Position numbers and translations under genes: made by a program
DNA from: a virus
Taxonomy: Duplodnaviria; Caudoviricetes
Virus record (IMG/VR): IMGVR_UViG_3300036719_001675
Coordinates: 1-53,703 of that record
Length of the DNA: 53,703 bases
Reading direction: 5' to 3' (one strand)
The notes under the pieces: generated by a model
Database searches by the model: none
Seen by the model: the letters and a program-made list of their open reading frames with translations, nothing else
Told to the model about the DNA's origin: nothing
In this document: positions 1 to 53,703 of the stretch, piece by piece
Layout: each line of letters begins with the position of its first letter
Numbering within the stretch: position 1 is the stretch's first letter

Positions 1-266
1 CTCAACGATTAAGGCTTGATGAAGTTGACGAAATGGACTTGGAATTATTTGAAGCGGCACAAGGTCAACCAATGGACTCACGGGGACTCTTGGCACAGAC
101 AGTTGTTTCAAGTACGCACCAATACCCTGACGGAACTATGACCGAACTATTGCGTAGAGGCAATGATAAAGGTTGGGGTCTTTTTGAATGGTGCTGGCGT
201 GAGTCAGTAGGAACAGCAGAAAACCCTGGTTGGCTCACAATGGAAAATGTTGAGCGTAAAAAAATG
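1..266. repeat. Terminal direct repeat, copy 1 (circular assembly overlap)
   Basis: 1-266 matches 53438-53703 except at 4 positions (128, 179, 222, 230); lies inside terL. Confidence 0.95.
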
Positions 267-944
267 GAAGTATCCCACCGAATGTGGGAAGTGGAATACG
301 ACCTACAAGAACCCTCCTTTGATGGTCGTGCAATTGAAACTGAATTTGTTGAAGCAATGTTTGATCCTGAACTAGGAGTATTCGTTGGCGATCTTAATGA
401 ATACATTGAAATTGAAGAACCTCAAGAAGGTGCTACTTATATCACTGGCGTTGACTGGGCGAAAGAAAAGGACTACACGATTATTCGCACATTCCGAACA
501 GACCTCGCACCTTGGGTTGAAGTTTCGTTCTTGCGTACTGGCAGAAAGCCTTGGCAAGAAATGGTTGGAGACTTGAATGACCGTTTGGCTAGGTATGGCG
601 GTCTATGTGTACATGACGCTACGGGCATTGGTAATGTCGTTGATGACCTCATTGCATATGACAAGAAAAAGGTCAAGCCCGTTGTTCTTCGTGGTCGTGA
701 ACGAGAGTCAGTTTTTATGGAATACATTTCAGGAATTGAACAGTACGGGATCAGATCACCACGAATTCAATTCCCATATGGTGAGCACAAGTATGTGACA
801 CAGAAAGACCTATTCGGTACTGGTCACCCTCCCGATACATTCATTGCTGGCGCTTTGGCTTGGTCAATGCGTAAGCGTACACATAAGTTGAACATCAGAC
901 CAGTTAGTGTTACTCGCACAGATAGTCCTTGGAAGGGTATTTAA
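1..944 (+). CDS. terL: Terminase large subunit, C-terminal part (continues from 52999 across the junction; about 460 aa in total)
   Basis: Walker B LRLDE at the junction; RNase H-like nuclease motifs ITGVDWA, VHDATGIG, HPPDTFIA. Confidence 0.9.
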   Translation, partial: QRLRLDEVDEMDLELFEAAQGQPMDSRGLLAQTVVSSTHQYPDGTMTELLRRGNDKGWGLFEWCWRESVGTAENPGWLTMENVERKKMEVSHRMWEVEYDLQEPSFDGRAIETEFVEAMFDPELGVFVGDLNEYIEIEEPQEGATYITGVDWAKEKDYTIIRTFRTDLAPWVEVSFLRTGRKPWQEMVGDLNDRLARYGGLCVHDATGIGNVVDDLIAYDKKKVKPVVLRGRERESVFMEYISGIEQYGIRSPRIQFPYGEHKYVTQKDLFGTGHPPDTFIAGALAWSMRKRTHKLNIRPVSVTRTDSPWKGI

Positions 945-1897
945 TGACACCGCTATGGAATCCAATTAGGCAAGGCGTACCGATCAGCATAAGAGCGTCA
1001 CGAAGTAAGCCAGTTGTATCAGATTGGCAAACTGCCGTTGTACTCCCCGATATGCAGATTGGATATTTCCGAAATAAGCATGGGCAACTAGAACCTATCC
1101 ATGATGAAACGGCAATGAGGATTGCGCTTCAAATAATCATTGACGCTAGACCGAAACAGATCGTTCTTCTTGGAGACAATTTAGACCTACCTGACTTTTC
1201 AACTAAGTACAGAAAAACGCCTGCATTTCAGCAGACGACACAAGAGGCAATTGACCGAGCCACTACATATTGTGCCGAACTACGGGCAAATGCCCCTCAC
1301 GCACACATCATATGGATTGGCGGTAATCACGAAGAGCGATTACAAAACTACATCGTAGATAATGCAATGTCTGCTTTTGGAATCAAGCGTGGCAACTCAG
1401 CGGTTGATGACTTCCCCGTAATGTCTGTGCCGTTCTTGTGCCGACTTGATGAATCAAATGTGGATTACTTAGCAGGGTATCCCAGTGGAGTGCATTGGAT
1501 TACGCCACGACTTCATGCCATTCACGGACACTTTGCGGTAAGCGGTGGTTCAACCTCACACAAGTATTTGAACACTGAAAAAACAAGCACTATCTACGGT
1601 CATGTTCATCGTAGAGAATGGGCAGAACGATCAAGGGAAGATTACGATGGAATCAAAACAATTCTGTCTGCTTCTCCTGGTTGCCTAGCCCGTGTTGATG
1701 GTGTAGTGCCAAGTACGAAACAAGGAATTGACTTAGATGGTCGCCCACTCCGACGAATTGAAGATTGGCAACAGGGCATAGCCGTTATTCCATACAGTGA
1801 ATCAACTGGTGAGTTCGTCTATGAACAAGTGGCTATCCACAGTGGTCGTGCCATGTGGCGTGGCAAGTGGTACTCAGGCAACCTGACTTCCTTCTGA
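944..1897 (+). CDS. Calcineurin-like metallophosphoesterase
   Basis: Motifs LPDMQ, LGDNLD, GGNHE, HGH, GHVH; ATG overlaps the terL stop (TAATG). Confidence 0.85.
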   Translation: MTPLWNPIRQGVPISIRASRSKPVVSDWQTAVVLPDMQIGYFRNKHGQLEPIHDETAMRIALQIIIDARPKQIVLLGDNLDLPDFSTKYRKTPAFQQTTQEAIDRATTYCAELRANAPHAHIIWIGGNHEERLQNYIVDNAMSAFGIKRGNSAVDDFPVMSVPFLCRLDESNVDYLAGYPSGVHWITPRLHAIHGHFAVSGGSTSHKYLNTEKTSTIYGHVHRREWAERSREDYDGIKTILSASPGCLARVDGVVPSTKQGIDLDGRPLRRIEDWQQGIAVIPYSESTGEFVYEQVAIHSGRAMWRGKWYSGNLTSF

Positions 1898-1901
1898 CAA
1901 C

Positions 1902-1955
1902 AAAAAAACCCACTAGCGAGCGAGGGGATTACGCTGCTAGTGGGTTTTCTGTTTT
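1902..1955. terminator. Bidirectional intrinsic terminator
   Basis: Stem AAAACCCACTAGC/GCTAGTGGGTTTT flanked by A- and T-tracts between convergent genes. Confidence 0.75.
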
Positions 1956-2030
1956 CCACCAACCCAATTGGGGAAACACGGTCAGGGAGGAAACCGTACC
2001 CTTATGGTATCAGGTAGAAACCTAGTTTTG

Positions 2031-2951
2031 TCAACGGGCTTCGTGGAATATTTCAATTCTTTTTTGAGTGGTCAATTCAGCAGGGTCTTTACCGTCTGTC
2101 CTATCCCATTGACCTCTTTTGATGACGATACCGCTACCCTTCAATGCAGTTCTAATGCTTAAGTCTGCCTGAGCGCCAGCGGTATCTTGATCTGTCATCA
2201 CCACAATAATTCGTGGGTCTAATGCTTTTATGATCTTAGATTGTGCAGTAGACATACGAGCGCCAAAAAGTGCTACAGCAGGTATGCCAACTTCCCACAT
2301 AGACAAAGCGTCAATACTCCCTTCAACAACTGCCAATTTCTTAACCCTGTCGGTCATTCCTAGACACCTAGCCTGCCAACTACCAAAGAGTCTTTGCGAT
2401 ATGGGGAAGCCTGCTGGATATTTGTACTTAGGATTATCAGGGGCAACAGGATTAAGCGTTCTCTGGATATACCCTTCGTATTCGCCATCATTGCCCCATA
2501 TTGGAATCGCTAAGTAGTTATCTAGCGGTGAGTAACCAATCTTGAAAGCATTGAACACTTCAGGATTAGTAATGCCACGCTTTGCCCACTCTTCTTTATG
2601 CCGTACATCGCCTAGTGTGAATCTGACTAGCGTTTGTTGCGATGGTTTCATATCAAGAAGATGTTCGTATTCCCGATCACCAAAGAGTTTCTTGATTCTG
2701 TCTTTGACTTCTTCTGCTTTGACTTCTACTTGCGAATTAATGCCACCAGCAACTTTGAGGTGTAAAGCCAAGTCCTGCGTTCTACCCTTTGCATTGCACG
2801 AATAACACAGGAACACTCCCTTGCGAATATTGAAACTGAACGATGGGGAAGTGTCGTTATGGTATGGGCAAATTGACAACCACTCTTGCCCTGACTTGCT
2901 TCGCACATCTAGATACTTTTCTGCAAACTGCGAATGTGTCATGTGAGCCAT
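2031..2951 (-). CDS. dnaG: DNA primase (CHC2 zinc finger + Toprim)
   Basis: CPYHND..PSF..CYSC zinc finger; VVEGSIDA and DQDTAG Toprim motifs. Confidence 0.92.
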   Translation of the reverse strand: MAHMTHSQFAEKYLDVRSKSGQEWLSICPYHNDTSPSFSFNIRKGVFLCYSCNAKGRTQDLALHLKVAGGINSQVEVKAEEVKDRIKKLFGDREYEHLLDMKPSQQTLVRFTLGDVRHKEEWAKRGITNPEVFNAFKIGYSPLDNYLAIPIWGNDGEYEGYIQRTLNPVAPDNPKYKYPAGFPISQRLFGSWQARCLGMTDRVKKLAVVEGSIDALSMWEVGIPAVALFGARMSTAQSKIIKALDPRIIVVMTDQDTAGAQADLSIRTALKGSGIVIKRGQWDRTDGKDPAELTTQKRIEIFHEAR

Positions 2952-4222
2952 TAGACACCCCTTTCCAATTTGTCTTCATCAATAAGGTCAGCGGCTAGAT
3001 CACCACTAATTTCAGAGAACTTGCCACTGTTGGGCGAAAATTCATTGAACCAAACCTGACCATCTCTTCCGTGTCTGTACTTAGCCAATTTCATCTTGAT
3101 AACACGGGGAGACACTTGCTTCATGGTTACAACACAGTCAGCGTCTTGCCCAATAGCGTCAGCGCCTGATAAGTGTTCTGCACCTGGGAGGTCTTCGCCA
3201 ATTGCAGTTCGGTTAATTTGTGCGGCGGCAACGATAGGTACTTGATACCTCATAGCGATACCTTTCATTTCTGCCGACAATGCACCAAGCGCCTGCCAAT
3301 CACCACTATGACTATTCATAAGAGTCAGGTAGTCAATGAAAACAATGTCAGGCTTATTTCGTTCAATCTGTGCGGCAATAGTTGCAGGAGTAACACGCCC
3401 ACGACTTGTATCGTTCACGATTAGTTTGCCCGTTAAGTTACTTTTCAGTTCTTCAAGAAACTCTTTGTATTTCTTCAAGTCAAAGCCCTTACCGTTAATA
3501 AGGTCTTGAGACTGAAAGGACTTCATGGCATGGTCACTAGACAAGAACGAATGTGCTCTCATTGTGATCTGCGCCCTTGATTGTTCTAGTGCGTCGTATT
3601 GTACCGTGAACCCACGATAGACAGCCGTACAAGCCATTCTAAGCAGAGTCCAAGTCTTTCCCTGACCAAGACGGGCAGCCACAATCCAATAATCTCCTGG
3701 TTGTGGACCGTTGGTAGCCCCATCAAGAGTAGCGAAGCCAGTAGGGATTCCTGATTGACCATGAATTTCTGCCCGTTCATATCGGCGTGATACTTCATCG
3801 TAAACCATATCCCAATCACTCACGACATTTGATTCGTTAGAAACGCCATCGGTATCAGCCTGCAAATGAAGAAAGCGAGACTGAAGGTCAGACATAATTT
3901 CTAGTGGCGGTACATCGTCAGTTACTTTTGTAATTGCAGAGTCAACCAATTGAACGATCTGTCGGCGTAAGTGTTCTTCCCTAAGTTCGTCAAGGCAATA
4001 CTCCACATCATCAGATACAAGGATAGTGAATGTGGGGAACTTACTTTTGAACAAAGCCTTTGAGGGTGTCTTTGCGTGTCGGTTGATGTACTTGCCTATC
4101 CATTCCCATTCATCGGAATGGGCAGTAAACCATGAGGACTTGACCCCTGCAAAAACTGGGGACTTGCTATCCTCTTGCCTTAAAACTGCCGAAATGAATA
4201 ATGCTTCTGTTTTAACTGTCAT
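2951..4222 (-). CDS. dnaB: DnaB-like replicative helicase
   Basis: TGFATLD, Walker A ARLGQGKT, IDYLTLM, AAQINR, IGQDAD, KYRHG. Confidence 0.92.
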   Translation of the reverse strand: MTVKTEALFISAVLRQEDSKSPVFAGVKSSWFTAHSDEWEWIGKYINRHAKTPSKALFKSKFPTFTILVSDDVEYCLDELREEHLRRQIVQLVDSAITKVTDDVPPLEIMSDLQSRFLHLQADTDGVSNESNVVSDWDMVYDEVSRRYERAEIHGQSGIPTGFATLDGATNGPQPGDYWIVAARLGQGKTWTLLRMACTAVYRGFTVQYDALEQSRAQITMRAHSFLSSDHAMKSFQSQDLINGKGFDLKKYKEFLEELKSNLTGKLIVNDTSRGRVTPATIAAQIERNKPDIVFIDYLTLMNSHSGDWQALGALSAEMKGIAMRYQVPIVAAAQINRTAIGEDLPGAEHLSGADAIGQDADCVVTMKQVSPRVIKMKLAKYRHGRDGQVWFNEFSPNSGKFSEISGDLAADLIDEDKLERGV

Positions 4223-4521
4223 TGATTTTCTCCCTTTGATATTTTGATCTTCTTTTTTGTGATGAATTTAACCCTGTCTTCTTCTAGAGATATCCAGCCT
4301 GGTTTTGGTATGAAAAAGTAAAAAACTGTCTTCCCTGAAGGAGACTTTTTAATATCTTTGATAACTGACTTAACCCAAGTGGCACTAGAAAAATGCTTAA
4401 TGAGAACTTCAGTACCTTTTTCTATAGGTTTACCCTTAAGTAGATATTCTTGAATATTCGTATCAGCACTAATACCAGTACCAGTAATAGAGGACTTCTT
4501 GATTACTATTTTTCTTGCCAT
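4219..4521 (-). CDS. Hypothetical basic protein
   Basis: GGAGG SD and TATACT -10 upstream on the minus strand; coupled to the helicase. Confidence 0.7.
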   Translation of the reverse strand: MARKIVIKKSSITGTGISADTNIQEYLLKGKPIEKGTEVLIKHFSSATWVKSVIKDIKKSPSGKTVFYFFIPKPGWISLEEDRVKFITKKKIKISKGENQ

Positions 4522-4604
4522 CTTCTAGCCTCCCAAGGCAGTATAAGGAAAACATACGATAGCCGATCATTGGTGGACTCCCGTGTATTGGGCTAATCAA
4601 TGAA

Positions 4605-4925
4605 CCAAAAAAAGCCCCAAAATACAGGGACTCTGAAAAAGGGCTTCTGACCTGCGGTTTTGTGGCATTTACAAAAGCCCTGCATATGGGCTATTTTTAC
4701 CAAAACAGGGCTGTCTCCCAAAAAGGGCTTCTGACCAGCACTTTTGTCAATGTTACAGTTTTGTTACAATTTGCACTTTACAAAAGCCCTGCTAGATGGC
4801 ACTTTTTGCCTATTTCGTAACAATTCCGTAATAGTCACAAAAGCCCTGCTAGATGGCACTTTTTGGGAGTTTTCAGCACCAATTCGCACCAATAAACGAC
4901 AAAAGCCCTGCATAGGGGCTATCTC
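4605..4925. repeat. Iteron-like repeat cluster, putative replication origin or divergent control region
   Basis: ACAAAAGCCCTGC at 4671, 4780, 4837, 4899; 29-bp ACAAAAGCCCTGCTAGATGGCACTTTTTG exact twice (4780, 4837); AAAAAGGGCTTCTGACC twice (4636, 4720). Confidence 0.65.
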
Positions 4926-4936
4926 TGTGGTAGATT
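4926..4936 (+). promoter_or_regulatory. Putative extended -10 promoter of the early operon
   Basis: TGTGG-TAGATT lies 6 nt before ATG 4943. Confidence 0.45.
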
Positions 4937-4981
4937 GTACTTATGAAGTCAACCAACCCAAACAGAAAAGGAAGTGCTCAA

Positions 4982-5263
4982 ATGAAACACATCGGCGTAG
5001 TACCGCGAGGCAAAGGAAGGGCAATCGCAATGTACGACTTTGAAAAGAAAAAGCCTCTTGTAGGTCAGATCATCAAAATGTACTTACCAGCGACTCATAA
5101 GCAAGCAGAACAAGGCTATAAGTTCACAGCCCAAACTGTGCTCGTTGTTGAAAACGACTTAGGCGAATTGTTGTACCGCAAGCGACTCAGTGGTACATCA
5201 CAAGGCTGGGTCAAAAAAGCAGTTCGCTTTCGCTCCATCTGCCGATGGTCTTCAGTTAAATAA
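4982..5263 (+). CDS. Hypothetical early protein (alternative leaderless start at 4943)
   Basis: AACCAACCCAAACAGAAAAGGAA cassette precedes ATG 4982. Confidence 0.7.
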   Translation: MKHIGVVPRGKGRAIAMYDFEKKKPLVGQIIKMYLPATHKQAEQGYKFTAQTVLVVENDLGELLYRKRLSGTSQGWVKKAVRFRSICRWSSVK

Positions 5264-5271
5264 TCAACTTA

Positions 5272-5339
5272 GGTTCGGGCAGGTTGACTCCTGCCCGAAC
5301 CAACTTACCAACCAACCCAAACAGAAAAGGAAACACAAA
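5272..5339 (+). promoter_or_regulatory. Hairpin + CTTAC + AACCAACCCAAA + SD cassette
   Basis: Perfect 12-bp stem GGTTCGGGCAGG/CCTGCCCGAACC with no U-tract, followed by the start-associated motif. Confidence 0.7.
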
Positions 5340-6341
5340 ATGAATGCTCAAGTAAAGCCCCAACCCAAGTCACGAAAGCAGGAAACCAAAATGCCGACTC
5401 CAAAGTCAACTAAGTCCAAACCAACCCAAGTAGAAAAGGAAACCGAAATGGCGACTCAAGCCAAAACCAACTTAGAACCAAAAGAAGAAAAATTTGAAGT
5501 CCACCCATCACTCAAGAAGTTTGTTCAAGACCCCGAAATCTTCTTGGCAAGTTATGTTGGGCGCTCAATTGCAGGCGTTGAAGATATGCAAATTCTGGCA
5601 GTTGCCCATGAACTCAAGCACAATGTAATCCTTAGCGGTCCAACTGGTTCTGCTAAGACGACTTTGGTTTACGCTTATGGCGCTAAGGTCGGACTCCCCG
5701 TTATCAACATCAACTGTAACGGCGCTATTGATCCCCGTGCTCTGTTCGGTGGCTGGGTCCCTGATTCCAATGGTGGCTATAAGTTCGTTGCTGGTGACCT
5801 CGCTATGGCAGTAATGCACGGTGGCATTATCTTGATTAACGAATGTAACTTTGCACCTGCCAAAATCCTCGCAGCGCTTTACGGCTTGCTTGATCGTCGT
5901 CGTGACTTGACTCTTTCGGAAGCGGCAGGTTCGGACTTCCCAACCACAGTTCACGCTCACCCTAAGACGATGATTATTGCCGACTACAACCCTGACTACA
6001 TCGGGACTCGCCCACTTAGCGAAGCGTTCTTGAACCGATTCGCAGTTAAGTTACATTGGGATTACTCTCGTACCGTTGAAGATGAACTTATCGCTTGCCC
6101 AACACTTCAAGACATTGCAGATCGTATTCGTGAAATGCACAAGTCGGGCGACCTCAGCGGTAATGTTCCCACAAATGCCATGCTTGAATTCTTAGACTTT
6201 GCAGAATCACCAGTGCTCGGTGTTGACTTTGCAATTGCTAACTTTGTGGCTTCATTCGGCGCTGATGAACAAAAAGCAGTTCAAGAAGTGTTTGCGCTCA
6301 ACTACGACAACTTGTTAAAAGACTTAGGCGTATCGGTCTGA
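5340..6341 (+). CDS. MoxR/CobS-like AAA+ ATPase (alternative in-frame starts at 5391 and 5448)
   Basis: GPTGSAKTT Walker A, ILINE Walker B variant, LSEAFLNRF arginine finger; adjacent vWA gene. Confidence 0.88.
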   Translation: MNAQVKPQPKSRKQETKMPTPKSTKSKPTQVEKETEMATQAKTNLEPKEEKFEVHPSLKKFVQDPEIFLASYVGRSIAGVEDMQILAVAHELKHNVILSGPTGSAKTTLVYAYGAKVGLPVININCNGAIDPRALFGGWVPDSNGGYKFVAGDLAMAVMHGGIILINECNFAPAKILAALYGLLDRRRDLTLSEAAGSDFPTTVHAHPKTMIIADYNPDYIGTRPLSEAFLNRFAVKLHWDYSRTVEDELIACPTLQDIADRIREMHKSGDLSGNVPTNAMLEFLDFAESPVLGVDFAIANFVASFGADEQKAVQEVFALNYDNLLKDLGVSV

Positions 6342-6352
6342 AATATCCAAAC

Positions 6353-6418
6353 GGTTGGGCAGGGACTCCTGCCCAACCAAACAACTTACAAACCAACCCA
6401 AAGAAAAGGAACACTCAA
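6353..6418 (+). promoter_or_regulatory. Hairpin + CTTAC + AACCAACCCAAA + SD cassette
   Basis: Stem GGTTGGGCAGG/CCTGCCCAACC, nearly identical to the 5272 hairpin. Confidence 0.7.
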
Positions 6419-8764
6419 ATGAATATGCGATTAGGTAACCAAAGAAAAATGAAAGAACCAAGAACACCCAACAGACTTAAAGAGTTGAATGGAAAACAAC
6501 TTGTAGAAAACATGGAAGCAGAAAACTGGCGAATAGCGTTCTCTTCTTTCATTCATAAAGTTGTCAGCATTGTTGGCAATAAGCACATTCCCGTTCACTG
6601 GGTTAACTCTTCCAACATTGCCGCTACTGACGGTGAAAAAATTATGCTAGGCACTCAGTTCTATAATGAAAACATTGTGCCTTACATCAAAGCCAAGAAT
6701 TTCTCTGATGCTGGTACAGCAGTGGGAACACTTAAAGGATTGGCGCTACACGAACTAGCCCATATCTTTTGGACTCCCCGTACTAATGAACTTAGCGGTG
6801 CTTACAAAGTAGTGAATGAACTCGCAGACGAAACAAGAACCTTAGAAGTTCAAGCACAATTGAACCAATTGCCTAAGCCATTTTCAGTATTTCGTGCGTT
6901 CAACATTTTGGAAGACTCCAGAATTGAATTGCGATTCATTACTAAGTATGCACCTGCAAAGCCTTACTTCATTGCGGCTTGCTCATCAGTTTTCTTTGGC
7001 GCTGGTGGTTTTGTGAAGACTACCGATGTTAATTCTGATGAATATGAACTTAGCGATGTTGCTCCTGATCGCATGACTTGGCTAATGCTTTATGGTCGTA
7101 AGTACATTCCTAAGTCAATTGTTGACACTCTTGAAACTGCATACGAACAGATGATTCAAGAAGCCATTGCAAACGGCAAGACACCTCTTGCTACTGCAAA
7201 TGTCAAGAAGATAATTGACCGATTCATTACTCTTGACTTAAAAAATGAAAGTCAAGCACGACACGCTGTGGCGCTCGCCGTTAGATTGGCACAGCACTTA
7301 ACATCGCTTCAAGATGTACCCGACATTACTCAACCCCCTGAAGATGGTGATGGTGGTCAAGGTGGAGGTCAAGGTGGTGGTCAACCTGATAGTCAAGTTC
7401 CCGAAGATAACTCACACGAAAATACCACTGAAAAGGGTAAGTCAAATAAAAAGGGTGATATATCGGAAGAAGAACTCCAAGAAACACTTGATGAACTTAG
7501 CGAAGATTCAGACGGTTCAGAAGATTCAGAAGATTCAGATGGCTCAAGCGGTTCAGGCGAATCAGGCGAATCAGAAAACCTAGAAGACGCTGATGGTTCT
7601 GATGGCGGTTCTGGTGATGACTCTGATGGTTCTGATGGTTCTGATGATTCTGATAGTGGTAAGTCAGATTCAGATTCAGACTCAGGTTCAGAATCAGAAT
7701 CAGAATCAGGCGGTAACGGTTCAGGCACTTCTAACGAAGACTCAAAAGATGAACCATTTGACATGGGCGCTTTTGAAGACGCTATTGAACAGATGGTTGA
7801 AAAATTAGTTCATGCTCTTGCTGAAGACTTCCAAAGCGACATTAAGTCAATCGCAAGTATCAAAGATCATGGCACTCGCCCGTCACTTATTCCTGATATC
7901 AAGCACAGCGATGTTAGGGTAGTTGACCAAAAAATGAAGATGGGTGCTAGCGCACTCACTAAGGCTATTCAGAAAATTTGGTCAGAAACAGAACCTGAAT
8001 GGGAAGACGGTTACACTCATGGTCGTCTAAACATGAACAACGCAATGAACTCAGCCGCTAATGGCGGAACGAACTTAGCGGTTTTTGATAGTTGGGTTGA
8101 CAATGGTGAAGCGAATGACTTTGAAATTGTTGTGCTCGTTGACCAATCAAGTTCTATGCAGGACCCTTCCACAAGAAATTATTGCCCAACCACTCGTAGG
8201 GAAGTTAGTCGTGGCGCTTCTTTAATGCAGGTTACATCACAGGCGCTATGGCAAATTCGCTCTATGTGTGAAACACTGTCAATTCCACTTACAGTGTTCG
8301 GATACGACGACCAACCACGACTCCTGTTCAATCACGGTAGCAAACTTAGTAAGTCAAATTACATTTCACTCAATAGCAGTGGTGGTACTAATCCTGCTGG
8401 TGCAATCATGTGGGCTTACCAAACAATGAAAGCGTCAAGCGCCTCACACAAGTTGCTATTTACTTTGACCGATGGTTCATGGAATTCTGGTGGAAGACTC
8501 AAGGGTGATAACGCCGCTAACTTAGCAGGTACGCAACTGTCTGGTTTTGAACTCTACAAAGCGCCAATGATTGCAATGAAAGAACAATTCAATGTTCACA
8601 CATTCCTCTGCACCATTGGTAGTTTTGCGAACCTTAACTATAAAGAAGCGTATGACCGACTTAGCGAATTTTACGGTCACACTCACTACATTCCCGTGAA
8701 AGAATTGAACGACTTCCCTAGCGATGTTGCCAAAGTAATTTCTAAATTAAGTCTCAACAAATAA
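6419..8764 (+). CDS. CobT-like protein: HExxH metallopeptidase-like domain, D/S/G-rich linker, C-terminal vWA domain
   Basis: HELAH and FNILEDSRIE; MIDAS DQSSS...GGT...LTDG. Confidence 0.88.
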   Translation: MNMRLGNQRKMKEPRTPNRLKELNGKQLVENMEAENWRIAFSSFIHKVVSIVGNKHIPVHWVNSSNIAATDGEKIMLGTQFYNENIVPYIKAKNFSDAGTAVGTLKGLALHELAHIFWTPRTNELSGAYKVVNELADETRTLEVQAQLNQLPKPFSVFRAFNILEDSRIELRFITKYAPAKPYFIAACSSVFFGAGGFVKTTDVNSDEYELSDVAPDRMTWLMLYGRKYIPKSIVDTLETAYEQMIQEAIANGKTPLATANVKKIIDRFITLDLKNESQARHAVALAVRLAQHLTSLQDVPDITQPPEDGDGGQGGGQGGGQPDSQVPEDNSHENTTEKGKSNKKGDISEEELQETLDELSEDSDGSEDSEDSDGSSGSGESGESENLEDADGSDGGSGDDSDGSDGSDDSDSGKSDSDSDSGSESESESGGNGSGTSNEDSKDEPFDMGAFEDAIEQMVEKLVHALAEDFQSDIKSIASIKDHGTRPSLIPDIKHSDVRVVDQKMKMGASALTKAIQKIWSETEPEWEDGYTHGRLNMNNAMNSAANGGTNLAVFDSWVDNGEANDFEIVVLVDQSSSMQDPSTRNYCPTTRREVSRGASLMQVTSQALWQIRSMCETLSIPLTVFGYDDQPRLLFNHGSKLSKSNYISLNSSGGTNPAGAIMWAYQTMKASSASHKLLFTLTDGSWNSGGRLKGDNAANLAGTQLSGFELYKAPMIAMKEQFNVHTFLCTIGSFANLNYKEAYDRLSEFYGHTHYIPVKELNDFPSDVAKVISKLSLNK

Positions 8765-8787
8765 CCCAAGAGAAAAGGAAACAGAAA

Positions 8788-9342
8788 ATGAATAAGCCAA
8801 CCGAAAAAAAGATCAACCCAAAACAGAAAGAGAGTAAGCCCATGACACCCGAAGAAATTGAAGCCCGTGAAGACGCTGAATATGAAGCACTCACTGAAGA
8901 ACAGCGTGTGCTTTATTGCGATGCAAATGAAGAAGGTAAGGATCACGAAGAATGTATGTTTTATGCACTCAACACGCCAATTGACTTTGAAGTAGTTGAC
9001 AGTGATGAACTTACAAAACTTGCCGAAGAAGCACTCGTTGCCGAAGGCTTGGTCAAATTGGCTAAGGCAGTTATTGCTAAAGAACCAGTTGCTCCTAAAG
9101 TCGCTGTTCCTAAGACTGCAAAACTTTTGCCAAGTGAACATGAACAAGGTGCTCTTGTTGTAGTTGACATGACTGATCCGAATACGATCAACGAAGATAT
9201 CGCAGAACTCAATGAAAGCGAAGATGTCAAGAAGGTGGCAGAAAAAGTTTCACGGGTTCGCAAAACTCTTCCGAAGACCAGTGGCAATGCACCTAAGCAG
9301 GTTGCCAAAGTATCAACGGCACGACGAAAGCCAACACGATAG
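8788..9342 (+). CDS. Hypothetical protein (second in-frame start at 8842)
   Basis: Two tandem (C)AACCCAA-SD-ATG cassettes in frame. Confidence 0.75.
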   Translation: MNKPTEKKINPKQKESKPMTPEEIEAREDAEYEALTEEQRVLYCDANEEGKDHEECMFYALNTPIDFEVVDSDELTKLAEEALVAEGLVKLAKAVIAKEPVAPKVAVPKTAKLLPSEHEQGALVVVDMTDPNTINEDIAELNESEDVKKVAEKVSRVRKTLPKTSGNAPKQVAKVSTARRKPTR

Positions 9343-9356
9343 ATAATTAACCACTC

Positions 9357-9428
9357 TGTGCGGTGGGTTGGGAAACTAGCCCACCGCACACTTACCAAAC
9401 AACCAACCCAAAACAAAGGACACTCATC
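9357..9428 (+). promoter_or_regulatory. Hairpin + CTTAC + AACCAACCCAAA + SD cassette
   Basis: Stem TGTGCGGTGGGTTGG-GAAA-CTAGCCCACCGCACA followed by the motif. Confidence 0.7.
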
Positions 9429-9932
9429 ATGGAAAACAACTTAGACAATTCAAAACTTAGACCAACCAAATACCGTGTAACTGCAAGCGCCTCATTTGAT
9501 GTTCATGCAGACAGTTACGCTGAAGCACTACGGGAAATTGACAAACTTGAAAATCTTGAATCACACCTCTCATGGGCAGGGCAGTCGCTTTGGGACTTCC
9601 AAACCGAAGATGAAGAATTCGGTTGGTCTCCAATCAACGAACCGAAGCCCGAACCAATTTTGTGTGATGTTGTCACTGTCACGATTGAAGTTCAAGTGCC
9701 TCGGGGCGTGTACTTCCCCGAACCATTCCAGTTAGAAGAATCCGAAAAGAGTTCAGTAGTAGAACAACTTGGCGAACTTGACGCACACAATGCCGAAATT
9801 GAATGGCAAGTTTTATCTCTTGCAAAGCAATCGCTTGAAAACATCGGGCTAAGTGTTGACCGTGCTCACGCTTCATCACTTGGCACAAAATTTACCAACC
9901 CAAACAACACAACAAAAGGAGAAGCAAAATGA
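9429..9932 (+). CDS. Hypothetical acidic protein
   Basis: SD AAAGGA then ATG 9429, within listed ORF 9363..9932. Confidence 0.75.
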   Translation: MENNLDNSKLRPTKYRVTASASFDVHADSYAEALREIDKLENLESHLSWAGQSLWDFQTEDEEFGWSPINEPKPEPILCDVVTVTIEVQVPRGVYFPEPFQLEESEKSSVVEQLGELDAHNAEIEWQVLSLAKQSLENIGLSVDRAHASSLGTKFTNPNNTTKGEAK

Positions 9933-10354
9933 AAAGGTACGAAAGAATCCTAAGTTCATTAGCCATAGGAATAGGAGTTGCTGGCTTGTTCTATTACGGG
10001 AACGGCAACTTACTTAATCCCGATTACTGTGAAGCAGAACGATGTGACGATAAAAGTCTCTGGCTTATTTTGGTCATCTTTGTCGCTACAACTTTAGTCG
10101 TATTGCGAATCACCAAAAAAATTACTGACCGTATGAACAACTCAATGACTTACGATCAGGTTTGCAATTGCACCACCTATAACGAAGAGGTTGGCGAATG
10201 GGAACAAGCGCCCGAATGTTATGGCGATTGCGATGACGACTTTGACCAATACGCCGACCTCATGCAGTGCGAAGGTTGTGGCACAGACAAGTTTAGAACA
10301 TTCACACTAAACGGACTCTGCAACGATTGCTACATGGAATTAGAAGATGAATAG
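9929..10354 (+). CDS. Hypothetical membrane protein with Cys-rich C-terminus
   Basis: Two hydrophobic segments; CxxC pairs; AAAGGAG SD. Confidence 0.7.
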   Translation: MKRYERILSSLAIGIGVAGLFYYGNGNLLNPDYCEAERCDDKSLWLILVIFVATTLVVLRITKKITDRMNNSMTYDQVCNCTTYNEEVGEWEQAPECYGDCDDDFDQYADLMQCEGCGTDKFRTFTLNGLCNDCYMELEDE

Positions 10355-10544
10355 TAATTGGAAATTCAACAAGCCAATAGGACTTACACAGATTCAGCAA
10401 GAGACTGTGGGAATGGACTTAGTGCAATTATTCAAATGGCTAGAAATGGGTGACAGTGAAGAGACAATCGCTGTCGCCCATTGGTGGCTTAATGTTTTAT
10501 TGTCAGGAAATGTAAACCTCATAAACGCAATTGCTTGCGGATAA
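10347..10544 (+). CDS. Hypothetical protein
   Basis: Overlapping ORF in the operon. Confidence 0.6.
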   Translation: MNSNWKFNKPIGLTQIQQETVGMDLVQLFKWLEMGDSEETIAVAHWWLNVLLSGNVNLINAIACG

Positions 10545-10560
10545 CGAAAGGGAATATCTA

Positions 10561-10707
10561 ATGGGTCGCTCAGACTTTGCTAACACTTTGTATGTACAAT
10601 GTTTAAGTTATGTAGTTTTAATTGCATACCCTGCATGGCTCTTATCTAAAGCGTTCAAATTTTTCAAAAAATATAAGTCAATCAAAACCAACCCAAAGGA
10701 GAAATAA
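10561..10707 (+). CDS. Small hydrophobic protein (48 aa, not in the ORF track)
   Basis: GAAAGGGA SD; MGRSDFANTLYVQCLSYVVLIAYPAWLL...; fills the gap. Confidence 0.5.
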   Translation: MGRSDFANTLYVQCLSYVVLIAYPAWLLSKAFKFFKKYKSIKTNPKEK

Positions 10708-10709
10708 AA

Positions 10710-11219
10710 ATGAAAACTATCAAAGGTAAATATTGGAAGTATCAAGGTGAAGAGTATGAACTTAAATTAGTTTTTAATCTTAACGACGCACTAATTACTA
10801 GCACCCCCACTTTTCTTCCTCACGAAAATAAATTTGATTATAACAATCCAAGTGCTCTAATTTATATTGAACAACATGACGCTATAGCAAAATTTCATGG
10901 TGCTCAAGCAGACCTTCCGCATAATCATTCACATGGTTGGGTGTTCTCTACACCTGAACAGTATCAAGGTTCTGTAGTACACCCTAACAAGAAGCCAATT
11001 TACTTACGCCTCTCTGTTGAATATAAGGACTTATGCATAAGGTATGAAGAAATTAACTCCTGCCAAGTCTGTAACAAGTCAGTAGGGTCAGAATTGATGT
11101 TTCAACATTCAAATAAGTGGCATTGCTTTGACTGCTCAATGGGCTTTAACGAAAGTTACATTGAAGCGGTTGATTCAGGTTATGTTGAAAATTACATACC
11201 AGACGAAGAGCCGTACTGA
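10710..11219 (+). CDS. Hypothetical protein with C-terminal zinc-finger-like motif
   Basis: CQVC...HCFDC; preceded by AACCAACCCAAAGGAG. Confidence 0.7.
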   Translation: MKTIKGKYWKYQGEEYELKLVFNLNDALITSTPTFLPHENKFDYNNPSALIYIEQHDAIAKFHGAQADLPHNHSHGWVFSTPEQYQGSVVHPNKKPIYLRLSVEYKDLCIRYEEINSCQVCNKSVGSELMFQHSNKWHCFDCSMGFNESYIEAVDSGYVENYIPDEEPY

Positions 11220-11398
11220 TGAACAGGGCAACATTAAGGTTCGTCTTAGCACTCTGTGACATTCCACTTGACCGAATGGACTTAAGCGATGACAATAATC
11301 TGCGATGGGTTCAGAGAAATATCCGATTCAACAACGACGGGGAAAAGGTTGACATTGCCCTGTCTCTAATTGAAAAGATTCTTGCTGGCGAAGAATAG
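11219..11398 (+). CDS. Hypothetical protein (59 aa, not in the ORF track)
   Basis: TGATG coupling; MNRATLRFVLALCDIPLDRM...AGEE*. Confidence 0.55.
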   Translation: MNRATLRFVLALCDIPLDRMDLSDDNNLRWVQRNIRFNNDGEKVDIALSLIEKILAGEE

Positions 11399-11419
11399 AA
11401 CTTAGCAAGAAACCAAAAG

Positions 11420-11450
11420 AGCCTCGCACCGCAAAGTGCGGGGTTTTTTT
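11420..11450 (+). terminator. Intrinsic terminator ending the early operon
   Basis: GCCTCGCAC-loop-GTGCGGGGT followed by a T-tract. Confidence 0.8.
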
Positions 11451-11547
11451 GAGACCAAAAATAAATTGTATCCAATACACGGCAATGAATAAATTGCTGA
11501 TATAGTCATTAATGCAAACCAACCCCACTACGCCATAGGAGGCAACA

Positions 11548-12546
11548 GTGAAACTTAATGCAAAGAAGATGGGAACAATGAAAGCGCTAAAGGACTCGCT
11601 CAAAAAGGGCGGTTCAGGCGGTTCTATGAACTACATCAAAAATGTCCCTGCCGATGGAATTACAGTACGATTCCTTACTGAACCTGAAGAGTGGTTCGGT
11701 TACATGGAATACTGGGATTCAGACGCTAAGACATTCGTGCCAATGACAGAAGGAGAAATCCTGCCCGATGGTGCAAAGCCGTCATTCCGATACTTGGCAA
11801 ATGCAGTTGATGTTGAGACAGATCGGGTCATTCCGCTTAAGTTGTCTAAGACAGCAGCCAACAGTCTCATTTTGAAGTACGACAAGTACGACACGATTGT
11901 TGATCGCCCGTATGAGTTGCAGAAGCATGGCGAAGGTCTTGATACGACTTACGATGTCACGCCTGACGCACCCTCAAAGATGAACATGGCTAAGTACGAA
12001 CCGCTTGACCTAGAACTAATCCTGATTGCGGCAAGAGCACAAGCAACTGGCGAAACTATTGATTCAACAGTGAACGAAAAGCCTGCAAAGTCTAAAGAAA
12101 AATCAGCACCAGTTGCGGAAGATGAAAGTCTCAGCACACCTGATTGGGATTATGGCGACTTCACATACGAAGAGTTGTTCCCTGACGATCAGATTCGCAT
12201 TGATTATGTCAAGCAGGAACTAGAAGTCATGTCTCCTGACGACCAATCTGTCATTGCAGAATTTTGGGAAAAAGAATTAGGCGAACTTCTAGAAGATGGT
12301 TTCTCTTCAGCGATCCTTGAACTACAGCGTGAAAATGCACAAGTTTCAGACGAAGACGAAGACGAAGAAGAAGAAGAGTCTGATGACGACGATGATGACG
12401 ACGAAGAAACAGAAATTAGCGAAGAAGAATTAAACGCTATGCCAATCTCTGCCATTCGTTCAATTGCGAAAAGCCTTGATGTTGAAACAAAAGGACTTTC
12501 AAAAGAAGACCTCATTGAAGCAATCATTGACGCTTCCGAAGCATAA
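11548..12546 (+). CDS. Single-stranded DNA-binding protein (phage type) with acidic tract and C-terminal Rho-N/HeH-like module
   Basis: ITVRFLTEPEEWFGY..., GEGLDTTYDVTP; tail EEELNAMPISAIRSIAKSLDVETKGLSKEDLIEAI; replication context. Confidence 0.65.
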   Translation: MKLNAKKMGTMKALKDSLKKGGSGGSMNYIKNVPADGITVRFLTEPEEWFGYMEYWDSDAKTFVPMTEGEILPDGAKPSFRYLANAVDVETDRVIPLKLSKTAANSLILKYDKYDTIVDRPYELQKHGEGLDTTYDVTPDAPSKMNMAKYEPLDLELILIAARAQATGETIDSTVNEKPAKSKEKSAPVAEDESLSTPDWDYGDFTYEELFPDDQIRIDYVKQELEVMSPDDQSVIAEFWEKELGELLEDGFSSAILELQRENAQVSDEDEDEEEEESDDDDDDDEETEISEEELNAMPISAIRSIAKSLDVETKGLSKEDLIEAIIDASEA

Positions 12547-12564
12547 CAAATGAATACCGTAAAT

Positions 12565-12645
12565 GCAGTGGCACTGTGGGAGTTATCACCATCAGTGCCA
12601 CTGCCACTTTACTTTTTATCCAACCCACAACAGGAAGAGAAAACA
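12565..12645 (+). promoter_or_regulatory. Hairpin + CCAACCC + SD cassette
   Basis: Stem GCAGTGGCACTG/CAGTGCCACTGC, then CCAACCCACAACAGGAAG before ATG 12646. Confidence 0.6.
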
Positions 12646-13071
12646 ATGCCTACCGAATCATTCTTAGAAAAAGAAAATCTTGTAAAACGAATTTCAGCCC
12701 TCAAAGTAGAAGTTTCTGAAAGGGAAGAATTGCGAAAGCAACTTGAAGAAAAACTAATCAAGTTGCTAGAAGCAGACCTATACCCACTTAGCGAATCGTT
12801 TATGTTGCAGGAGAAATACGATGAAGAAGTTTTCATTACTAAAGTAACTGTAGTTCGCCCTACTTCAATTGACATTGATGAAGAGGGATTGAAGAACGAA
12901 CTTAAGCCAAGTCAATGGAAGGCGATCACCACACTATCACTAGACAAAAAGAAACTAGAAGACAATGTGGCAAGAGGCAAGATTGACATTGATATCGTGG
13001 CTAAGAATTCAACAGAAAAACCAAAGAAGCCATACCTGAAAATTACCCACTCAAAGAAAGCACTAGATTGA
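12646..13071 (+). CDS. Hypothetical protein (coiled-coil N-terminus)
   Basis: SD-led start inside listed ORF 12550..13071. Confidence 0.7.
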   Translation: MPTESFLEKENLVKRISALKVEVSEREELRKQLEEKLIKLLEADLYPLSESFMLQEKYDEEVFITKVTVVRPTSIDIDEEGLKNELKPSQWKAITTLSLDKKKLEDNVARGKIDIDIVAKNSTEKPKKPYLKITHSKKALD

Positions 13072-13099
13072 CACCCAGTGCTTACCGTACAATGGGGTT

Positions 13100-13213
13100 A
13101 TGAGTAGATCGTATTGCGAAATTTGCAGACAAGTTGATGACACAGGGCTAGGAATTTGCTCTGATTGTGCCGACGAATCTGAACTGGCAAATGAAGATCA
13201 TTTAAGCGATTAA
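13100..13213 (+). CDS. Small zinc-finger protein (37 aa, leaderless, not in the ORF track)
   Basis: TACAAT 6 nt upstream of ATG; CEIC...CSDC. Confidence 0.5.
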   Translation: MSRSYCEICRQVDDTGLGICSDCADESELANEDHLSD

Positions 13214-13288
13214 TCCATGTAAGTAAGCATTGGTGCTGTTACTCTATTTATTAATCCCCACCAATGGGGCAATCAACTAGGAGTAAAT

Positions 13289-13627
13289 ATGAAAAAGCAC
13301 AAGATTAAAAACCCATTCCACCCGTCGCGTGAACCCAAGCGTTTTGATATTGCAGAACTCTTGTTGTCTGGCGAAACAGTTTCATGGAATGACATTATTG
13401 AAAAGGTAGGAAACTTTAGCCCTCGTTCAATGGGATATGTTCTGCGTGGTCTTGAAGATCAAGAAGCAACTATCCTACGATTAAGGGATAATGAACACGG
13501 AACACTCTACCGCTTTGACCCTGAATGTGAATACGACGAAAGATACCGTCTAAGTAAGTCTGACGGTTCTGACTCTAAGAGACAGCGTGGTATTAAAGAT
13601 GACAAGGAAAACAAGGAAGAGGGCTAA
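13289..13627 (+). CDS. Hypothetical protein, possible winged-helix DNA binder
   Basis: AGGAG SD; helix pattern IAELLLSG..VSWNDIIEKV..SPRSMGYVLRGL followed by a beta hairpin. Confidence 0.6.
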   Translation: MKKHKIKNPFHPSREPKRFDIAELLLSGETVSWNDIIEKVGNFSPRSMGYVLRGLEDQEATILRLRDNEHGTLYRFDPECEYDERYRLSKSDGSDSKRQRGIKDDKENKEEG

Positions 13628-13889
13628 AGAAAGACCTATCTTTTGTGGTAAGTGTGGAAGAATCACCTACCCCTCTTCAAACGATTACGAATGGTGGCTA
13701 GTGGGCATTGGTAGTGGCAGTCATGTCACCCGATGCCCACAACACATTACGGAATGGACTCTAAGAACTTCAGGGAAGGGAAGAACAATGAAAACCTACA
13801 AATGGTCACGATTAGCCAAAGAGAATGACACTTACGATCCACGAACAATTTTCTTTGAACCTTTTTTCTCTGCCGACGACTTTCAATAA
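13599..13889 (+). CDS. Hypothetical zinc-binding protein
   Basis: CGKC...RCPQH. Confidence 0.6.
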   Translation: MTRKTRKRAKERPIFCGKCGRITYPSSNDYEWWLVGIGSGSHVTRCPQHITEWTLRTSGKGRTMKTYKWSRLAKENDTYDPRTIFFEPFFSADDFQ

Positions 13890-13942
13890 AACTGTGATAT
13901 GATTATCAATAACAACCAATAGCAAGACCCAAGGGAGGGTTT

Positions 13943-16603
13943 ATGTTTTTCCATACCCATGTTCATTCAGAATTTTCCTGCCTAGACGGAATGGCAGATG
14001 TGCCTACTCTTGTCGCAAAAGCGTCAAGTATGGGGCAGGGCGGTATCGCACTAACAGATCACGGCAATATGAGTGGTGTGTTTCAATTGTACAAGTCGGC
14101 AATTCAGCACGACATAAAACCATTCACTGGACTAGAGGCTTACATCGTTGAAGATATCTTTGACAAAAAAGCCAAGCGCAACCATCTGACTCTTATCGCA
14201 TATACAACTGACGGATATCAGAATCTAATCAGGCTTTCATCACTGTCTCATCAGCGTGACCATTACTATTACAAGCCATTAATAGACTTTTCTGACTTAG
14301 CCAACTTACATTCGCAAGGTCTGCTTAAAGGTATCGCTTGCCTCACTGGTTGTTACTTCGGCATGGTATGTCAAGCCATAGTCAATTCAGCAGATGAAGA
14401 AAAGGGTATGCAGAAGGCGCAGAGAATTGTCAAGACACTGCAAACGATGTTTGACTTAGTGTATGTAGAAATTCAGCACCACAAGACACAGCATGAGATT
14501 TGGAATGACGACAGATTAGTTACCGCATTGCACAAGTTGTCAATTGATACCTCATGCCCACCTATCATCACAAACGATTGCCACTACTGCGATAAGAACG
14601 ACAAAGAACTACACGACATGATGAAGATGATCGCTTACTCCAGCGAATCTTCCGAAGTGTCATTCCCAGGCGACTCTTACCATTTGGCTTCTACGCAATG
14701 GGTCAAGAATCATTACCGAAACCACCCACAAGTTTGGCAAGACGCACAGGCTTCATATCAAGAACTCTTAGACAAAAACACTTTACGAATTCCACCGCTA
14801 GACAAATACAAGTATTTCGTGCCGAAGATTGTGAGTAGCCCAAACAAGGTTCTTGAAGAACACTGTAAAAACGCAATGATAGAAAAAGGATTAGGGCAGG
14901 AGTATCAAGACAGACTTTCCTACGAACTTAAAGTAGTGAAAGACCTAGGAATGTCAGATTATTTTCTACTCGTATTTGATTATGTGGGTTGGTGCAATAA
15001 AAACGACATTTTGGTTATCGCTAGGGGTTCTGCCGCTGGCTCACTCATATGTTGGCTTCTAGGTTTCACGCAAGTTGACCCATTGAAGTGGAATCTCACA
15101 TTTGACAGATTCTTAACGCCTGATCGTATTCGCCCACCTGATATTGACTTAGACATTGAAGACACAAGGCGTGGTGATGTTATTGAGTATCTTCAAGGTA
15201 GGTACGAAATTAATCAGATCGGAACATACAACCGATTATCGTATGATGAAGAGACAGGTCGTGGTGGTCTGTTCGTTCAGTACATCAGCGCCAAGCGAAA
15301 GATACTAGGCGATAGATTCCCGAAAGAATTGGGAAGAGTAAAGACACTGCATGACTTAGACTTAGTTAATCCTGACGACGCTAACAGGCTACGGTTGCTA
15401 GGAGATGTTCCGTTACGGCGTTCTGCTGGCGCACACGCGGCAGGGTTCGTTGTCTCTGCACCACCTGAACATTCTATTAGCGATTGGTTGCCTACTATGC
15501 TGATTCCGTCTTCAGATACAACGGTTACGCAAATGCTCATGGACGATGTAGAAGACGCTGGCTATATCAAGATTGACTTACTAGGTCTACGGTCTCTTAC
15601 AACACTTCATAGGTGCTTAGACATGATCGGCAAGGATAAAAGTTTCTTGAACGAAATACCCCTAGACGACTTAGCGACATTTGAATTCTTGCGTAAAGGT
15701 CTGAAAGAAACAGGCGTGTTTCAACTAGAGGGTTACACAGCGGCAAAAGGTTGTCGGGAAGTCAAAGTCAAATCTGTCAACGATCTCATTCTTGTCAATG
15801 CACTTTACAGACCTGCCACTATCAATAGCGGTTACACGACACAGTTCCTCACTAACAGAAAAGCGCCCACAAAGATTCACTATCCACACCCAATAATCAA
15901 GAAGCATTTGCATGAGACTTTCGGTGTACCTGCTTATCAAGAACAAGTGTTGGCGATTCTTCGTGACTTAGGTATGCCAGTGGCAGAAATGAATGACTTC
16001 CTCAAAGCAGTCAAGGGTAAACACGCAAAGGCTGGATACTCTGACGCTTCTACAGCGGTATTTGACGACAACTATGACCGATTCACTGCCCTATGTTCTA
16101 AAGTAGGAATGAATCAGCAGGCGATAGATGAGTCATGGCAACTTGTAGAAGGTTTCGCCGCTTATGGATTCAATCGTGCTCATGCAACTGCATATTCGCT
16201 TCTTGGGTATCAACTTGCGTATCTGAAGATCAACCACCCATTAGAGTTTCATTCTGCATTGCTAGAAACTACGGGCGGTACGAAAGAAGAACAGTACATA
16301 GTAGAAACAAGAAGAATGGGAGTGCGTATTCTTCCTGCTTGTGTCAATTCATCATCGGTTTCATGGGGCATAGATAGAAAACGAAATGCCATTAGGCGTG
16401 GTCTCACATCTATCAAGGGTGTAGGGTTAAAAGCCGCGCAAGTAATTGCAGAAAATGCACCGTATGATTCAATAGAACATCTCATAGCGACTTGCCCTGC
16501 ACAACCAGTTACTGGCGGTAAGCAATGGGCAAAAGAACGAACGCTTACAGGCGTACTCCATGCACTGCACAATGCTGGGGCGCTTAGGGAACTAGGAATC
16601 TAA
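13943..16603 (+). CDS. dnaE: DNA polymerase III alpha subunit (short form lacking the OB/C-terminal domains)
   Basis: PHP motifs HTHVHSEFS, TDHG, TNDCHY; RGSAAGS; PDIDLD; KIDLLGL; YGFNRAH; HhH. Confidence 0.97.
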   Translation: MFFHTHVHSEFSCLDGMADVPTLVAKASSMGQGGIALTDHGNMSGVFQLYKSAIQHDIKPFTGLEAYIVEDIFDKKAKRNHLTLIAYTTDGYQNLIRLSSLSHQRDHYYYKPLIDFSDLANLHSQGLLKGIACLTGCYFGMVCQAIVNSADEEKGMQKAQRIVKTLQTMFDLVYVEIQHHKTQHEIWNDDRLVTALHKLSIDTSCPPIITNDCHYCDKNDKELHDMMKMIAYSSESSEVSFPGDSYHLASTQWVKNHYRNHPQVWQDAQASYQELLDKNTLRIPPLDKYKYFVPKIVSSPNKVLEEHCKNAMIEKGLGQEYQDRLSYELKVVKDLGMSDYFLLVFDYVGWCNKNDILVIARGSAAGSLICWLLGFTQVDPLKWNLTFDRFLTPDRIRPPDIDLDIEDTRRGDVIEYLQGRYEINQIGTYNRLSYDEETGRGGLFVQYISAKRKILGDRFPKELGRVKTLHDLDLVNPDDANRLRLLGDVPLRRSAGAHAAGFVVSAPPEHSISDWLPTMLIPSSDTTVTQMLMDDVEDAGYIKIDLLGLRSLTTLHRCLDMIGKDKSFLNEIPLDDLATFEFLRKGLKETGVFQLEGYTAAKGCREVKVKSVNDLILVNALYRPATINSGYTTQFLTNRKAPTKIHYPHPIIKKHLHETFGVPAYQEQVLAILRDLGMPVAEMNDFLKAVKGKHAKAGYSDASTAVFDDNYDRFTALCSKVGMNQQAIDESWQLVEGFAAYGFNRAHATAYSLLGYQLAYLKINHPLEFHSALLETTGGTKEEQYIVETRRMGVRILPACVNSSSVSWGIDRKRNAIRRGLTSIKGVGLKAAQVIAENAPYDSIEHLIATCPAQPVTGGKQWAKERTLTGVLHALHNAGALRELGI

Positions 16604-16636
16604 GTAAAATCACCACAAAACACAAGGAGAAAAACA

Positions 16637-16885
16637 ATGTCAGAACAATTGCAATTATTCCCAATAGAAGAAATAGAAAATGAAGTAAGAGAATTGGCAA
16701 TAGACACTATTAAATATGCCACTGCCACACTTGCCGATGTAGCACAAGTAATAAGAGAAATAAAAGCAGAAAATGAAAAATTAGCCAGTTACATTACTTT
16801 TCTCTTAAAAACATACGACTTGGCTAGTGATGAATCAATTTATTGCTTCCCTGACGGAACGATGTGGTCTCTCGGATATGAGTGA
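16637..16885 (+). CDS. Hypothetical protein
   Basis: AAGGAG SD; QLQLF near the N-terminus resembles a beta-clamp-binding motif. Confidence 0.7.
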   Translation: MSEQLQLFPIEEIENEVRELAIDTIKYATATLADVAQVIREIKAENEKLASYITFLLKTYDLASDESIYCFPDGTMWSLGYE

Positions 16886-16979
16886 CCTGACTTTTCTTTT
16901 GGCATGGTGTACAATGTCTTATCTTATTGTAAAGACTGTGGTCTCTTTGATTGACCGCAAGAAAGGGCATAAAAAATAG
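16878..16979 (+). CDS. Small single-TM protein (33 aa, not in the ORF track)
   Basis: Overlapping start; hydrophobic helix followed by a basic tail. Confidence 0.4.
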   Translation: MSDLTFLLAWCTMSYLIVKTVVSLIDRKKGHKK

Positions 16980-17024
16980 GGAAACCTTAACCATTATCCG
17001 ACAACTACCAAGGAGAAAAACGCT

Positions 17025-17567
17025 ATGCGTATTACTACTACTTTGACAGTTGCCTTTGCTTCAATGCTTATGGCAGTTGGTTGTGGAACTCAAGCAGAAC
17101 AAGGAACTGCTACACCCACAACAATTACCACTACAACAATCAACACGGTGGAAGTAACATCACCACCCTCAACTACAACAACTACAACGCCAGTTACTAC
17201 AACTGCCGTGACACTCCCTGAAGGATTCTATATGCCTTCACTTGACCCTGATGTGCCGTGTCAAGAATGGACTCAAACTGCGCTAGACGCTGGTTGGCAT
17301 TGGGAATTATTGCCTGAACTTCTTCGTGAAGTATGGAGTGAATCTAGATGCCAAAATGTAATCCCTGGTCACCCTCAATGGAATGGTCACGATCACGGAC
17401 CGCTTCAAATTAATCAAGTTTGGTCTAATGAAGTGGAAGACTTCTTCGGAGACTGGTCAATGATTAATACGCCTAGTGTGAATTTTGCATGGGCGTGGGA
17501 AATGTTTAAGTGGCATGAGCATCATCAAGGTTGCGGTTTTAAGCCTTGGTCACGCAAATGCAAATAA
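17025..17567 (+). CDS. Lipoprotein with Thr-rich linker and lytic transglycosylase (SLT-like) domain
   Basis: Lipobox AVGC; ESRC (catalytic Glu), GPLQIN, NFAWA. Confidence 0.75.
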   Translation: MRITTTLTVAFASMLMAVGCGTQAEQGTATPTTITTTTINTVEVTSPPSTTTTTTPVTTTAVTLPEGFYMPSLDPDVPCQEWTQTALDAGWHWELLPELLREVWSESRCQNVIPGHPQWNGHDHGPLQINQVWSNEVEDFFGDWSMINTPSVNFAWAWEMFKWHEHHQGCGFKPWSRKCK

Positions 17568-17612
17568 GCCTGCTATAGTTAACTAAATCACCACTATCCC
17601 TTGGGAGGAACA

Positions 17613-18080
17613 ATGGGAAGCGAAGTAGATTATTCAATAGAAGAAATTGACGAAGGGAAATGGAGAGAAAGCGCTAACTGCAAAGATAGAAGCGTTGATC
17701 TTTTTTTCACAGATGGGGCAGGCGATAGCAGTAGGTATTTGTCTGCAAAAACACTCTGCTTCAATTGCCCCGTTCAAAAGCAATGCTTAGATTATGCCGT
17801 TACAAACAGTATCGTCTATGGCTTGTGGGGAGGTATGCCTTATCGTGAACGATTGCAATACCGTGCTGGTAAGCGATCACATAAGTTAGAACTGAAAGAT
17901 GTTCTAAGAGGCTATAGTAACGCCAACGATAAGACGCTTACTAAGTTGTCAGAAACGCTAGGGATCAGCAAAGACAACATTAAGTACGCTCTTGGCATTG
18001 ATAAGAAATCAATGGCTAGGCGTGTACGACGACAAAGAGATCAACTACGATTGAAAGCAGGGAATTCAAATGACCAGTAA
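17613..18080 (+). CDS. whiB: WhiB-family transcription factor with C-terminal HTH-like extension
   Basis: ANC...LCFNCPVQKQC...YGLWGG; GGAGG SD. Confidence 0.93.
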   Translation: MGSEVDYSIEEIDEGKWRESANCKDRSVDLFFTDGAGDSSRYLSAKTLCFNCPVQKQCLDYAVTNSIVYGLWGGMPYRERLQYRAGKRSHKLELKDVLRGYSNANDKTLTKLSETLGISKDNIKYALGIDKKSMARRVRRQRDQLRLKAGNSNDQ

Positions 18081-19125
18081 AGCAGAACAACTAGCATTAG
18101 AGATTAACAAAATGCTTGGTTCTAACACCGTAAAAATGGCTAATGACGCATCACTCATTGTTAGACATTTACCTACGGGCGTTCTACCTATTGACATTCT
18201 TCTAGATGGTGGAATACCTACGGGAAGGTTTACAGAGTTGTTTGGTGCATACAGCACACTTAAGTCATACATTGCACTTTCGTGTATTGCACAGACACAG
18301 AAGGCAGGAGGTGTGTGCGCCATTATTGACACAGAACATTCATATGACCCTGAATGGGCTAGGTCTCTTGGTGTAGACACTGACAATCTGATCTACCATT
18401 CACCTGAAACTGGCGAAGAAGCAGTAGATGTGTCAGAGGTTCTTATACGAAACGACATTGACTTAATCGTTTGGGATTCTGTAGCGGCAACATTGCCACA
18501 AGCAGAAAGTATTAAGAGAATGTCAAAAGAATCTGTACAACCTGCACGATTAGCGGCACTTATGTCGTTAGGTATGAGGAAGTTAACAGCGGCGAACAAA
18601 AAGACCGCCATTTTATTTATCAATCAGACACGGCTAAGTGTTGGAGTTGTTTTTGGTGATCCTGAAACTGTGCCTGGTGGTAAGGCGCTTCCATTTTATG
18701 CCTCATACCGTGTAGCACTTCGTAAAGCAGGGAAGATTAAAGAATCTGCCGACACATATGACAGTGAGGGCAAGAAGGTGTCAGTGAATAACATCACTGG
18801 TCACAAAATTCGTGCTACGCTTGAAAAGTCTAAGTTATCTGCACCTAACAAAGATGTGCTCTTCACTTTTGACTTGAATAGCGGTGGCATTGATGAACTA
18901 GGTTACCTAATCAGCATAGGTCTAGAAAAAGACCTCATTAAACATGAAGGTAGGTCATGGTGGATAACGGGACAGGAAGAAATGAAGACGGTAGGCGTAG
19001 AGAAGTTTCGTGGGTGGTTAGAACAGAACCCGACGATAGTAGCGAACATAAAGACAAGCCTCGTAAAGCAAGATGGAAACCCCGAAGTCGCCAAGAAGAA
19101 GGTCGTAAAACTGAAAAAGCAATAG
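18070..19125 (+). CDS. recA: RecA recombinase
   Basis: TGVLPIDILLDGGIPTGR, IDTEH, WDSVAA, FINQTR, PGGKALPFYAS. Confidence 0.95.
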   Translation: MTSKAEQLALEINKMLGSNTVKMANDASLIVRHLPTGVLPIDILLDGGIPTGRFTELFGAYSTLKSYIALSCIAQTQKAGGVCAIIDTEHSYDPEWARSLGVDTDNLIYHSPETGEEAVDVSEVLIRNDIDLIVWDSVAATLPQAESIKRMSKESVQPARLAALMSLGMRKLTAANKKTAILFINQTRLSVGVVFGDPETVPGGKALPFYASYRVALRKAGKIKESADTYDSEGKKVSVNNITGHKIRATLEKSKLSAPNKDVLFTFDLNSGGIDELGYLISIGLEKDLIKHEGRSWWITGQEEMKTVGVEKFRGWLEQNPTIVANIKTSLVKQDGNPEVAKKKVVKLKKQ

Positions 19126-19373
19126 CGAAGAATCTGGGCGCACGACTCCACCCAAATTCAGGTGCTTTACGCATTAAACATGACGCTTCAGACGAAGAGA
19201 CATTGTATGAAATTAAAGACGCTAATAAAACTTACACGCTAAGTGCAGATGAACTGTTCACTCTTTGGACTAGGGCAGTTCGTGAAAGCAAAGAACCCGT
19301 TTTCATTGTTCATTACATTCACCACAATATAACCGCCACAATTACTCTTAGTAAAGGAACTAGCAATGCCTGA
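18957..19373 (+). CDS. Hjc-like PD-(D/E)xK endonuclease (start uncertain; overlaps recA)
   Basis: GRKTEKAIAK..G....NSGA....D......YEIK pattern. Confidence 0.65.
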   Translation: MVDNGTGRNEDGRRREVSWVVRTEPDDSSEHKDKPRKARWKPRSRQEEGRKTEKAIAKNLGARLHPNSGALRIKHDASDEETLYEIKDANKTYTLSADELFTLWTRAVRESKEPVFIVHYIHHNITATITLSKGTSNA

Positions 19374-20007
19374 ATTAAATGCAAACATTCCCGTTATTGA
19401 GTGTTATGTTCGGGGTAACTATTTGCGTGACCAGCGTGATAGTCACGACCTTAAATTTCCGTGCATGATCTTTGGAGTGTCTTCAATACAGGGAAGAAGC
19501 CCACTGTTTCATTTTCTTATGGAAGATGGTGGAGTTTGGTGGCGTATGCCGATATCTGCATTTTGTTCTAAAGAAGAATCACCAGAAGTTGACATTCACG
19601 AACTTGTTCTTTGGAACTCTTTTTCGCAACACATTTCGGTAACTGAATTTCAGGCTATGCGGAATATGCGTATGACTTATGTTGCTCGTTCAGGAGAGTT
19701 TGTGAATGGTAAGTATTTATTCACGCTTGATTGGCACTCTCCAGATGACAATGTGCTTAACGGTGGTTTTTCTTTGAACCCTGGTCAGCATAAGTGTGGT
19801 CATGTCATTGAGAGAGATGACGGAAACTTCGCAATACAACCAAACAACAGAGTTCGTTTATTTGACCCATCATTTACTACTAAAACGGGTACACTTATTG
19901 AACGCCTAGTGAATACAAGAAAATGGGATACGGAAGATGCTCACAAATGGGTAACTTCAGATGATGACCGATACGAATACGGAATTAACCAAAGGGAGAC
20001 ACAATAA
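19366..20007 (+). CDS. Conserved phage hypothetical protein
   Basis: Long coupled ORF (LNANIP..CYVR..YL, HKCGH, QPNNRV); no function recognised. Confidence 0.75.
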   Translation: MPELNANIPVIECYVRGNYLRDQRDSHDLKFPCMIFGVSSIQGRSPLFHFLMEDGGVWWRMPISAFCSKEESPEVDIHELVLWNSFSQHISVTEFQAMRNMRMTYVARSGEFVNGKYLFTLDWHSPDDNVLNGGFSLNPGQHKCGHVIERDDGNFAIQPNNRVRLFDPSFTTKTGTLIERLVNTRKWDTEDAHKWVTSDDDRYEYGINQRETQ

Positions 20008-20822
20008 TGTCATTAGCAAGCCACATCAAAATAGCAAAACGAAACACAAAAATTACACCCCGTGTTCACTCGTTCCTAAACCATACAGACGGAATCAAAG
20101 TAACGAACGATGAACTAGCGAAGCGTGTGCTTGAAATTCTTTCACCTGCCGAACATGATAGGTCAGGTCACTTTCACCCGTCACAATTATACCAATGCAA
20201 GAAGAGTCAAGTCTTTGACTTCTACGGTTCAAATACTGGGCAGAAACAATATAACCCTACTCTTCAAAACCTTTTCAACGATGGGCATTTCCGTCACTTA
20301 CGCTGGCAAATAATGCTAATGAACGCAGGCGTATTAACAGACATTGAAGTAGCAGTGTCTCTTCCTGAAAAACGACTTGGCGGTTCAATTGACGGAATCA
20401 ATTCAAAAGAAGGCTGGATATTTGAGTTAAAAGGTACTAGCCAGTATGCACAAGTCGTAAAGCGTGGCGCAATGCCTGCTCACATCAAGCAAGTCCATGC
20501 CTATATGCTGGCTAGTGGTTACAAATCAGCACTAATTGTCTATGAGTGCAAATCATCGCAACAATGGGTTGAAATTGAAGTAAGTCGTGATGAAACCATC
20601 ATTGAAGAACTAGAGTCAATCCTTACAGACCTGAACAAAGCCATTGATACAGGAGAAATGCCAGAGGTATTAGATGAATGTCAGAATAAAGAAGGTCAAT
20701 ACAAGTATTGCCCACACGCTTCAATCTGTCTCGGGGTCAAGCGTGTCGCAGACTTCCATCAGGTCGTTCCGCCTGAACGACGGGTTGCCAACCTTAAGAG
20801 AACTACAACAAGAACTAGATGA
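20007..20822 (+). CDS. Cas4/RecB-like PD-(D/E)xK exonuclease
   Basis: HPSQLYQC, GSIDG, FELK, QVHAY, C-terminal Cys cluster. Confidence 0.85.
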   Translation: MSLASHIKIAKRNTKITPRVHSFLNHTDGIKVTNDELAKRVLEILSPAEHDRSGHFHPSQLYQCKKSQVFDFYGSNTGQKQYNPTLQNLFNDGHFRHLRWQIMLMNAGVLTDIEVAVSLPEKRLGGSIDGINSKEGWIFELKGTSQYAQVVKRGAMPAHIKQVHAYMLASGYKSALIVYECKSSQQWVEIEVSRDETIIEELESILTDLNKAIDTGEMPEVLDECQNKEGQYKYCPHASICLGVKRVADFHQVVPPERRVANLKRTTTRTR

Positions 20823-21099
20823 ATATGTGGCAGTGATAATGGGGCGTGAAGCGCCACCTATCAACAACGGGGAAATGACACTCCTTGAATACGCCAATGC
20901 TGTCTATAGTCGTGGCATGGAATTGACCATGCTGATTCAGCGTTCAGAAGCCTCTGGCACTGTTCTGAAGGGTTCTAAGTATTACAAGTTCCGTACTGGC
21001 GAACTACGCTCTTTCGTAGAACTAGCATTGAAGGCTATTGAATTGGGTAGTAGGCGTATCACGGTGGCTAAAATGGAGTATGATATGACGCGTGGATAG
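20674..21099 (+). CDS. Hypothetical helical protein (start uncertain)
   Basis: Bridges the exonuclease and RuvC genes. Confidence 0.65.
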   Translation: MNVRIKKVNTSIAHTLQSVSGSSVSQTSIRSFRLNDGLPTLRELQQELDEYVAVIMGREAPPINNGEMTLLEYANAVYSRGMELTMLIQRSEASGTVLKGSKYYKFRTGELRSFVELALKAIELGSRRITVAKMEYDMTRG

Positions 21100-21592
21100 A
21101 TTCGTAGTCATTGGCATAGACCCAGCCTCTACCAAGTTGGCAATGGTTGCGTTATCTTCCGATGGAAGATATATGACCTATTACAACGGCAAATTAGGAA
21201 AGAGTGGTGGGCAATCGTGCGCCAACGCTATACGAAGTGTCAACTCGTTTGTTTCAAGCGTTCAAAAGAAACTGGGCAAAGTTCAGTATGCTTTCATAGA
21301 ATCGCCAGTAGTCGGAAGAGGCGGTGTACGGTCAACGATGGTTCAGTGTTTCACATCGGGCGCTATTCAAGGTGCGCTTTATGAATCAGGGATCACCACA
21401 CAAGTCGCCAATGTCTCGTCGTGGAAAAAAACAGTCGTCGGAAAAGGAAACGCAACCAAAGAAGAGGTCGCAGAATTTATACGATTACGATGGCATGATA
21501 TCTTCGCCACAGCAAGTGGAAATCAAGACCTCATTGACGCTTCCTGCATTGCCCTCTATGGACAACTCTCTGTCGGTAGGGGAATGGTTTAA
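21092..21592 (+). CDS. ruvC: RuvC-like Holliday junction resolvase
   Basis: IGIDPAS, FIESP, WKKTVVGKGNATKEEV, DLIDA. Confidence 0.88.
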   Translation: MDRFVVIGIDPASTKLAMVALSSDGRYMTYYNGKLGKSGGQSCANAIRSVNSFVSSVQKKLGKVQYAFIESPVVGRGGVRSTMVQCFTSGAIQGALYESGITTQVANVSSWKKTVVGKGNATKEEVAEFIRLRWHDIFATASGNQDLIDASCIALYGQLSVGRGMV

Positions 21593-21866
21593 CTTAGCGT
21601 CATGCAAAGGTCAGACAGTTAAGTTTTTTAGGCATACTTGTTCACTCAGATGCAACACACACCCACAAGGTTGTGATAGAGTCGCTACAGTTAGACACTG
21701 TAGAAATACCTGTCTGACTTGCCCCGTTCTAGAACATTGCAGAATATGGGCGATCAGCACAAATTTAATTTATGGGTTCGCAGGCGGTATGTCTGAGAGC
21801 GAAAGAGAAACATTCAAGACTATGTTGGAGGAAGAAAATGGAAGAATTCCTGTTCAGTCAGACTGA
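21558..21866 (+). CDS. whiB: Second, atypical WhiB-family protein
   Basis: WFNLASCKG...CLTCPVLEHC...YGFAGGMSESER; extra Cys/His insert. Confidence 0.8.
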   Translation: MDNSLSVGEWFNLASCKGQTVKFFRHTCSLRCNTHPQGCDRVATVRHCRNTCLTCPVLEHCRIWAISTNLIYGFAGGMSESERETFKTMLEEENGRIPVQSD

Positions 21867-23187
21867 GTTTGTGCCAGTTAAGAAATTGAAGGCATACGGT
21901 AAGAACCCACGAAAGGGTAATGTTCGTGCTATTGCAGAGTCACTTGCTACGAACAAGCAATACCGACCTATTGTCGTTCAAAAAAGCACTAATCAAATTC
22001 TTGCTGGAAACCATACATGGCAAGCGGCTAAGTCTCTTGGTTGGGATAAGATCGCTGTCGTTTATGTTGATGTAGATGATGAACACGCAAAGAAAATCGT
22101 TCTCGCAGACAACCGAACCAACGACTTAGCAGAATATGATGATCGTATTCTTTCAGAATTGCTAACAAGCCTTGAGACAATCAGTGGCACTGGCTATACC
22201 GAATCTGACATGGATTCAATCATGCAATCAATCAGCACAAGCATGATGGACATTGAAGACGCTGGAGCACAACTAGACGAACGGGCAAGATTAGCGGCAG
22301 ACCCATTTGCTGGCGGTATTCCTCTTGACGATGATGATGAAGATGATGACTTAGAAGCAGTATCTACTGAAGAAGTAGAAGACACGCTTGAAAACAAAAC
22401 CAGCGAACTTGCTGGAGTTGTTGAACTGGCAGAAGCAAAAACTTTTCCAGGTTGTGGCGCATGGGATTTTCCTCCAATGATTCCTGAAATGATGATTGAT
22501 GAATTGCCGTATAATCTGCGTACATGGGCAGGAAGCGCCACTAGAGATATTGACCATGATGGGCATTGGCTGTACAACTGGGGAGTAGATAGCACTTCAG
22601 GTATGCAAGACCTAAGTAAAGTAATGCTTTCGTTTTACACTCACGATGAATACTTTGACCGATGGTGGGAAAACACTTCTACTTATACTGCAAAACTTTT
22701 GAACTCTAGGGTCAAGTACGCAATCATGCCTAACTACACTTCTGGCGGTATGCCCAAAGCAATCTCTATTCTTCAAAACTACAAATCATGGTATGTTGCT
22801 AGGTATTTGCAAGAGGCTGGTATCAAAGTAATGCCAGATATGGAATGTCGCCCTGAACCAGAGTTTGTTCAAGCGTGGAAGAAATGTATGCCTAAGTCAA
22901 TCCCGTTTATGGCAGTTCAATTACAAAACCTTTTCACAAGTTCACGAACTGGCACTAGAGCAACAGAAGAAGATTGGCGAAATGCAGTTACTGAGACTTG
23001 TGATGGGCAAATTAAAGGAATGGATATTGGCAATATCCTTGTTTATGCACCAACCACTAAGTGGGATATGATTCAAGACTCATGGTCTAGAAAAGACATT
23101 AAATTGCACTTCTTCCCAACACGAATTGAACTCTTAGCAGCACGATCAAAAGTTCGGGGTGCAGAAAAAGAAGCGAGAGGCTTTTGA
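21838..23187 (+). CDS. ParB/Srx N-terminal domain + acidic linker + DUF4417-like domain
   Basis: NPRKGNV..IAESL...PIVV..ILAGNHTWQAA..LADNR; C-terminal FYTHDEYFDRWW...PNY...YLQEAGIKVMP. Confidence 0.75.
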   Translation: MEEFLFSQTEFVPVKKLKAYGKNPRKGNVRAIAESLATNKQYRPIVVQKSTNQILAGNHTWQAAKSLGWDKIAVVYVDVDDEHAKKIVLADNRTNDLAEYDDRILSELLTSLETISGTGYTESDMDSIMQSISTSMMDIEDAGAQLDERARLAADPFAGGIPLDDDDEDDDLEAVSTEEVEDTLENKTSELAGVVELAEAKTFPGCGAWDFPPMIPEMMIDELPYNLRTWAGSATRDIDHDGHWLYNWGVDSTSGMQDLSKVMLSFYTHDEYFDRWWENTSTYTAKLLNSRVKYAIMPNYTSGGMPKAISILQNYKSWYVARYLQEAGIKVMPDMECRPEPEFVQAWKKCMPKSIPFMAVQLQNLFTSSRTGTRATEEDWRNAVTETCDGQIKGMDIGNILVYAPTTKWDMIQDSWSRKDIKLHFFPTRIELLAARSKVRGAEKEARGF

Positions 23188-23882
23188 GTACAATATTTCT
23201 AGCACCTTATGGCGATCATGGGTCAGGCGTAAAATCAGCACCACATTCACTTTTGGGGTATCGCAATTCAATCGGCAAGACTCACTTACAATCGGCAGAA
23301 ATACCGTGCGCTACTACTGAAGAAATGTTAAACAACATTCCTCTTATTCTTTCTAACTATAAAGAATATGTAGTTATTGGTGGAAATCATGCGATTACTC
23401 TTGCAATTCTTCAATCACTTCAGGGTAAAAAAAATAGACCTTTTTTAGTGATGTATGACGCACACACTGACACTTATCAGCACAAGAGTGAACTTGATTG
23501 TGGCAACTGGTTACGGTTTGCAGAAGATGAAACTCTTATTTCAGGTGTTCACTGGAAGGGTATTCGTGATAAGTCTGCATACAACCTAAGTAATACTATG
23601 GACATTCCAAAGAGTGGTCATGTTCATGTAACTGTTGATCTAGATGTGCTTGAACCAAAAGAATACGGTTGGGCTTCAAATTTTAATGAGCCAGATGGAA
23701 TGTCATTAGACAAACTAATAAGCAGTATCTATTCAATACGAAAAAAAACCAAAGCAACTATCACAGCAGATATTGTTGAGTATGACGCTTTCAAAGATTC
23801 ATCAGGTGCAGGTCGCTATGCCTGTTCGCAAATTCTTGATGCTCTATTAGATATCATTAATCCATTAAAGAGTATTGAATAA
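23184..23882 (+). CDS. Arginase/agmatinase-family ureohydrolase
   Basis: GGNH, YDAHTD and VDLDV Mn-ligand motifs; DIVEY. Confidence 0.85.
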   Translation: MSTIFLAPYGDHGSGVKSAPHSLLGYRNSIGKTHLQSAEIPCATTEEMLNNIPLILSNYKEYVVIGGNHAITLAILQSLQGKKNRPFLVMYDAHTDTYQHKSELDCGNWLRFAEDETLISGVHWKGIRDKSAYNLSNTMDIPKSGHVHVTVDLDVLEPKEYGWASNFNEPDGMSLDKLISSIYSIRKKTKATITADIVEYDAFKDSSGAGRYACSQILDALLDIINPLKSIE

Positions 23883-23936
23883 ACAATAGCCCACTAGACA
23901 TAATGTATCTGTAACTACAACAGTTTGGAGAACATT

Positions 23937-24239
23937 ATGTTCGGACTTATTGACATGGAAATTGAAGGAATCATCAGCGGTTCAATGCCGACTCGTACTG
24001 GTCCTATCACTAACGCTAGGGGTAAGCCGTTAAAGCAGGGTTCGCCTGCTTACAACAAGCGCCTTGCCGAGCGTAAGGCAGAGATTCTTTCTGCCAAGAA
24101 GAAGCGAGAACGAGCAGCCGCTAAAAAGCCAGCAACAAAGAAGGCAGCCGCTAAGAAGCAGGCTCCTGCTAAGAAGACTGCCGCTAAGAAGGTTGCCGCT
24201 AAGAAGAAAGCACCAACCACACGACCTACTCGTCGGTAA
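23937..24239 (+). CDS. Histone H1-like basic protein with acidic N-terminal leader
   Basis: GGAG SD; AAKK/PAKK repeats. Confidence 0.8.
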   Translation: MFGLIDMEIEGIISGSMPTRTGPITNARGKPLKQGSPAYNKRLAERKAEILSAKKKRERAAAKKPATKKAAAKKQAPAKKTAAKKVAAKKKAPTTRPTRR

Positions 24240-24251
24240 TTAAGTTAAATG

Positions 24252-24290
24252 CAGGGGTCAGTGGTTAAGAAATATCACTGACCCCTGTTT
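24252..24290 (+). terminator. Hairpin, likely terminator
   Basis: CAGGGGTCAGTG/CACTGACCCCTG + TTT. Confidence 0.65.
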
Positions 24291-24323
24291 GCTCTAGCAG
24301 TTTCACGCTGGAAGTAGTATGAT
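24289..24323 (+). promoter_or_regulatory. Putative late promoter (portal operon)
   Basis: TTGCTC-TAGCAG-N17-TATGAT; same architecture at 27789. Confidence 0.55.
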
Positions 24324-24359
24324 TTCAGCATCTTCTTATGATGTAACTGGAGTAATACT

Positions 24360-25790
24360 GTGGCAAGCGATGACAAGGGCAAAGCAAAAGGCGTATTCAC
24401 AGAGGCTGGTGTAACTGGTCTTAGGCGTAGTGGTGGATATGTTCACGAAGAATTCTTGCCTCAACTGGCAGGGTATCGTGCAATTCAGGTGTACCGTGAA
24501 ATGCAGGATAATGACCCTGTAATTGGTGCAATTTTATACGCAATTGACAAACTCGTTCGTCAAGTGGCATGGCGTGTTCAGCCAGCCTCAACAAAACTTG
24601 AAGATCAAAAAGACGCTAAGTTTCTTGAATCGTGTCTAGGTGACTTGAATGTTGCTTGGGAAGACACAATCAGTGAGATCATGTCCATGCTTGCCTATGG
24701 TTGGTCGTTTCACGAAATTGTCTATAAGAAGCGCAATGGTTATACGAGTGACACAACGAAGACTTCTAAGTACAACGATGGAATGATCGGTTGGCAGAAG
24801 TTCCCAATTCGCTCACAAGAAACCCGTGACCGCTGGGTGTTCGCAGACAATGGCGACATTCTTGGTATGTGGCAGTCAGCCTCTCCAACATACTTCCCAA
24901 CATATATTCCAATTGAAAAGGCTTTACTGTTCCGAACGACAGTTTCAAAGAATAACCCAGAGGGTCGTTCAGTATTGCGTAACGCCTATCGCCCTTGGTA
25001 TTTCAAGCGCCGAATTGAAGAAATTGAAGCAATCGGTGTAGAGCGTGACCTTGCTGGATTCCCGATTATGTATGTTGACCCAGACATCATGCGTGAAGAT
25101 GCCTCTGGTATGAAAAGCACTGTATTTCAGGACTATAAAGATGTAATCATTAACATTCGTCGGGATCAGCAAGAGGGAATGATTCTTCCTGCTATGTACG
25201 ACGAAAATAACAACCTCATGTACAGACTTGAATTGCTATCTGCTGGCGGTGGTCGTCAATTTGATACAGACCGAATCATTACTCGCTATGACCAACGAAT
25301 TGCTACGACAGTGTTGGCAGACTTCATTCTGTTAGGTCAAGACATTGGCGGTTCATATGCACTGTCATCAGATAAGACGAGCCTGTTCGCTTTGTCTATC
25401 CGAACTTGGCTTGAAACGATTAAGACCGTTATGAATCAGCAGGCTATCCCACGCTTGTTTAGAGTCAATGGTATTGATACAGAAAAGTTGCCTGAACTTG
25501 TATATGGCGACATTGAAACGCCACCTCTTACCGAAATTGGCACATTCATTCAACAATTGGCAGGTGCTGGCGCACCATTGTTCCCTGATGACGCTCTTGA
25601 AAACCACCTTCGCAAAATGGCACACTTGCCCGAACGCCGTGAAGAATCAGCAGGCGTTGTTCAAGACGCTCAAGAAAAACTTTCTGGTCAAGATCAAGTT
25701 GACGCTTCCAAAGAAGCCAAGAATAATAAGAACGCAAAGAAACAAGAGACAGATCAAGAAGTCGCCCAAAGCATGACCACTAAGGAATAG
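24360..25790 (+). CDS. Portal protein (DUF935/Mu gp29-like)
   Basis: YREMQDNDPVIGA, NPEGRSVLR..YRPWYFK, IGVERDLAGFP, GSYALS; first gene of the head module. Confidence 0.9.
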   Translation: MASDDKGKAKGVFTEAGVTGLRRSGGYVHEEFLPQLAGYRAIQVYREMQDNDPVIGAILYAIDKLVRQVAWRVQPASTKLEDQKDAKFLESCLGDLNVAWEDTISEIMSMLAYGWSFHEIVYKKRNGYTSDTTKTSKYNDGMIGWQKFPIRSQETRDRWVFADNGDILGMWQSASPTYFPTYIPIEKALLFRTTVSKNNPEGRSVLRNAYRPWYFKRRIEEIEAIGVERDLAGFPIMYVDPDIMREDASGMKSTVFQDYKDVIINIRRDQQEGMILPAMYDENNNLMYRLELLSAGGGRQFDTDRIITRYDQRIATTVLADFILLGQDIGGSYALSSDKTSLFALSIRTWLETIKTVMNQQAIPRLFRVNGIDTEKLPELVYGDIETPPLTEIGTFIQQLAGAGAPLFPDDALENHLRKMAHLPERREESAGVVQDAQEKLSGQDQVDASKEAKNNKNAKKQETDQEVAQSMTTKE

Positions 25791-25792
25791 TC

Positions 25793-27244
25793 ATGCCTGC
25801 TACCTCAAACTTTCGTGGCAAGAAACTTCTTCAAGCCATTACTAATCTGATGGATAGCCTTGAAAGCAGATACCGTTCTGTTTTCTTGGAGACTATTGAG
25901 AACATTACAAATAGCCCTGATATAGCCGAAATTATTAGGGATATTCGCTTAGGAAATATCACCACAATTGACAACGCTACCCTCGCAAGAATTCAGGGCG
26001 TTCAACTGAACACATATGACCTAACGGTTGCCTCAAGGCAGGCTATGGCTTCAGGTGGCAAGATAACGGCTAAGACGGTAGGGCTTGAAGGTAAGTTCAA
26101 CCTACAGAACCCAAGAGCAATTGCTGCAGCCAGAACTCTTAGTGATGAACTCGTTGCCAATTTAAGTAAAACTGTTACAAAGAATCTGACCGACATTATT
26201 ACTGACGGTGTGTCAGGAACTGATTCTCTTTCGGAAACTATTCGCCGTATTAAAGATGAAATTGGATTAACGACACAACATTCAGCGGCAGTAAAAAATT
26301 ATCGCAAGAACCTCATTCAAACTGGAATGGATAAGGCGAAAGCATTAGCCCAATCAGAAAAATATGCGAAGAGATTGCTTAAATATCGTGCCGAAACAAT
26401 TGCACGAAGTGAAATAGCAATGGCGGTTAATAAAGGTCAGGCAGAGTTCTGGAAACAGATGAAAGATGACGGTTCTATCCCACCTACTGCAATGAGAATT
26501 TGGATTGCAGAAATGGATAGTAAAACTTGCGACATATGTGCGCCTTTGAATGGAGAACTAGCACCAATTGATGGTGCTTGGTCTACTGGTCTAGGGTTCT
26601 TTGACATACCGTATGCTCACCCTCGCTGTCGTTGTACTTCAGGGCTTGTATTCCCCAACAAAATCACCAAAAACGACCCAATTGGTTATGAGCAATGGGT
26701 TATTTCAAAAGGCGATTATGTAGGTCACCCATTCAGAGGTAATCAATGGACTAAAGTTGGTGGTGCAGGTGCTGGCGCTAAGAATGAAGCAAATGCCTCT
26801 CAAATTGATTGGAATGTTCTTTACGACAACGATGTTCCTGGGGAATTAGAGTCATATCTCGGAGATAATGCCGTAAAGTCCCTTGAAAATTGGATATTTA
26901 ACGCTAAATACCCAACTCAATGGCTTAAAGAAGTAGCAGGAAAAGACTATGAATATGAAGAGCATTATCAGACTCTTCAAGGTTGGTTAAAAGAAGCCAA
27001 TTTCCCCGATACGGTAACTGTTATTAGGCAGGGTACGCCAGACCCTAGGGGAGACATACGAAGTGGTTCTGCTATGGAAGGCTGGACAGGTGGCGCTATT
27101 GACGCTCAACATCATTATGGTTCTGACCGAAAAGTTTATGTAAGCAAAGTGCCAAGAAAAAATATCATTGGTATTGGTCAGATAGAAGAAGGAGAACTCT
27201 TCTATAAAACCGAAGGCGTAACAGTGACGGAACTGAAAAGGTAG
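25793..27244 (+). CDS. MuF/SPP1 gp7-like minor head protein with GHPFRGNQW tag and C-terminal ART-like domain
   Basis: RAETIARSE, TCDICAPLNG, HPRCRC; then ISK-GDYVGHPFRGNQW; then VIRQG..SGS..EEGE. Confidence 0.88.
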   Translation: MPATSNFRGKKLLQAITNLMDSLESRYRSVFLETIENITNSPDIAEIIRDIRLGNITTIDNATLARIQGVQLNTYDLTVASRQAMASGGKITAKTVGLEGKFNLQNPRAIAAARTLSDELVANLSKTVTKNLTDIITDGVSGTDSLSETIRRIKDEIGLTTQHSAAVKNYRKNLIQTGMDKAKALAQSEKYAKRLLKYRAETIARSEIAMAVNKGQAEFWKQMKDDGSIPPTAMRIWIAEMDSKTCDICAPLNGELAPIDGAWSTGLGFFDIPYAHPRCRCTSGLVFPNKITKNDPIGYEQWVISKGDYVGHPFRGNQWTKVGGAGAGAKNEANASQIDWNVLYDNDVPGELESYLGDNAVKSLENWIFNAKYPTQWLKEVAGKDYEYEEHYQTLQGWLKEANFPDTVTVIRQGTPDPRGDIRSGSAMEGWTGGAIDAQHHYGSDRKVYVSKVPRKNIIGIGQIEEGELFYKTEGVTVTELKR

Positions 27245-27256
27245 TAGGGTAGGGGT

Positions 27257-27538
27257 ATGAGCAAACCAGACTATTCATTCGTTGATGTGACCGACATTGT
27301 TCCGCCTGCCGCATCGGACTTATGGTCAACAATGGTCCCTCATCATGGGATTGTCATTATTTCAGGCTTACGACCCGAAGGGGGAGAGGCTATCCATGTC
27401 ATTCATAACACTGACGCTCCAGCGTGGACTCTGATAGGAATGTTAGAAGCAGTTAAATCTGACCTTTTATATATGTTTCAGCAGGTTGAATACAGGAGAA
27501 ACGAAGATGGCAACGAAGAAGAATACTACGAAGATTGA
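27257..27538 (+). CDS. Hypothetical protein
   Basis: ORF directly after the MuF extension; candidate immunity gene by position. Confidence 0.65.
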   Translation: MSKPDYSFVDVTDIVPPAASDLWSTMVPHHGIVIISGLRPEGGEAIHVIHNTDAPAWTLIGMLEAVKSDLLYMFQQVEYRRNEDGNEEEYYED

Positions 27539-27788
27539 TAACAAAATTGTCTTAGTCGTTTGGCATGATGCTCATGCAGATTCTTCAGGAACATGGGTTG
27601 AAAAAGAAAATATCGGCAATAACCCATACATTGTAGAGACTTGTGGGTTCTTGATTGAAGATGTAAAACCTAACCATGTAACCATTGCACAGACGATCTC
27701 ACATGACGGAATGTATGACCACATTATTCACATTCCCGACGCTATGGTCGTATCAAAGAAAACGATCAGCACTAAAGGCGATCATTGA
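27507..27788 (+). CDS. Conserved phage hypothetical protein
   Basis: AGGAG SD; VVWHDA..W..ETCGFL..IP pattern. Confidence 0.7.
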   Translation: MATKKNTTKIDNKIVLVVWHDAHADSSGTWVEKENIGNNPYIVETCGFLIEDVKPNHVTIAQTISHDGMYDHIIHIPDAMVVSKKTISTKGDH

Positions 27789-27823
27789 TTGCTCTAGCAA
27801 CGCCAATACATTTAATGTAATCT
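27789..27823 (+). promoter_or_regulatory. Putative late promoter (protease operon)
   Basis: TTGCTC-TAGCAA-N17-TAATCT. Confidence 0.55.
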
Positions 27824-27846
27824 GAACCTAAGTAACAGGAGATGCA

Positions 27847-28371
27847 ATGGAAGCACAGATTACAAAAATAGATGATGATAAGCGCCTCGTATTTGGTTGG
27901 GCTTCAATTATCAAAGATGTAGAAGGAAAAGTCCTACTTGATCGCCAAAACGACTACATTGACTCTGAAGAAGAATTAGAAAAAGCCGCCTATTCGTATG
28001 TTCTAAATTCCCGTGATGGTGGAGAAATGCACATTCGTAAGGGTGTTTCAACAATGGTTGAATCGGTTGTTTTCAGCAAAGAAAAGCAAGAGGCAATGGG
28101 TATCCCTTCTGGCTCAATGCCCGTTGGTTGGTGGATTGGTTTCCGAGTCAATGATGAACGGGTATGGGAAGAAGTCAAAAAGGGTCAGTATTCAGGATTC
28201 TCTGTACACGGGACTGGTCAACGAAACCAAAACATTCTAAAAGACGGTGAATATACCGAAATTGAAAAGAATGATGAAGTGCAGGAAGAGAAATTTGACG
28301 GTGTTCGTGTTTCTAAAAAACTTTTGATGACATTGACCAAGGCACAAAAGAACAAGAGCAAAGACAAGTGA
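27847..28371 (+). CDS. XkdF-like prohead serine protease
   Basis: KIDDDKRLVFGWAS, DRQND, GEMH, VES, GWWIG, GFSVHG. Confidence 0.88.
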   Translation: MEAQITKIDDDKRLVFGWASIIKDVEGKVLLDRQNDYIDSEEELEKAAYSYVLNSRDGGEMHIRKGVSTMVESVVFSKEKQEAMGIPSGSMPVGWWIGFRVNDERVWEEVKKGQYSGFSVHGTGQRNQNILKDGEYTEIEKNDEVQEEKFDGVRVSKKLLMTLTKAQKNKSKDK

Positions 28372-28376
28372 TCTAA

Positions 28377-31091
28377 GTGGGAATTTCAAAAGACAACCCG
28401 ACTTCTTCTGATGTTCATGTAGACGCAATTATGGGAGCAGTTAAGAATTCTGCCATGACAAGTAAAAAGCGACGCTTGAAGAAAAAGCGTATGGCTATGG
28501 ATATGTCTCTTAAGAAGGGTGACTTTGTAGGACACCCATTCCGAGGTAACCAGTGGACTAGGGGAATGGGCGTAAGTCGTATGGCAGGGCGATCAGCACC
28601 AAAAGACCCAACCGCAGGTGCTCAAGGTGGTGGAAGTGGCGTAGTTAACCCAACAGTTAAAATTACCAATGATAGACCTCTTGGTTTTCGTGAAGCAGGA
28701 TTGCCAGCACACGGAAGAAAAACAGGAACGGCTGTTGACGATCTCTTAACTATGGGCGCTAAAGATAGTACACAAGCGTCAGAAGGTCGTTCTTTATACA
28801 GAGACACTCAAAGTATGCTTGACACTGTTCACCGAAATTTAACGCAAGTACAAAGTAATGTTCTTTCTCTTAAGCGTAGACCAGACCAACCAGATAGCGA
28901 ACTCTTAGGAATTCGTAACAGAAGTCTATTGGCTGAAGTAAATTCAATTCAGGCTAAGTTACGGGCGCAAGAAGCAGAGTCTTTGGCTACAGCAGCGCGT
29001 GGTTCAAGAAAAATTCAAGCACAAGACTATGGCGCAAGTTCAGAACTTCAAGCACAACAAGCAGGAGCAGTTAATAGTGCTGCAAAAAAGGCACTATATC
29101 TTGGCGATGTAAACAAGCGGTTAGACTCATTCTTAAAAGAATTTAAAGGTAGCCCTGACGCTTTATTTTCTAAAGAATCAGCAGAAGTAACTACTAAGAG
29201 AACAAAAGGGGCTTCCCCCACTAATGAAGTAACACGCAAGTTACCTTCTGCTACTGTTACTCACCCAGACCTTGAAAATCCTTCTTCGCCAATGTGGAAG
29301 CAAAAAGTTCTAGGAGAAATGAAGTCTGTTTCTGCTACTGTTCAATCAGGTGGCGAAACTTATAGGGTTGACGGTATTCACCCAATCATTGCAGGAGTAT
29401 CACCAAAAGTTAAGTTTACCCCTGCGCTTATTAAAGAATTACAAGGTTTGTCTTTTGCTCAACAATCAATGATTACATCTGGTCATACAAGCACTGCCTC
29501 AATGATGGCAGAAATTAAAGCAATTAAAGCGAAAAAAGTTAAAGCAGGTTCTAATGCAGACAATGGAGAAGGTTTCAGCCTGACTACTGACCTTATGCTT
29601 AAACATAAAACAAAAGCACGAAAAGACGAAGAGTGGGATTCTTTAACTGAACCAGAAAAAAGAAGGTATGTAGACGCACCTGAGCATATGTCTCACGATG
29701 TTGCTATGCAATTAGCAATAGGTGTAAGGGGCGCTTTTGACCAACATTGGACACCGTTATCTGCTGGAGAAGTTGTCGTTAGTAGAACTGTTAGTAAGCC
29801 ATATGAAGCAAGTGCTCAAGAACTGCTTGGTAAGGGCGACTTCATTGGTCACCCATTTCGTGGTAACCAATGGGTTAGAGGTCGTGGTGGAATGGGTATT
29901 GGGGGAATGGTTGGTCGTGCCGCACCTAAAGACCCAACGAGTGGTTTTCAAGGTGGTGGCAGTGGAAAAGTAGCAAAGCCAAAGAAAACAAAAGAGGAAA
30001 AAGATGCGGAATGGGAATCACTAAACAATAAAGGTAAGATCATATATAGCGAGGCTCCTCAAGATTACAGCCACGATCAAGCGATGATGTTGGCTCGTAT
30101 GCCTCGCCGTGTTGTTAATAGGGGTCTTAGTGAAGCACAAACAAGGGAATACTGTAGCCTTTCACCAAGAGAAGGTGCTCACTATGAATACGCCAGTGCA
30201 AGCCGTTCTCATGCCAGCATTATGGCGGATATTAAAGCAGGGAAACCAGTTCGTGAACCTGCCGCTGGAATGAAGAGAGCAACCCCAGCAGACATTGCCC
30301 GTATCAGAAAAGAAGGTGTAGTTGTTGCTCCTGCATGGTCTGAAGTTCATGTGGCTAAGTCAAAATCTAGCAGGCTACAAGTGACAGGAATTGATGAGAA
30401 GGGGCGTGTTCAATCTGGCTATTCCAAAGCACACAAAGAACAGACTTCTAAAGCAAAGTTTGCTCAAGTAGCAGATGTTGAAAAAACACTGACTAAGTTA
30501 GATTCAGCACTAAAGCGTGATGTAGCGGCTGGAAAAGACGAGGCAGTTGCTTGTTTATTGATTCGCAAGATGGGCTTGAGACCAGGAGGTACTGGCGATA
30601 CTGGTGGTGCAGAAACAGCGTTTGGTGCTACTACTCTTCAACGCCGTCATGTTACCGTTCGTGGCAATACGACTACATTTGAATTCACAGGTAAAAAAGG
30701 CGTGAAGATTAAACTCGTTTCTAGAGACCCTGAAATTGCTAAGGCAATGACTGCACAGTTGGCAAAAGGTAAGCGTGGCGGTGACTCCCCACTATTTGAA
30801 TCTTCGGCAACTAAAGTGAATCAGTATTTGAAGCAGAACACTAGCCAAGACTTTAGCCTCAAAGACTTACGAACTGCATTGGCAACACGACAGGCTTTTG
30901 CATTGCTAAGATCAGCACCAGCACCGACTACGATGAAAGAAGCAAGAGCATTGCGTATGTCTATCGGTAAAGAAGTGGCACAGTTACTAGGAAATACGCC
31001 GAACATGGCACTTACCTCTTACATCAACCCCACGATCTTTGCTGGATTAGTCAAGCAATTCGGACCGCTTACAGGAAAGGCTAAATCGTGA
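28377..31091 (+). CDS. Putative internal virion polyprotein: capsid-like N-peptide, two GHPFRGNQW units, C-terminal type IB DNA topoisomerase
   Basis: TopIB motifs PAWSEV, LQVTGIDEKGRVQ, GLRPG, GATTL, FTGKKG, KDLRT, LGNTP..SYINP (about 30270-31091). Confidence 0.88.
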   Translation: MGISKDNPTSSDVHVDAIMGAVKNSAMTSKKRRLKKKRMAMDMSLKKGDFVGHPFRGNQWTRGMGVSRMAGRSAPKDPTAGAQGGGSGVVNPTVKITNDRPLGFREAGLPAHGRKTGTAVDDLLTMGAKDSTQASEGRSLYRDTQSMLDTVHRNLTQVQSNVLSLKRRPDQPDSELLGIRNRSLLAEVNSIQAKLRAQEAESLATAARGSRKIQAQDYGASSELQAQQAGAVNSAAKKALYLGDVNKRLDSFLKEFKGSPDALFSKESAEVTTKRTKGASPTNEVTRKLPSATVTHPDLENPSSPMWKQKVLGEMKSVSATVQSGGETYRVDGIHPIIAGVSPKVKFTPALIKELQGLSFAQQSMITSGHTSTASMMAEIKAIKAKKVKAGSNADNGEGFSLTTDLMLKHKTKARKDEEWDSLTEPEKRRYVDAPEHMSHDVAMQLAIGVRGAFDQHWTPLSAGEVVVSRTVSKPYEASAQELLGKGDFIGHPFRGNQWVRGRGGMGIGGMVGRAAPKDPTSGFQGGGSGKVAKPKKTKEEKDAEWESLNNKGKIIYSEAPQDYSHDQAMMLARMPRRVVNRGLSEAQTREYCSLSPREGAHYEYASASRSHASIMADIKAGKPVREPAAGMKRATPADIARIRKEGVVVAPAWSEVHVAKSKSSRLQVTGIDEKGRVQSGYSKAHKEQTSKAKFAQVADVEKTLTKLDSALKRDVAAGKDEAVACLLIRKMGLRPGGTGDTGGAETAFGATTLQRRHVTVRGNTTTFEFTGKKGVKIKLVSRDPEIAKAMTAQLAKGKRGGDSPLFESSATKVNQYLKQNTSQDFSLKDLRTALATRQAFALLRSAPAPTTMKEARALRMSIGKEVAQLLGNTPNMALTSYINPTIFAGLVKQFGPLTGKAKS

Positions 31092-32332
31092 TTGAATTTA
31101 CTCCACGCACAGAAGAAGAAGAAGCACAACTTACCGCAGACATGAAGGCTTTCTTTGAGACTATTCAGGATAGTGACATTGAAGTTGATGAATGGTTAGG
31201 CGATGAATACAGTGAAGAAGACGATGGAGAGAATGGCGAAGAACTAGGCGACATTGGCGAAATGGTTGGTATCACCAAAGCCCAACCATTGAAAGACCCT
31301 AAAGGTGGTCTCACTGCCGCTGGTCGTGCTAAGTACAATCGTGAAACTGGTTCTAACTTGAAGCCTGGAGTTACTGGTGCGGCAGATACGCCTGAAAAAA
31401 TGCGCCGTAAAGGTTCTTTCCTTACTCGCTTCTTCACAAACCCAAGCGGTCCAATGGTTAATGATAAAGGCGAACCAACACGCCTAGCATTATCAGCAAA
31501 CGCATGGGGAGAACCAGTTCCGAAGAATCGTAGCGATGCCGCCAAACTTGCCGCAAAGGGAAGAAGCCTCTTGGCTAGATACGAAAATGTAAAAAAAGGC
31601 GATTATGTAGGACACCCTTTTAGGGGAAATCAGCACACTCGTGTTGCTATTGCCGCAAGAACAAAAGAAATAATGGGGCTTTTAACTAAAAAAGCAGGGG
31701 AGCAAGTTGCAAATGGTCTAAAGCCTTTAGTGGAAGCAGCAGTAGAAGAATTTCAGATAAATGGTGCTTCAAATGAACCTCTTCTAGTCAATGGCAAAAA
31801 AGTTTCTATGGGCGGTCAAGTAGTTACTACCGCTGGTTTTTTAGACCTGCTTGTTAATGAGGTAGGAATGAAAGCAGTGTTTGGTCGTGATTTTTCAGCA
31901 GGTGATTTCAAAGAAGGCGAGAAGTTCCTTAAAAAAGGTGGCGGTCTTACCCAATGGTTTGACGAGAAGTGGGTTGACATTTCACGACCAAAAGAAGGCG
32001 GTGGCTACGAACCTTGTGGTCGCCCTGATGCTCATAAAGGTCATTATCCTAAATGTGTACCTGCCGCCCGTGCAGAAAGAATGACTCCTGAACAAATTAA
32101 GTCTGCCATTAGTCGTAAGCGTCGTGCAGAATCAAAAACGGTACGCCAAGACAAAAAGCCAATTATGGTTGAGACCATTAAAAAGGAAAATATTCCTGTA
32201 AATACTGAACTTTACAACAAAGTAAAGGCAGAGGCTAAAGCAAAATTTGATGTTTACCCATCTGCTTACGCCAATGGTTGGTTGGTTCAAGAGTACAAGC
32301 GTCGTGGTGGCAAATATAAAACTTCCGAATAA
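31088..32332 (+). CDS. Putative internal virion polyprotein (DUF6321-like, GHPFRGNQH unit, DUF5872-like modules)
   Basis: KDPKGGLTAAGR..NLKPGV; GLTQWFDEKWVD..CGR..YPKCVP; LYNKVKAEAK..PSAYANGWLVQEYKRRGG. Confidence 0.8.
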   Translation: MIEFTPRTEEEEAQLTADMKAFFETIQDSDIEVDEWLGDEYSEEDDGENGEELGDIGEMVGITKAQPLKDPKGGLTAAGRAKYNRETGSNLKPGVTGAADTPEKMRRKGSFLTRFFTNPSGPMVNDKGEPTRLALSANAWGEPVPKNRSDAAKLAAKGRSLLARYENVKKGDYVGHPFRGNQHTRVAIAARTKEIMGLLTKKAGEQVANGLKPLVEAAVEEFQINGASNEPLLVNGKKVSMGGQVVTTAGFLDLLVNEVGMKAVFGRDFSAGDFKEGEKFLKKGGGLTQWFDEKWVDISRPKEGGGYEPCGRPDAHKGHYPKCVPAARAERMTPEQIKSAISRKRRAESKTVRQDKKPIMVETIKKENIPVNTELYNKVKAEAKAKFDVYPSAYANGWLVQEYKRRGGKYKTSE

Positions 32333-32367
32333 TTTGGGAGAGTAATAAAAAAATATTTGTCAAATAC

Positions 32368-32396
32368 TTGTACTGACCTGTTCTAGTTGGTATCTT
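32368..32396 (+). promoter_or_regulatory. Putative promoter for the scaffold/capsid operon
   Basis: TTGTAC-N17-TATCTT with TG extension and an upstream AT-rich tract. Confidence 0.5.
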
Positions 32397-32405
32397 TGCT
32401 CTGTA

Positions 32406-33293
32406 ATGAATCGGTTGACTGATATGGAATTTGACGAGATTAGTCTTGTTACTCGCCCTGCCAATCAATTGAGTAAAGTGGTACTTTTCAAAAGCGACGA
32501 ACAACAGGAGCAATCAGTGACTACTGAAGTTGACAAAGGTTACGGAAAAATGGGCATGAAGAAGAAAATGAAGCCCATGACCGACGAAGAAATTATGGCT
32601 ATGTCCGAAGAGGAAATTGCTGCTATGGAAGACGAAGAGCCTATGAAAAAGGGTTCGGGTATGAAGCGTCGTGGTCGCCCAGTTCGTAAAGACGACGACC
32701 TTGATGAAGAAACCTCAGAAGATGTTATTGATCTTCCGAACGAAGTTTTTGAATACATTTCAGCACTTGAATCTGCAAATGCAGAACTCCTTGACCAAGT
32801 TGAAAAACTGGCTAAAAGCGTTGAAGTTGTTGCCGAAGAAGAAGACATTATGAAGTCGGCAGACCCTCAGATCGTGGCACTCGTCAAGTCTTTTGAAGAA
32901 CGAGCAAAAGCCGCAGAAACCATTGCTAAGTCGGAACGAGATTTCCGTCTTGAGCGTGAATTTGTTAGCAAGGCTTCTACCCTTAACGCATTGCCAATTG
33001 AATCTGATTCATTCGGTAAGGTTCTCAAGGGTGTTGCCGAATCAGTTTCTAGTGAACAGTTCAAGGTGCTTTGGGAAGTTCTCAGTGCCGCTAACTCGGC
33101 GCTTGCCGAAAGCAACCTTTTCACTGAAGTGGGCAAGTCGGGTGACTTTGACAATGATGGAGCAACTAGCCCCATCAACAAAGCCGCAGAACGAATTCTT
33201 GCTACCACACCAAATCTGACTCGCGAGCAGGCAATTGCCAAGGCTTTAGAATCAGACCCCAACCTTTACACAGCCTACTTACGAGGTAACTAA
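32406..33293 (+). CDS. Capsid scaffold protein with N-terminal protease-like EISLV..PAN peptide; internal start at 32517
   Basis: Helical and acidic; many [ILVM]xK[SAGD] sites; AGGAG + GTG at 32517 in frame. Confidence 0.8.
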   Translation: MNRLTDMEFDEISLVTRPANQLSKVVLFKSDEQQEQSVTTEVDKGYGKMGMKKKMKPMTDEEIMAMSEEEIAAMEDEEPMKKGSGMKRRGRPVRKDDDLDEETSEDVIDLPNEVFEYISALESANAELLDQVEKLAKSVEVVAEEEDIMKSADPQIVALVKSFEERAKAAETIAKSERDFRLEREFVSKASTLNALPIESDSFGKVLKGVAESVSSEQFKVLWEVLSAANSALAESNLFTEVGKSGDFDNDGATSPINKAAERILATTPNLTREQAIAKALESDPNLYTAYLRGN

Positions 33294-33295
33294 TC

Positions 33296-33688
33296 ATGGC
33301 AATTCAAGCGTCACAACCACTTAAAATTTCACTTGTTGCTGGAGCAGACCTTTCTGCCAAGCAGTTTTACTTCGTGAAGTTGAACTCTTCAGGTCAGGCA
33401 GTCGTTTGTGCGGCTGTTACTGACATTCCTGTAGGAATTCTTCAGAACACGCCTGCCTCTGGTTCAGTTGCAGAAGTCACTGTTGTCGGTGTTAGTAAGG
33501 TTTCCTCAGATGCAGGATTGACCGCTGGCAACCAAATTGGTACGAGTGCAGATGGTCAAGCGGCTGCTTATACCGCTGGCACTGACACCACGAAGTACAT
33601 CGTTGGGCAAATGCTCACGACTACTGGAGCAGCCGCTGTAATCGGTACTGCTGTTATTAACTGCGTCGCTCCTAGCCGAGCCGCCTGA
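33296..33688 (+). CDS. Capsid cement/decoration protein (DUF2190-like)
   Basis: AGADLS..QFYFVKL, GILQN, position between scaffold and MCP. Confidence 0.8.
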   Translation: MAIQASQPLKISLVAGADLSAKQFYFVKLNSSGQAVVCAAVTDIPVGILQNTPASGSVAEVTVVGVSKVSSDAGLTAGNQIGTSADGQAAAYTAGTDTTKYIVGQMLTTTGAAAVIGTAVINCVAPSRAA

Positions 33689-33702
33689 TTAGGAGTTAAA
33701 CC

Positions 33703-34662
33703 ATGCCTCAGCCCACATCAACACAGGTTCATGTTGACGCAATCTTGACTAACATCTCGGTTGCTTTCATTCAAGACCAAGGCAATTTCATCGCTAACCA
33801 AGTTTTCCCGACTGTGCCAGTTGAGAAGCAGAGCGACAAGTATTTCAAGTATGCAAAGGGTGACTGGTTCCGTGATGAAGCAGCGCTTCGTGCTCCTGCA
33901 ACCGAATCAGCAGGTTCTGGCTATGGCTTGACCACTGACACCTATAGCACTCTCGTCTATGCTTTCCACAAGGACATTGACGATCAGGTTCGTGCTAACA
34001 GTGACTCGCCGTTGAACCCTGATCGTGACGCTACGCAATTCGTTACCCAGCGTATGCTTCTTCGTCAGGAAATTGACTGGAGTGCCAAGTATTTCACCAC
34101 TGGCATTTGGGCAACCGACAAGGTAGGTTCAACTGACTTCACGCAGTGGAGCAACTACACTTCGTCTGACCCGATTGAAGACATTGAAGCAGGTAAGAGT
34201 ACAATGTTGACAAGCACTGGCTTCATGCCGAACACTCTTGTTCTTGGCTACGATGTGTTCCGTCAATTGCGCCACCACCCTGATGTAGTTGACCGTATCA
34301 AGTACACCTCGTCTGAAGTGCCTGCCGAAGGTATCCTAAGCCGTTTGTTCGGTGTTGATCGTGTTCTCGTTACCCGTGCAATCAAGAACAGTGGCGCTGA
34401 AGGTGCTTCGGATTCGTTTGCTCAGGTTCATGGCAAGAACGCCGCCTTGTACTATGTTGCACCATCACCTGGCTTGCTTACTCCTTCGGCTGGTTACCAG
34501 TTCGCATGGCGTGGCGTAAGCGATGGAATGGGTCAGAACATCGGAATTACTCGCTTCCGTCGCCCAGAACTTCGTGCAGACCGCATTGAGGCTCAAATGG
34601 CTTGGGATTACAAGGTCGTTTCGTCTGATCTTGGGTACTTCTTCAGCAGTTGCGTAGCCTGA
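33703..34662 (+). CDS. Major capsid protein (HK97 fold)
   Basis: HVDAILTNISV, FPTVPV.KQSDKY, PNTLVLG; size and position. Confidence 0.9.
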   Translation: MPQPTSTQVHVDAILTNISVAFIQDQGNFIANQVFPTVPVEKQSDKYFKYAKGDWFRDEAALRAPATESAGSGYGLTTDTYSTLVYAFHKDIDDQVRANSDSPLNPDRDATQFVTQRMLLRQEIDWSAKYFTTGIWATDKVGSTDFTQWSNYTSSDPIEDIEAGKSTMLTSTGFMPNTLVLGYDVFRQLRHHPDVVDRIKYTSSEVPAEGILSRLFGVDRVLVTRAIKNSGAEGASDSFAQVHGKNAALYYVAPSPGLLTPSAGYQFAWRGVSDGMGQNIGITRFRRPELRADRIEAQMAWDYKVVSSDLGYFFSSCVA

Positions 34663-34677
34663 CCTTAGGAGGTCGTA

Positions 34678-35097
34678 ATGAATCGTTTTACTAAAGGTCT
34701 AGGACTTTTCGGTGGGATTGTCTCATCTGGTCCTAGTCGTAACTTAGGTATTCATTCAGTGAAGCGTACTTCGGCAACTGTTGCTGATGGTGCTTCAATG
34801 GTTGCTACTGCTGCTCACATTGTCACGAACACAGTTGTCAGTGCTACGCCTACTACTGGTCGTAACTTGACAACTGCTACTGGTGCTCAAATCATTGCTT
34901 TGTTGCCTGACGCTAATGTTGGCGATTGTACGGAATTCACAGTCGTTAACCTTGCCGCCGCTACTCATGCAATTACTTTGATTGCTGGTGCTTCGGGAGT
35001 AACTATTGTCGGTTCGGCAGTTGTTTCTGCCGCTTCGTCTGGTACTTTCTTGGTTCGTTACGACTCAGCCACAGCGGTTACTTTCATTCGTAAGTAA
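34678..35097 (+). CDS. Putative minor structural/decoration protein
   Basis: AGGAGG SD; Ala/Thr/Val-rich beta protein after the MCP. Confidence 0.65.
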   Translation: MNRFTKGLGLFGGIVSSGPSRNLGIHSVKRTSATVADGASMVATAAHIVTNTVVSATPTTGRNLTTATGAQIIALLPDANVGDCTEFTVVNLAAATHAITLIAGASGVTIVGSAVVSAASSGTFLVRYDSATAVTFIRK

Positions 35098-35102
35098 TCA
35101 CC

Positions 35103-35996
35103 ATGAAAGACCTAGAAGGCTTACGCTTACAGGCGCTTTTATCAATTGCCAAAGGAGACTATGACGGTCACCCTTTTCGTGGCAATCAGTGGACTCGTAG
35201 GGCTAGTCGTGGTCGTGCTGCCCCCAAAGACCCTACTGCTGGCTCTCAAGGTGGCGGTTCTGGTAAAGCCAAACGGCAAGTAGATGAAATAAAAACCGAC
35301 ATTCAACGGTTTGGTGGTGGTGGAGGTATGGCTGCAACGATGTCTCGCCTTGATGCTCTTGATGCTCAGGCTAAAGCATTGTTATCAAAGCCTGCTGTCA
35401 AGATTGACAGTTCTCTTCCAAAAGAATCGCAAGAAGTATTAACAGCCCTAAATAATAGGTTTACTGAGAGAGTTAAGCGTTTTCACCCTAAAGATATACC
35501 TGATATTCAACAAAAAGTTCTTGAAGGTATAGAAGAGGGTAAAAAATGGGTTTCTACAGTTGGCGGTAACGAAGGTTATGTTAAAACTGGTAAAAAAAGA
35601 GCCGACACAGAAATGGATAGCGCTCTTAGCCATCAAGTTGATCGTTTTGCTAAATTCTTAGGAATTCGTGCTGGAATAGAAATTGCATCAGCAAAAAGTG
35701 GTAGCAAATCTTCAACTCGCAAACCTTCAACTCAAAACCCTACAACTCCTAAGCCTGGTTCAGCAGGGTCAACCAAAGAAATTCTAAGGCGAGAAGCCCG
35801 AAGAATATTAGCCGAAGCGCCAACTGCTCCTAAACCTGCTAAAGCGCCAACTGCACCTAAGCCAACTAAGAAGAAGACTAAAAAAGAAAAAGACGCTGAG
35901 TGGGAAGTTCTTACCGCTAAACAAAAGAAAATTTACGAAAAAGCGCCAGCAGATATGTCTCACGACGACGCTATGGCTCTTGCTTTGGGCTTGTAA
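35103..35996 (+). CDS. Putative internal virion protein with GHPFRGNQW tag
   Basis: IAK-GDYDGHPFRGNQW, APKDPTAGSQGGGSG and EW..SHDDAMALA shared with the 904-aa protein. Confidence 0.8.
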   Translation: MKDLEGLRLQALLSIAKGDYDGHPFRGNQWTRRASRGRAAPKDPTAGSQGGGSGKAKRQVDEIKTDIQRFGGGGGMAATMSRLDALDAQAKALLSKPAVKIDSSLPKESQEVLTALNNRFTERVKRFHPKDIPDIQQKVLEGIEEGKKWVSTVGGNEGYVKTGKKRADTEMDSALSHQVDRFAKFLGIRAGIEIASAKSGSKSSTRKPSTQNPTTPKPGSAGSTKEILRREARRILAEAPTAPKPAKAPTAPKPTKKKTKKEKDAEWEVLTAKQKKIYEKAPADMSHDDAMALALGL

Positions 35997-36034
35997 TGCA
36001 CGGTTTCTTCAATGATTGTGCTACACTCTGAATC

Positions 36035-36322
36035 ATGCCTACTAAAGACCCTTTGATTGAAGCAATTTCACCTAAGACATTTTGGTTCGTTGTACTCCGC
36101 CCATTTAGCGGTGACAATTGCCGTTTTGTTCGTGGCGAAGTAGTTGACACTACCGAATGGCGCTCCCGTTCAACATTGCTTGAACACCGCTATATTGCCC
36201 CTCTGCCACACGGCGCTACCCTTCCGTCACCTGATGAAGATGGTCGCCGTATCATTGATCTAGACGAAGATCAGCAGGCAATCGTGCCAGAGAAAAAGCG
36301 CCCTATCCCCACAAGAAAGTAA
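36035..36322 (+). CDS. Hypothetical head-associated protein
   Basis: TGTGC-TACACT 7 nt upstream of ATG (leaderless); RGEVVD..W...LLEHRYI. Confidence 0.65.
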   Translation: MPTKDPLIEAISPKTFWFVVLRPFSGDNCRFVRGEVVDTTEWRSRSTLLEHRYIAPLPHGATLPSPDEDGRRIIDLDEDQQAIVPEKKRPIPTRK

Positions 36323-36384
36323 TAACACTTTCACATTTGGGTTTCATGCTCTAAAATAGGTGCAAGAATCTATTTGGAGTAGTT

Positions 36385-36834
36385 ATGACTTGGACATATT
36401 CTGGTAACCCATCGGCATCGGCTCTTGATGAAGTTCGTTTTCTTATTGGCGATACCGATACAACCGACCAATTACTTAGCAATGAAGAAATTAACTATCA
36501 AATTGCAGAGCAAATCACATTGCTTCGTATCTGTTCAGAATCTTGTTTTGCCATTGCCGCCAAGTTTGCTCGGTTGATGAACCGTAATATTGGTGGGCTT
36601 TCAGCAGACTTTTCGGCTAAGTACAACCAATACTACGAGATGGCTAATGCTTTCTTAGCCCGTGACATTCTTACTCCTGTTCGCCCATTCATTTCTGGAT
36701 ACAAAATTGCCCAGAAAGAAGCCGTTGAACTTGACACTGATCGTGAGACCACATTCAGCCGTAAGGGTATTATGGATAACCGCCGTACCTACCCAACCGA
36801 CGACTACACACAGCCTCAATATAGGAATACTTGA
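36385..36834 (+). CDS. Head-tail adaptor
   Basis: DEVRFLIGDTD..LLSNEEI motif; position. Confidence 0.8.
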   Translation: MTWTYSGNPSASALDEVRFLIGDTDTTDQLLSNEEINYQIAEQITLLRICSESCFAIAAKFARLMNRNIGGLSADFSAKYNQYYEMANAFLARDILTPVRPFISGYKIAQKEAVELDTDRETTFSRKGIMDNRRTYPTDDYTQPQYRNT

Positions 36835-37151
36835 TGGCTATTGACAAGCAGTTACTAAGTTTCTTCCCTCACACCGTAACTATTGCCCCATTTGTAGCAA
36901 AGAATAACTATGGGGAAGATTCTTACGGGACTCCTCGTACTGTTGCGGCGTATGTTGAACCAAACCGAACGCTTTCACAAACTGTAACTGTTAATGAAGA
37001 AACTTTTTCTAGAGTTGCTTATATTAACGACTTGACACTGACAGTTAGAGACAAAATCACCTTGTCAGATAGCACTGTTCCCGAAATTGCCAGTATAGAA
37101 ACCCATACATCAGTAGTTGGGCTAGAGCATAGTGTGGTTCGTTTCACATGA
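36834..37151 (+). CDS. Head-closure (stopper) protein
   Basis: HTVTI...NNYGE; position. Confidence 0.7.
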   Translation: MAIDKQLLSFFPHTVTIAPFVAKNNYGEDSYGTPRTVAAYVEPNRTLSQTVTVNEETFSRVAYINDLTLTVRDKITLSDSTVPEIASIETHTSVVGLEHSVVRFT

Positions 37152-37516
37152 AAGTAAATGCCAGCGTCAAAGTAACAAATAACTTTACTCAAGTTCGTAA
37201 TGCCACTACTAACGACTTGGCTAATGCTTTGTATATGTTCGCAGAAGAGGTAATGACCAACGCTAAAATTGCTTATGTGCCAGTTCAATCTGGTGCTCTG
37301 CGTCGTTCAGGGTTCGTTAATAAGCCCGTTAAAACGCCGACTAGAATAACTGTTGAAATAGGCTTCAATACGCCATACGCACTCAAGGTTCACGAATACC
37401 CTAAGTCGTATGGTCAAGGCAAAAACAAGTATCTGTCACAGCCTCTCAATAGAATGTCTACTAACATGAACATAAGACTTCGCCAATTAATGCGTAAGAG
37501 CATAGGAACACCGTAA
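37148..37516 (+). CDS. HK97 gp10-like neck protein
   Basis: VPVQSGALRRSG, TPYALKVHE, KYLSQP. Confidence 0.8.
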   Translation: MKVNASVKVTNNFTQVRNATTNDLANALYMFAEEVMTNAKIAYVPVQSGALRRSGFVNKPVKTPTRITVEIGFNTPYALKVHEYPKSYGQGKNKYLSQPLNRMSTNMNIRLRQLMRKSIGTP

Positions 37517-37914
37517 TGGGAATGTTAGACGATCTAGGCGCTTACCTAGACACGAATTCAGCACTTACTCTTGGCACTGACTTGTTCTTGGGTATTCTTC
37601 CCGAAACCCCATCAAATTGTGTTGCTCTATTTGAAAATAGTGGGGTATCCCCCGACTTCACACTAGGTGCGAATAATTTGCCAATTCTTGAGCGACCTGA
37701 ATTGCAAGTAATTGTGCGAAATGCTTCATATTCTACGGGTAATACCCTTGCCGATACTATTTACAGGGTATTCACTCAGATAACAAACCAATCCATCAAT
37801 TCAGTAAACTACCTGCGTATTCAGGCTATTGCTAATCCTTCCGTGATGGATAGAGACTCTAATCGCCGTGTGCTTTTCACCACTAATTTTCGTGTAATTA
37901 GGGTTACGCCATGA
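37516..37914 (+). CDS. Tail terminator/completion protein
   Basis: DLFLG.LP, PELQVIVR, RDSNRR..FTTNF. Confidence 0.78.
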   Translation: MGMLDDLGAYLDTNSALTLGTDLFLGILPETPSNCVALFENSGVSPDFTLGANNLPILERPELQVIVRNASYSTGNTLADTIYRVFTQITNQSINSVNYLRIQAIANPSVMDRDSNRRVLFTTNFRVIRVTP

Positions 37915-38054
37915 CCGACCCATACGCTGAGTCTGCTGGTCGTGATGAATCCCCACGATGTTGGCGCTGTAATCGCTTACTGGCAGAACTCTTAACTAGA
38001 CCTTGGGTTATTGTCTGCACAAGATGTAAAGCAAAGAATCAGCAAACCACTTGA
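37911..38054 (+). CDS. Mu Com-like zinc-finger regulator (47 aa, not in the ORF track)
   Basis: RCWRCNRLLAE...IVCTRCKAKN; ATGA coupling. Confidence 0.75.
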   Translation: MTDPYAESAGRDESPRCWRCNRLLAELLTRPWVIVCTRCKAKNQQTT

Positions 38055-38079
38055 ATCGTTCACTAAGTTACTGTATGCT
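38051..38079 (+). promoter_or_regulatory. Promoter of the tail operon
   Basis: TTGAAT-N17-TATGCT with TG extension. Confidence 0.6.
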
Positions 38080-38085
38080 TTGAGG

Positions 38086-38185
38086 ACAACCGAATCCATG
38101 CCCTAAGTGGCTTTGTAAGGCTCTTGCCGTGTCCTAGTGACCTTGCCCTATACAGTGCTTACTTGGGCATTGTCTAGGAGACAAG
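38086..38185 (+). promoter_or_regulatory. Structured 5' leader, candidate Com target
   Basis: ATGCCCTAAGT/ACTTGGGCAT pairing; TCCTAG can pair with CTAGGA over the SD; repeats CCTAAGTGGC and CCTAGTGACC. Confidence 0.45.
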
Positions 38186-38377
38186 ATGGCTACTTACAAA
38201 GTATTAAATGGAATTGATTATCCGCCCAACAAGAGGGCTGAAATTGGCGATGTTGTTTCTGATATTCCTTCAAGTTCTATCAAGTGGTTGCTTGAGCAGG
38301 GGATCATTGAAGTAGTTGAATCAGGTAGCAAGAAGAAATCAGCACCTGTTGAAGAAGAAGCAGGAGAAGAAGTCTAA
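38186..38377 (+). CDS. Small conserved tail-region protein
   Basis: AGGAG SD; GDVV.D.P...IKWLLEQGIIE. Confidence 0.75.
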   Translation: MATYKVLNGIDYPPNKRAEIGDVVSDIPSSSIKWLLEQGIIEVVESGSKKKSAPVEEEAGEEV

Positions 38378-39108
38378 TGGCTTTTATTCATGGTAAAGGC
38401 ACAGTGTTCTTGATGAACGCTTACAACCTCTCTTCATACCTAAACAATGCTTCGGTTTCGGCAAGCGTTGAAACTGCCGATGTAACTGCATTTGGTGCTT
38501 CCTCAAAGTCATACATTGTAGGTCTTCAAGACGCTACTGTATCTGCCTCTGGTATGTATGACGGTGCTACTGGTGCTATTGATGACGCTTTAACCGCAGG
38601 TATGGCTGGCTCTAACATTTTGTCAGTGTTTCCTGATGGTACTGCTGTCGGTAAATTTTGCCGTTTGGCAAGTGCTCACTTGACTTCATTTGATATCACT
38701 GCACCCGTTGGCGATGTAGTTGCCACAAGCGCCGAATATCAGGTTACTGGTGGCGTTGAACGAGGCGTTAGTCTTCAACTAATCACCACTGCAATTTCTG
38801 CTACTGGCAACGGAACAAGCGTTGACAATACCACTTCTTCAACTTCAACTGCTGGTGCTCTTGCTGTTGGTCATGTTCATGTTACGGCTAACACCCGTTC
38901 TGCTACTTTTGTTGTCAAGATTCAACACTCAACCGACAACACAACTTTTGCCGACTTGATTACTTTCACCACTGTCGGCATCGCTTCTACCACTTCACAG
39001 CGCAGTGAGGTGGCAGCGGGTACGACTATCAACCGATATATTCGTTCCCAATACACATTAAGCGCAGGAACTGGCTCGGCAACAATTGGTGTTGCTTTTG
39101 CCCGATAA
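38377..39108 (+). CDS. Tail tube paralog with C-terminal beta-sandwich extension
   Basis: N-terminal 130 aa align with the next gene (MAFIHGK, ETA..T.FG.SSKSYIVGL.D, APVGDVV, QVTG). Confidence 0.8.
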   Translation: MAFIHGKGTVFLMNAYNLSSYLNNASVSASVETADVTAFGASSKSYIVGLQDATVSASGMYDGATGAIDDALTAGMAGSNILSVFPDGTAVGKFCRLASAHLTSFDITAPVGDVVATSAEYQVTGGVERGVSLQLITTAISATGNGTSVDNTTSSTSTAGALAVGHVHVTANTRSATFVVKIQHSTDNTTFADLITFTTVGIASTTSQRSEVAAGTTINRYIRSQYTLSAGTGSATIGVAFAR

Positions 39109-39121
39109 ATAGGAGACCATT

Positions 39122-39532
39122 ATGGCTTTTGTACATGGAAAATCAGCAGACTTCCGCCTAGATAACGCAGGTGGTACTCTCACGGACATTTCGTCTTATC
39201 TAGACAATGTGTCATTCCCACAACCGATTGAAACGGCAGAGACAACCACTTTTGGTTCGTCAAGTAAGTCGTACATTGTGGGTCTTAAGGATTCAAGCAT
39301 CTCGTTGTCAGGTAAGTGGGATTCCACTGTTGACGCACATATTGCGGCAGTCCTTGGTCAAGCAGCAAGCCTCTCATTTCAGTACGGTCCTGCTGGCACA
39401 ACTGTCAGCAACATCAAATACACTGGCGAGTGCTATGCGACCTCTTACGATGTCAGCGCACCAGTCGGTGATGTGGTAACCTTCAGTCTTGAGTTACAAG
39501 TCACGGGTGCAGTTACCCGCGGCACATACTGA
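39122..39532 (+). CDS. Major tail tube protein
   Basis: MAFVHGK...ETTTFG...LQVTGAVTRGTY; precedes the tail chaperone. Confidence 0.85.
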   Translation: MAFVHGKSADFRLDNAGGTLTDISSYLDNVSFPQPIETAETTTFGSSSKSYIVGLKDSSISLSGKWDSTVDAHIAAVLGQAASLSFQYGPAGTTVSNIKYTGECYATSYDVSAPVGDVVTFSLELQVTGAVTRGTY

Positions 39533-39564
39533 TTAAAACAACCAAATAGAAAAGAGAGTGTCCC

Positions 39565-39915
39565 ATGTCCCTTCGTGACCGAATCTTTGCCGCTGATGAT
39601 ATTGGCAAAGAAATCATTTCAGTTCCTCAGTGGAATCTTGATGTTGAAGTACGCACAATGTCTGCCGTTAAGCGCAGTCAAATGCTCGCTAAAGCAACAC
39701 TTCCCGATGGTGGTATTGATCTAGACAAACTGTACCCAATGCTGATTATTGCTACTGTTTTTGACCCTGAGACTGGCGCTTCCGTATTTGACATGGAAGA
39801 CATGGCAATGCTTCAGGAAAAATCAGCAGCAGCAATTGAGTTTCTTGCACAGAAGGCAATGAAAATGTCTGGCATGGTTACTAACGCTGTTGACGACGAG
39901 GGAAAAGGCAACTAG
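39565..39915 (+). CDS. Tail assembly chaperone (G)
   Basis: VPQWNLDVEVR; ends at slippery site GGGAAAA. Confidence 0.85.
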   Translation: MSLRDRIFAADDIGKEIISVPQWNLDVEVRTMSAVKRSQMLAKATLPDGGIDLDKLYPMLIIATVFDPETGASVFDMEDMAMLQEKSAAAIEFLAQKAMKMSGMVTNAVDDEGKGN

Positions 39916-40091
39916 AAGACCCACAGTACCGATACTACTTTCACCTTGCTGAAAGGCTCGGCAGAACCGTTGAAGAATTGCTTTTCGGTTCTGCCAGTCA
40001 CAAACCTTTAAGTTCAGATGAGTTTATAGGTTGGCTTTCACATGACAAGTTAACGGCTTGGGAACACGAGCAGGCAAGAAGAAGGAAGTAG
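39900..40091 (+). CDS. -1 frameshift extension of the tail chaperone (GT)
   Basis: G GGA AAA at 39900-39906; the -1 frame reads RQLEDPQYRYYFHLAERLGRTVEELL...W...RRRK* up to the tape measure gene. Confidence 0.85.
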   Translation, partial: GKRQLEDPQYRYYFHLAERLGRTVEELLFGSASHKPLSSDEFIGWLSHDKLTAWEHEQARRRK

Positions 40092-40098
40092 GAAGAAA

Positions 40099-43000
40099 AT
40101 GGCATCATTAGAAGTTGGCTCAATTTCAGCAACACTTGGTGCGAATGTTTCCCAATTCCTTTCGGGTATGCGTCAAGCGCAAACCTCATTCAACGGCGTT
40201 GTAGGTAGTGTTCAAAATGGTTCTAAAGCCATTGCTACCAGTAGTCAGCAGGCTACTGCCTCACTAGACACTATTGCAGTTGGCGTTAAGAAACTTCAAT
40301 CAACTGTCGCTAGAAGCATGGCTGCTATTGGCGCTACGATGATTCTCCCATCTATTTTCAATGCCGCTAGAACTGCAATCGTTGACTTTAACCAACAGTT
40401 AGATCAATCACGCATTGCTTTTACTCACTTTGCAGGTAGTGCAGAAAACGCAGAAAAACTTCTAGGAAAATTGCAGGACTTTGCCGCTCGTACTCCATTC
40501 AACTTCAAGGACTTGCTAGGAACTACCCAGCAAATGATGGCAATGGGTGTTGAGGCAAAAGATTTGCTACCACGCTTGACCGCTATCGGTGACGCTGCCG
40601 CAGGTCTTGGTGGATCACCAGAGATATTGCAAAGAATTCAACGGGCATTGGGTCAAATTCAGGCTAAAGGTCGTGTTCAGTCTGAAGAGTTAATGCAGTT
40701 GGCAGAAGTAGGCGTTCCTGCTTACCAATACATGGCAGATGTTATTGGAGGAACGATTCCGCAGGCTTTGAACATGATGAAGAAGGGTGAGATTGACGCT
40801 GCTACTGCCGTTACAGGAATATTAGATGGTCTTGCTAAAGACTTCGGCGGAATGATGGATGCTCAAAGTAAGACAATGATGGGGGCATTGTCAACGGTTC
40901 AAGACTTCGTTCAAATGACAGTTGCCGAAATTGGTAGACCTATTTTTGATGCTCTTCGTGAAACAATGTTAAAAGTTGCAGACTTCTTGTCTTCTAAAGA
41001 GATGCAGGAAGGTGCAGCCAATCTTGCTAAGAACATTTCAAATGGAATGAAACAAGCAGGTGAGGTAATTGGCAAGTTCCTTAAGGTTGTCGGACCAACA
41101 CTTGAAAGCCTTGTTGGGAATATGTACGACCTCGCCCGTGCTATTGGCAACGGAATAGGTGCTTCAAAGCCTTTCCTCCTTGCAGTTGCTGGTGCATTTA
41201 TGGCTGTAGTCGGCGCTGTCAAAATAGTTAGCATAGCGTTGTCTCCGATATTGAAACTGTTTGCAGAAAATAAAACGCTTGCTCAGGCTCTTGTGGTTGT
41301 CTTAGGCGTTCTAGCAATTAAACAAAAATTCTTTGGCACTACCACAGAAGGCGTAGCAAAAGCAGGCACTGCTCTTATGACTAGCCTAAGAGGTGTTGTT
41401 TCAGGTATCAGAGACACTATCGCTTATCAGCAAAAATTAGCCAATGGATACGGTGCTAATTTGACTGCTATGCAGGCTCTCCGTATGGGTACTGTTGCTG
41501 GCTTCAAGGCTATGGGTGCTGCTGTCAAATCTTTCGCAGCGTCATTACTACCATTACTCGCATTAATAGTTGCTATTGAATTAGTTATGAAGGCGTTTGA
41601 GGCATATGGTGCTAAACAGCGTGTTACTGATGAACGCACTAAAGAACTAACACAATCAATCAAAGACCAAACAATTGCTCTACTTGAAAACAAAGAAGCA
41701 TTAACAGCAGGCGCTGACGGTTCTGACATTCTTTCTGAAGCATTGTTTAAGTCTGGTGAAGAGTCAGATAAACTTGTTCGTGCATTTGGTGCGCTAGGTA
41801 AAACAGCGTCAATGGAAGAAATTAAGTCTGCGGCACAAAACTTTGAAGAGTACGCTAAGAAAACGCTTATTGCTAAGGGTGCTACTGAAGCACAAGCCAT
41901 AGCAATGGCAAATTACATTAACTCAACAGACGACAATAACTTTAAGAATCTTGAAAATTCTGTTTTCAATTGGAATGGCTCTTTAAGAACTGTTGCTGAA
42001 TCGCTTGAAATTGTTCAAGATAACCTTGAAAATATTGACTTTGCAAAGATGGCGGAAGAGCAAGGGCAAGCGCTGGTTGGTTCAGGCAAGTTGACTGCGG
42101 CTCAACTTCTTCAAGCGCAGGCTATGACTGAAGCCATGCCCGGTTACAAAGAAATGAGTGATGATATTAAGGGCATTGCTTTGAACCAAAACATTTTGAA
42201 AGTAGCAACAGACGCTGCTCGCGGTGCTATAGAAGCAGAAGCACTTGCTGGTGCTCAATTGGAATATGTTCAGTCTCGTATTGCCGCTGAAACTGAAGGT
42301 GCAAATGTTCCGTTAACTGACGCTGTATCAATTCTTCATTCTATGTACGACACTACAAAGGGAGCCGCCGCTTCACTTGAAGACTTTACGGCAGCAATGA
42401 ATGGTGCTTCCAATGGTCTCATTCAATGGAATAGGTTCTTAAGTGGTTTCAATAAAAAAATGGAAGATATGTTTGATACCATTGTTTTTGGCGAAAAGTC
42501 ATTTCAAAATCTCCAACTTGCTTCTTATGACTTAAGCGATGGCATTGCAGAAATGATATATAACGCTGATGCTCTTGGAATGTCACAATCAGATGTTACT
42601 TCAAGAACTATGCAAATGGTTAGTGAATTTAAGGGAGCAGCGGCTCAGGCTGGCTACACAACAGAACAAATTAACGGTCTTGTTGCGAGTTTAGGTATTC
42701 TTGACAATCTTGCGCCTGAAATTCAAATTGCTTTGAAATTGAACATAGAGCAAATACAAGCACAAATTAAAGTTATTAAAGATGCTATTGCCTCTTATAC
42801 GGGTGGCAATGTTCAGTATGTTAAAAAAATGCTAGATGAAATGCGCCCGCTACAAAAAATGTTAGATGCTCTAAACGCTGTCAAGCCAAGAACTGAAAAA
42901 AGTAGTGGTGGTGGCTCTAAATCTGACGATCCTTTTGCTTGGGTTAAAGATTGGATTGAAAGTATCAAAGAGTTTGCTTCGGCATACACTTCGCAAGATT

Positions 43001-43845
43001 GGGCAGAATCACTGTTTGTTTCTTCACCACAAGAAATTGCAGACGCTATCGCAACACTTCTTGATGAAGCACAACAACTTGCTCTTACACAAGTTGCCGA
43101 TTCTGCCCCATTTTTCAATGCAATTAAGGCGTTAGGCGAACAGATTATTGGAGTAGCAGAAGATCGTGATAGAGTTTCAGCACGACTAGATGAAGCAAAC
43201 GAAAACCTAGCCAATTCTATCTCTGCTAGAGATTCATTAAAGCAGGGTGTTGCTGACAATATTCGTAGCATGGCTCAACTCAACATTAACGACTTCACTA
43301 CGCCAGATGTTATTAAGTCAAAACTTGCTAATGCTATTGATGCGGCTAAAAAGTTCAAGGGTGTGCTTGAGCGATTGCAAAATGCTGGATTCCCACCGTT
43401 CTTAATTCAGCAAGTGATCGCTGGCGGTCCTATTGATGGTACTAATTTTGGCGAGATGCTTTTGAAATCTAGCCCTGATGATATTGCTACTTACAAAAAC
43501 TTGGGTTCACAACTTGAAGAGTCAGCACAAAGCGCTGGTTCTATCGCTGGCGACATTATGTTTGGTGGAGACATTAAATTCTTCCAAGATCAGGTAAACA
43601 TTCTTGTTCCTGCATTGAACGACTTGAACACAACTCTTGCCAATTTGATCTACCAACTTCAGCAAAATGTTGCTGGTGGTGCTGGTGCTGTTGGCGTAAC
43701 TGCTACTGCTCCTGTTCAAATTACTATTAATGCTGGTGTTGGTGCAAACGGTCCAGAATTGGGTCAGTTGGTTGTCACTGCATTGCAGGATTATCAGCGT
43801 AGAGTTGGTGCAATCCCTATTCGTACAACGGCAACGGTGCGATAA
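40099..43845 (+). CDS. Tape measure protein
   Basis: 1248 aa, Ala-rich and helical; FAARTPF, IGDAAAG, ALGQIQAKG..EELMQL. Confidence 0.95.
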   Translation: MASLEVGSISATLGANVSQFLSGMRQAQTSFNGVVGSVQNGSKAIATSSQQATASLDTIAVGVKKLQSTVARSMAAIGATMILPSIFNAARTAIVDFNQQLDQSRIAFTHFAGSAENAEKLLGKLQDFAARTPFNFKDLLGTTQQMMAMGVEAKDLLPRLTAIGDAAAGLGGSPEILQRIQRALGQIQAKGRVQSEELMQLAEVGVPAYQYMADVIGGTIPQALNMMKKGEIDAATAVTGILDGLAKDFGGMMDAQSKTMMGALSTVQDFVQMTVAEIGRPIFDALRETMLKVADFLSSKEMQEGAANLAKNISNGMKQAGEVIGKFLKVVGPTLESLVGNMYDLARAIGNGIGASKPFLLAVAGAFMAVVGAVKIVSIALSPILKLFAENKTLAQALVVVLGVLAIKQKFFGTTTEGVAKAGTALMTSLRGVVSGIRDTIAYQQKLANGYGANLTAMQALRMGTVAGFKAMGAAVKSFAASLLPLLALIVAIELVMKAFEAYGAKQRVTDERTKELTQSIKDQTIALLENKEALTAGADGSDILSEALFKSGEESDKLVRAFGALGKTASMEEIKSAAQNFEEYAKKTLIAKGATEAQAIAMANYINSTDDNNFKNLENSVFNWNGSLRTVAESLEIVQDNLENIDFAKMAEEQGQALVGSGKLTAAQLLQAQAMTEAMPGYKEMSDDIKGIALNQNILKVATDAARGAIEAEALAGAQLEYVQSRIAAETEGANVPLTDAVSILHSMYDTTKGAAASLEDFTAAMNGASNGLIQWNRFLSGFNKKMEDMFDTIVFGEKSFQNLQLASYDLSDGIAEMIYNADALGMSQSDVTSRTMQMVSEFKGAAAQAGYTTEQINGLVASLGILDNLAPEIQIALKLNIEQIQAQIKVIKDAIASYTGGNVQYVKKMLDEMRPLQKMLDALNAVKPRTEKSSGGGSKSDDPFAWVKDWIESIKEFASAYTSQDWAESLFVSSPQEIADAIATLLDEAQQLALTQVADSAPFFNAIKALGEQIIGVAEDRDRVSARLDEANENLANSISARDSLKQGVADNIRSMAQLNINDFTTPDVIKSKLANAIDAAKKFKGVLERLQNAGFPPFLIQQVIAGGPIDGTNFGEMLLKSSPDDIATYKNLGSQLEESAQSAGSIAGDIMFGGDIKFFQDQVNILVPALNDLNTTLANLIYQLQQNVAGGAGAVGVTATAPVQITINAGVGANGPELGQLVVTALQDYQRRVGAIPIRTTATVR

Positions 43846-45257
43846 TGCCTCTTACAACCACTTGGTCTTTTAAGTTCGGAAATGTAAGTTCAACTACAGA
43901 CTTAACTTCCCGTGTCTTAAAAATTGACATAAACCAGCGAGCACCAGTTGGTCAATTCGGTGTAGGTTCAGCAACTATTACACTTCAGAATAACGACGGT
44001 GCTTTTACACCTAGAGGTGGTGGCACTTATTCAACAACTGACTGGTTCACCAAAGCAGTTTTTATTGACGCTACTATCCCCACAAACTTTGCTACCTCAG
44101 GAGTATTTGCAACAGGAACAGCAGGTGTTTTTCACGGATTCATAACTAACTTCACCTTAGAAGACAACGGTTTGACCTCTACTGTTACATTTACTTGTCA
44201 AGACGCTATGTCGTGTTTTGCAAAAAACTTTGTCTCTTCTTTTACCACAGCGTCTTCAACTACTGAGTTCATAGTTAACACTGCATTGAATTTGATTAAT
44301 GGTTCGGCTAACGCATGGAACGCAGCAACTCCTACTCCTAAAGTGGTATTTCCCGATCTTGGTTTAGGTGACACACCTAATCACTGTTTTTTGAATGACA
44401 TGAGTTACGCCAATACATCAGGAAATTATGCAGGGCAACAAAGAAGCACATATTCAAATGGCATTACATTCTCTTCGTGTTCTTCAATGGATATTTTGAA
44501 CACAGCGATTATGCCAATGAATATGTTTACCATGTGGGGAGGCACAATGAGATTAGACCCTACTTTTGGATATGCTGGGTATCAAGTTAACTATCTCCCA
44601 GGTCTTAAAAGAACTTATTCTGTCTTCACTGGTCCAGGAGGTTCAGTGGTAGGAAATACGGCAGTATTCAAATTCAATGATATAAAATCTATTAACTCTT
44701 CAAGTTTCCCATTTAACGATTTAAGTATTGAATACAATGTTCCTGATACTATTAATCAATCAACAATTGGAAGAGCAACAAGCGCAACAACACCGCAAAC
44801 TTTTACAAATACAACTCAACAAATTGCATATGGAAATCGTTCTATATCTAATTCTAATGTTGCCACAATTTCCGATGCAACTGCATTGACTCTAGCAACA
44901 GAATACGCAACTAGATATGCAGTTGCTAGATTTTCTCCTAACCAAATAACATTTTCATCAAAACAAATTTTGAATTATGCGACAGACAATGCCGCCAATC
45001 AGCAACTATTGTTTAGTTTATATACAATTACTCACGGTTTATGGCAAAGAACAGAAATAACATGGACAGGTAAAGGTGTTCCTGCTCAAACTTATGCCAC
45101 TAAAATTCGTGGAAGGCAAATTAGTATTACTCCTACTGATGCTGTCTTTACTTTAGAATTAGTTCCCGCAGTTGATAATTCTACATTTATTGTTGGTAGT
45201 GATACTATTGTTAACTCTTCAAATGAAGACAAACTAGGGGTTAGGACAATACAATAA
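43845..45257 (+). CDS. Minor tail protein (distal tail/hub-like)
   Basis: DLTSRV, G.ATITLQNNDGAFTP; follows the TMP. Confidence 0.75.
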   Translation: MPLTTTWSFKFGNVSSTTDLTSRVLKIDINQRAPVGQFGVGSATITLQNNDGAFTPRGGGTYSTTDWFTKAVFIDATIPTNFATSGVFATGTAGVFHGFITNFTLEDNGLTSTVTFTCQDAMSCFAKNFVSSFTTASSTTEFIVNTALNLINGSANAWNAATPTPKVVFPDLGLGDTPNHCFLNDMSYANTSGNYAGQQRSTYSNGITFSSCSSMDILNTAIMPMNMFTMWGGTMRLDPTFGYAGYQVNYLPGLKRTYSVFTGPGGSVVGNTAVFKFNDIKSINSSSFPFNDLSIEYNVPDTINQSTIGRATSATTPQTFTNTTQQIAYGNRSISNSNVATISDATALTLATEYATRYAVARFSPNQITFSSKQILNYATDNAANQQLLFSLYTITHGLWQRTEITWTGKGVPAQTYATKIRGRQISITPTDAVFTLELVPAVDNSTFIVGSDTIVNSSNEDKLGVRTIQ

Positions 45258-45841
45258 TGCCGATTAAAACATTTTTTTTACATGATCCTCTGTCATCGTC
45301 AGACATTAATACTTACTGCTACAACAATGGCTTGAAGTATGTAACTCATTATATTCCACCAGATTCAAATGGATTTAGAGTGTTTGGCTGTTTCACCAGT
45401 GAATTTGACGCATATCGTATTGTTTTCAACAGAATTTTTTCTTACGACCCGTCTGTTACTCCCACTTGCAGTATGAACTTAGTGACAGGAACAAACACTG
45501 TATACAGTGGTGCGGCTTATTACAGTGCAGGAGTCGCTACTACTCCTGCTAGTGTGGCTGTCACTAAATTTGCTAATGCTACGACTTCTTGGGATATGAC
45601 AAGAACATCTATAAACGGTTCAAGAAATTCGGGTGGAGTAATAGATATTCTTGTTAGGTCTACTTCTAGTCAACCTTCATATAGTGCAATGATGGTTGAC
45701 GCTAGTAGCACTTCCAACATTAGAGCATGGTCGCAAAGTGGTTTCATTCAAAATAACGCTGTATATACAGGCTTCACACTTACTCACCCTACTATAGCGC
45801 TTTTTGGTGAAGTGTATGTTTATGGATACAGGAAAGCATAG
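45257..45841 (+). CDS. Minor tail/receptor-binding-like protein, paralog 1
   Basis: MPIKTF..DINT..CFTSEFDAYRIV..VYVYGYRK. Confidence 0.7.
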   Translation: MPIKTFFLHDPLSSSDINTYCYNNGLKYVTHYIPPDSNGFRVFGCFTSEFDAYRIVFNRIFSYDPSVTPTCSMNLVTGTNTVYSGAAYYSAGVATTPASVAVTKFANATTSWDMTRTSINGSRNSGGVIDILVRSTSSQPSYSAMMVDASSTSNIRAWSQSGFIQNNAVYTGFTLTHPTIALFGEVYVYGYRKA

Positions 45842-45843
45842 CA

Positions 45844-46404
45844 ATGGCTCTTAAAACATTTACTGAAGCAACACTTACATCAACTGACATAAACACTTTC
45901 TCTTCTAAAGGCGATACCTATATTGCACAAGCAAATGTTTCTGCTGGCAGTATTATCAACTGTTTCAGCAGTGTGTACCAGAACTATAAAATTGTAGTAA
46001 ATAACCTCAACGGTTCAGTAGACGCTTATTGGTGGTTTCAACTCGGATACGCTGGCGGTACTAACTGGCTTGGTGGTTTGTACTATCAAGGTGGCGCTTA
46101 TCAGGCGTATACAACAGGAGCGCTTACTGTTTGGACTAACAACAATACAGTACCGTATTTTCAAACTTGCGCTGTGAGTGTTCCATTCACAAATACAGCA
46201 GTCATTAACTTAGGTAGACCGTTTACTTCAAGCCCTACAGAATACTCGTGTCACACAACACTACATCATTCAGTTGGTGTTTATTCATGGCATCACGGTG
46301 GAAAACAAAACTCAACACAATCTTGCGATAGTATTCGTTGGGCAGTAACATCAGGAACAATGACTTCAGGAACTGTCACCGTATATGGAGTACAACAACC
46401 ATAA
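45844..46404 (+). CDS. Minor tail/receptor-binding-like protein, paralog 2
   Basis: MALKTF..DINT..CFSSVYQNYKIV..GTVTVYG. Confidence 0.7.
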   Translation: MALKTFTEATLTSTDINTFSSKGDTYIAQANVSAGSIINCFSSVYQNYKIVVNNLNGSVDAYWWFQLGYAGGTNWLGGLYYQGGAYQAYTTGALTVWTNNNTVPYFQTCAVSVPFTNTAVINLGRPFTSSPTEYSCHTTLHHSVGVYSWHHGGKQNSTQSCDSIRWAVTSGTMTSGTVTVYGVQQP

Positions 46405-46949
46405 TGCCTATTAAAACATTTCCCTCAATGGGTGTACCAGTAGTAGAAGATTGGAATACTTACGCCGCTAACCCTGCTTTGCAATATATTTCTACTACTA
46501 CTCTTAACGCTAATGTTACGACCATATCAAGTGTATTTAGCAGTACATACGATGTTTACCGTCTTGAGTGGTCAAATATGTTTAGCACAGCAACTACATA
46601 TGCACTAATATCTTTAACTGGCGGTACTGGTGTAGCACATTATGATGGTATTAGAGTCACAGAGGCTTCGGGAACAGTAACACTTAATGGTCAAAATGGC
46701 ACTGGTTATTGGGTTGGCGTAATATGTGGCAGTAGTTCTGCTAACGGTACTCATTCTTCAATGGATATGTTTTATCCAGCGTTATCTGTTCACACTTTGT
46801 ATACGCAGAGAACAACTTTTCAACTCGGTGGTGGATTCGGTGGCGGAATGAATACAAATAATGTCGGGTATACAGGGTTCACCGTCACTGGTCTCTTTGG
46901 TTCAGTTATTCAGGGTACATTACGAATTTACGGATATAGGAAAGTATAA
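46404..46949 (+). CDS. Minor tail/receptor-binding-like protein, paralog 3
   Basis: MPIKTF..DWNT..VFSSTYDVYRL..GTLRIYGYRK; start by TAATG coupling. Confidence 0.7.
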   Translation: MPIKTFPSMGVPVVEDWNTYAANPALQYISTTTLNANVTTISSVFSSTYDVYRLEWSNMFSTATTYALISLTGGTGVAHYDGIRVTEASGTVTLNGQNGTGYWVGVICGSSSANGTHSSMDMFYPALSVHTLYTQRTTFQLGGGFGGGMNTNNVGYTGFTVTGLFGSVIQGTLRIYGYRKV

Positions 46950-47125
46950 TGAGCGATTACATAGCAACAGAACACGATTACACAATAGTAGAACACAATG
47001 TTGAAACAGGCGAAACAACATCAAGGGTAATGACTCAAGAAGAAGTTGACACAATGATGCAATCATTCGCAGGTTTTACTGAAGATGTAATTGTTGAAAC
47101 AGAAGTGACAGACGAACTACCGTAA
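46949..47125 (+). CDS. Small acidic protein, possible fibre chaperone (58 aa, not in the ORF track)
   Basis: TAATG coupling; EHNVETGETTSRVMTQEE. Confidence 0.65.
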   Translation: MSDYIATEHDYTIVEHNVETGETTSRVMTQEEVDTMMQSFAGFTEDVIVETEVTDELP

Positions 47126-47203
47126 GTTATTGGTAACTCTTTTCACCACACCTAAAAACGCTTATACTAGATAGGTATATGTCTGCATGATGTGAGGTGA
47201 CCA

Positions 47204-48370
47204 ATGTTTAAGAATCTGCGCTTGCTGATTCCGTTGTGTCCTATCATTGCTATGTTCATGCACTCACCTGTTCATGCAGAAGCAAACCCAATTATTACTG
47301 AACCGACTGACTTTTGGTTTTCCTACCAAGAGCCAACACAGTTTTTGGCACAGACATATCAATCGGGCGATCTTCCGTCAGACCCACAACTCTGGTTATA
47401 CAGTGAATCGGGGGAATTAATAGTCACTAATGACGACTACACTGGTCTCCAATCAAAGATTGACTTACTTATACCTGCTGGTTCATACCGATTAAGAGCA
47501 AGCACTTGTTGTCACGAACCTGATGTGTGGCGTGACGGTGTTGTATGGAATGTACAGTACGAGTTGTCATTCAATGGGATACAAAGTGACCCAACTACTA
47601 CGACAACGACAGAAACCCCAACAACTACTACGGAATCACCAACTACTACGACCTCAACTACTACTACCACTAGCACGACAACGACCACCACTACGACTAC
47701 AGTTCCTGAAACAACTACGACCATTGAGGTGACAACATCGCTACCACCCGAAGTGCCTACGACGACGACCCTTCCAGAATTGCCTACAACAGAGCCATCA
47801 ACTACTACAGTGACGACTACTGTGGCGACGACGATTGCCCCTGTGCTTCCCCCAACCACGCAAGTGGAGACAAATACTACATCATCTTTACCGTTGCCCA
47901 GTTCAACAACCACAAGCACGGTCTTTACAACAAGCACAATTACCACAGAGCCATTGGAAAACCCTGCGACAACTGTGCCTACTACCCCGACGACTACTTC
48001 ACCACCAGCGATTGAAGATATTGGTGGAGCAACTGTTGAAGAATTAATGCAGGAATTAAGCCCTGAATCATTGGTGGAATTAACCAATGAAGAAGTATCA
48101 GCACTAATAGACAGTATTGATGATACTGAATTGACAGATGAGCAAGCAGAAGCCATTGCTGTGGCACTATCTGACGCACCTGACGATGTAAAAGAAGAGT
48201 TTGAAGCACAAGTAGATGTGTTTAGTGGGCAATTTGATTCATATGTGCCATTGAATTCTGTCGTAAGTGTGGGTCAAAGAAGAGTTGTCATTGCCGCTAC
48301 TGCTACGGCGGTAGTAATGCCAGCGGCGGCGGCATCAAGTAGCAAAAGTTCAGAAAGAAAGCGTGACTAA
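47204..48370 (+). CDS. Exported Thr/Pro-rich (mucin-like) surface protein
   Basis: Signal peptide (VHA/EA); DPQLWLY..G..NDD beta domain; long Thr tract; hydrophobic then basic C-terminus. Confidence 0.75.
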   Translation: MFKNLRLLIPLCPIIAMFMHSPVHAEANPIITEPTDFWFSYQEPTQFLAQTYQSGDLPSDPQLWLYSESGELIVTNDDYTGLQSKIDLLIPAGSYRLRASTCCHEPDVWRDGVVWNVQYELSFNGIQSDPTTTTTTETPTTTTESPTTTTSTTTTTSTTTTTTTTTVPETTTTIEVTTSLPPEVPTTTTLPELPTTEPSTTTVTTTVATTIAPVLPPTTQVETNTTSSLPLPSSTTTSTVFTTSTITTEPLENPATTVPTTPTTTSPPAIEDIGGATVEELMQELSPESLVELTNEEVSALIDSIDDTELTDEQAEAIAVALSDAPDDVKEEFEAQVDVFSGQFDSYVPLNSVVSVGQRRVVIAATATAVVMPAAAASSSKSSERKRD

Positions 48371-48552
48371 TGAATAGATTTATGAGAGAATTGGTAGGTC
48401 TAGGCTGGAGTATTGTGGGTGCAGGATTCGTGTTGATGACCGTTACAGGTTCGGTTTTCAAGACTGGTCTATTGCTCACTATCTGTGGCGTAGCGGTGCA
48501 GTTATCGGGTCTTTTGATCCCAGAAGATAAAGAAGACAAAGATGAAGAGTAA
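48370..48552 (+). CDS. Small two-TM membrane protein
   Basis: Two hydrophobic helices; coupled. Confidence 0.7.
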   Translation: MNRFMRELVGLGWSIVGAGFVLMTVTGSVFKTGLLLTICGVAVQLSGLLIPEDKEDKDEE

Positions 48553-48799
48553 ATTCACAGACATTGCAGGGCGAATTGTAGCCACATTCCTAACATCAGC
48601 ATTGAGCATTGTTGGTGGTTCGTCAGTTCTTAACGCTTTTACTGAACAAGATATTTCGGTGATTCAGTCGGCGTGTTTGGCTGGTTTAGCGGCGTGTGCT
48701 CAAGTTGTTGAACGGTTGGCACGGGCTTCATTAGATGGTAAGTTAACCAAGGAAGAGATTAACCAAGCGTTCCTACCAAGCAAAGGCGAAGAAAAATGA
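48542..48799 (+). CDS. Holin-like membrane protein
   Basis: Two TM helices, DGKLTKEEINQAF tail; precedes the endolysin. Confidence 0.65.
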   Translation: MKSKFTDIAGRIVATFLTSALSIVGGSSVLNAFTEQDISVIQSACLAGLAACAQVVERLARASLDGKLTKEEINQAFLPSKGEEK

Positions 48800-49371
48800 A
48801 AGAATATCCCGTACTCCCATTGATTATGCCTAGTGATCTTGCTGGTCAAAAGAACGGCGAAATTAACCCTGCATTGCTACGGAACATCAACGCTCCTAGT
48901 GGCAAATTGCACCATTTAGCGGCGACAGCATGGAATTGCTTACAACTGTCTGCATACTTTTCTGGTATTGAGTTGCGTCATGTTGGCGCTTATCGCCCAT
49001 TATCTGAACAAGTCAAGTTATTTAACGCCCGTTACGAATCAGCACCAACTGGTCGTACTCCACAAGTCACACGCACCTATCAGGGCAAGACATGGTATCT
49101 GAAGAAGGGTGTCGCCCCTGCTGGGACTCCTTCCACCAGTAATCACGGCTGGGGATTGGCGATTGATGTTGCCAATGCTTCAGGCAAGAGACTTGATTGG
49201 TTGCTAGGCGATGGTTTTATGACCAGTAACGCTCTCAAGTTCGGTTTCAGTTGGGAAGTCAAGTCGGGCGCTAACGCCGAAGCATGGCATATCCGCTATG
49301 TGGCAGGAGATAAGTTGCCGCAGGCGGTCACGGAAGCGTTAGCGGCGTTTCCTACAATGAACGCTAACTGA
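48796..49371 (+). CDS. Endolysin, M15 (VanY-like) zinc peptidase
   Basis: AYR, SNHGWGLAID, EAWH. Confidence 0.88.
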   Translation: MKEYPVLPLIMPSDLAGQKNGEINPALLRNINAPSGKLHHLAATAWNCLQLSAYFSGIELRHVGAYRPLSEQVKLFNARYESAPTGRTPQVTRTYQGKTWYLKKGVAPAGTPSTSNHGWGLAIDVANASGKRLDWLLGDGFMTSNALKFGFSWEVKSGANAEAWHIRYVAGDKLPQAVTEALAAFPTMNAN

Positions 49372-49378
49372 CACTCTC

Positions 49379-49570
49379 ATGTCTTCTTGGTTCGTGCCGA
49401 TTGTGGTGGCGCTGGTAGGTGGTCCGTTGATGTGGCTACTTAGTCGCTTTGATAAGCGAAACACAGAGCAACACGGGGCGAACATGAAGGTTCTAGAACG
49501 GATTGAAACTAAAGTAGAACGGGTAGACGAGAGACTATCTGACCATATTGACTGGCATTTAGATAAATAA
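49379..49570 (+). CDS. Single-TM lysis-cassette protein
   Basis: N-terminal TM helix, coiled coil, HIDWH end. Confidence 0.7.
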   Translation: MSSWFVPIVVALVGGPLMWLLSRFDKRNTEQHGANMKVLERIETKVERVDERLSDHIDWHLDK

Positions 49571-49945
49571 ATTGATGGGCGTTAGTTTCCCTTGTTGGTC
49601 ATACCAGATCACTTGACCCTCACACCATACTGCACCTAATAAAGTCTTATGGATACCGTCATAATCATCTTGCGATGGTTGAGGTTCAATCCAAGGGTGG
49701 CGATGGGCAATTCCCAATAGGCGACCATTATCCCAAGAGTGTTGTTCCGTATCCCGTAACTGTTCGGCGGATATTAAGAAATGTGCGGCGGGATCAGTGT
49801 GTTCATTTATCATTTCATACATAGAGGTAATAAAGATATATCCCTTGTACCTGTGTCCCGTAAAGGCAACAACAGTCTCTTCTAGGAACGGACCATCAAA
49901 TATCCAAAATGGTTCATTTAGAAGGTAAATAGGGCGTATAGGCAC
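49559..49945 (-). CDS. Stand-alone JAB/MPN metallopeptidase
   Basis: E...HRHP....PSQDD (JAMM motif); TATGAT 6 nt upstream of GTG on the minus strand. Confidence 0.75.
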   Translation of the reverse strand: MPIRPIYLLNEPFWIFDGPFLEETVVAFTGHRYKGYIFITSMYEMINEHTDPAAHFLISAEQLRDTEQHSWDNGRLLGIAHRHPWIEPQPSQDDYDGIHKTLLGAVWCEGQVIWYDQQGKLTPINLFI

Positions 49946-50048
49946 ACAAACATCATATGGTACTACCGAGCCTGTTAGAAACGATTTTACGCAGGTTTCC
50001 TGACCCTCTATAGTGGTGTACTATGACAATGATTTGGAGAGTAAAGAC

Positions 50049-50639
50049 ATGACCAATAGCACCAATAGCGAAGAACCAATAAAGGCAGAGATCGTATATG
50101 GTCGTATCATCAACGATGGCAGTGATGGTGGCGACATAGACATAGACAGACCAGTACCGTTACGCCATAAGATGAATGTGGGTGAGAAGACTAGGCGTGC
50201 TATGGCATTGAAGTTAGCAGGCGCTAGTTATGCCGCCATAGCAGAACAGTTAGGGTACAACGACGCTAGTGCTGCTCGTAAAGCAGTCATGCGCGGTATG
50301 AAGTCTTCCCTACAAGAAAACGCTAGCGAACTTAGAAACATTCACTATGCACGATTAGAACATATGCTTATGCTCCTATGGTCTGATGTAGTTCGTAAGG
50401 ACTTACCGTCTATGTCTGCCGCACTAGCGATCATGGATAGAATGGATAAATTATTTGGTCTCAGTGCTGCTCAATCAATAGACATCAATACATCAAAGAA
50501 CACTGTGTTCGTAGCAGAAGGCGACAAGGAGTCTTACATTAAAGCATTGCAGGAAGCAGGCGCACAGATAGCACGGCGTGTATCATCTAGTTCCCCCGAT
50601 AGTACAGAGGACATGACAGATGAAGACGAAACAGAATGA
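50049..50639 (+). CDS. terS: Terminase small subunit (HTH)
   Basis: RRAMALKLAGASYAAIAEQLGY HTH; RLE.M..LW; IMDRMDKLFGL. Confidence 0.7.
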   Translation: MTNSTNSEEPIKAEIVYGRIINDGSDGGDIDIDRPVPLRHKMNVGEKTRRAMALKLAGASYAAIAEQLGYNDASAARKAVMRGMKSSLQENASELRNIHYARLEHMLMLLWSDVVRKDLPSMSAALAIMDRMDKLFGLSAAQSIDINTSKNTVFVAEGDKESYIKALQEAGAQIARRVSSSSPDSTEDMTDEDETE

Positions 50640-50778
50640 CACTAGCGCCAATGGTTCACGGGACTCTGTACTGACTAGGGCATTACTGCACGACATAGCG
50701 CACCTACTACACCGAGTCGTACCACGAACTGATGATGAAGCACGGGCTATAGAGCAGTACATCAACGCACTACGATGA
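50620..50778 (+). CDS. Hypothetical protein (52 aa, not in the ORF track)
   Basis: GAGG SD; overlaps the terS end. Confidence 0.45.
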   Translation: MKTKQNDTSANGSRDSVLTRALLHDIAHLLHRVVPRTDDEARAIEQYINALR

Positions 50779-50942
50779 CTCCAGTACACTTGTTCGTACC
50801 CCCCCCGAGTGTTCTTCATGCAATGCACACCGAGTCGTTTACGGGTAGCCAAAGAAATATTTTAAATTTTTTGTGGATTGATGTTGTCTCTAAAATTTTT
50901 TGGTGGGATAATTGGCGGATACACGATTTCTAGGAGACACTA

Positions 50943-51254
50943 ATGCCAGTAAGTATTCAAAGAGCAGGTCGTTCAGCCGCTGATGTTATTGTCATTCCTG
51001 CTACCGATGGTCAAGTCGTAACTGGTGCTTGTGTTCTCTATGGCGGTACTTTGTGTGATTCTTCTGGTTCTGCTCAGCGTGTTCATATCCACAACGGAAC
51101 TTCTGCTTCTAGTCCTCATGTTCTTGGCTTGGGGTGCGCTGGCAATGGTCAAGCCAATGTCTACTACACAAATGGAATTGCTTGCCCTAATGGAATCTAT
51201 GTAGATGTTCTCGCTGGTACGATTACTGGTTCTATTTTCTACAGCATGGCGTAA
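50943..51254 (+). CDS. Hypothetical small beta protein, possibly virion-associated
   Basis: AGGAG SD; Gly/Val-rich. Confidence 0.7.
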   Translation: MPVSIQRAGRSAADVIVIPATDGQVVTGACVLYGGTLCDSSGSAQRVHIHNGTSASSPHVLGLGCAGNGQANVYYTNGIACPNGIYVDVLAGTITGSIFYSMA

Positions 51255-51305
51255 TACACGCATTGATCTCTAAAAGTTGGTAGTATCCGTTCTTGGAGGT
51301 AAGTC

Positions 51306-51614
51306 ATGCCCGAACGAATCTGCGAAATATGCGATAACCCCAAGTCTCCTGTTACAGTTCATGCAGGAACATTTGGCAACCCTGAAGCCTACATTGAAAC
51401 TGGTCAGTGGGAATGTAATAGGTGCTCCATTGAAATACACATTAAAGCCCGTGACCATTGGGCGACTATTGCCAACGAACTACAACAAGCATTGACCAAG
51501 AAAATAGAAGAGTGTCAATACTGGAAGTCCGTTGCCGAAAATTTGTACCGATCAATCAATCCCGAATCAGCACAAACACAGAACTACGAAGAGGTCTTCA
51601 AAGGTGGATTTTGA
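51306..51614 (+). CDS. Hypothetical zinc-finger protein
   Basis: GGAGG SD; CEIC...CNRC. Confidence 0.7.
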   Translation: MPERICEICDNPKSPVTVHAGTFGNPEAYIETGQWECNRCSIEIHIKARDHWATIANELQQALTKKIEECQYWKSVAENLYRSINPESAQTQNYEEVFKGGF

Positions 51615-51777
51615 CGCTATGAAAAAAGCCATGCACAATGCACTAAGTGTCTACAAGGCTCAAGTGGAAACTGAAGAAAAGGCGGGGATTCTTCCTTGTA
51701 GCGAAGCAACTCCGCAACCAGTTATCCATTCGTCGTGGGAAGACATAGTTTTATGGCTTAAGCAGGACTCAGAATGA
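51604..51777 (+). CDS. Hypothetical protein (start uncertain)
   Basis: 3' part of listed ORF 51532..51777. Confidence 0.5.
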   Translation: MDFDAMKKAMHNALSVYKAQVETEEKAGILPCSEATPQPVIHSSWEDIVLWLKQDSE

Positions 51778-51857
51778 TAGCCATTACAGGCGGTTTAACC
51801 GTCATTCTGATATTGTTTGTAGTAGTCCTCTTAATGTATTCCATTGACGACTATTAA
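51774..51857 (+). CDS. Small single-TM protein (27 aa, not in the ORF track)
   Basis: AGGA SD; ATGA coupling; hydrophobic. Confidence 0.45.
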   Translation: MIAITGGLTVILILFVVVLLMYSIDDY

Positions 51858-51919
51858 TCTGCGGTACTCGGTACTGCCGTAAGGCTGTGCGCCCGACCCG
51901 CCAAACTTAAGGGAGAGCA

Positions 51920-53002
51920 ATGAAGAAGCCTATTTCAAGAACGCCTGCACGGATACTGGTCGGGAATGTTCTAGACAGAATCAAAGAGATCAAAGATGAA
52001 TCGGTTCAGTGTGTCGTAACATCACCACCGTATTGGGGACTCAGGGACTACGGAACTGCCACATGGGAAGGTGGCGACGAAGCCTGCGAACACTCAATTT
52101 CAATGGACACTAAGTGGAATGACCCAAAGCGTGGCACGAAAGTGTTACGCCCAGAGACAGGTCATCGTGGCGGTAGTTCTAGCAATTGCCACAAGTGTGG
52201 CGCTATTCGCATTGATGACCAAATTGGATTAGAAGAAACTCCTGAAGAATACATTGAAAAAATGGTTCTTTTGTTTCGTGAAGTTCATCGGATTCTTGCC
52301 AAAGACGGTGTGCTCTGGTTGAACCTTGGTGATTCCTATGCAGGAAATAATAGTCGTGGCAGTAACGGACAACGGGCAGGCTTCTCTGGCAACAAGCGTG
52401 AACTGGTTGTTAACCGAACTGGCAATGGGCTAAAGCCTAAAGACCTCGTAGGTATCCCTTGGCGTGTTGCTTTGGCATTGCAGGCAGACGGTTGGTACTT
52501 GAGACAAGACATTATCTGGCACAAACCGAACCCTATGCCCGAATCAGTCAAAGATCGCTGTACGAAATCCCATGAGTATGTATTCATGCTTACCAAGAAT
52601 CAGCGGTATTACTTTGACTCTAAAGCAATTGAAGAACCTGCCAAGTGGGATAGGTGGGGAAAACAGACAGTTGTTAAAGAGCAACAAGGAACTGCTAAGT
52701 GGATTGGCGAAAAAACCAAAGAAGAACTGCAAGAGAAGACCACAAAGAACAGGCGTTCGGTTTGGACAATAGCCACGAAACCTTTCAAGGGTGCTCACTT
52801 CGCAGTTATGCCTGAAACGCTAGCAGAACCCTGTGTGCTCGCCTCTAGCCGTGAAAATGACATTGTGTACGACCCATTCACTGGTTCAGGTACAGTGGCA
52901 GTTGTAGCACTCAGGCACAAACGAAGGTTTATTGGCACTGAATTAAATCCAGACTATGCTCTCATTGCACAGAATAGAATTGGAAGGGTTAAATTGCTAT
53001 GA
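51920..53002 (+). CDS. DNA methyltransferase, N4-cytosine/N6-adenine, beta class
   Basis: VTSPPY before DPFTGSGT; WLNLGD, IIWHKPNPMP; Cys/His insert after SPPY. Confidence 0.93.
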   Translation: MKKPISRTPARILVGNVLDRIKEIKDESVQCVVTSPPYWGLRDYGTATWEGGDEACEHSISMDTKWNDPKRGTKVLRPETGHRGGSSSNCHKCGAIRIDDQIGLEETPEEYIEKMVLLFREVHRILAKDGVLWLNLGDSYAGNNSRGSNGQRAGFSGNKRELVVNRTGNGLKPKDLVGIPWRVALALQADGWYLRQDIIWHKPNPMPESVKDRCTKSHEYVFMLTKNQRYYFDSKAIEEPAKWDRWGKQTVVKEQQGTAKWIGEKTKEELQEKTTKNRRSVWTIATKPFKGAHFAVMPETLAEPCVLASSRENDIVYDPFTGSGTVAVVALRHKRRFIGTELNPDYALIAQNRIGRVKLL

Positions 53003-53703
53003 GCCTTGTTATGGGAAGATTACCTCAAGACGATGATGAACTTTGGTGGTACATCAAAACGGTCTGGGGTATTGATATCCCTAGAGTAAGGGTCTGTAAA
53101 AACCATGTAGCCCCATTTGAGGCACTAGCAGACGCTTACTTTGCTAGACACCCTGTCAGTATTTGGAAAGCCTCGCGTGGTTTCGGTGGTAAGTCAACAC
53201 TTACTGGCGTTCTATGTGCAATTGAAGCGGCAACTCTTGGCGCTCAAGTAACCGTTCTAGGTGGTTCTGCTGCTCAGTCTCAGCGTGTACACCAAGTAAC
53301 CCATGAACTTTGGTATAGCCCTCTTGCACCAAAAGGTCTACTTGCTGGCGACCCGACTAAATTCAGCACAACATTAACTAATGGTGCATGGATCGTTGCT
53401 CTTATGGCTTCGCAAAAATCTGTTCGTGGTCCTCACCCTCAACGATTAAGGCTTGATGAAGTTGACGAAATGGACTTGGAATTATTTGAAGCGGCACAAG
53501 GTCAACCAATGGACTCACGGGGACTCTTGGCACAGACAGTTGTTTCAAGTACGCACCAATACCCAGACGGAACTATGACCGAACTATTGCGTAGAGGCAA
53601 TGATAAAGGTTGGGGGCTTTTTGAATGGTGCTGGCGTGAGTCAGTAGGAACAGCAGAACACCCTGGCTGGCTCACAATGGAAAATGTTGAGCGTAAAAAA
53701 ATG
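52999..53703 (+). CDS. terL: Terminase large subunit, N-terminal ATPase part (missed by the ORF track; joins 267..944)
   Basis: MSLVMGRLPQ...KASRGFGGKST Walker A...VRGPHPQRLRLDEVD Walker B; open to the window end. Confidence 0.9.
   Translation, partial: MSLVMGRLPQDDDELWWYIKTVWGIDIPRVRVCKNHVAPFEALADAYFARHPVSIWKASRGFGGKSTLTGVLCAIEAATLGAQVTVLGGSAAQSQRVHQVTHELWYSPLAPKGLLAGDPTKFSTTLTNGAWIVALMASQKSVRGPHPQRLRLDEVDEMDLELFEAAQGQPMDSRGLLAQTVVSSTHQYPDGTMTELLRRGNDKGWGLFEWCWRESVGTAEHPGWLTMENVERKKM
53438..53703. repeat. Terminal direct repeat, copy 2
   Basis: Matches 1-266 with 4 substitutions. Confidence 0.95.

What the first reader, a model, noticed from the sequence alone, without database searches (positions are those of the whole stretch)
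26708..35192. A repeated peptide tag (K-GD[YF]xGHPFRGNQ[WH]) marks cargo in four head-module proteins
Seen: five copies at 26708-26749 (MuF), 28515-28556 and 29832-29873 (904-aa protein), 31595-31636 (414-aa protein) and 35151-35192 (297-aa protein). GHPFRGNQ is invariant while codons vary synonymously, so selection is on the peptide. Each copy follows hydrophobic-x-K (ISK, LKK, LGK, VKK, IAK) and precedes a basic or Gly-rich linker and a different payload. I saw it in no ORF outside the head module. Established: T4 internal proteins use a capsid-targeting sequence removed by the prohead protease, and MuF proteins carry toxin extensions. Inference: cleavage after Lys exposes a common N-terminal GDxxGHPFRGNQW that serves as a packaging or ejection signal, giving a modular protein-delivery system. 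I know of no functional description of this tag.
Basis: partly seen in the sequence, partly recalled or inferred. Interest (0 to 1): 0.92.

Follow-up and report, generated by a model that had tools for sequence, protein, structure and literature searches.

The report
Conserved peptide label on phage capsid cargo
A short, nearly invariant peptide sits at the front of each cargo module in this phage's head proteins and in thousands of proteins of uncultured phages, probably combining a cutting site for the head protease with a label whose function is still unknown.

Summary
Five GHPFRGNQ copies lie at the stated coordinates, with varying synonymous codons, and there are no others in six frames.

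The motif is not private to this phage. A profile of it finds 2,513 protein clusters, with up to nine copies per protein. No Pfam or NCBIfam model covers it in the proteins scanned, and letter searches of the paper library find nothing.

The anatomy is [hydrophobic]-x-K | G-D-x-x-G-H-x-F-[RH]-G-N-Q-[WYH], then a flexible linker, then a payload. 225 of 242 copies have more than 100 residues downstream in the same ORF.

It marks junctions after MuF, after Mu-type portals, after the XkdF protease itself, and between effector domains of polyvalent proteins.

The residue before G-D is uniform within a contig. It is K or R in 31 of 32 contigs with an XkdF protease, and Leu in the lineage with a Mu-I protease. 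Five genes start with Met directly before G-D.

Best reading: a prohead-protease site plus a retained N-terminal label. Cleavage and packaging are inferred, not shown. Interest is high.

The parts
24360..25790 (+). Mu-type portal protein (476 aa)
   Evidence: Pfam Portal_Mu 5.5e-31 and phrog_113 5e-90.
25793..27244 (+). MuF / SPP1 gp7-type head protein (483 aa): MuF domain, then tag, then a C-terminal payload of unknown family
   Evidence: Pfam Phage_Mu_F aa 167-282; TIGR01641. AlphaFold2: aa 10-290 confident, helix 296-305, aa 307-350 below pLDDT 50, C-terminal domain pLDDT about 50-70. Close homologues carry ADP-ribosyltransferase payloads at the same junction.
26708..26749 (+). Tag copy 1 (K-GDYVGHPFRGNQW), about 35 residues after the MuF HPxCxC motif
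27847..28371 (+). XkdF-type prohead serine protease (174 aa), the candidate enzyme for the site before each tag
   Evidence: Pfam Peptidase_S78_2 2.5e-22. His62 and Ser119 are invariant in 21 aligned homologues. In relatives the same reading frame continues through DUF6496 into a tag.
28377..31091 (+). 904-aa two-unit cargo protein: leader, tag, about 400 aa, tag, type IB topoisomerase
   Evidence: Pfam Topoisom_I aa 685-877. PDB 2f4q (bacterial topoisomerase IB) 3e-18. Tags at aa 52 and 491.
28515..28556 (+). Tag copy 2 (K-GDFVGHPFRGNQW)
29832..29873 (+). Tag copy 3 (K-GDFIGHPFRGNQW), ahead of the topoisomerase IB unit
31088..32332 (+). 414-aa protein: DUF6321, tag, middle domain, DUF5872
   Evidence: Pfam DUF6321 aa 69-140 and DUF5872 aa 370-411. 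The same DUF6321-then-tag junction is in P0295.
31595..31636 (+). Tag copy 4 (K-GDYVGHPFRGNQH)
32406..33293 (+). Scaffold-like protein (295 aa). Its N-terminus resembles the segment that follows the XkdF domain in protease-scaffold fusions.
   Evidence: phrog_13547. The 'EISLV..P' segment is also seen after XkdF in L066 and L029.
33703..34662 (+). Major capsid protein (319 aa)
   Evidence: phrog_1005 4.6e-97. Homologues in 14 of 35 tag-bearing long records.
35103..35996 (+). 297-aa protein of no known family: 16-residue leader, tag, linker, body
   Evidence: No Pfam, PHROG or NCBIfam hit. Its leader resembles a leader class seen in other phages.
35151..35192 (+). Tag copy 5 (K-GDYDGHPFRGNQW)

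Best explanation
The tag is a two-part junction element of phage head-associated cargo proteins.

Part 1 is a short site at the end of the upstream piece: a hydrophobic residue, any residue, then Lys in this phage. The phage's own prohead protease (here the XkdF-type serine protease at 27847-28371) would cut immediately before the Gly of G-D.

Part 2 is the invariant core G-D-x-x-G-H-x-F-[RH]-G-N-Q-[WYH] plus a flexible linker. It stays on the N-terminus of the downstream module as a common label.

In this window the cut would:
- free the MuF C-terminal payload from MuF;
- split the 904-aa protein into a leader, a middle unit and a topoisomerase IB unit;
- split the 414-aa protein after DUF6321;
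- trim a 16-residue leader from the 297-aa protein.

Shown: the anatomy, the distribution, the position at module boundaries and the link with protease type.

Inferred: the cleavage itself, the presence of these proteins in the capsid, and the job of the core. My leading guess for the core is a docking signal for incorporation, retention or ejection of cargo.
For: (1) Sharp boundaries. In 161 non-redundant copies, information content is confined to positions -6 to +16. Position -6 is V/I/L/F/A in 78%, position -4 is K in 60%, then G 95% and D/E 99%.

(2) Directionality. Of 242 copies with a downstream stop, 225 have more than 100 residues after the tag, 14 have 41-100 and 3 have 10 or fewer. 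102 ORFs have the first tag within 70 residues of the first start codon.

(3) Junction use.
- MuF homologues: 13 of 21 with more than 120 residues after HPxCxC have a tag after that motif; 0 of 38 with shorter tails do.
- XkdF-DUF6496-tag-ParB-like family: the 59 best-scoring homologues (41-98% identical) all keep the tag.
- Prophage portals: Portal_Mu, then tag, then PBECR nuclease.
- Up to 6 copies in one ORF of the loci and 9 in one database protein. Effector domains sit in the same proteins: ADP-ribosyltransferase, DarA_N, InPase, LPD3, DUF3626.

(4) Protease link.
- XkdF is present in 17 of 35 long tag-bearing records and in 7 of 9 that are at least 90% complete.
- HK97-type S78 passes its cut-off in 0 of 35 and ClpP in 0 of 35.
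- Across 99 contigs, 31 of 32 XkdF-positive ones have K or R before G-D. Of the 32 contigs with another residue there, XkdF was seen in only 1, an Asn contig; in none of those with L, F, D, M, S, A or V (Fisher p = 6e-6, not corrected for relatedness).
- The residue is uniform within a contig: 13 of 13 K, 8 of 8 L, 7 F plus 1 L.
- The Leu lineage (G004, G007) has the same capsid and portal families but a Mu-I type protease instead of XkdF.

(5) Two separable parts. At the same orthologous position, K is followed either by G-D-x-x-GH or by G-G-P-G-S-G-x3-GH, or one residue is inserted. The K-to-core distance therefore varies between 4, 5 and 9 residues.

(6) Five genes begin with ATG directly before G-D, with no upstream in-frame start and purine-rich stretches upstream. 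The core therefore needs nothing upstream. Removal of the initiator Met before Gly (established knowledge, recalled) would give the same N-terminus as the proposed cut.

(7) In two AlphaFold2 models the Lys ends a helix, and the core plus linker fall below pLDDT 50, as expected for an exposed linear motif.

(8) The protease has invariant His62 and Ser119.
Against: - No experiment or proteome shows cleavage or packaging. The only cultured phage found with the tag is Xanthomonas phage Rb1, in a gene its depositors call 'internal head protein'.
- The link between protease and preceding residue could reflect shared ancestry. The Mu-I case is a single lineage, and most contigs without XkdF are fragments.
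- Two complete records (G010, G031) have no recognised protease of the five families tested: XkdF, S78, ClpP, Mu-I by Pfam.
- XkdF does not imply tags: MT835491.1 has none in the 24 kb examined.
- In larger phages some tagged genes lie 7-100 kb from the head genes.
- Conserved N-terminal leader classes are not explained if the leader is simply discarded.
- Three copies sit at a C-terminus with no payload.
- The core occurs with unrelated portal and capsid families (phrog_776/777 in G009), so no partner can be named.
- 8 of 21 extended MuF homologues lack a tag by my pattern.
Confidence: 0.5

Rival explanations
1. The whole stretch of about 20 residues is only an extended recognition and cleavage site for the prohead protease, like the junctions of viral polyproteins. 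The core would be prime-side recognition and have no role of its own afterwards.
For: Tags separate domains in polyproteins. They follow the protease domain itself in the same ORF in at least 14 ORFs. XkdF is enriched, and classical S78 and ClpP are absent. The region is predicted disordered.
Against: Twelve or more invariant residues on one side of a cut is far more than known prohead-protease sites need (recalled). Five genes start with Met directly at G-D, so they keep the core although nothing is there to cut. The core is unchanged between lineages with different protease families and different residues before G-D. The distance from Lys to the core varies.
Confidence: 0.2
2. Leader plus tag is a removable propeptide, like the capsid-targeting sequence of the T4 internal proteins. 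It takes the payload into the procapsid and is then cut off downstream of the core, in the flexible linker.
For: The tag is N-terminal to its payload in 239 of 242 cases. It often follows a short conserved leader and is followed by a flexible linker. Precedent: the first 30 residues of P1 DarB suffice to send a reporter into the capsid (abstract of PMC9024508). The T4 capsid-targeting sequence is recalled.
Against: No conserved site exists downstream of the core; the positions after +10 are only Gly-rich. The conserved, lineage-specific, protease-linked residue lies upstream of the core. After MuF, portal or XkdF, a cut downstream would leave the tag on the structural protein and serve no targeting purpose for the payload.
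Confidence: 0.12
3. The core acts after injection, inside the host. It would bind a widely conserved cellular component or set the stability or location of the effector, and it has no part in capsid assembly.
For: Payloads are effector-like: ADP-ribosyltransferases, GNAT-like domains, ParB-type nucleases, topoisomerase IB, zeta-toxin-like kinase. Some tagged genes lie far from the head genes. The core is the same across unrelated capsid families.
Against: The tag also follows the protease, and in L029 and L066 it precedes a scaffold-like coiled-coil piece that is not expected to be injected. No cellular protein with the motif emerged: only 16 of 50 matches in 185,579 species genomes have the motif context, and 8 of the 10 such ORFs scanned carry phage portal, Dar-type or PBECR domains.
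Confidence: 0.1
4. The motif is mainly a recombination joint that lets payload cassettes be swapped, like the conserved junction motifs of polymorphic toxins.
For: Orthologous MuF and XkdF proteins carry different payloads after the same junction. The two flavours of the tag interchange at one position.
Against: Copies differ at synonymous sites: 26-34 of 42 bases are identical and the longest exact runs are 5-17 bases. That is poor substrate for homologous exchange. Strict amino-acid invariance across thousands of clusters points to a protein-level function.
Confidence: 0.05

Closest known systems
Capsid-targeting sequence of the phage T4 internal proteins, cut by the gp21 prohead protease (recalled from the literature, not read here)
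   Same: A short N-terminal signal on proteins that are packed in the head and injected. The cut site has a hydrophobic residue two places before a charged residue, made by an assemblin-fold prohead protease.
   Different: There is no sequence similarity. In T4 the signal is removed, whereas here the conserved core lies after the proposed cut and would stay on the cargo. The T4 signal is lineage-specific, whereas this core is invariant across many phage lineages. Here it also occurs inside polyproteins.
N-terminal packaging signal of phage P1 DarB and the Dar internal head proteins (PMC9024508: abstract and passages read)
   Same: An N-terminal peptide of 30 residues suffices to send a foreign protein into the capsid. 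Dar-type domains (DarA_N, DarA_C, ddrB-ParB, InPase) occur in tag-bearing proteins.
   Different: The three tag queries did not hit P1. The P1 signal has no reported conserved motif shared between proteins or between phages.
Polyvalent proteins of phages and conjugative elements (Iyer et al. 2017, PMC5512222: passages read by term search)
   Same: Many tag-bearing proteins are such proteins: 2 to many effector domains, fused to MuF or portal, encoded beside virion genes, with processing proposed.
   Different: That paper attributes processing to embedded metallopeptidases. Its main text has no occurrence of 'GNQ' or 'linker'. Its supplementary alignments could not be seen. The tag as a shared junction element is not described there.
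MuF polymorphic toxins of temperate phages (Jamet et al. 2017, PMC5576092: term search of main text)
   Same: A MuF N-terminal domain followed by a variable C-terminal toxin or effector. The window's MuF protein and its ADP-ribosyltransferase-bearing homologues have this layout.
   Different: The main text has no occurrence of 'conserved motif', 'linker', 'cleavage', 'cleaved' or 'junction'. The tag is also found outside MuF proteins.
Cargo-loading peptides of encapsulins (recalled)
   Same: A short conserved peptide joined by a flexible linker to very different cargo enzymes, directing them into an HK97-fold shell.
   Different: Encapsulin peptides are C-terminal, have another sequence, and are known to bind the shell protein. 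Here the partner is unknown and the capsid-protein families differ between tag-bearing phages.

Membership tests
T4-type capsid-targeting sequence | N-terminal position on proteins packed in the head | tested here: inconclusive
   The tag is N-terminal to its payload in 239 of 242 copies, but it is often internal to a precursor. Presence in heads is not tested.
T4-type capsid-targeting sequence | Removed from the mature protein by the prohead protease | not testable with these tools
   The conserved site lies upstream of the core, which suggests the core is retained. No proteomic data exist.
T4-type capsid-targeting sequence | T4 gp21-family (Peptidase_S77) protease in the genome | not tested
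   I searched XkdF, S78, ClpP and Mu-I, not PF03420.
Polyvalent proteins (Iyer et al. 2017) | Several unrelated effector domains in one polypeptide, with families such as LPD, DarA_N, ART-PolyVal, PBECR, ddrB-ParB, InPase | tested here: met
   L114 has InPase, DarA_N and LPD3. L039 has DUF3626 and an ADP-ribosyltransferase. ART-PolyVal, PBECR1 and InPase occur among the 97 profile hits. L171 has InPase, DarA_N and ddrB-ParB. The window's own 904-aa protein has only one known domain, topoisomerase IB.
Polyvalent proteins (Iyer et al. 2017) | Encoded beside virion or transfer genes and delivered with the DNA | tested here: inconclusive
   Adjacency to portal, MuF, protease and capsid genes holds in the window and in several records. 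Delivery is not testable.
MuF polymorphic toxin (Jamet et al. 2017) | N-terminal MuF domain with a variable C-terminal toxin domain | tested here: met
   MuF spans aa 167-282 and is followed by a 160-residue C-terminal domain of no known family. Homologues carry ADPrib_exo_Tox.
MuF polymorphic toxin (Jamet et al. 2017) | Cognate immunity gene next to the toxin | not tested
   The small ORFs at 27257-27538 and 27486-27788 were not examined.
XkdF / Peptidase_S78_2 prohead protease (for ORF 27847-28371) | Match to the family model above its cut-off, with conserved catalytic His and Ser | tested here: met
   79.7 bits against a cut-off of 24. His62 and Ser119 are invariant in 21 sequences. That these are the catalytic pair is inferred by analogy with HK97 gp4 (recalled).
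Encapsulin cargo-loading peptide | Binds the inner face of the shell protein | not tested
Encapsulin cargo-loading peptide | C-terminal position after a flexible linker | tested here: not met
   The tag precedes its linker and payload. Only 3 of 242 copies are C-terminal.

The most novel reading that the evidence does not exclude
The core G-D-x-x-G-H-x-F-x-G-N-Q-[WYH] is a portable, pan-phage cargo address. A linear peptide of about 13 residues would, on its own, direct any downstream protein into the capsid (or out through the tail). It would work across phages with different portals, capsid proteins and proteases, making it the phage counterpart of encapsulin cargo-loading peptides. The upstream protease site would then turn polyproteins into sets of individually labelled effectors.
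Probability: 0.3. Interest if true: 0.9.

Novelty: new variant of a known kind. Interest (0 to 1): 0.78.

Why it matters
Phages are known to inject proteins along with their DNA, but the rules that select those proteins are worked out only for a few model phages, and each rule looks lineage-specific.

Here one short peptide marks the start of cargo modules in at least 2,513 protein clusters. It is almost entirely from uncultured phages and carries no annotation. If the reading holds, three things follow:
- a simple sequence rule to predict the injected effector set of unknown phages (topoisomerase IB, ADP-ribosyltransferases, nucleases, kinases, anti-restriction domains) from sequence alone;
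- a predicted cleavage specificity for the unstudied XkdF protease family;
- a candidate portable tag for loading foreign proteins into phage capsids.

It would also show that polyvalent proteins are built from labelled units rather than being arbitrary fusions.

Tried and rejected
Binding test. Complex prediction with the XkdF domain (aa 1-140, alignment A2) and a 40-residue tag segment (alignment A1) scored 0.01 against a mark of 0.32: no verdict. It counts neither for nor against binding.

Cis-docking test. AlphaFold2 models of an XkdF-DUF6496-tag-ParB protein and of the window's MuF protein leave the tag below pLDDT 50, so no docking onto XkdF or MuF is predicted. In one search the protease domain itself was poorly modelled, so that model says little.

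Annotation libraries. No Pfam, PHROG or NCBIfam model covers the tag in the proteins scanned. The ESM Atlas gave no usable feature hit, and structural rows were below TM 0.5.

Literature.
- Letter searches for 12 motif strings found only unrelated peptides.
- Searches on XkdF and prohead-protease cleavage found no study of XkdF specificity.
- Term searches inside PMC5512222 and PMC5576092 found no mention.

Cultured phages.
- tblastn with three tag segments against 50,697 records gave one hit, Xanthomonas phage Rb1. By my estimate, variant copies would score below the E-value limit, so absence is not shown.
- Relatives by capsid protein (RDJL Phi 1, Arthrobacter phage Kovu) have no tag in the 25 kb examined.
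- The best XkdF match, MT835491.1, has none in the 24 kb examined.

Species genomes. The scan of 596 Gb gave 50 matches. My arithmetic expects about 35 by chance, and 34 of the 50 loci indeed lack the G-[DE] context.

Protease in other lineages. I looked for a protease in the Phe lineage (G009) and a second Leu lineage (G030) and found none among the 10 ORFs scanned. My iterated XkdF profile found nothing in 7 fetched regions, even at E = 10.

Rejected ideas. Self-cleavage at the Asn and isopeptide or metal-binding roles were considered, but nothing tested here bears on them.

No random set of viral contigs was searched, so the enrichment of XkdF has no measured baseline.

Full report
**1. The observation**

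Each is preceded by a hydrophobic residue two places before the Lys: VISK, SLKK, LLGK, NVKK, SIAK.

The copies lie on the + strand in four ORFs:
- 25793-27244 (483 aa);
- 28377-31091 (904 aa, two copies);
- 31088-32332 (414 aa);
- 35103-35996 (297 aa).

A six-frame scan with exact, two-substitution and relaxed patterns finds no further copy. GHPFRGNQ is the most repeated 8-mer of the window. In 50 shuffles no 8-mer occurred more than twice.

The codons vary synonymously; Arg alone uses AGA, CGA, CGT and AGG. The DNA of the copies shares only 26-34 of 42 bases. The repeat is therefore real, is not chance, and is kept at the protein level.

**2. The setting in the window**

The window is a whole IMG/VR virus record of 53,703 bases, rated 100% complete. 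Its two ends repeat each other over about 266 bases.

The gene order is:

| Coordinates | Gene |
|---|---|
| 24360-25790 | Mu-type portal |
| 25793-27244 | MuF |
| 27257-27788 | two small ORFs |
| 27847-28371 | XkdF-type serine protease |
| 28377-31091 | 904-aa protein |
| 31088-32332 | 414-aa protein |
| 32406-33293 | scaffold-like protein |
| 33296-33688 | small head protein |
| 33703-34662 | major capsid protein |
| 34678-35097 | small ORF |
| 35103-35996 | 297-aa protein |

The payloads behind the tags differ:
- an unassigned C-terminal domain on MuF;
- a type IB topoisomerase behind the second tag of the 904-aa protein (Pfam 3.2e-21; PDB 2f4q 3e-18);
- a middle domain and DUF5872 behind the tag of the 414-aa protein, with DUF6321 in front;
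- a body of no known family in the 297-aa protein.

**3. The motif is a large, unannotated family**

Scans and searches:
These hold 181 in-frame copies in 148 ORFs.
- Allowing variation, the same 0.98 Mb holds 285 copies of G-H-x-F-x-G-N-Q-[WYHF]. Pro is replaceable by many residues and Arg mostly by His.
- A profile of 148 tag segments (A1) against 1.84 billion cluster representatives finds 2,513 proteins at E of 0.001 or better, 489 at 1e-10 and 100 at 1e-30. One protein has up to nine matched stretches. Single copies score near the threshold, so this is a lower bound.
- In the 5.8-billion-protein collection, 97 of the 8,000 scored candidates passed. None carries a functional name and four have an NCBI source.
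- No Pfam, PHROG or NCBIfam model covers the tag in the proteins I scanned.

Literature:
- Twelve motif strings searched in the paper library gave only unrelated peptides.
- The two most relevant papers have no occurrence of terms that would describe it in their main text. Their supplements could not be read.

Other collections:
- Among 50,697 GenBank phage records, three tag queries found one phage, Xanthomonas phage Rb1, in a gene deposited as 'internal head protein'. Variant copies would escape that search.
- In one genome for each of 185,579 species there were 50 matches where about 35 are expected by chance (my arithmetic). Sixteen loci have the proper context.
- Of the 10 such ORFs scanned with Pfam, four are Mu-type portals followed by the tag (two of them then carry a PBECR nuclease). 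Three are Dar-type polyvalent proteins, one has PBECR1 and two have nothing.

**4. Anatomy**

In 161 non-redundant copies, information is confined to positions -6 to +16:
- position -6: V, I, L, F or A in 78%;
- position -4: Lys in 60%;
- then Gly in 95% and Asp or Glu in 99%;
- two variable residues;
- the core;
- an aromatic residue or His;
- Thr, Val or Ser;
- a Gly-rich run.

The element is strongly directional. Of 242 copies with a downstream stop in the locus, 225 have more than 100 residues after the tag in the same ORF, 14 have 41-100, none has 11-40 and 3 have 10 or fewer. By contrast, very little is needed upstream: 102 ORFs have their first tag within 70 residues of the first start codon.

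Five genes start with ATG immediately before G-D, with no other in-frame start upstream and purine-rich stretches in front. By eye, their bodies look like ADP-ribosyltransferase-like and GNAT-like effectors.

The tag therefore belongs to what follows it, and the unit begins exactly at the Gly.

**5. It marks junctions**

*After MuF.* Among homologues of the window's MuF protein, 13 of 21 with more than 120 residues after the HPxCxC motif have a tag after that motif; in the closest ones it sits about 35 residues downstream. Of the 38 with shorter tails, none has one. The payloads behind it differ, and several are ADP-ribosyltransferases.

*After the protease.*
- An iterated profile found 24 ORFs with an XkdF domain in the loci and window. 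In at least 14 of them the same ORF continues into a tag.
- In the family XkdF-DUF6496-tag-ParB-like, the 59 best-scoring homologues (41-98% identical) all keep the tag. Overall, 78 of the 119 listed do.
- By eye, what follows the tag is a ParB-type domain, a P-loop kinase-like domain or a coiled-coil scaffold-like tail.

*After portals.* Seen in prophages of Verrucomicrobiota.

*Between effector domains.* Up to six copies occur in a 1,957-aa ORF. DarA_N, InPase, LPD3, ADP-ribosyltransferase and DUF3626 sit in tag-bearing ORFs.

**6. Two separable parts, and a link to the protease**

At one orthologous position, the Lys is followed by G-D-x-x-G-H, or by G-G-P-G-S-G-x-x-x-G-H, or by one extra residue. 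The distance from Lys to the core is therefore 4, 5 or 9 residues, while the hydrophobic-x-Lys pattern stays.

The residue before G-D is uniform within a contig (13 of 13 Lys, 8 of 8 Leu, 7 Phe plus 1 Leu, 5 Arg plus 1 Val) but differs between lineages.

Protease families in 35 long tag-bearing records:

| Family | Records with a match |
|---|---|
| XkdF | 17 of 35 overall; 7 of 9 that are at least 90% complete |
| HK97-type S78 | 0 over the cut-off, one weak match |
| ClpP | 0 |
| Mu-I type | 2 |

Over 99 contigs, 31 of the 32 with XkdF have Lys or Arg before G-D. Of the 32 contigs with another residue there, XkdF was seen in only one, an Asn contig, and in none of those with Leu, Phe, Asp, Met, Ser, Ala or Val (Fisher p = 6e-6).

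That p-value ignores relatedness, and many contigs are fragments.

The Leu lineage (G004, G007) shares the window's capsid-protein and portal families. It encodes a Mu-I type protease-scaffold instead of XkdF.

This pattern is what a cleavage site read by the phage's own prohead protease would show. A hydrophobic residue two places before the cut is also the rule for the T4 protease (recalled). The window's protease has invariant His62 and Ser119.

**7. Structure predictions**

In both AlphaFold2 models the Lys closes a helix:
- helix 296-305 in the window's MuF protein;
- helix 257-272 in the L005 protease fusion.

In both, the core with its linker falls below pLDDT 50. This fits an exposed linear motif. 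No docking in cis is predicted.

**8. What I conclude**

The best-supported reading has two parts: a protease site that ends the upstream piece, and an invariant N-terminal label kept by the downstream module.

The five Met-Gly-Asp genes support this. Removal of the initiator Met before Gly (recalled rule) would give the same N-terminus without a protease. The core is kept although there is nothing to cut.

What the label does is open. It occurs with unrelated portal and capsid families (phrog_776/777 in G009; Mu-type portal with a phrog_1005 capsid protein here). It also occurs with different proteases. Its partner is therefore not obviously one capsid protein.

Several observations fit poorly:
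- conserved leader classes;
- three C-terminal copies;
- tagged genes 7-100 kb from the head genes in large phages;
- 8 of 21 extended MuF homologues without a tag.

**9. Comparison with what is known**

*How it works.* It resembles the T4 capsid-targeting sequence and the N-terminal packaging signal of P1 DarB. For DarB, 30 residues suffice to load a reporter (PMC9024508). In layout it resembles encapsulin cargo-loading peptides (recalled).

*Membership.* Many carriers qualify as polyvalent proteins or MuF toxins, but the tag itself belongs to no described family that I could find.

I rate it a new variant of a known kind: a cargo signal with a processing site, unusual for its invariance and spread.

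**10. Limits**

- Nothing here shows cleavage, packaging or ejection.
- No random control set gives a baseline for XkdF.
- The co-variation rests on few independent lineages.

Noticed in passing
window 1-266 and 53438-53703: The two ends of the window repeat each other over about 266 bases, with a few mismatches. The record therefore looks like a complete genome with terminal redundancy or a circular assembly overlap, although IMG/VR classes it as linear.
   Followed up: partly
window 28330-28400: The XkdF ORF ends at a TGA, and the 904-aa ORF starts 5 bases later in another frame, right after a TAA. In relatives (L005, L083, L035) one ORF runs on from the same 'TKAQK' segment through a DUF6496-like stretch into a tag. 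This could be a gene fission, an assembly error or a recoding site.
   Followed up: partly
window 28596-28643, 29922-29969, 35220-35267: A second repeated peptide, A-P-K-D-P-T-[AS]-G-x-Q-G-G-G-S-G, follows three of the five tags. It was not found in any ORF of the 117 IMG/VR loci.
   Followed up: partly
window 29601-29732, 29976-30110, 35868-35993; weak copy near 8893-9018: A third repeated module of about 40 residues (basic run, E-W-[ED]-x-L, Y-x-x-A-P, M/Y-S-H-D-x-A-M-x-L-A) occurs twice in the 904-aa protein and at the very C-terminus of the 297-aa protein. The 297-aa protein thus looks like a paralogue of the first unit of the 904-aa protein. There is one weak copy in ORF 8788-9342, outside the head genes.
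   Followed up: partly
window 30273-31007: A type IB topoisomerase domain sits as the last unit of a tagged head-region protein. The closest solved structure is the Deinococcus enzyme 2f4q, and the poxvirus enzyme also matches (1.2e-5). A phage that may carry a topoisomerase IB in its particle would be unusual.
   Followed up: partly
window 32406-32500: The scaffold-like 295-aa protein begins with a segment (E-I-S-L-V-T-R-P-A-N) that directly follows the XkdF domain in protease-scaffold fusions of other contigs (L066, L029). The two cargo genes may have been inserted into a once continuous protease-scaffold gene.
   Followed up: no
window 21772-23187: A 471-aa protein with a ParB N-terminal domain and DUF4417 lies just upstream of the head genes, where a terminase might be expected.
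   Followed up: no
window 4780-4808 and 4837-4865: A 29-base exact direct repeat with 57-base spacing, in an early-gene region.
   Followed up: no
L169 (Akkermansia muciniphila assembly), L152, L156, L173: Prophage portals of Verrucomicrobiota carry the tag after the Portal_Mu domain, with Asn before G-D. In L156 and L173 a PBECR nuclease domain follows the tag.
   Followed up: partly
L176:2852-4852 (G007) and L177:5487-9944: The Leu-type lineage has a head region of about 32 kb between portal and capsid gene, filled with tagged ORFs, and a 667-aa Mu-I protease-scaffold. Within that stretch lies a 1,486-aa collagen-repeat tail-fibre-like ORF.
   Followed up: partly

What the first reader, a model, noticed from the sequence alone, without database searches (positions are those of the whole stretch)
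28377..28433. Cargo polyprotein begins with a mimic of the major capsid N-terminus
Seen: MGISK-DNPTSSDVHVDAIM versus MCP MPQPTSTQVHVDAIL (33703-33747), with PTS and VHVDAI identical (9 of 11 positions), placed right after an ISK site. Inference: molecular mimicry of the MCP N-arm lets the protein dock into the capsid lattice or scaffold, a second packaging signal distinct from the GHPFRGNQW tag.
Basis: partly seen in the sequence, partly recalled or inferred. Interest (0 to 1): 0.75.

Follow-up and report, generated by a model that had tools for sequence, protein, structure and literature searches.

The report
Capsid-mimic tag on packaged phage proteins
A phage head protein starts with a short peptide copying the free end of the capsid protein, and this peptide proves to be a widespread portable tag on the head protease and on enzymes probably packed inside phage heads.

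Summary
The 904-aa topoisomerase-IB ORF (28377-31091) starts MGISK-DNPTSSDVHVDAIM. The major capsid protein (MCP, 33703) starts MPQPTSTQVHVDAIL. That is 9 of 15 identical without gaps, and none of 200 shuffled windows reached 9.

It is not a one-off. A profile of the peptide finds 66 protein clusters among 1.84 billion. Their consensus is hydrophobic-x-K, then xxPTxSDVHV[DP]x[IV]MG, then a Lys/Arg run. The module sits at N-termini, inside polyproteins, and before or after the XkdF head protease. It accompanies topoisomerase IB, ADP-ribosyltransferase, zeta-toxin, Acb1 and DUF6321 domains.

The module resembles its own phage's MCP more than other phages' MCPs.

The register is striking. The conserved Lys aligns with the MCP's Met1. 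All 8 MCP types that carry a short leader have [VI]-x-K at exactly that place.

Best reading (about 0.5): a portable head-incorporation tag that imitates the MCP N-arm. It is bounded by inferred protease sites after Lys. Binding and cleavage are not shown.

Main rival: it is only a shared protease-recognition element.

I rate it a new variant of the known capsid-targeting peptides.

The parts
27847..28371 (+). XkdF-type head maturation protease (174 aa). Here it stops before the module.
   Evidence: Pfam Peptidase_S78_2, E = 2.5e-22. PHROG head maturation protease families match. In relatives L002, L003, L008 and L064 the same ORF runs on into a GHPFRGNQW-bearing extension.
28377..28391 (+). 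GTG start and 5-residue leader M-G-I-S-K. I3-x-K5 is the conserved hydrophobic-x-K, and cleavage after K5 is inferred.
   Evidence: The frame opens at the GTG, after TAA 28374-6. Across 66 clusters, K at H-9 occurs in 54 of 66 and a hydrophobic residue at H-11 in 54 of 66. P0063 has the same start.
28392..28433 (+). Mimic of the MCP N-arm: D6-M19 (DNPTSSDVHVDAIM).
   Evidence: Conserved positions in 66 clusters: P 65, T 54, V 65, H 66, V 59, M 46.
28434..28490 (+). Spacer and Lys/Arg run (G20-R38, ...KKRRLKKKR). The MCP has no counterpart.
   Evidence: Every module in alignment A2 and in the 66 clusters is followed by a basic run.
28491..28556 (+). MAMDMSLKK, which holds a second hydrophobic-x-K (L45-K46-K47), followed by GDFVGHPFRGNQW.
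   Evidence: All 5 GHPF motifs of the window are directly preceded by hydrophobic-x-K, as are 10 of 10 GHPF-bearing clusters listed.
28377..31091 (+). 904-aa cargo polyprotein: module, GHPF motif, unknown middle part, second GHPF motif, topoisomerase IB.
   Evidence: Pfam Topoisom_I at residues 685-877, E = 3.2e-21, and Top1B_N_bact.
33703..33759 (+). MCP N-arm (M1-S19). This is the sequence being imitated.
   Evidence: The N-terminal motif is conserved in the MCPs of the 66 IMG/VR loci. P4 is invariant and H10 nearly invariant in 55 sequences. pLDDT is 52-56 for residues 1-20 in an otherwise confident model.
33703..34662 (+). Major capsid protein (319 aa, HK97 fold).
   Evidence: phrog_1005, E = 4.6e-97. 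AF2 pLDDT 85.6. Foldseek best match is 3bjq, followed by solved phage capsids and encapsulins.
32406..33293 (+). Probable scaffolding protein (295 aa, acidic). It is a candidate partner of the N-arm and is rich in hydrophobic-x-K.
   Evidence: Its position is between the cargo genes and the decoration/MCP genes. It has 17 hydrophobic-x-K against 6.7 expected from composition. No family assignment of function.

Best explanation
The first 47 residues of the 904-aa protein form a portable head-incorporation tag with four parts. (1) A short leader ends in hydrophobic-x-Lys (I-S-K5). [quoted passage not shown] (3) A Lys/Arg run follows. (4) A second hydrophobic-x-Lys (L-K-K47) sits just before GDFVGHPFRGNQW. 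I propose that the tag places the protein inside the assembling procapsid by engaging whatever the MCP N-arm engages there. That could be the scaffold's coat-binding end or the N-arm socket of a neighbouring MCP. I further propose that the XkdF protease then cuts after the Lys residues. The first cut would leave a free N-terminus in the same register as the MCP's own. The second cut would free the cargo, which here includes a topoisomerase IB, for ejection with the DNA. What is shown: the similarity, its conservation as protein, its spread, its register and its domain company. What is inferred: translation from GTG 28377, binding, cleavage after Lys, and packaging.
For: The similarity is beyond chance. 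The module recurs in 20 of 66 related IMG/VR loci at E <= 1e-5, with 4 weaker hits, and many of those loci are short fragments. It also recurs in 66 clusters of 1.84 billion representatives. Codon differences among relatives are mainly synonymous. Placement is free, as expected of a tag. In 15 clusters the module lies within the first 26 residues of a protein that starts with M. In others it lies deep inside polyproteins. In the 13 protease-bearing clusters it follows the protease domain in 8 and precedes it in 5, sometimes as the very last or first about 25 residues. A bare cleavage site at such extreme ends would serve little purpose. Among the 65 module-bearing clusters scanned, Pfam finds XkdF protease (13), DUF6321 (11), DUF5872 (8), topoisomerase I (4), ADP-ribosyltransferase (4), zeta toxin (3) and Acb1 (2). 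This is the repertoire of packaged polyvalent proteins (Iyer 2017, PMC5512222, passages read). Identity of the module to its own MCP is 7.27 of 15 against 5.82 to other MCPs, and 1 of 20,000 shuffles reached that. On register, the module's K aligns with MCP Met1. Of 48 distinct MCP N-terminal contexts, 33 start at H-9 with a small second residue, so Met is removed under the MetAP rule (textbook knowledge). Five start at H-8 with N, Q or K, so Met is kept. Eight carry a leader and all eight have [VI]-x-K at H-11 to H-9. The same mature N-terminus, H-8, is therefore predicted for all 46, and for a cargo cut after K. The same hydrophobic-x-K precedes all 5 GHPF motifs. The scaffold has 17 such sites against 6.7 expected. 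The MCP N-arm is not packed in the monomer model (pLDDT 52-56), as expected of an arm that binds in trans. In other phages, scaffold ends contact the MCP N-arm in the procapsid interior (PMC12749128, passages read).
Against: There is no experimental or structural evidence of binding, cleavage or packaging for any member. GTG 28377 has no Shine-Dalgarno sequence. Seven cultured relatives have no second module in the stretches I scanned: RDJL Phi 1, KPP23, Ottawa and ValentiniPuff, and Waltz, RHph_Y52 and 13VV501A. The first four carry the conserved MCP arm and an XkdF protease. The protease in those phages therefore enters the head without the tag. The register rule fails in 2 of 48 contexts (L066, RDJL Phi 1) and in 3 further distant cultured phages (Waltz, RHph_Y52, 13VV501A). 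The own-versus-other test is confounded by kinship of the loci. In this window the protease itself carries neither the tag nor a GHPF motif. If both Lys sites are cut, the mimic is separated from the cargo, so it cannot be a permanent anchor.
Confidence: 0.5

Rival explanations
1. The module is only a substrate-recognition element of the XkdF protease. The enzyme evolved to recognise the MCP leader/N-arm junction. Cargo polyproteins and the protease itself copy that junction so that they are cut at the right places. On this view the copied arm binds nothing but the protease.
For: The conserved hydrophobic-x-K lies directly before the copied segment in 54 of 66 clusters and in 8 of 8 leader-type MCPs. 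The module lies between domains in polyproteins. An XkdF protease is present in 4 of 4 cultured relatives tested. The closest precedent is recalled, not read: phage 80alpha capsid and scaffold proteins share an N-terminal peptide because one protease trims both.
Against: 33 of 48 MCP types have no leader to remove, yet they conserve the arm. The arm therefore has a role in the MCP apart from cleavage. GHPF motifs have the same hydrophobic-x-K but a different downstream side, so the enzyme would not need the VHV segment. Modules at the extreme N- or C-terminus of the protease would release only a few residues. A 14-18 residue similarity is long for a scissile-site motif.
Confidence: 0.25
2. The module has some other role in the head that it shares with the MCP arm only by descent. 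Examples are contact with the portal or MuF protein, DNA binding through the basic run, or a signal for exit through the portal at infection.
For: A Lys/Arg run always follows the copied arm and has no counterpart in the MCP. The module-bearing genes lie between the portal/MuF genes and the MCP gene.
Against: The module keeps tracking its own MCP over MCP identities of 45-90%. That is not expected if only common descent links them. Nothing points to the portal specifically.
Confidence: 0.15
3. In this particular genome the peptide is not made. Translation starts at a downstream ATG (28431, 28455 or 28491), and the 54 bases are a recent untranslated remnant of a protease-cargo fusion that was split.
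For: There is no Shine-Dalgarno sequence before GTG 28377. In relatives the protease ORF continues where it stops here.
Against: The frame opens exactly at the GTG and every conserved module position is intact. P0063, 92% identical overall, has the same called start and an identical first 28 residues. Two other clusters, P0002 and P0035, begin with a similar MGGIS leader. The downstream ATGs have no better ribosome-binding site. Genes without a Shine-Dalgarno sequence occur elsewhere in this operon, for example the scaffold and the 297-aa gene.
Confidence: 0.07

Closest known systems
Phage T4 capsid targeting sequence of the internal proteins (Mullaney and Black 1996, cited in PMC9024508; passages read)
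   Same: A short peptide on proteins that are packed inside the head and ejected with the DNA. It is portable and is thought to be removed by the head protease after assembly.
   Different: The T4 signal is N-terminal only and is not described as a copy of the capsid protein's own terminus. The module here also occurs internally and on the protease, and it carries a basic run. Targeting has been demonstrated for T4 and is only inferred here.
Phage P1 DarB N-terminal packaging signal (PMC9024508; abstract and passages read)
   Same: The N-terminal 30 residues suffice to bring a large anti-restriction protein, or a reporter, into the capsid.
   Different: No sequence relation to the module was tested or seen. 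No mimicry of the P1 capsid protein is reported in the passages read.
HK97 maturation protease encapsidation tail (Duda, Oh and Hendrix 2013; only the title was seen, in the reference list of PMC12749128, and the content is recalled)
   Same: A terminal peptide of the head protease brings the enzyme into the procapsid. In 8 of 13 protease-bearing clusters the module follows the protease domain.
   Different: As I recall, the HK97 tail binds the capsid protein's scaffold (delta) domain. The MCP here has no delta domain and there is a separate scaffold gene. In this window the protease lacks the module.
Encapsulin cargo-loading peptides (recalled). Encapsulin shells are among the structural neighbours of this MCP (8t6r, 8wol, 6x8m)
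   Same: A short conserved terminal peptide marks diverse cargo enzymes for enclosure in an HK97-fold shell.
   Different: As far as I recall, encapsulin peptides do not imitate the shell protein's own N-terminus. No protease or DNA is involved.
Scaffold or size-redirection proteins that bind the MCP N-arm (80alpha scaffold and SaPI1 CmpB, P22, phi29; PMC12749128, passages read)
   Same: They establish that the MCP N-arm is a docking element in the procapsid interior, for which different proteins compete.
   Different: In those systems the partner binds the arm. Here a third protein carries a copy of the arm.
Polyvalent proteins of phages (Iyer et al. 2017, PMC5512222; passages read)
   Same: Multi-domain proteins encoded beside MuF and portal genes, which combine effector domains and are predicted to be delivered with the DNA.
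   Different: The passages retrieved propose processing by a fused metallopeptidase. Searches of that text for 'linker' and 'XkdF' gave no occurrence, so I saw no mention there of the module.

Membership tests
Capsid targeting sequence / propeptide of phage internal proteins (T4, P1, phiKZ-like type) | A short peptide at the terminus of a protein encoded in the head gene module. | tested here: met
   Residues 1-47 of the ORF at 28377. The ORF lies between the protease gene and the scaffold/MCP genes.
Capsid targeting sequence / propeptide of phage internal proteins (T4, P1, phiKZ-like type) | The peptide suffices to bring a foreign protein into the head. | not testable with these tools
   This needs a reporter fusion and procapsid purification.
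Capsid targeting sequence / propeptide of phage internal proteins (T4, P1, phiKZ-like type) | The peptide is removed by the head protease at a consensus site. | tested here: inconclusive
   Conserved hydrophobic-x-K lies on both sides of the module and in 8 of 8 leader-type MCPs. No cleavage data exist.
Head-protease encapsidation tail (HK97 gp4 type) | The peptide is part of the protease polypeptide. | tested here: not met
   In the window the protease ends at 28371 and no frameshift can join it to the module. The feature is met in relatives: 13 of 65 module-bearing clusters carry the XkdF domain.
HK97-fold major capsid protein (the imitated partner) | HK97 fold, with a flexible N-arm ahead of the E-loop. 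| tested here: met
   AF2 pLDDT 85.6 and pTM 0.80, with residues 1-20 at pLDDT 52-56. Foldseek matches 3bjq at E = 9e-21, then solved capsids.
Peptidase_S78_2 (XkdF) head protease | Profile match above the curated cut-off. | tested here: met
   79.7 bits against a cut-off of 24. Catalytic residues were not examined.
Polyvalent protein (Iyer et al. 2017) | Two or more unrelated effector domains in one polypeptide, encoded next to MuF/portal genes. | tested here: inconclusive
   Only one named domain (topoisomerase IB) is found in the 904-aa protein. About 430 residues have no family. The MuF and portal genes lie 0.6-4 kb upstream.

The most novel reading that the evidence does not exclude
N-arm mimicry is a general cargo-loading principle of this large capsid lineage. 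After a cut behind the conserved Lys, the tag presents a free N-terminus in the exact register of the MCP's own. It then occupies the N-arm's binding site on the scaffold or on a neighbouring MCP. Any protein that carries the tag, including ready-made anti-defence enzymes such as Acb1, ADP-ribosyltransferases and topoisomerase IB, is thereby loaded into the head and delivered with the DNA. The tag would then predict the packaged proteome from sequence alone, and could be used to load foreign proteins.
Probability: 0.3. Interest if true: 0.85.

Novelty: new variant of a known kind. Interest (0 to 1): 0.7.

Why it matters
Peptides that direct proteins into phage heads are known from only a few model phages, namely T4, P1 and the HK97 protease. 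How the many polyvalent effector proteins encoded beside MuF genes get into capsids is an open question. Here a single short motif marks the head protease and a varied set of enzymes in 66 protein clusters. That motif is a copy of the capsid protein's own free end, in a fixed register. If it is a loading tag, three things follow. It gives a sequence rule for finding proteins that phages inject ready-made, including anti-defence enzymes. It proposes a loading mechanism not described before, in which cargo competes for or shares the N-arm's partner. It also offers a handle for packing foreign proteins into capsids. No family in Pfam, PHROGs or NCBIfam covers the module. My literature searches found no description of it. 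Supplementary files of papers were not available to me.

Tried and rejected
1. Complex prediction of MCP residues 17-319 (53-row alignment) with the 39-residue module (17 rows) gave 'no answer', with scores 0.00 and 0.00. It says nothing either way.

2. The first MCP fold, from 17 sequences, was unusable at pLDDT 42.6. The 55-sequence alignment gave pLDDT 85.6.

3. I tested for a longer homology between the cargo N-terminus and the MCP. BLASTP against the L023 MCP extended to 80 columns (33% identity, E = 3e-9). The profile-profile comparison kept only 18 columns, so I reject the extended homology.

4. I checked for a programmed frameshift or read-through joining protease and cargo. It is excluded, because TGA 28369-71 and TAA 28374-6 block both frames.

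5. I considered that the conserved leading Val of internal modules might be an internal start codon. It is GTT or GTC in relatives, so this is rejected.

6. The third in-window match, at 23598 (7 of 15), lies inside an arginase-like ORF and I treat it as chance.

7. The argument that the MCP arm is conserved in protease-less phages failed. All 4 cultured relatives tested have the protease, 3 of them above the family cut-off.

8. tblastn of the module region against cultured phages gave one weak GHPF hit only.

9. Searches for closer DNA relatives using the cargo N-terminus found none. The protease query found 2 loci.

10. Sequence and profile searches of the PDB found only 3bjq, so no solved assembly shows what this N-arm touches.

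11. A search with the GHPFRGNQ string found 0 papers. The XkdF search returned 78 papers, none of which characterises the enzyme in the listing I saw.

12. The earlier-findings tool was not open, and one paper was not held.
Full report
**What the window is.**

The window is a complete virus record of 53,703 bases. The finding lies in the head-gene block, which reads as follows:
- Mu-type portal, 24360-25790
- MuF protein, 25793-27244
- XkdF-type protease (Peptidase_S78_2), 27847-28371
- a 904-aa ORF ending in a topoisomerase IB, 28377-31091
- a 414-aa DUF6321/DUF5872 protein, 31088-32332
- a probable scaffold, 32406-33293
- a decoration-like protein, 33296-33688
- the major capsid protein (MCP), 33703-34662
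- a second decoration-like protein, 34678-35097
- a 297-aa protein, 35103-35996

The MCP folds confidently as an HK97-type protein (pLDDT 85.6). Its best structural match is 3bjq, followed by solved phage capsids and encapsulins.

**The observation.**

The 904-aa ORF begins V(M)GISKDNPTSSDVHVDAIM and the MCP begins MPQPTSTQVHVDAIL. Nine of 15 ungapped positions agree.
- This is the best non-self match of the MCP 15-mer in all six frames.
- None of 200 shuffled windows reached 9; the maxima were 6, 7 or 8.
- A profile-profile comparison aligns module positions 2-19 with MCP positions 2-19 (E = 2.5e-6) and nothing further.
- A longer pairwise alignment to one relative's MCP is therefore not upheld.

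**It is a recurrent module.**

Searching IMG/VR with the MCP returned 66 related loci with 29-96% MCP identity. Nearly all conserve the MCP N-terminus, PTxxDVHV[DN]xxLTNISVAY.

A profile of the second copy found it in non-MCP ORFs of 20 of these loci at E <= 1e-5, with 4 weaker cases. Many loci are short fragments that lack the upstream genes.

In relatives the module is usually not N-terminal.
- It lies deep inside ORFs of 581-1636 codons (L002, L003, L008, L010, L018, L024, L064).
- It lies at the C-terminal end of the protease (L062).
- It lies after a protease domain in a 758-codon ORF that continues into a P-loop domain (L033).
- It lies at the N-terminus of a 742-codon protease-scaffold type ORF (L041).

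Among L003, L004, L005, L008 and L010 the codon differences inside the module are synonymous. Selection therefore acts on the peptide.

**Spread.**

A profile of 17 modules (alignment A2) was searched against 1.84 billion representatives. It found 66 clusters at E <= 1e-3. Counted from the invariant His:

| Position | Residue | Clusters (of 66) |
|---|---|---|
| H-11 | hydrophobic | 54 |
| H-9 | Lys | 54 |
| H-6 | Pro | 65 |
| H-5 | Thr | 54 |
| H-3 | Ser | 49 |
| H-2 | Asp | 45 |
| H-1 | Val | 65 |
| H+1 | Val | 59 |
| H+2 | Asp / Pro | 41 / 19 |
| H+5 | Met | 46 |
| H+6 | Gly | 35 |

A Lys/Arg run follows.

Fifteen clusters start with Met and hold the module within their first 26 residues. 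One of them, P0063, is 92% identical to the window's protein (842 of 911). It has the same start and an identical first 28 residues.

Pfam on 65 of the clusters gives:
- XkdF protease, 13
- DUF6321, 11
- DUF5872, 8
- topoisomerase I, 4
- ADP-ribosyltransferase exoenzyme, 4
- zeta toxin, 3
- Acb1, 2
- single cases of UDG, HNH, GNAT and others

In the 13 protease-bearing clusters the module follows the protease domain in 8 and precedes it in 5. No Pfam, PHROG or NCBIfam model covers the module.

**Coupling to the MCP.**

I compared 15 non-redundant phages (17 pairs, minus L008 and L010, which duplicate L003). The module shares 7.27 of 15 positions with its own MCP arm against 5.82 with other phages' arms. 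Only 1 of 20,000 shuffles reached that.

Examples are DAH in both sequences of L065, NSVHVD in both of L033, and a switch from xIL/xIM to xPL in both partners of the distant group. Kinship among the loci inflates this test, so I treat it as supportive only.

**The register.**

The profile alignment puts the module's Lys opposite MCP Met1. I sorted the 48 distinct MCP N-terminal contexts.
- 33 have ATG at H-9 followed by P, T, A or S, so the Met should be removed (MetAP rule, textbook knowledge).
- 5 have ATG at H-8 followed by N, Q or K, so the Met should stay.
- 8 have a leader of 5-12 residues before the Lys, and all 8 carry [VI]-x-K at H-11 to H-9.
- 2 do not fit (L066 and RDJL Phi 1).

Three more distant cultured phages also do not fit: Waltz, RHph_Y52 and 13VV501A.

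In 46 of 51 contexts, therefore, the mature MCP would begin at H-8, provided the leaders are cut after the Lys. A cargo module cut after its Lys would begin at the same place.

The same hydrophobic-x-K directly precedes all 5 GD[YF]xGHPFRGNQ[WH] motifs of the window. It also precedes the GHPF motif in 10 of 10 GHPF-bearing clusters listed. The scaffold holds 17 such triplets against 6.7 expected from its composition, while the MCP holds 2 against 3.0.

I infer that the XkdF protease cuts after Lys in hydrophobic-x-K. No experiment known to me tests this. From memory, the HK97 protease also cuts its capsid protein after a Lys.

**The local arrangement.**

In L002, L003, L008 and L064 the protease ORF continues beyond the point where the window's protease stops. 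It runs into a short helical segment and a GHPFRGNQW motif.

In the window the protease ends at TGA 28369-71. The cargo frame has TAA at 28374-6 and then GTG 28377. No frameshift or read-through can join the two.

GTG 28377 has no Shine-Dalgarno sequence, but neither have ATG 28431, 28455 or 28491. Several neighbouring genes also lack one. The 5-nt gap fits re-initiation after the protease stop, which is an inference.

**Interpretation.**

Free placement at either end of the protease, at cargo N-termini and between cargo domains fits a portable head-incorporation tag. So does the company of effector-type enzymes.

The tag is built on a copy of the MCP arm, and the arm is conserved in MCPs that have nothing to be cleaved off. 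This argues that the copied segment does what the arm does, which is to bind a partner during assembly.

In other phages the arm is the contact for scaffold ends in the procapsid interior, and after expansion it binds the E-loop of neighbours (PMC12749128, passages read). Which of these partners the tag uses is open.

The two flanking Lys sites suggest that the tag is released after assembly, as in T4 (passages of PMC9024508 read). The rival explanation is that the whole element is only a protease-recognition site. That rival explains the Lys and the inter-domain position. It does not explain the arm's conservation in leaderless MCPs, the different downstream side of the GHPF sites, or the modules at extreme termini.

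**Limits.**

- Nothing here shows binding, cleavage, packaging or even translation of the peptide in this genome.
- The complex prediction gave no answer.
- Seven cultured relatives have no second module in the stretches I scanned; the four tested carry the arm and the protease. The tag is therefore an accessory of one, mostly uncultured, branch.
Virion proteomics tables of related phages might hold N-terminal peptides that bear on the cleavage claim.

Noticed in passing
window 26693-26749, 28500-28556, 29817-29873, 31580-31636, 35136-35192: There are five copies of K-GD[YF]xGHPFRGNQ[WH], in the MuF protein, the 904-aa protein (two copies), the 414-aa protein and the 297-aa protein. Each is directly preceded by hydrophobic-x-K. 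The motif string was found in no paper. Its role is unknown.
   Followed up: partly
window 28596-28640, 29922-29966, 35220-35264: There are three copies of APKDPTxGxQGGGSG, each 14-17 residues after a GHPFRGNQW motif.
   Followed up: no
window 29634-29717, 30012-30095, 35901-35984: There are three copies of a 28-residue module, W[DE]xL...Y..AP..SHDxAMxLA. Two are in the 904-aa protein and one is at the C-terminus of the 297-aa protein.
   Followed up: no
window 33296-33688 and 34678-35097: The two small ORFs that flank the MCP gene match the first half (profile positions 17-130) and the second half (141-245) of the same PHROG, phrog_673. Either a decoration-type gene was duplicated, or it was split around the MCP gene.
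   Followed up: no
L002 6082-6800, L003 2422-3200, L008 421-1100, L064 1-400: In relatives the XkdF protease ORF runs on into a short MxEFxxGxLKS...QAMAIALSE segment and a GHPFRGNQW motif. The window's protease is cut short before this.
   Followed up: partly
window 32406-33293: The probable scaffold holds 17 hydrophobic-x-K triplets against 6.7 expected from composition. The protease holds 10 against 5.3, and the MCP 2 against 3.0.
   Followed up: partly
P0001-P0066: Module-bearing proteins include two with an Acb1 (anti-CBASS) domain, four with an ADP-ribosyltransferase exoenzyme domain and three with a zeta-toxin domain. This hints that such enzymes may be delivered ready-made in the capsid.
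   Followed up: no
window 23184-23882: An arginase/agmatinase-like 232-aa ORF lies just upstream of the portal gene. My reading rests on its motif and was not checked against families. It holds the 7-of-15 chance match to the MCP arm.
   Followed up: no
window 23925-24239: A 104-aa ORF has a Lys/Ala/Pro-rich tail that resembles histone H1-like DNA-binding repeats.
   Followed up: no
L023, L024, L018, L064 modules; P0001, P0007, P0008, P0021: In one branch the module is followed not by GHPFRGNQW but by K-HAxHDQKxHG[NS]W. This may be a variant of the same second motif.
   Followed up: no

Follow-up and report, generated by a model that had tools for sequence, protein, structure and literature searches.

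Known topoisomerases IB and packaged phage effectors

Type IB topoisomerases (TopIBs) relax DNA by way of a 3'-phosphotyrosyl intermediate, without needing Mg or ATP; they occur sporadically in bacteria and, to our knowledge, the known particle-borne viral case is that of the poxviruses. The solved enzyme that best matches the phage protein described here is that of Deinococcus radiodurans (2f4q, 3m4a; best sequence match at E 3.2e-18, best fold match at E 8e-15), likewise a small two-domain enzyme with the same catalytic pentad, including an Asn in place of the poxvirus His. Cellular TopIBs in our sample are stand-alone proteins of ~330-370 aa with a GxGFxY-type N-terminus, whereas the phage enzyme lacks that start, forms the end of a 904-aa head-module precursor and lies across a 99%-supported branch of a quick tree. 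The poxvirus TopIB (vaccinia, variola; 2h7f, 3igc, 1a41) is also small and has the same fold (TM ~0.6, E 2.6e-12), but it is a free protein of a eukaryotic virus, carries His in its pentad and resembles the phage enzyme in sequence only at E 1.2e-05. Its encapsidation and support of early transcription are given in the titles of Shaffer & Traktman 1987 and Da Fonseca & Moss 2003 (cited in PMC12188299), which agree with the precedent named in the original prediction; for the phage enzyme, in contrast, packaging is something we infer.

The second group of related systems comprises polyvalent and MuF- or portal-fused effectors (Iyer et al. 2017, PMC5512222; Jamet et al. 2017, PMC5576092). In these systems, as the main texts present them, a single polypeptide carries a series of effector domains, its gene neighbours those of portal and MuF, and related phages fuse the effector to MuF or portal, as is the case for TopIB here; PMC5512222 interprets such fusions as effectors that are packaged and injected. 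A third comparison is with Alt and the internal proteins of T4 and with P1 Dar, which enter the head, are trimmed by a head protease and are injected along with the DNA; the main text of PMC5512222 covers Alt and Dar. In sequence, the TopIB precursor is unrelated to these T4 and P1 internal proteins. The T4 internal proteins carry a capsid-targeting sequence. Instead of a single N-terminal leader, the phage described here would have as its address or processing element a 17-residue motif that recurs where domains meet.

TopIB is not among the domains in the main texts of PMC5512222 and PMC5576092: the word 'topoisomerase' occurs once in the former, in a reference title, and is absent from the latter, and 'linker', 'glycine-rich' and 'peptide motif' are absent from the main text of PMC5512222. 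Our literature search, in which matches were partly judged by title or the start of the abstract, found no description of a head-associated phage TopIB and no account of a TopIB-portal protein fusion. The matches listed for TopIB together with capsid, virion or phage include papers on nucleocytoplasmic large or giant DNA viruses, with no paper on a phage topoisomerase, and one preprint lists PF01028, without context, for a marine jumbo-phage group. What we rate as already known is the class of portal/MuF-fused packaged effectors, the kind into which TopIB would fall here.

A topoisomerase IB at the end of a head-module protein

The window, by which we mean the whole 53,703-nt stretch of Caudoviricetes DNA that was analysed, encodes a portal-MuF-protease-capsid module on its + strand, inside which gene order and a full-length model layout place a multidomain polypeptide. 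The module begins with a Mu-type portal protein (476 aa, 24360..25790; Pfam Portal_Mu, E 5.5e-31; PHROG 113 portal, E 5e-90) and a MuF-like head protein (25793..27244; Pfam Phage_Mu_F, E 3.6e-10), whose 149-aa C-terminal domain has no Pfam match at E<=1. These are followed by an XkdF-type prohead serine protease (174 aa, 27847..28371; Pfam Peptidase_S78_2, E 2.5e-22), in which S119 is invariant and H62 near-invariant among 10 relatives, the 904-aa ORF (28377..31091), a 414-aa tagged protein with DUF6321 and DUF5872 flanking the tag (31088..32332; Pfam E 1.5e-30 and 1.9e-17, respectively), a scaffold-like protein (295 aa, 32406..33293; PHROG 13547, of unknown function, E 5e-19) and the major capsid protein (319 aa, 33703..34662; PHROG 1005 major head protein, E 4.6e-97). 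The product of 32406-33293, which precedes the capsid gene, is presumably the scaffold. Beyond the capsid gene lies a 297-aa tagged protein (35103..35996, +) without a Pfam or PHROG family, recognized by the motif and by blastp within the head module. Genes for replication (primase, DnaB, Pol III alpha, RecA) are found at 2-19 kb, apart from TopIB, bearing out the statement in the original prediction that the enzyme is encoded between protease and scaffold and not among replication genes. No tRNA genes were found in the window.

The 904-aa protein is encoded in one open frame on the + strand with a GTG start, and has two full-length homologues, P0002 (1021 aa) and P0003 (912 aa), that are 99% and 96% identical to it within the TopIB part (aa 590-904). 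The protease stop codon is 5 nt upstream of the ORF start; a programmed frameshift joining protease and precursor was considered and rejected, because a stop codon immediately precedes the GTG in the precursor frame, and nothing suggested a shift. Near its N-terminus the protein holds a first tag unit (28515..28640, +), composed of KGDFVGHPFRGNQW (aa 47-60) and an APKDPT..QGGGSG extension to aa 88, in a stretch predicted to be disordered (pLDDT <50 for aa 1-137). Long, coiled-coil-like helices of no known family are predicted at aa 132-274 (28770..29198, +; AlphaFold H132-163, H173-215, H222-258 and H260-274, with a block pLDDT of 60-81), and for the precursor middle, aa 95-480, we found no Pfam family at E<=1 and no usable Atlas match. 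The second tag unit (29832..29966, +) comprises KGDFIGHPFRGNQW (aa 486-499, nt 29832-29873) and a Gly-rich extension to aa 530, and is again predicted to be disordered (pLDDT <50 for aa 446-518 and 521-530). Behind it stands a helical 'module B' (EKDAEWExL..Y..AP.D.SHD.AM.LA; aa 536-573, 29982..30095, +; blastp within the head module, E 5e-11; helices with pLDDT >90), which also forms the C-terminal end of the 297-aa tagged protein and has a weaker copy at aa 411-450 of the 904-aa protein itself. The remainder, nt 30270-31091 (aa 632-904), contains the N-terminal beta-sheet domain of TopIB with its APAW and LQVTGID motifs (aa 632-683, 30270..30425, +; strands E632-634, E655-660, E667-672 and E678-682) and the catalytic domain (aa 684-897, 30426..31067, +).

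This layout is best explained by a polyvalent head-module precursor with a disordered leader bearing the first tag, a helical middle, a disordered linker bearing the second tag and a folded C-terminal unit (~aa 535-904), the last being best explained as a complete TopIB of two domains, of the bacterial and poxvirus kind, preceded by a small helical module. The fragment of about 420 aa starting at GDFIGHPF that had been proposed from the sequence is correct as arithmetic (aa 487-904, 418 aa), a cut at that point being hypothetical.

Several lines of evidence identify the enzyme. Pfam Topoisom_I (PF01028) matched aa 685-877 at E 3.2e-21, with 76.2 bits far above the cut-off of 23.7; the TopIB core scored 79.6 bits in a six-frame search of the whole record, and Top1B_N_bact matched aa 633-673 at E 4.1e-05 with 23.6 bits, slightly below its cut-off of 27. 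The phmmer search of PDB sequences that gave the values quoted above for the Deinococcus (2f4q) and variola (2h7f) enzymes also retrieved an archaeal TopIB (6z01, E 7e-10). Every motif named in the original prediction is present at its site (APAW at aa 651, LQVTGID at 667, GLRPG at 733, TGKKG at 771, KDLRT at 829, LGNTP at 871 and TSYINP at 880). The pentad R735, K773, R832, N873 and Y882 (+ strand codons with first bases at nt 30579, 30693, 30870, 30993 and 31020, respectively) aligns in register with the catalytic residues of 2h7f, 6z01 and 2f4q, N873 occupying the poxvirus His position as in the Deinococcus enzyme. Across 54 homologues (MAFFT, last 340 aa), the five columns hold R in 49, K in 52, R in 52, N in 50 and Y in 49 sequences. 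The AlphaFold model of aa 560-904 had a mean pLDDT of 94.5 and a pTM of 0.86; all 22 of its Foldseek matches in the PDB at E<=0.001 were TopIBs (bacterial, poxviral, human, Leishmania and archaeal), and the alignment of 273-292 columns with full-length variola TopIB points to the two-domain clamp fold. Pfam core match, solved relatives, pentad and fold thus all agree with the intact TopIB that had been proposed, and the C-terminal part of the 904-aa protein is almost certainly a complete enzyme, for which relaxation activity is predicted.

Relatives of the enzyme and of the linker tag

In 31 of 54 long homologues (497-1582 aa), TopIB was fused to a portal domain, from one of four Pfam families, or to MuF. 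The partners were PF06381 (15 proteins), PF06074 (10), PF05136 (1), PF04860 together with MuF (1) and MuF alone (4), with the family names of the fusion domains checked on 9 proteins; fusion to a portal specifically was seen in 27 of the 54. The catalytic Tyr lies <=60 aa from the C-terminus in 48/54 homologues. Portal-TopIB fusions show conserved linker motifs, then Gly-rich stretches, between the portal and TopIB, and the nearest non-identical relative of the window protein (P0004, 63% identical) has the layout MuF-tag-domain-tag-TopIB. The linker types distinguished are GHPFRGNQW, HPRDxxGKF, FDPNQPRDxxGRW, GHAGRPG and HLPGxHDQ. NUDIX, 2H phosphoesterase, InPase, histidine phosphatase and RtcB domains share polypeptides with TopIB, and partners named in the main texts of PMC5512222 and PMC5576092 (2H phosphoesterase, InPase, ADP-ribosyltransferases) co-occur here with TopIB or the tag.

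Querying IMG/VR with an alignment, we found a relative encoded in 138 of 148 pattern matches and kept 80 loci. Of the 74 distinct TopIB ORFs, 30 are joined to a portal or MuF domain in a single frame free of stop codons; for 19 others, a portal, MuF or XkdF gene lies on the same strand at most 5 kb away, and for 4 at 5-10 kb, as detected with a limited set of self-built HMMs. The other 21 loci showed no head gene by these limited HMMs; Pfam, applied to 8 long ORFs of these 21, added two lambda-family portal fusions and one Mu-like head protease fusion, giving fusions at 33 of the 74 distinct loci (portal, MuF; one head protease). The whole 904-aa protein as an IMG/VR query yielded no confirmed locus. 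These fusions (31/54 and 33/74) provide strong comparative support for the original description of TopIB as the payload of a head protein, while its presence in the virion itself is what we infer from them. In a quick tree, built from a sample picked by similarity to the query, the 99%-supported branch separates phage-type from cellular TopIBs, and the phage-type clade holds ~100 of the 119 sequences sampled.

A tblastn search of 50,697 phage records with the 904-aa protein matched one record, that of a 485-kb uncultured phage, and a portal-TopIB query of phage records retrieved only a stand-alone TopIB of Bacteroides phage BS162P1, around which no head genes are named. Megablast of window positions 24-36 kb and tblastn of the 297-aa tagged protein (E<=0.1) gave no match among phage records, where we found no cultured close relative, and a capsid-protein query of genome contigs found no relative.

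The tag motif, KGDxxGHPFRGNQW, occurs exactly five times in the six-frame translation of the window, always on the + strand and within four head-module proteins. One copy lies in the MuF-like protein ahead of its 149-aa C-terminal domain (nt 26708-26749), two in the 904-aa protein, one between the two DUF domains of the 414-aa protein (nt 31595-31636) and one, with an extension, near the N-terminus of the 297-aa protein (nt 35151-35192), which has module B at its C-terminus. The five copies differ at synonymous sites. TopIB stands behind the second of the two motifs in the 904-aa protein, both of which fall in predicted disordered linkers, and the 'second tag unit' of the original prediction is thus a genuine member of the set. 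A profile of the five copies matched 686 representative clusters at E<=0.001 in a search of 1.84 billion proteins, and the strict motif was present in 186 of 188 tag proteins that were fetched (569 copies, median spacing 220 aa). Pfam searches of 81 tag proteins identified MuF (7), XkdF protease (5), ADP-ribosyltransferase families (7 in total), Acb1 (1), portal (1) and Topoisom_I (2).

Long proteins usually carry the tag several times. A 33-aa tag piece gave one weak tblastn match among phage records (E 1), to Xanthomonas phage Rb1, which on reading proved to be a true motif copy, the only one in its protein, near aa 735 of a 1221-aa 'internal head protein'. Against PDB sequences, the tag profile gave chance-level matches only (E above 2) and no solved structure with the motif, and the tag strings had no occurrence in the literature searched. 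The tag marks domain boundaries in hundreds of head-associated polyproteins and, were it to prove an address or a cleavage site, might serve to direct proteins of choice into phage capsids. Complex prediction for the protease domain with the tag region made no call (score 0.01, mark 0.32), which tells in neither direction about binding.

Probable packaged cargo and alternative roles

Because related phages fuse TopIB to portal or MuF or encode it near head genes, these sequences argue strongly that the TopIB precursor is packaged in the capsid, which we consider likely. The window TopIB has no portal or MuF fusion, so that packaging in this phage would rest on the tags and their putative role. 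The best explanation overall, and in our view a reasonably probable one, is a head-packaged precursor from which TopIB is freed and ejected to act at the start of infection. The precursor would be taken into the procapsid, where the head protease would probably cut the TopIB unit free in or close to the tag linkers, and a few to about a dozen copies would be kept inside the capsid near the portal. TopIB would then leave with the DNA as an ATP- and Mg-independent nick-and-swivel enzyme present at the very start of infection. It could act on the genome that enters or on the chromosome of the host, and removal of negative supercoils from the latter would oppose gyrase.

Release of TopIB and its ejection to act early in the host, taken as a separate step, is plausible though a little short of an even chance; it counts against this step that a folded, clamp-shaped enzyme of ~40 kDa would have to unfold or extend to pass the tail channel. 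CCCTT, the cleavage site of the poxvirus TopIB, occurs 79 times in the genome against 85.8 +/- 10.3 expected, and being neither depleted nor enriched gives no sign of self-avoidance or targeting. If phages do pack TopIB in the head, a whole enzyme clade, which also takes in 138 of the 148 IMG/VR pattern matches, would be a virion component and not a replication enzyme. This would raise the question of DNA topology in the first seconds of infection, with the incoming genome being relaxed or host supercoiling undone as a form of takeover, and that of whether the torsional stress of packaging and ejection is handled by an enzyme at the portal.

Alternatively, TopIB could remain in the particle as a resident swivel of the portal vertex, tethered in the capsid by a portal or MuF fusion or by the tags, and relieve DNA twist during filling and release without being injected. 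In the fusions with portals from four Pfam families, TopIB is attached to the C-terminal end of the portal, which faces the capsid interior, so that up to twelve clamps could stand beside the DNA entry point, and an enzyme that needs neither ATP nor Mg could work inside a capsid. MuF (SPP1 gp7) is itself described in the main text of PMC5576092 as binding the portal. The covalent TopIB-DNA intermediate, however, cannot slide, which is hard to square with fast translocation, and the linker motifs and Gly-rich stretches of the fusions suggest release rather than permanent tethering. Moreover, TopIB in the window belongs to a tagged precursor of its own, and the partners of TopIB, from NUDIX and 2H phosphoesterase to InPase, histidine phosphatase and RtcB, have no obvious role in the capsid. 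It is unlikely, in our estimate, that the enzyme acts as such a swivel, and equally so that many uncultured tailed phages build one into the portal vertex by portal/MuF fusion or by GHPFRGNQW-tagged precursors. Were this the case, TopIB would relieve twist arising from the packaging motor and the spooled genome in filling and ejection, which would put the topology of the DNA inside the capsid under enzymatic control.

A role confined to assembly, in which the enzyme would behave like a scaffold in the procapsid or act on concatemers at the packaging site and then be degraded or expelled, leaving none in mature virions, would suit a gene located between the protease and the scaffold-like gene and a precursor whose middle is predicted to form long helices, as in many scaffolds. 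We nevertheless consider it distinctly unlikely: 27 of the 54 long homologues join TopIB to the portal, which stays in the virion permanently, so that the TopIB domain would be part of the particle unless removed by cleavage, and a folded domain of ~40 kDa, unlike scaffold peptides, is too large to exit through capsid pores.

TopIB might also be a DNA-poisoning toxin of the MuF polymorphic-toxin kind, harming the recipient or competitors, for example through trapped covalent complexes, and not managing phage topology. PMC5576092 describes fusions of MuF with toxins, and ADP-ribosyltransferases and a Zeta-toxin-family domain occur elsewhere on the same tag and MuF/portal carriers. Yet the conserved pentad is that of an enzyme competent to religate, no candidate immunity gene comes next, since the following gene encodes another tagged head-module protein, and no integrase was found in the window, so that the temperate lifestyle to which the main text of PMC5576092 ties MuF toxins is not evident here. 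We regard the toxin reading as very improbable.

Finally, there is practically no chance that the domain is a tyrosine recombinase or protelomerase, an alternative raised with the original prediction and now set aside: the catalytic fold is common to recombinases and TopIB and gave weak Foldseek matches to XerH (E 2.7e-3), XerA, the Tn1549 integrase and TelA (E 6.5e-2), but these compare with E 8e-15 for the best TopIB, PF00589 (integrase) at E<=0.01 matched nowhere in the window and in all 14 of 14 control genomes, the Pfam TopIB match is accompanied by the TopIB N-terminal domain, and the pentad Lys sits, in the TopIB manner, on a beta-hairpin within the motif TGKKG.

A type IB topoisomerase at the end of a head-module protein

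Type IB topoisomerases (TopIB) clamp duplex DNA, nick one strand via a 3'-phosphotyrosyl bond, permit swivelling and reseal the nick, all without ATP or Mg. An intact TopIB, carried as the payload of a head protein, had been claimed at 30270-31091 in the original prediction, and an intact enzyme was indeed found there: the last 273 residues of a 904-aa protein (28377-31091, + strand; hereafter the precursor) match the Pfam family Topoisom_I (E = 3.2e-21), and all the motifs named in that prediction occur within aa 651-885. The bacterial TopIB N-terminal domain model scored 23.6 bits on the C-terminal part of the precursor, just below the model cut-off. The best solved relatives were Deinococcus TopIB (E = 3.2e-18) and then archaeal and variola TopIB, with which the catalytic Arg, Lys, Arg, Asn/His and Tyr of the precursor align in register. 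An AlphaFold model of aa 560-904, made with 54 sequences as input, reached a mean pLDDT of 94.5, and all 22 of its Foldseek matches at E<=0.001 were type IB topoisomerases. A tyrosine recombinase or protelomerase identity was set aside, since the top tyrosine recombinase (E = 2.7e-3) and the protelomerase TelA (6.5e-2) matched more weakly.

The window, a complete virus record from IMG/VR (53,703 bases; CheckV completeness estimate, 100%), encodes replication proteins in its left part (RecA, Pol III alpha, DnaB helicase and a DnaG-like primase). Its right part is a siphovirus-type structural block with genes for the major tail protein and the tape measure protein. No tRNA genes and no integrase were found in the window, and no large terminase was identified, the Terminase_6N and TerL_ATPase models having no match in the record. 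The ORFs running off the two record ends (1-944 and 52999-53703) belong to no Pfam or PHROG family. Every gene of the head module lies on the + strand, in the order Mu-type portal (24360-25790), MuF (25793-27244), two small ORFs, XkdF-type protease (27847-28371), precursor, a 414-aa ORF carrying DUF6321 and DUF5872, a scaffold-like ORF, a small ORF, major capsid protein (33703-34662), another small ORF and a 297-aa ORF. Just upstream of the module are a 471-aa protein with ParB_N and DUF4417 (21772-23187) and a 232-aa ORF that matches the Arginase family (23184-23882; E = 3.7e-19), which are unusual neighbours for a portal gene.

At the junction of the two genes, five bases separate the protease stop codon from the precursor start codon, with an in-frame stop just upstream. 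A full-length predicted model of the precursor (mean pLDDT 66) comprises a disordered stretch (aa 1-137), long helices (aa 132-274), a second disordered stretch (aa 270-351), short helices predicted with low to moderate confidence (aa 349-447), a third disordered stretch (aa 446-530) and a confidently folded unit (~aa 535-900). The precursor carries two copies of a linker motif, KGDxxGHPFRGNQ[WH] (hereafter the tag), at aa 47-60 and 486-499, both within predicted disordered stretches and each followed by an APKDPT..QGGGSG extension. The folded unit opens with a ~38-aa helical module (EKDAEWExL..Y..AP.D.SHD.AM.LA; 29982-30095), directly before the TopIB; the same module ends the tagged 297-aa protein (35871-35984; E = 5e-11), a weaker copy lies at 29607-29726, and in two relatives, P0004 and P0005, the module likewise sits ahead of TopIB. 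The N-terminus of the precursor, PTSSDVHVDAIM (28398-28433), agrees at 9 of 12 residues with that of the capsid protein, PTSTQVHVDAIL (33712-33747), a likeness with a blastp E of only 0.23 within the small head-module set, and the precursor peptide is also present in P0005, just ahead of the last tag. This common peptide could be a scaffold- or protease-recognition peptide.

TopIB fused to portal and MuF proteins in relatives

In the window the intact TopIB is encoded in the head module; in its homologues the enzyme belongs to the portal or MuF polypeptide itself. Searching with the TopIB part among long proteins (497-1582 aa) retrieved 54 homologues, 31 of which carry a portal domain or MuF (PF06381 in 15, PF06074 in 10, PF05136 and PF04860 in one each, and MuF in 4 more). 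In the nine fusions whose domain names and order were verified, the carrier comes first and TopIB last; the catalytic Tyr lies <=60 aa from the C-terminus in 48 of the 54, and the five catalytic residues (R735, K773, R832, N873 and Y882 in the precursor) are conserved in 49-52. In P0004, the closest relative that is not identical (63% identity), the order is MuF, tag, an unknown domain, tag, the helical module and TopIB; in P0005 (50% identity) it is DUF5872, tag, a domain, tag, another domain, a leader with tag and TopIB. The window genes look like the same string of domains divided into separate ORFs.

In an IMG/VR check free of length bias, a relative was encoded in 138 of 148 pattern matches, of which 80 loci were retained. 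Among the 74 distinct TopIB ORFs, 30 share one stop-free frame with a portal or MuF domain, 19 more have a portal, MuF or XkdF gene <=5 kb away on the same strand, 4 have a head gene at 5-10 kb and 21 have none detected. Pfam analysis of the eight longest of these 21 revealed two lambda-family portal fusions, a 2H-phosphoesterase-TopIB-Mu-like-protease fusion, two NUDIX fusions and a kinase-like fusion, so that a fusion to a head gene, or a head gene <=5 kb away, is present in at least 52 of the 74 (with Pfam applied to eight of the 21). Partners on TopIB polypeptides include 2H phosphoesterase / 2'-5' RNA ligase, RtcB, InPase, NUDIX and histidine phosphatase (homologues P0008, P0010, P0036, P0039, P0045 and P0050; loci L005, L044 and L063). 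Several such domains act on 3'-phosphate / 5'-OH ends or on signalling nucleotides, which hints, speculatively, at a repair or counter-defence kit.

Short TopIB relatives (173-552 aa) mostly lack the GxGFxY-type N-terminus found in cellular-looking sequences, one of which came from a 6-Mb Dyadobacter chromosome. Just upstream of TopIB they instead carry other short conserved motifs, each with a Gly-rich run behind it (HPRDxxGKF, FDPNQPRDxxGRW, GNWGHAGRPG and HLPGxHDQ types), and these motifs also separate portal from TopIB in fusions. Across other phages (P0006-P0046 and P0243-P0284; loci L008-L081), peptides of these four types and of a PRVPxGSxAGGEFG type take this position ahead of TopIB, and they seem to form a broader class of linker signals in polyproteins. 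In a quick-search maximum-likelihood tree of 119 sequences, a sample biased toward the query, 11 of 12 cellular-type rows grouped behind a 99% branch, and the portal-fused, MuF-fused, tagged and short forms were intermixed; five rows whose TopIB is not C-terminal had, for that reason, very long branches. Provisionally, phage-borne TopIB would form one clade with free swapping of carriers.

Encapsidated TopIB is already known in poxviruses, and MuF- or portal-fused packaged effectors are also known. TopIB as phage head cargo is absent from the main texts of PMC5512222 and PMC5576092, and no description of it was found in the literature searched. Across 50,697 phage records, the only matches were a stand-alone TopIB in a Bacteroides phage and one TopIB in a 485-kb uncultured phage. 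Head-associated TopIB is widespread in uncultured phages and directly testable.

The tag and a proposed route for TopIB

The tag, KGD-x-x-GHPFRGNQ[WH] (14-17 residues), occurs exactly five times in the six-frame translation of the window, always on the + strand: behind the MuF domain (26708-26749), twice in the precursor (28515-28556 and 29832-29873), in the 414-aa protein (31595-31636) and in the 297-aa protein (35151-35192). At the DNA level these copies disagree at most synonymous sites, a mark of selection on the peptide and not of a recent DNA repeat. A five-copy profile, run on 1.84 billion proteins, matched 686 representative clusters at E<=0.001, 172 of them at E<=1e-10, most with several matched stretches, in proteins of up to 3,461 aa; long proteins typically hold 2-9 copies at domain-sized spacing. 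The strict motif was present in 186 of 188 fetched proteins (569 copies altogether), with the consensus [VIL]-x-K-G-D-x-x-G-H-P-F-[RH]-G-N-Q-[WY]-T followed by a Gly-rich run, a median spacing of 220 aa and a median of 267 aa beyond the last copy. The tag thus defined punctuates the domain boundaries of 'beads on a string' proteins. It corresponds to no Pfam family or PDB structure and was not found in the literature searched.

Among 81 tagged proteins of 250-1000 aa, scanned in id order, Pfam detected MuF (7), XkdF protease (5), DUF6321 (5), DUF5872 (5), ADPrib_exo_Tox (4), DUF3626 (4) and Topoisom_I (2), and, among others, one each of Acb1, ART-PolyVal, ART, DRAT, ParB_N, Phage_portal and PI3_PI4_kinase. 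A single exact DNA pattern matched 92 stretches in IMG/VR, with 80 loci listed on 66 contigs and up to nine tagged ORFs on one contig; 34 of the 66 carry a portal, MuF, XkdF or capsid gene (limited own-built HMMs, available DNA), and in eight the XkdF ORF itself is tagged. Tag copies in one protein agree at the variable positions much more often than shuffled sets do (0.82 of pairs at position 4, against 0.48). This fits recognition by one partner per phage, and could come partly from common ancestry of the copies.

The tag may be a capsid-addressing or processing signal, and an addressing role would also fit its presence on the protease in relatives and its 17-residue conservation. PMC5512222 interprets MuF and portal fusions as packaged, injected effectors. 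By our model, the precursor would enter the procapsid and be cut at the disordered tag linkers, and the ~370-aa folded unit would remain inside the capsid and then exit with the DNA. Release of TopIB is favoured over docking, because linker motifs are present even in portal fusions. After entry, the enzyme might serve to relax either the incoming genome or, in opposition to gyrase, the host chromosome, or it might work jointly with its frequent fusion partners.

A protease segment (28165-28212) that includes the invariant Ser119 (VKKGxYxGFSVHG, 10 relatives) looks like the tag (VKKGDYVGHPFRG), and three glycines are spaced alike in both, whether by chance or through a genuine relation. In the MuF protein, the 149-aa domain that follows the tag (26795-27241) has no Pfam match at E<=1. 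On visual inspection it has an R / S / ExE pattern resembling that of ADP-ribosyltransferases, a weak lead, since in Atlas a DRAT cluster ranks no higher than 28th (score 0.91). In the cultured Xanthomonas phage Rb1 (PQ569993.1, L176), a 1221-aa protein annotated as 'internal head protein' (4817-8482) carries one tag, DGDFSGHPFRGNQH, near aa 735, making this phage a tractable system for study of the tag; the neighbouring genes are annotated as DarA-N-like, M12B metallopeptidase and chromatin-remodelling ATPase.
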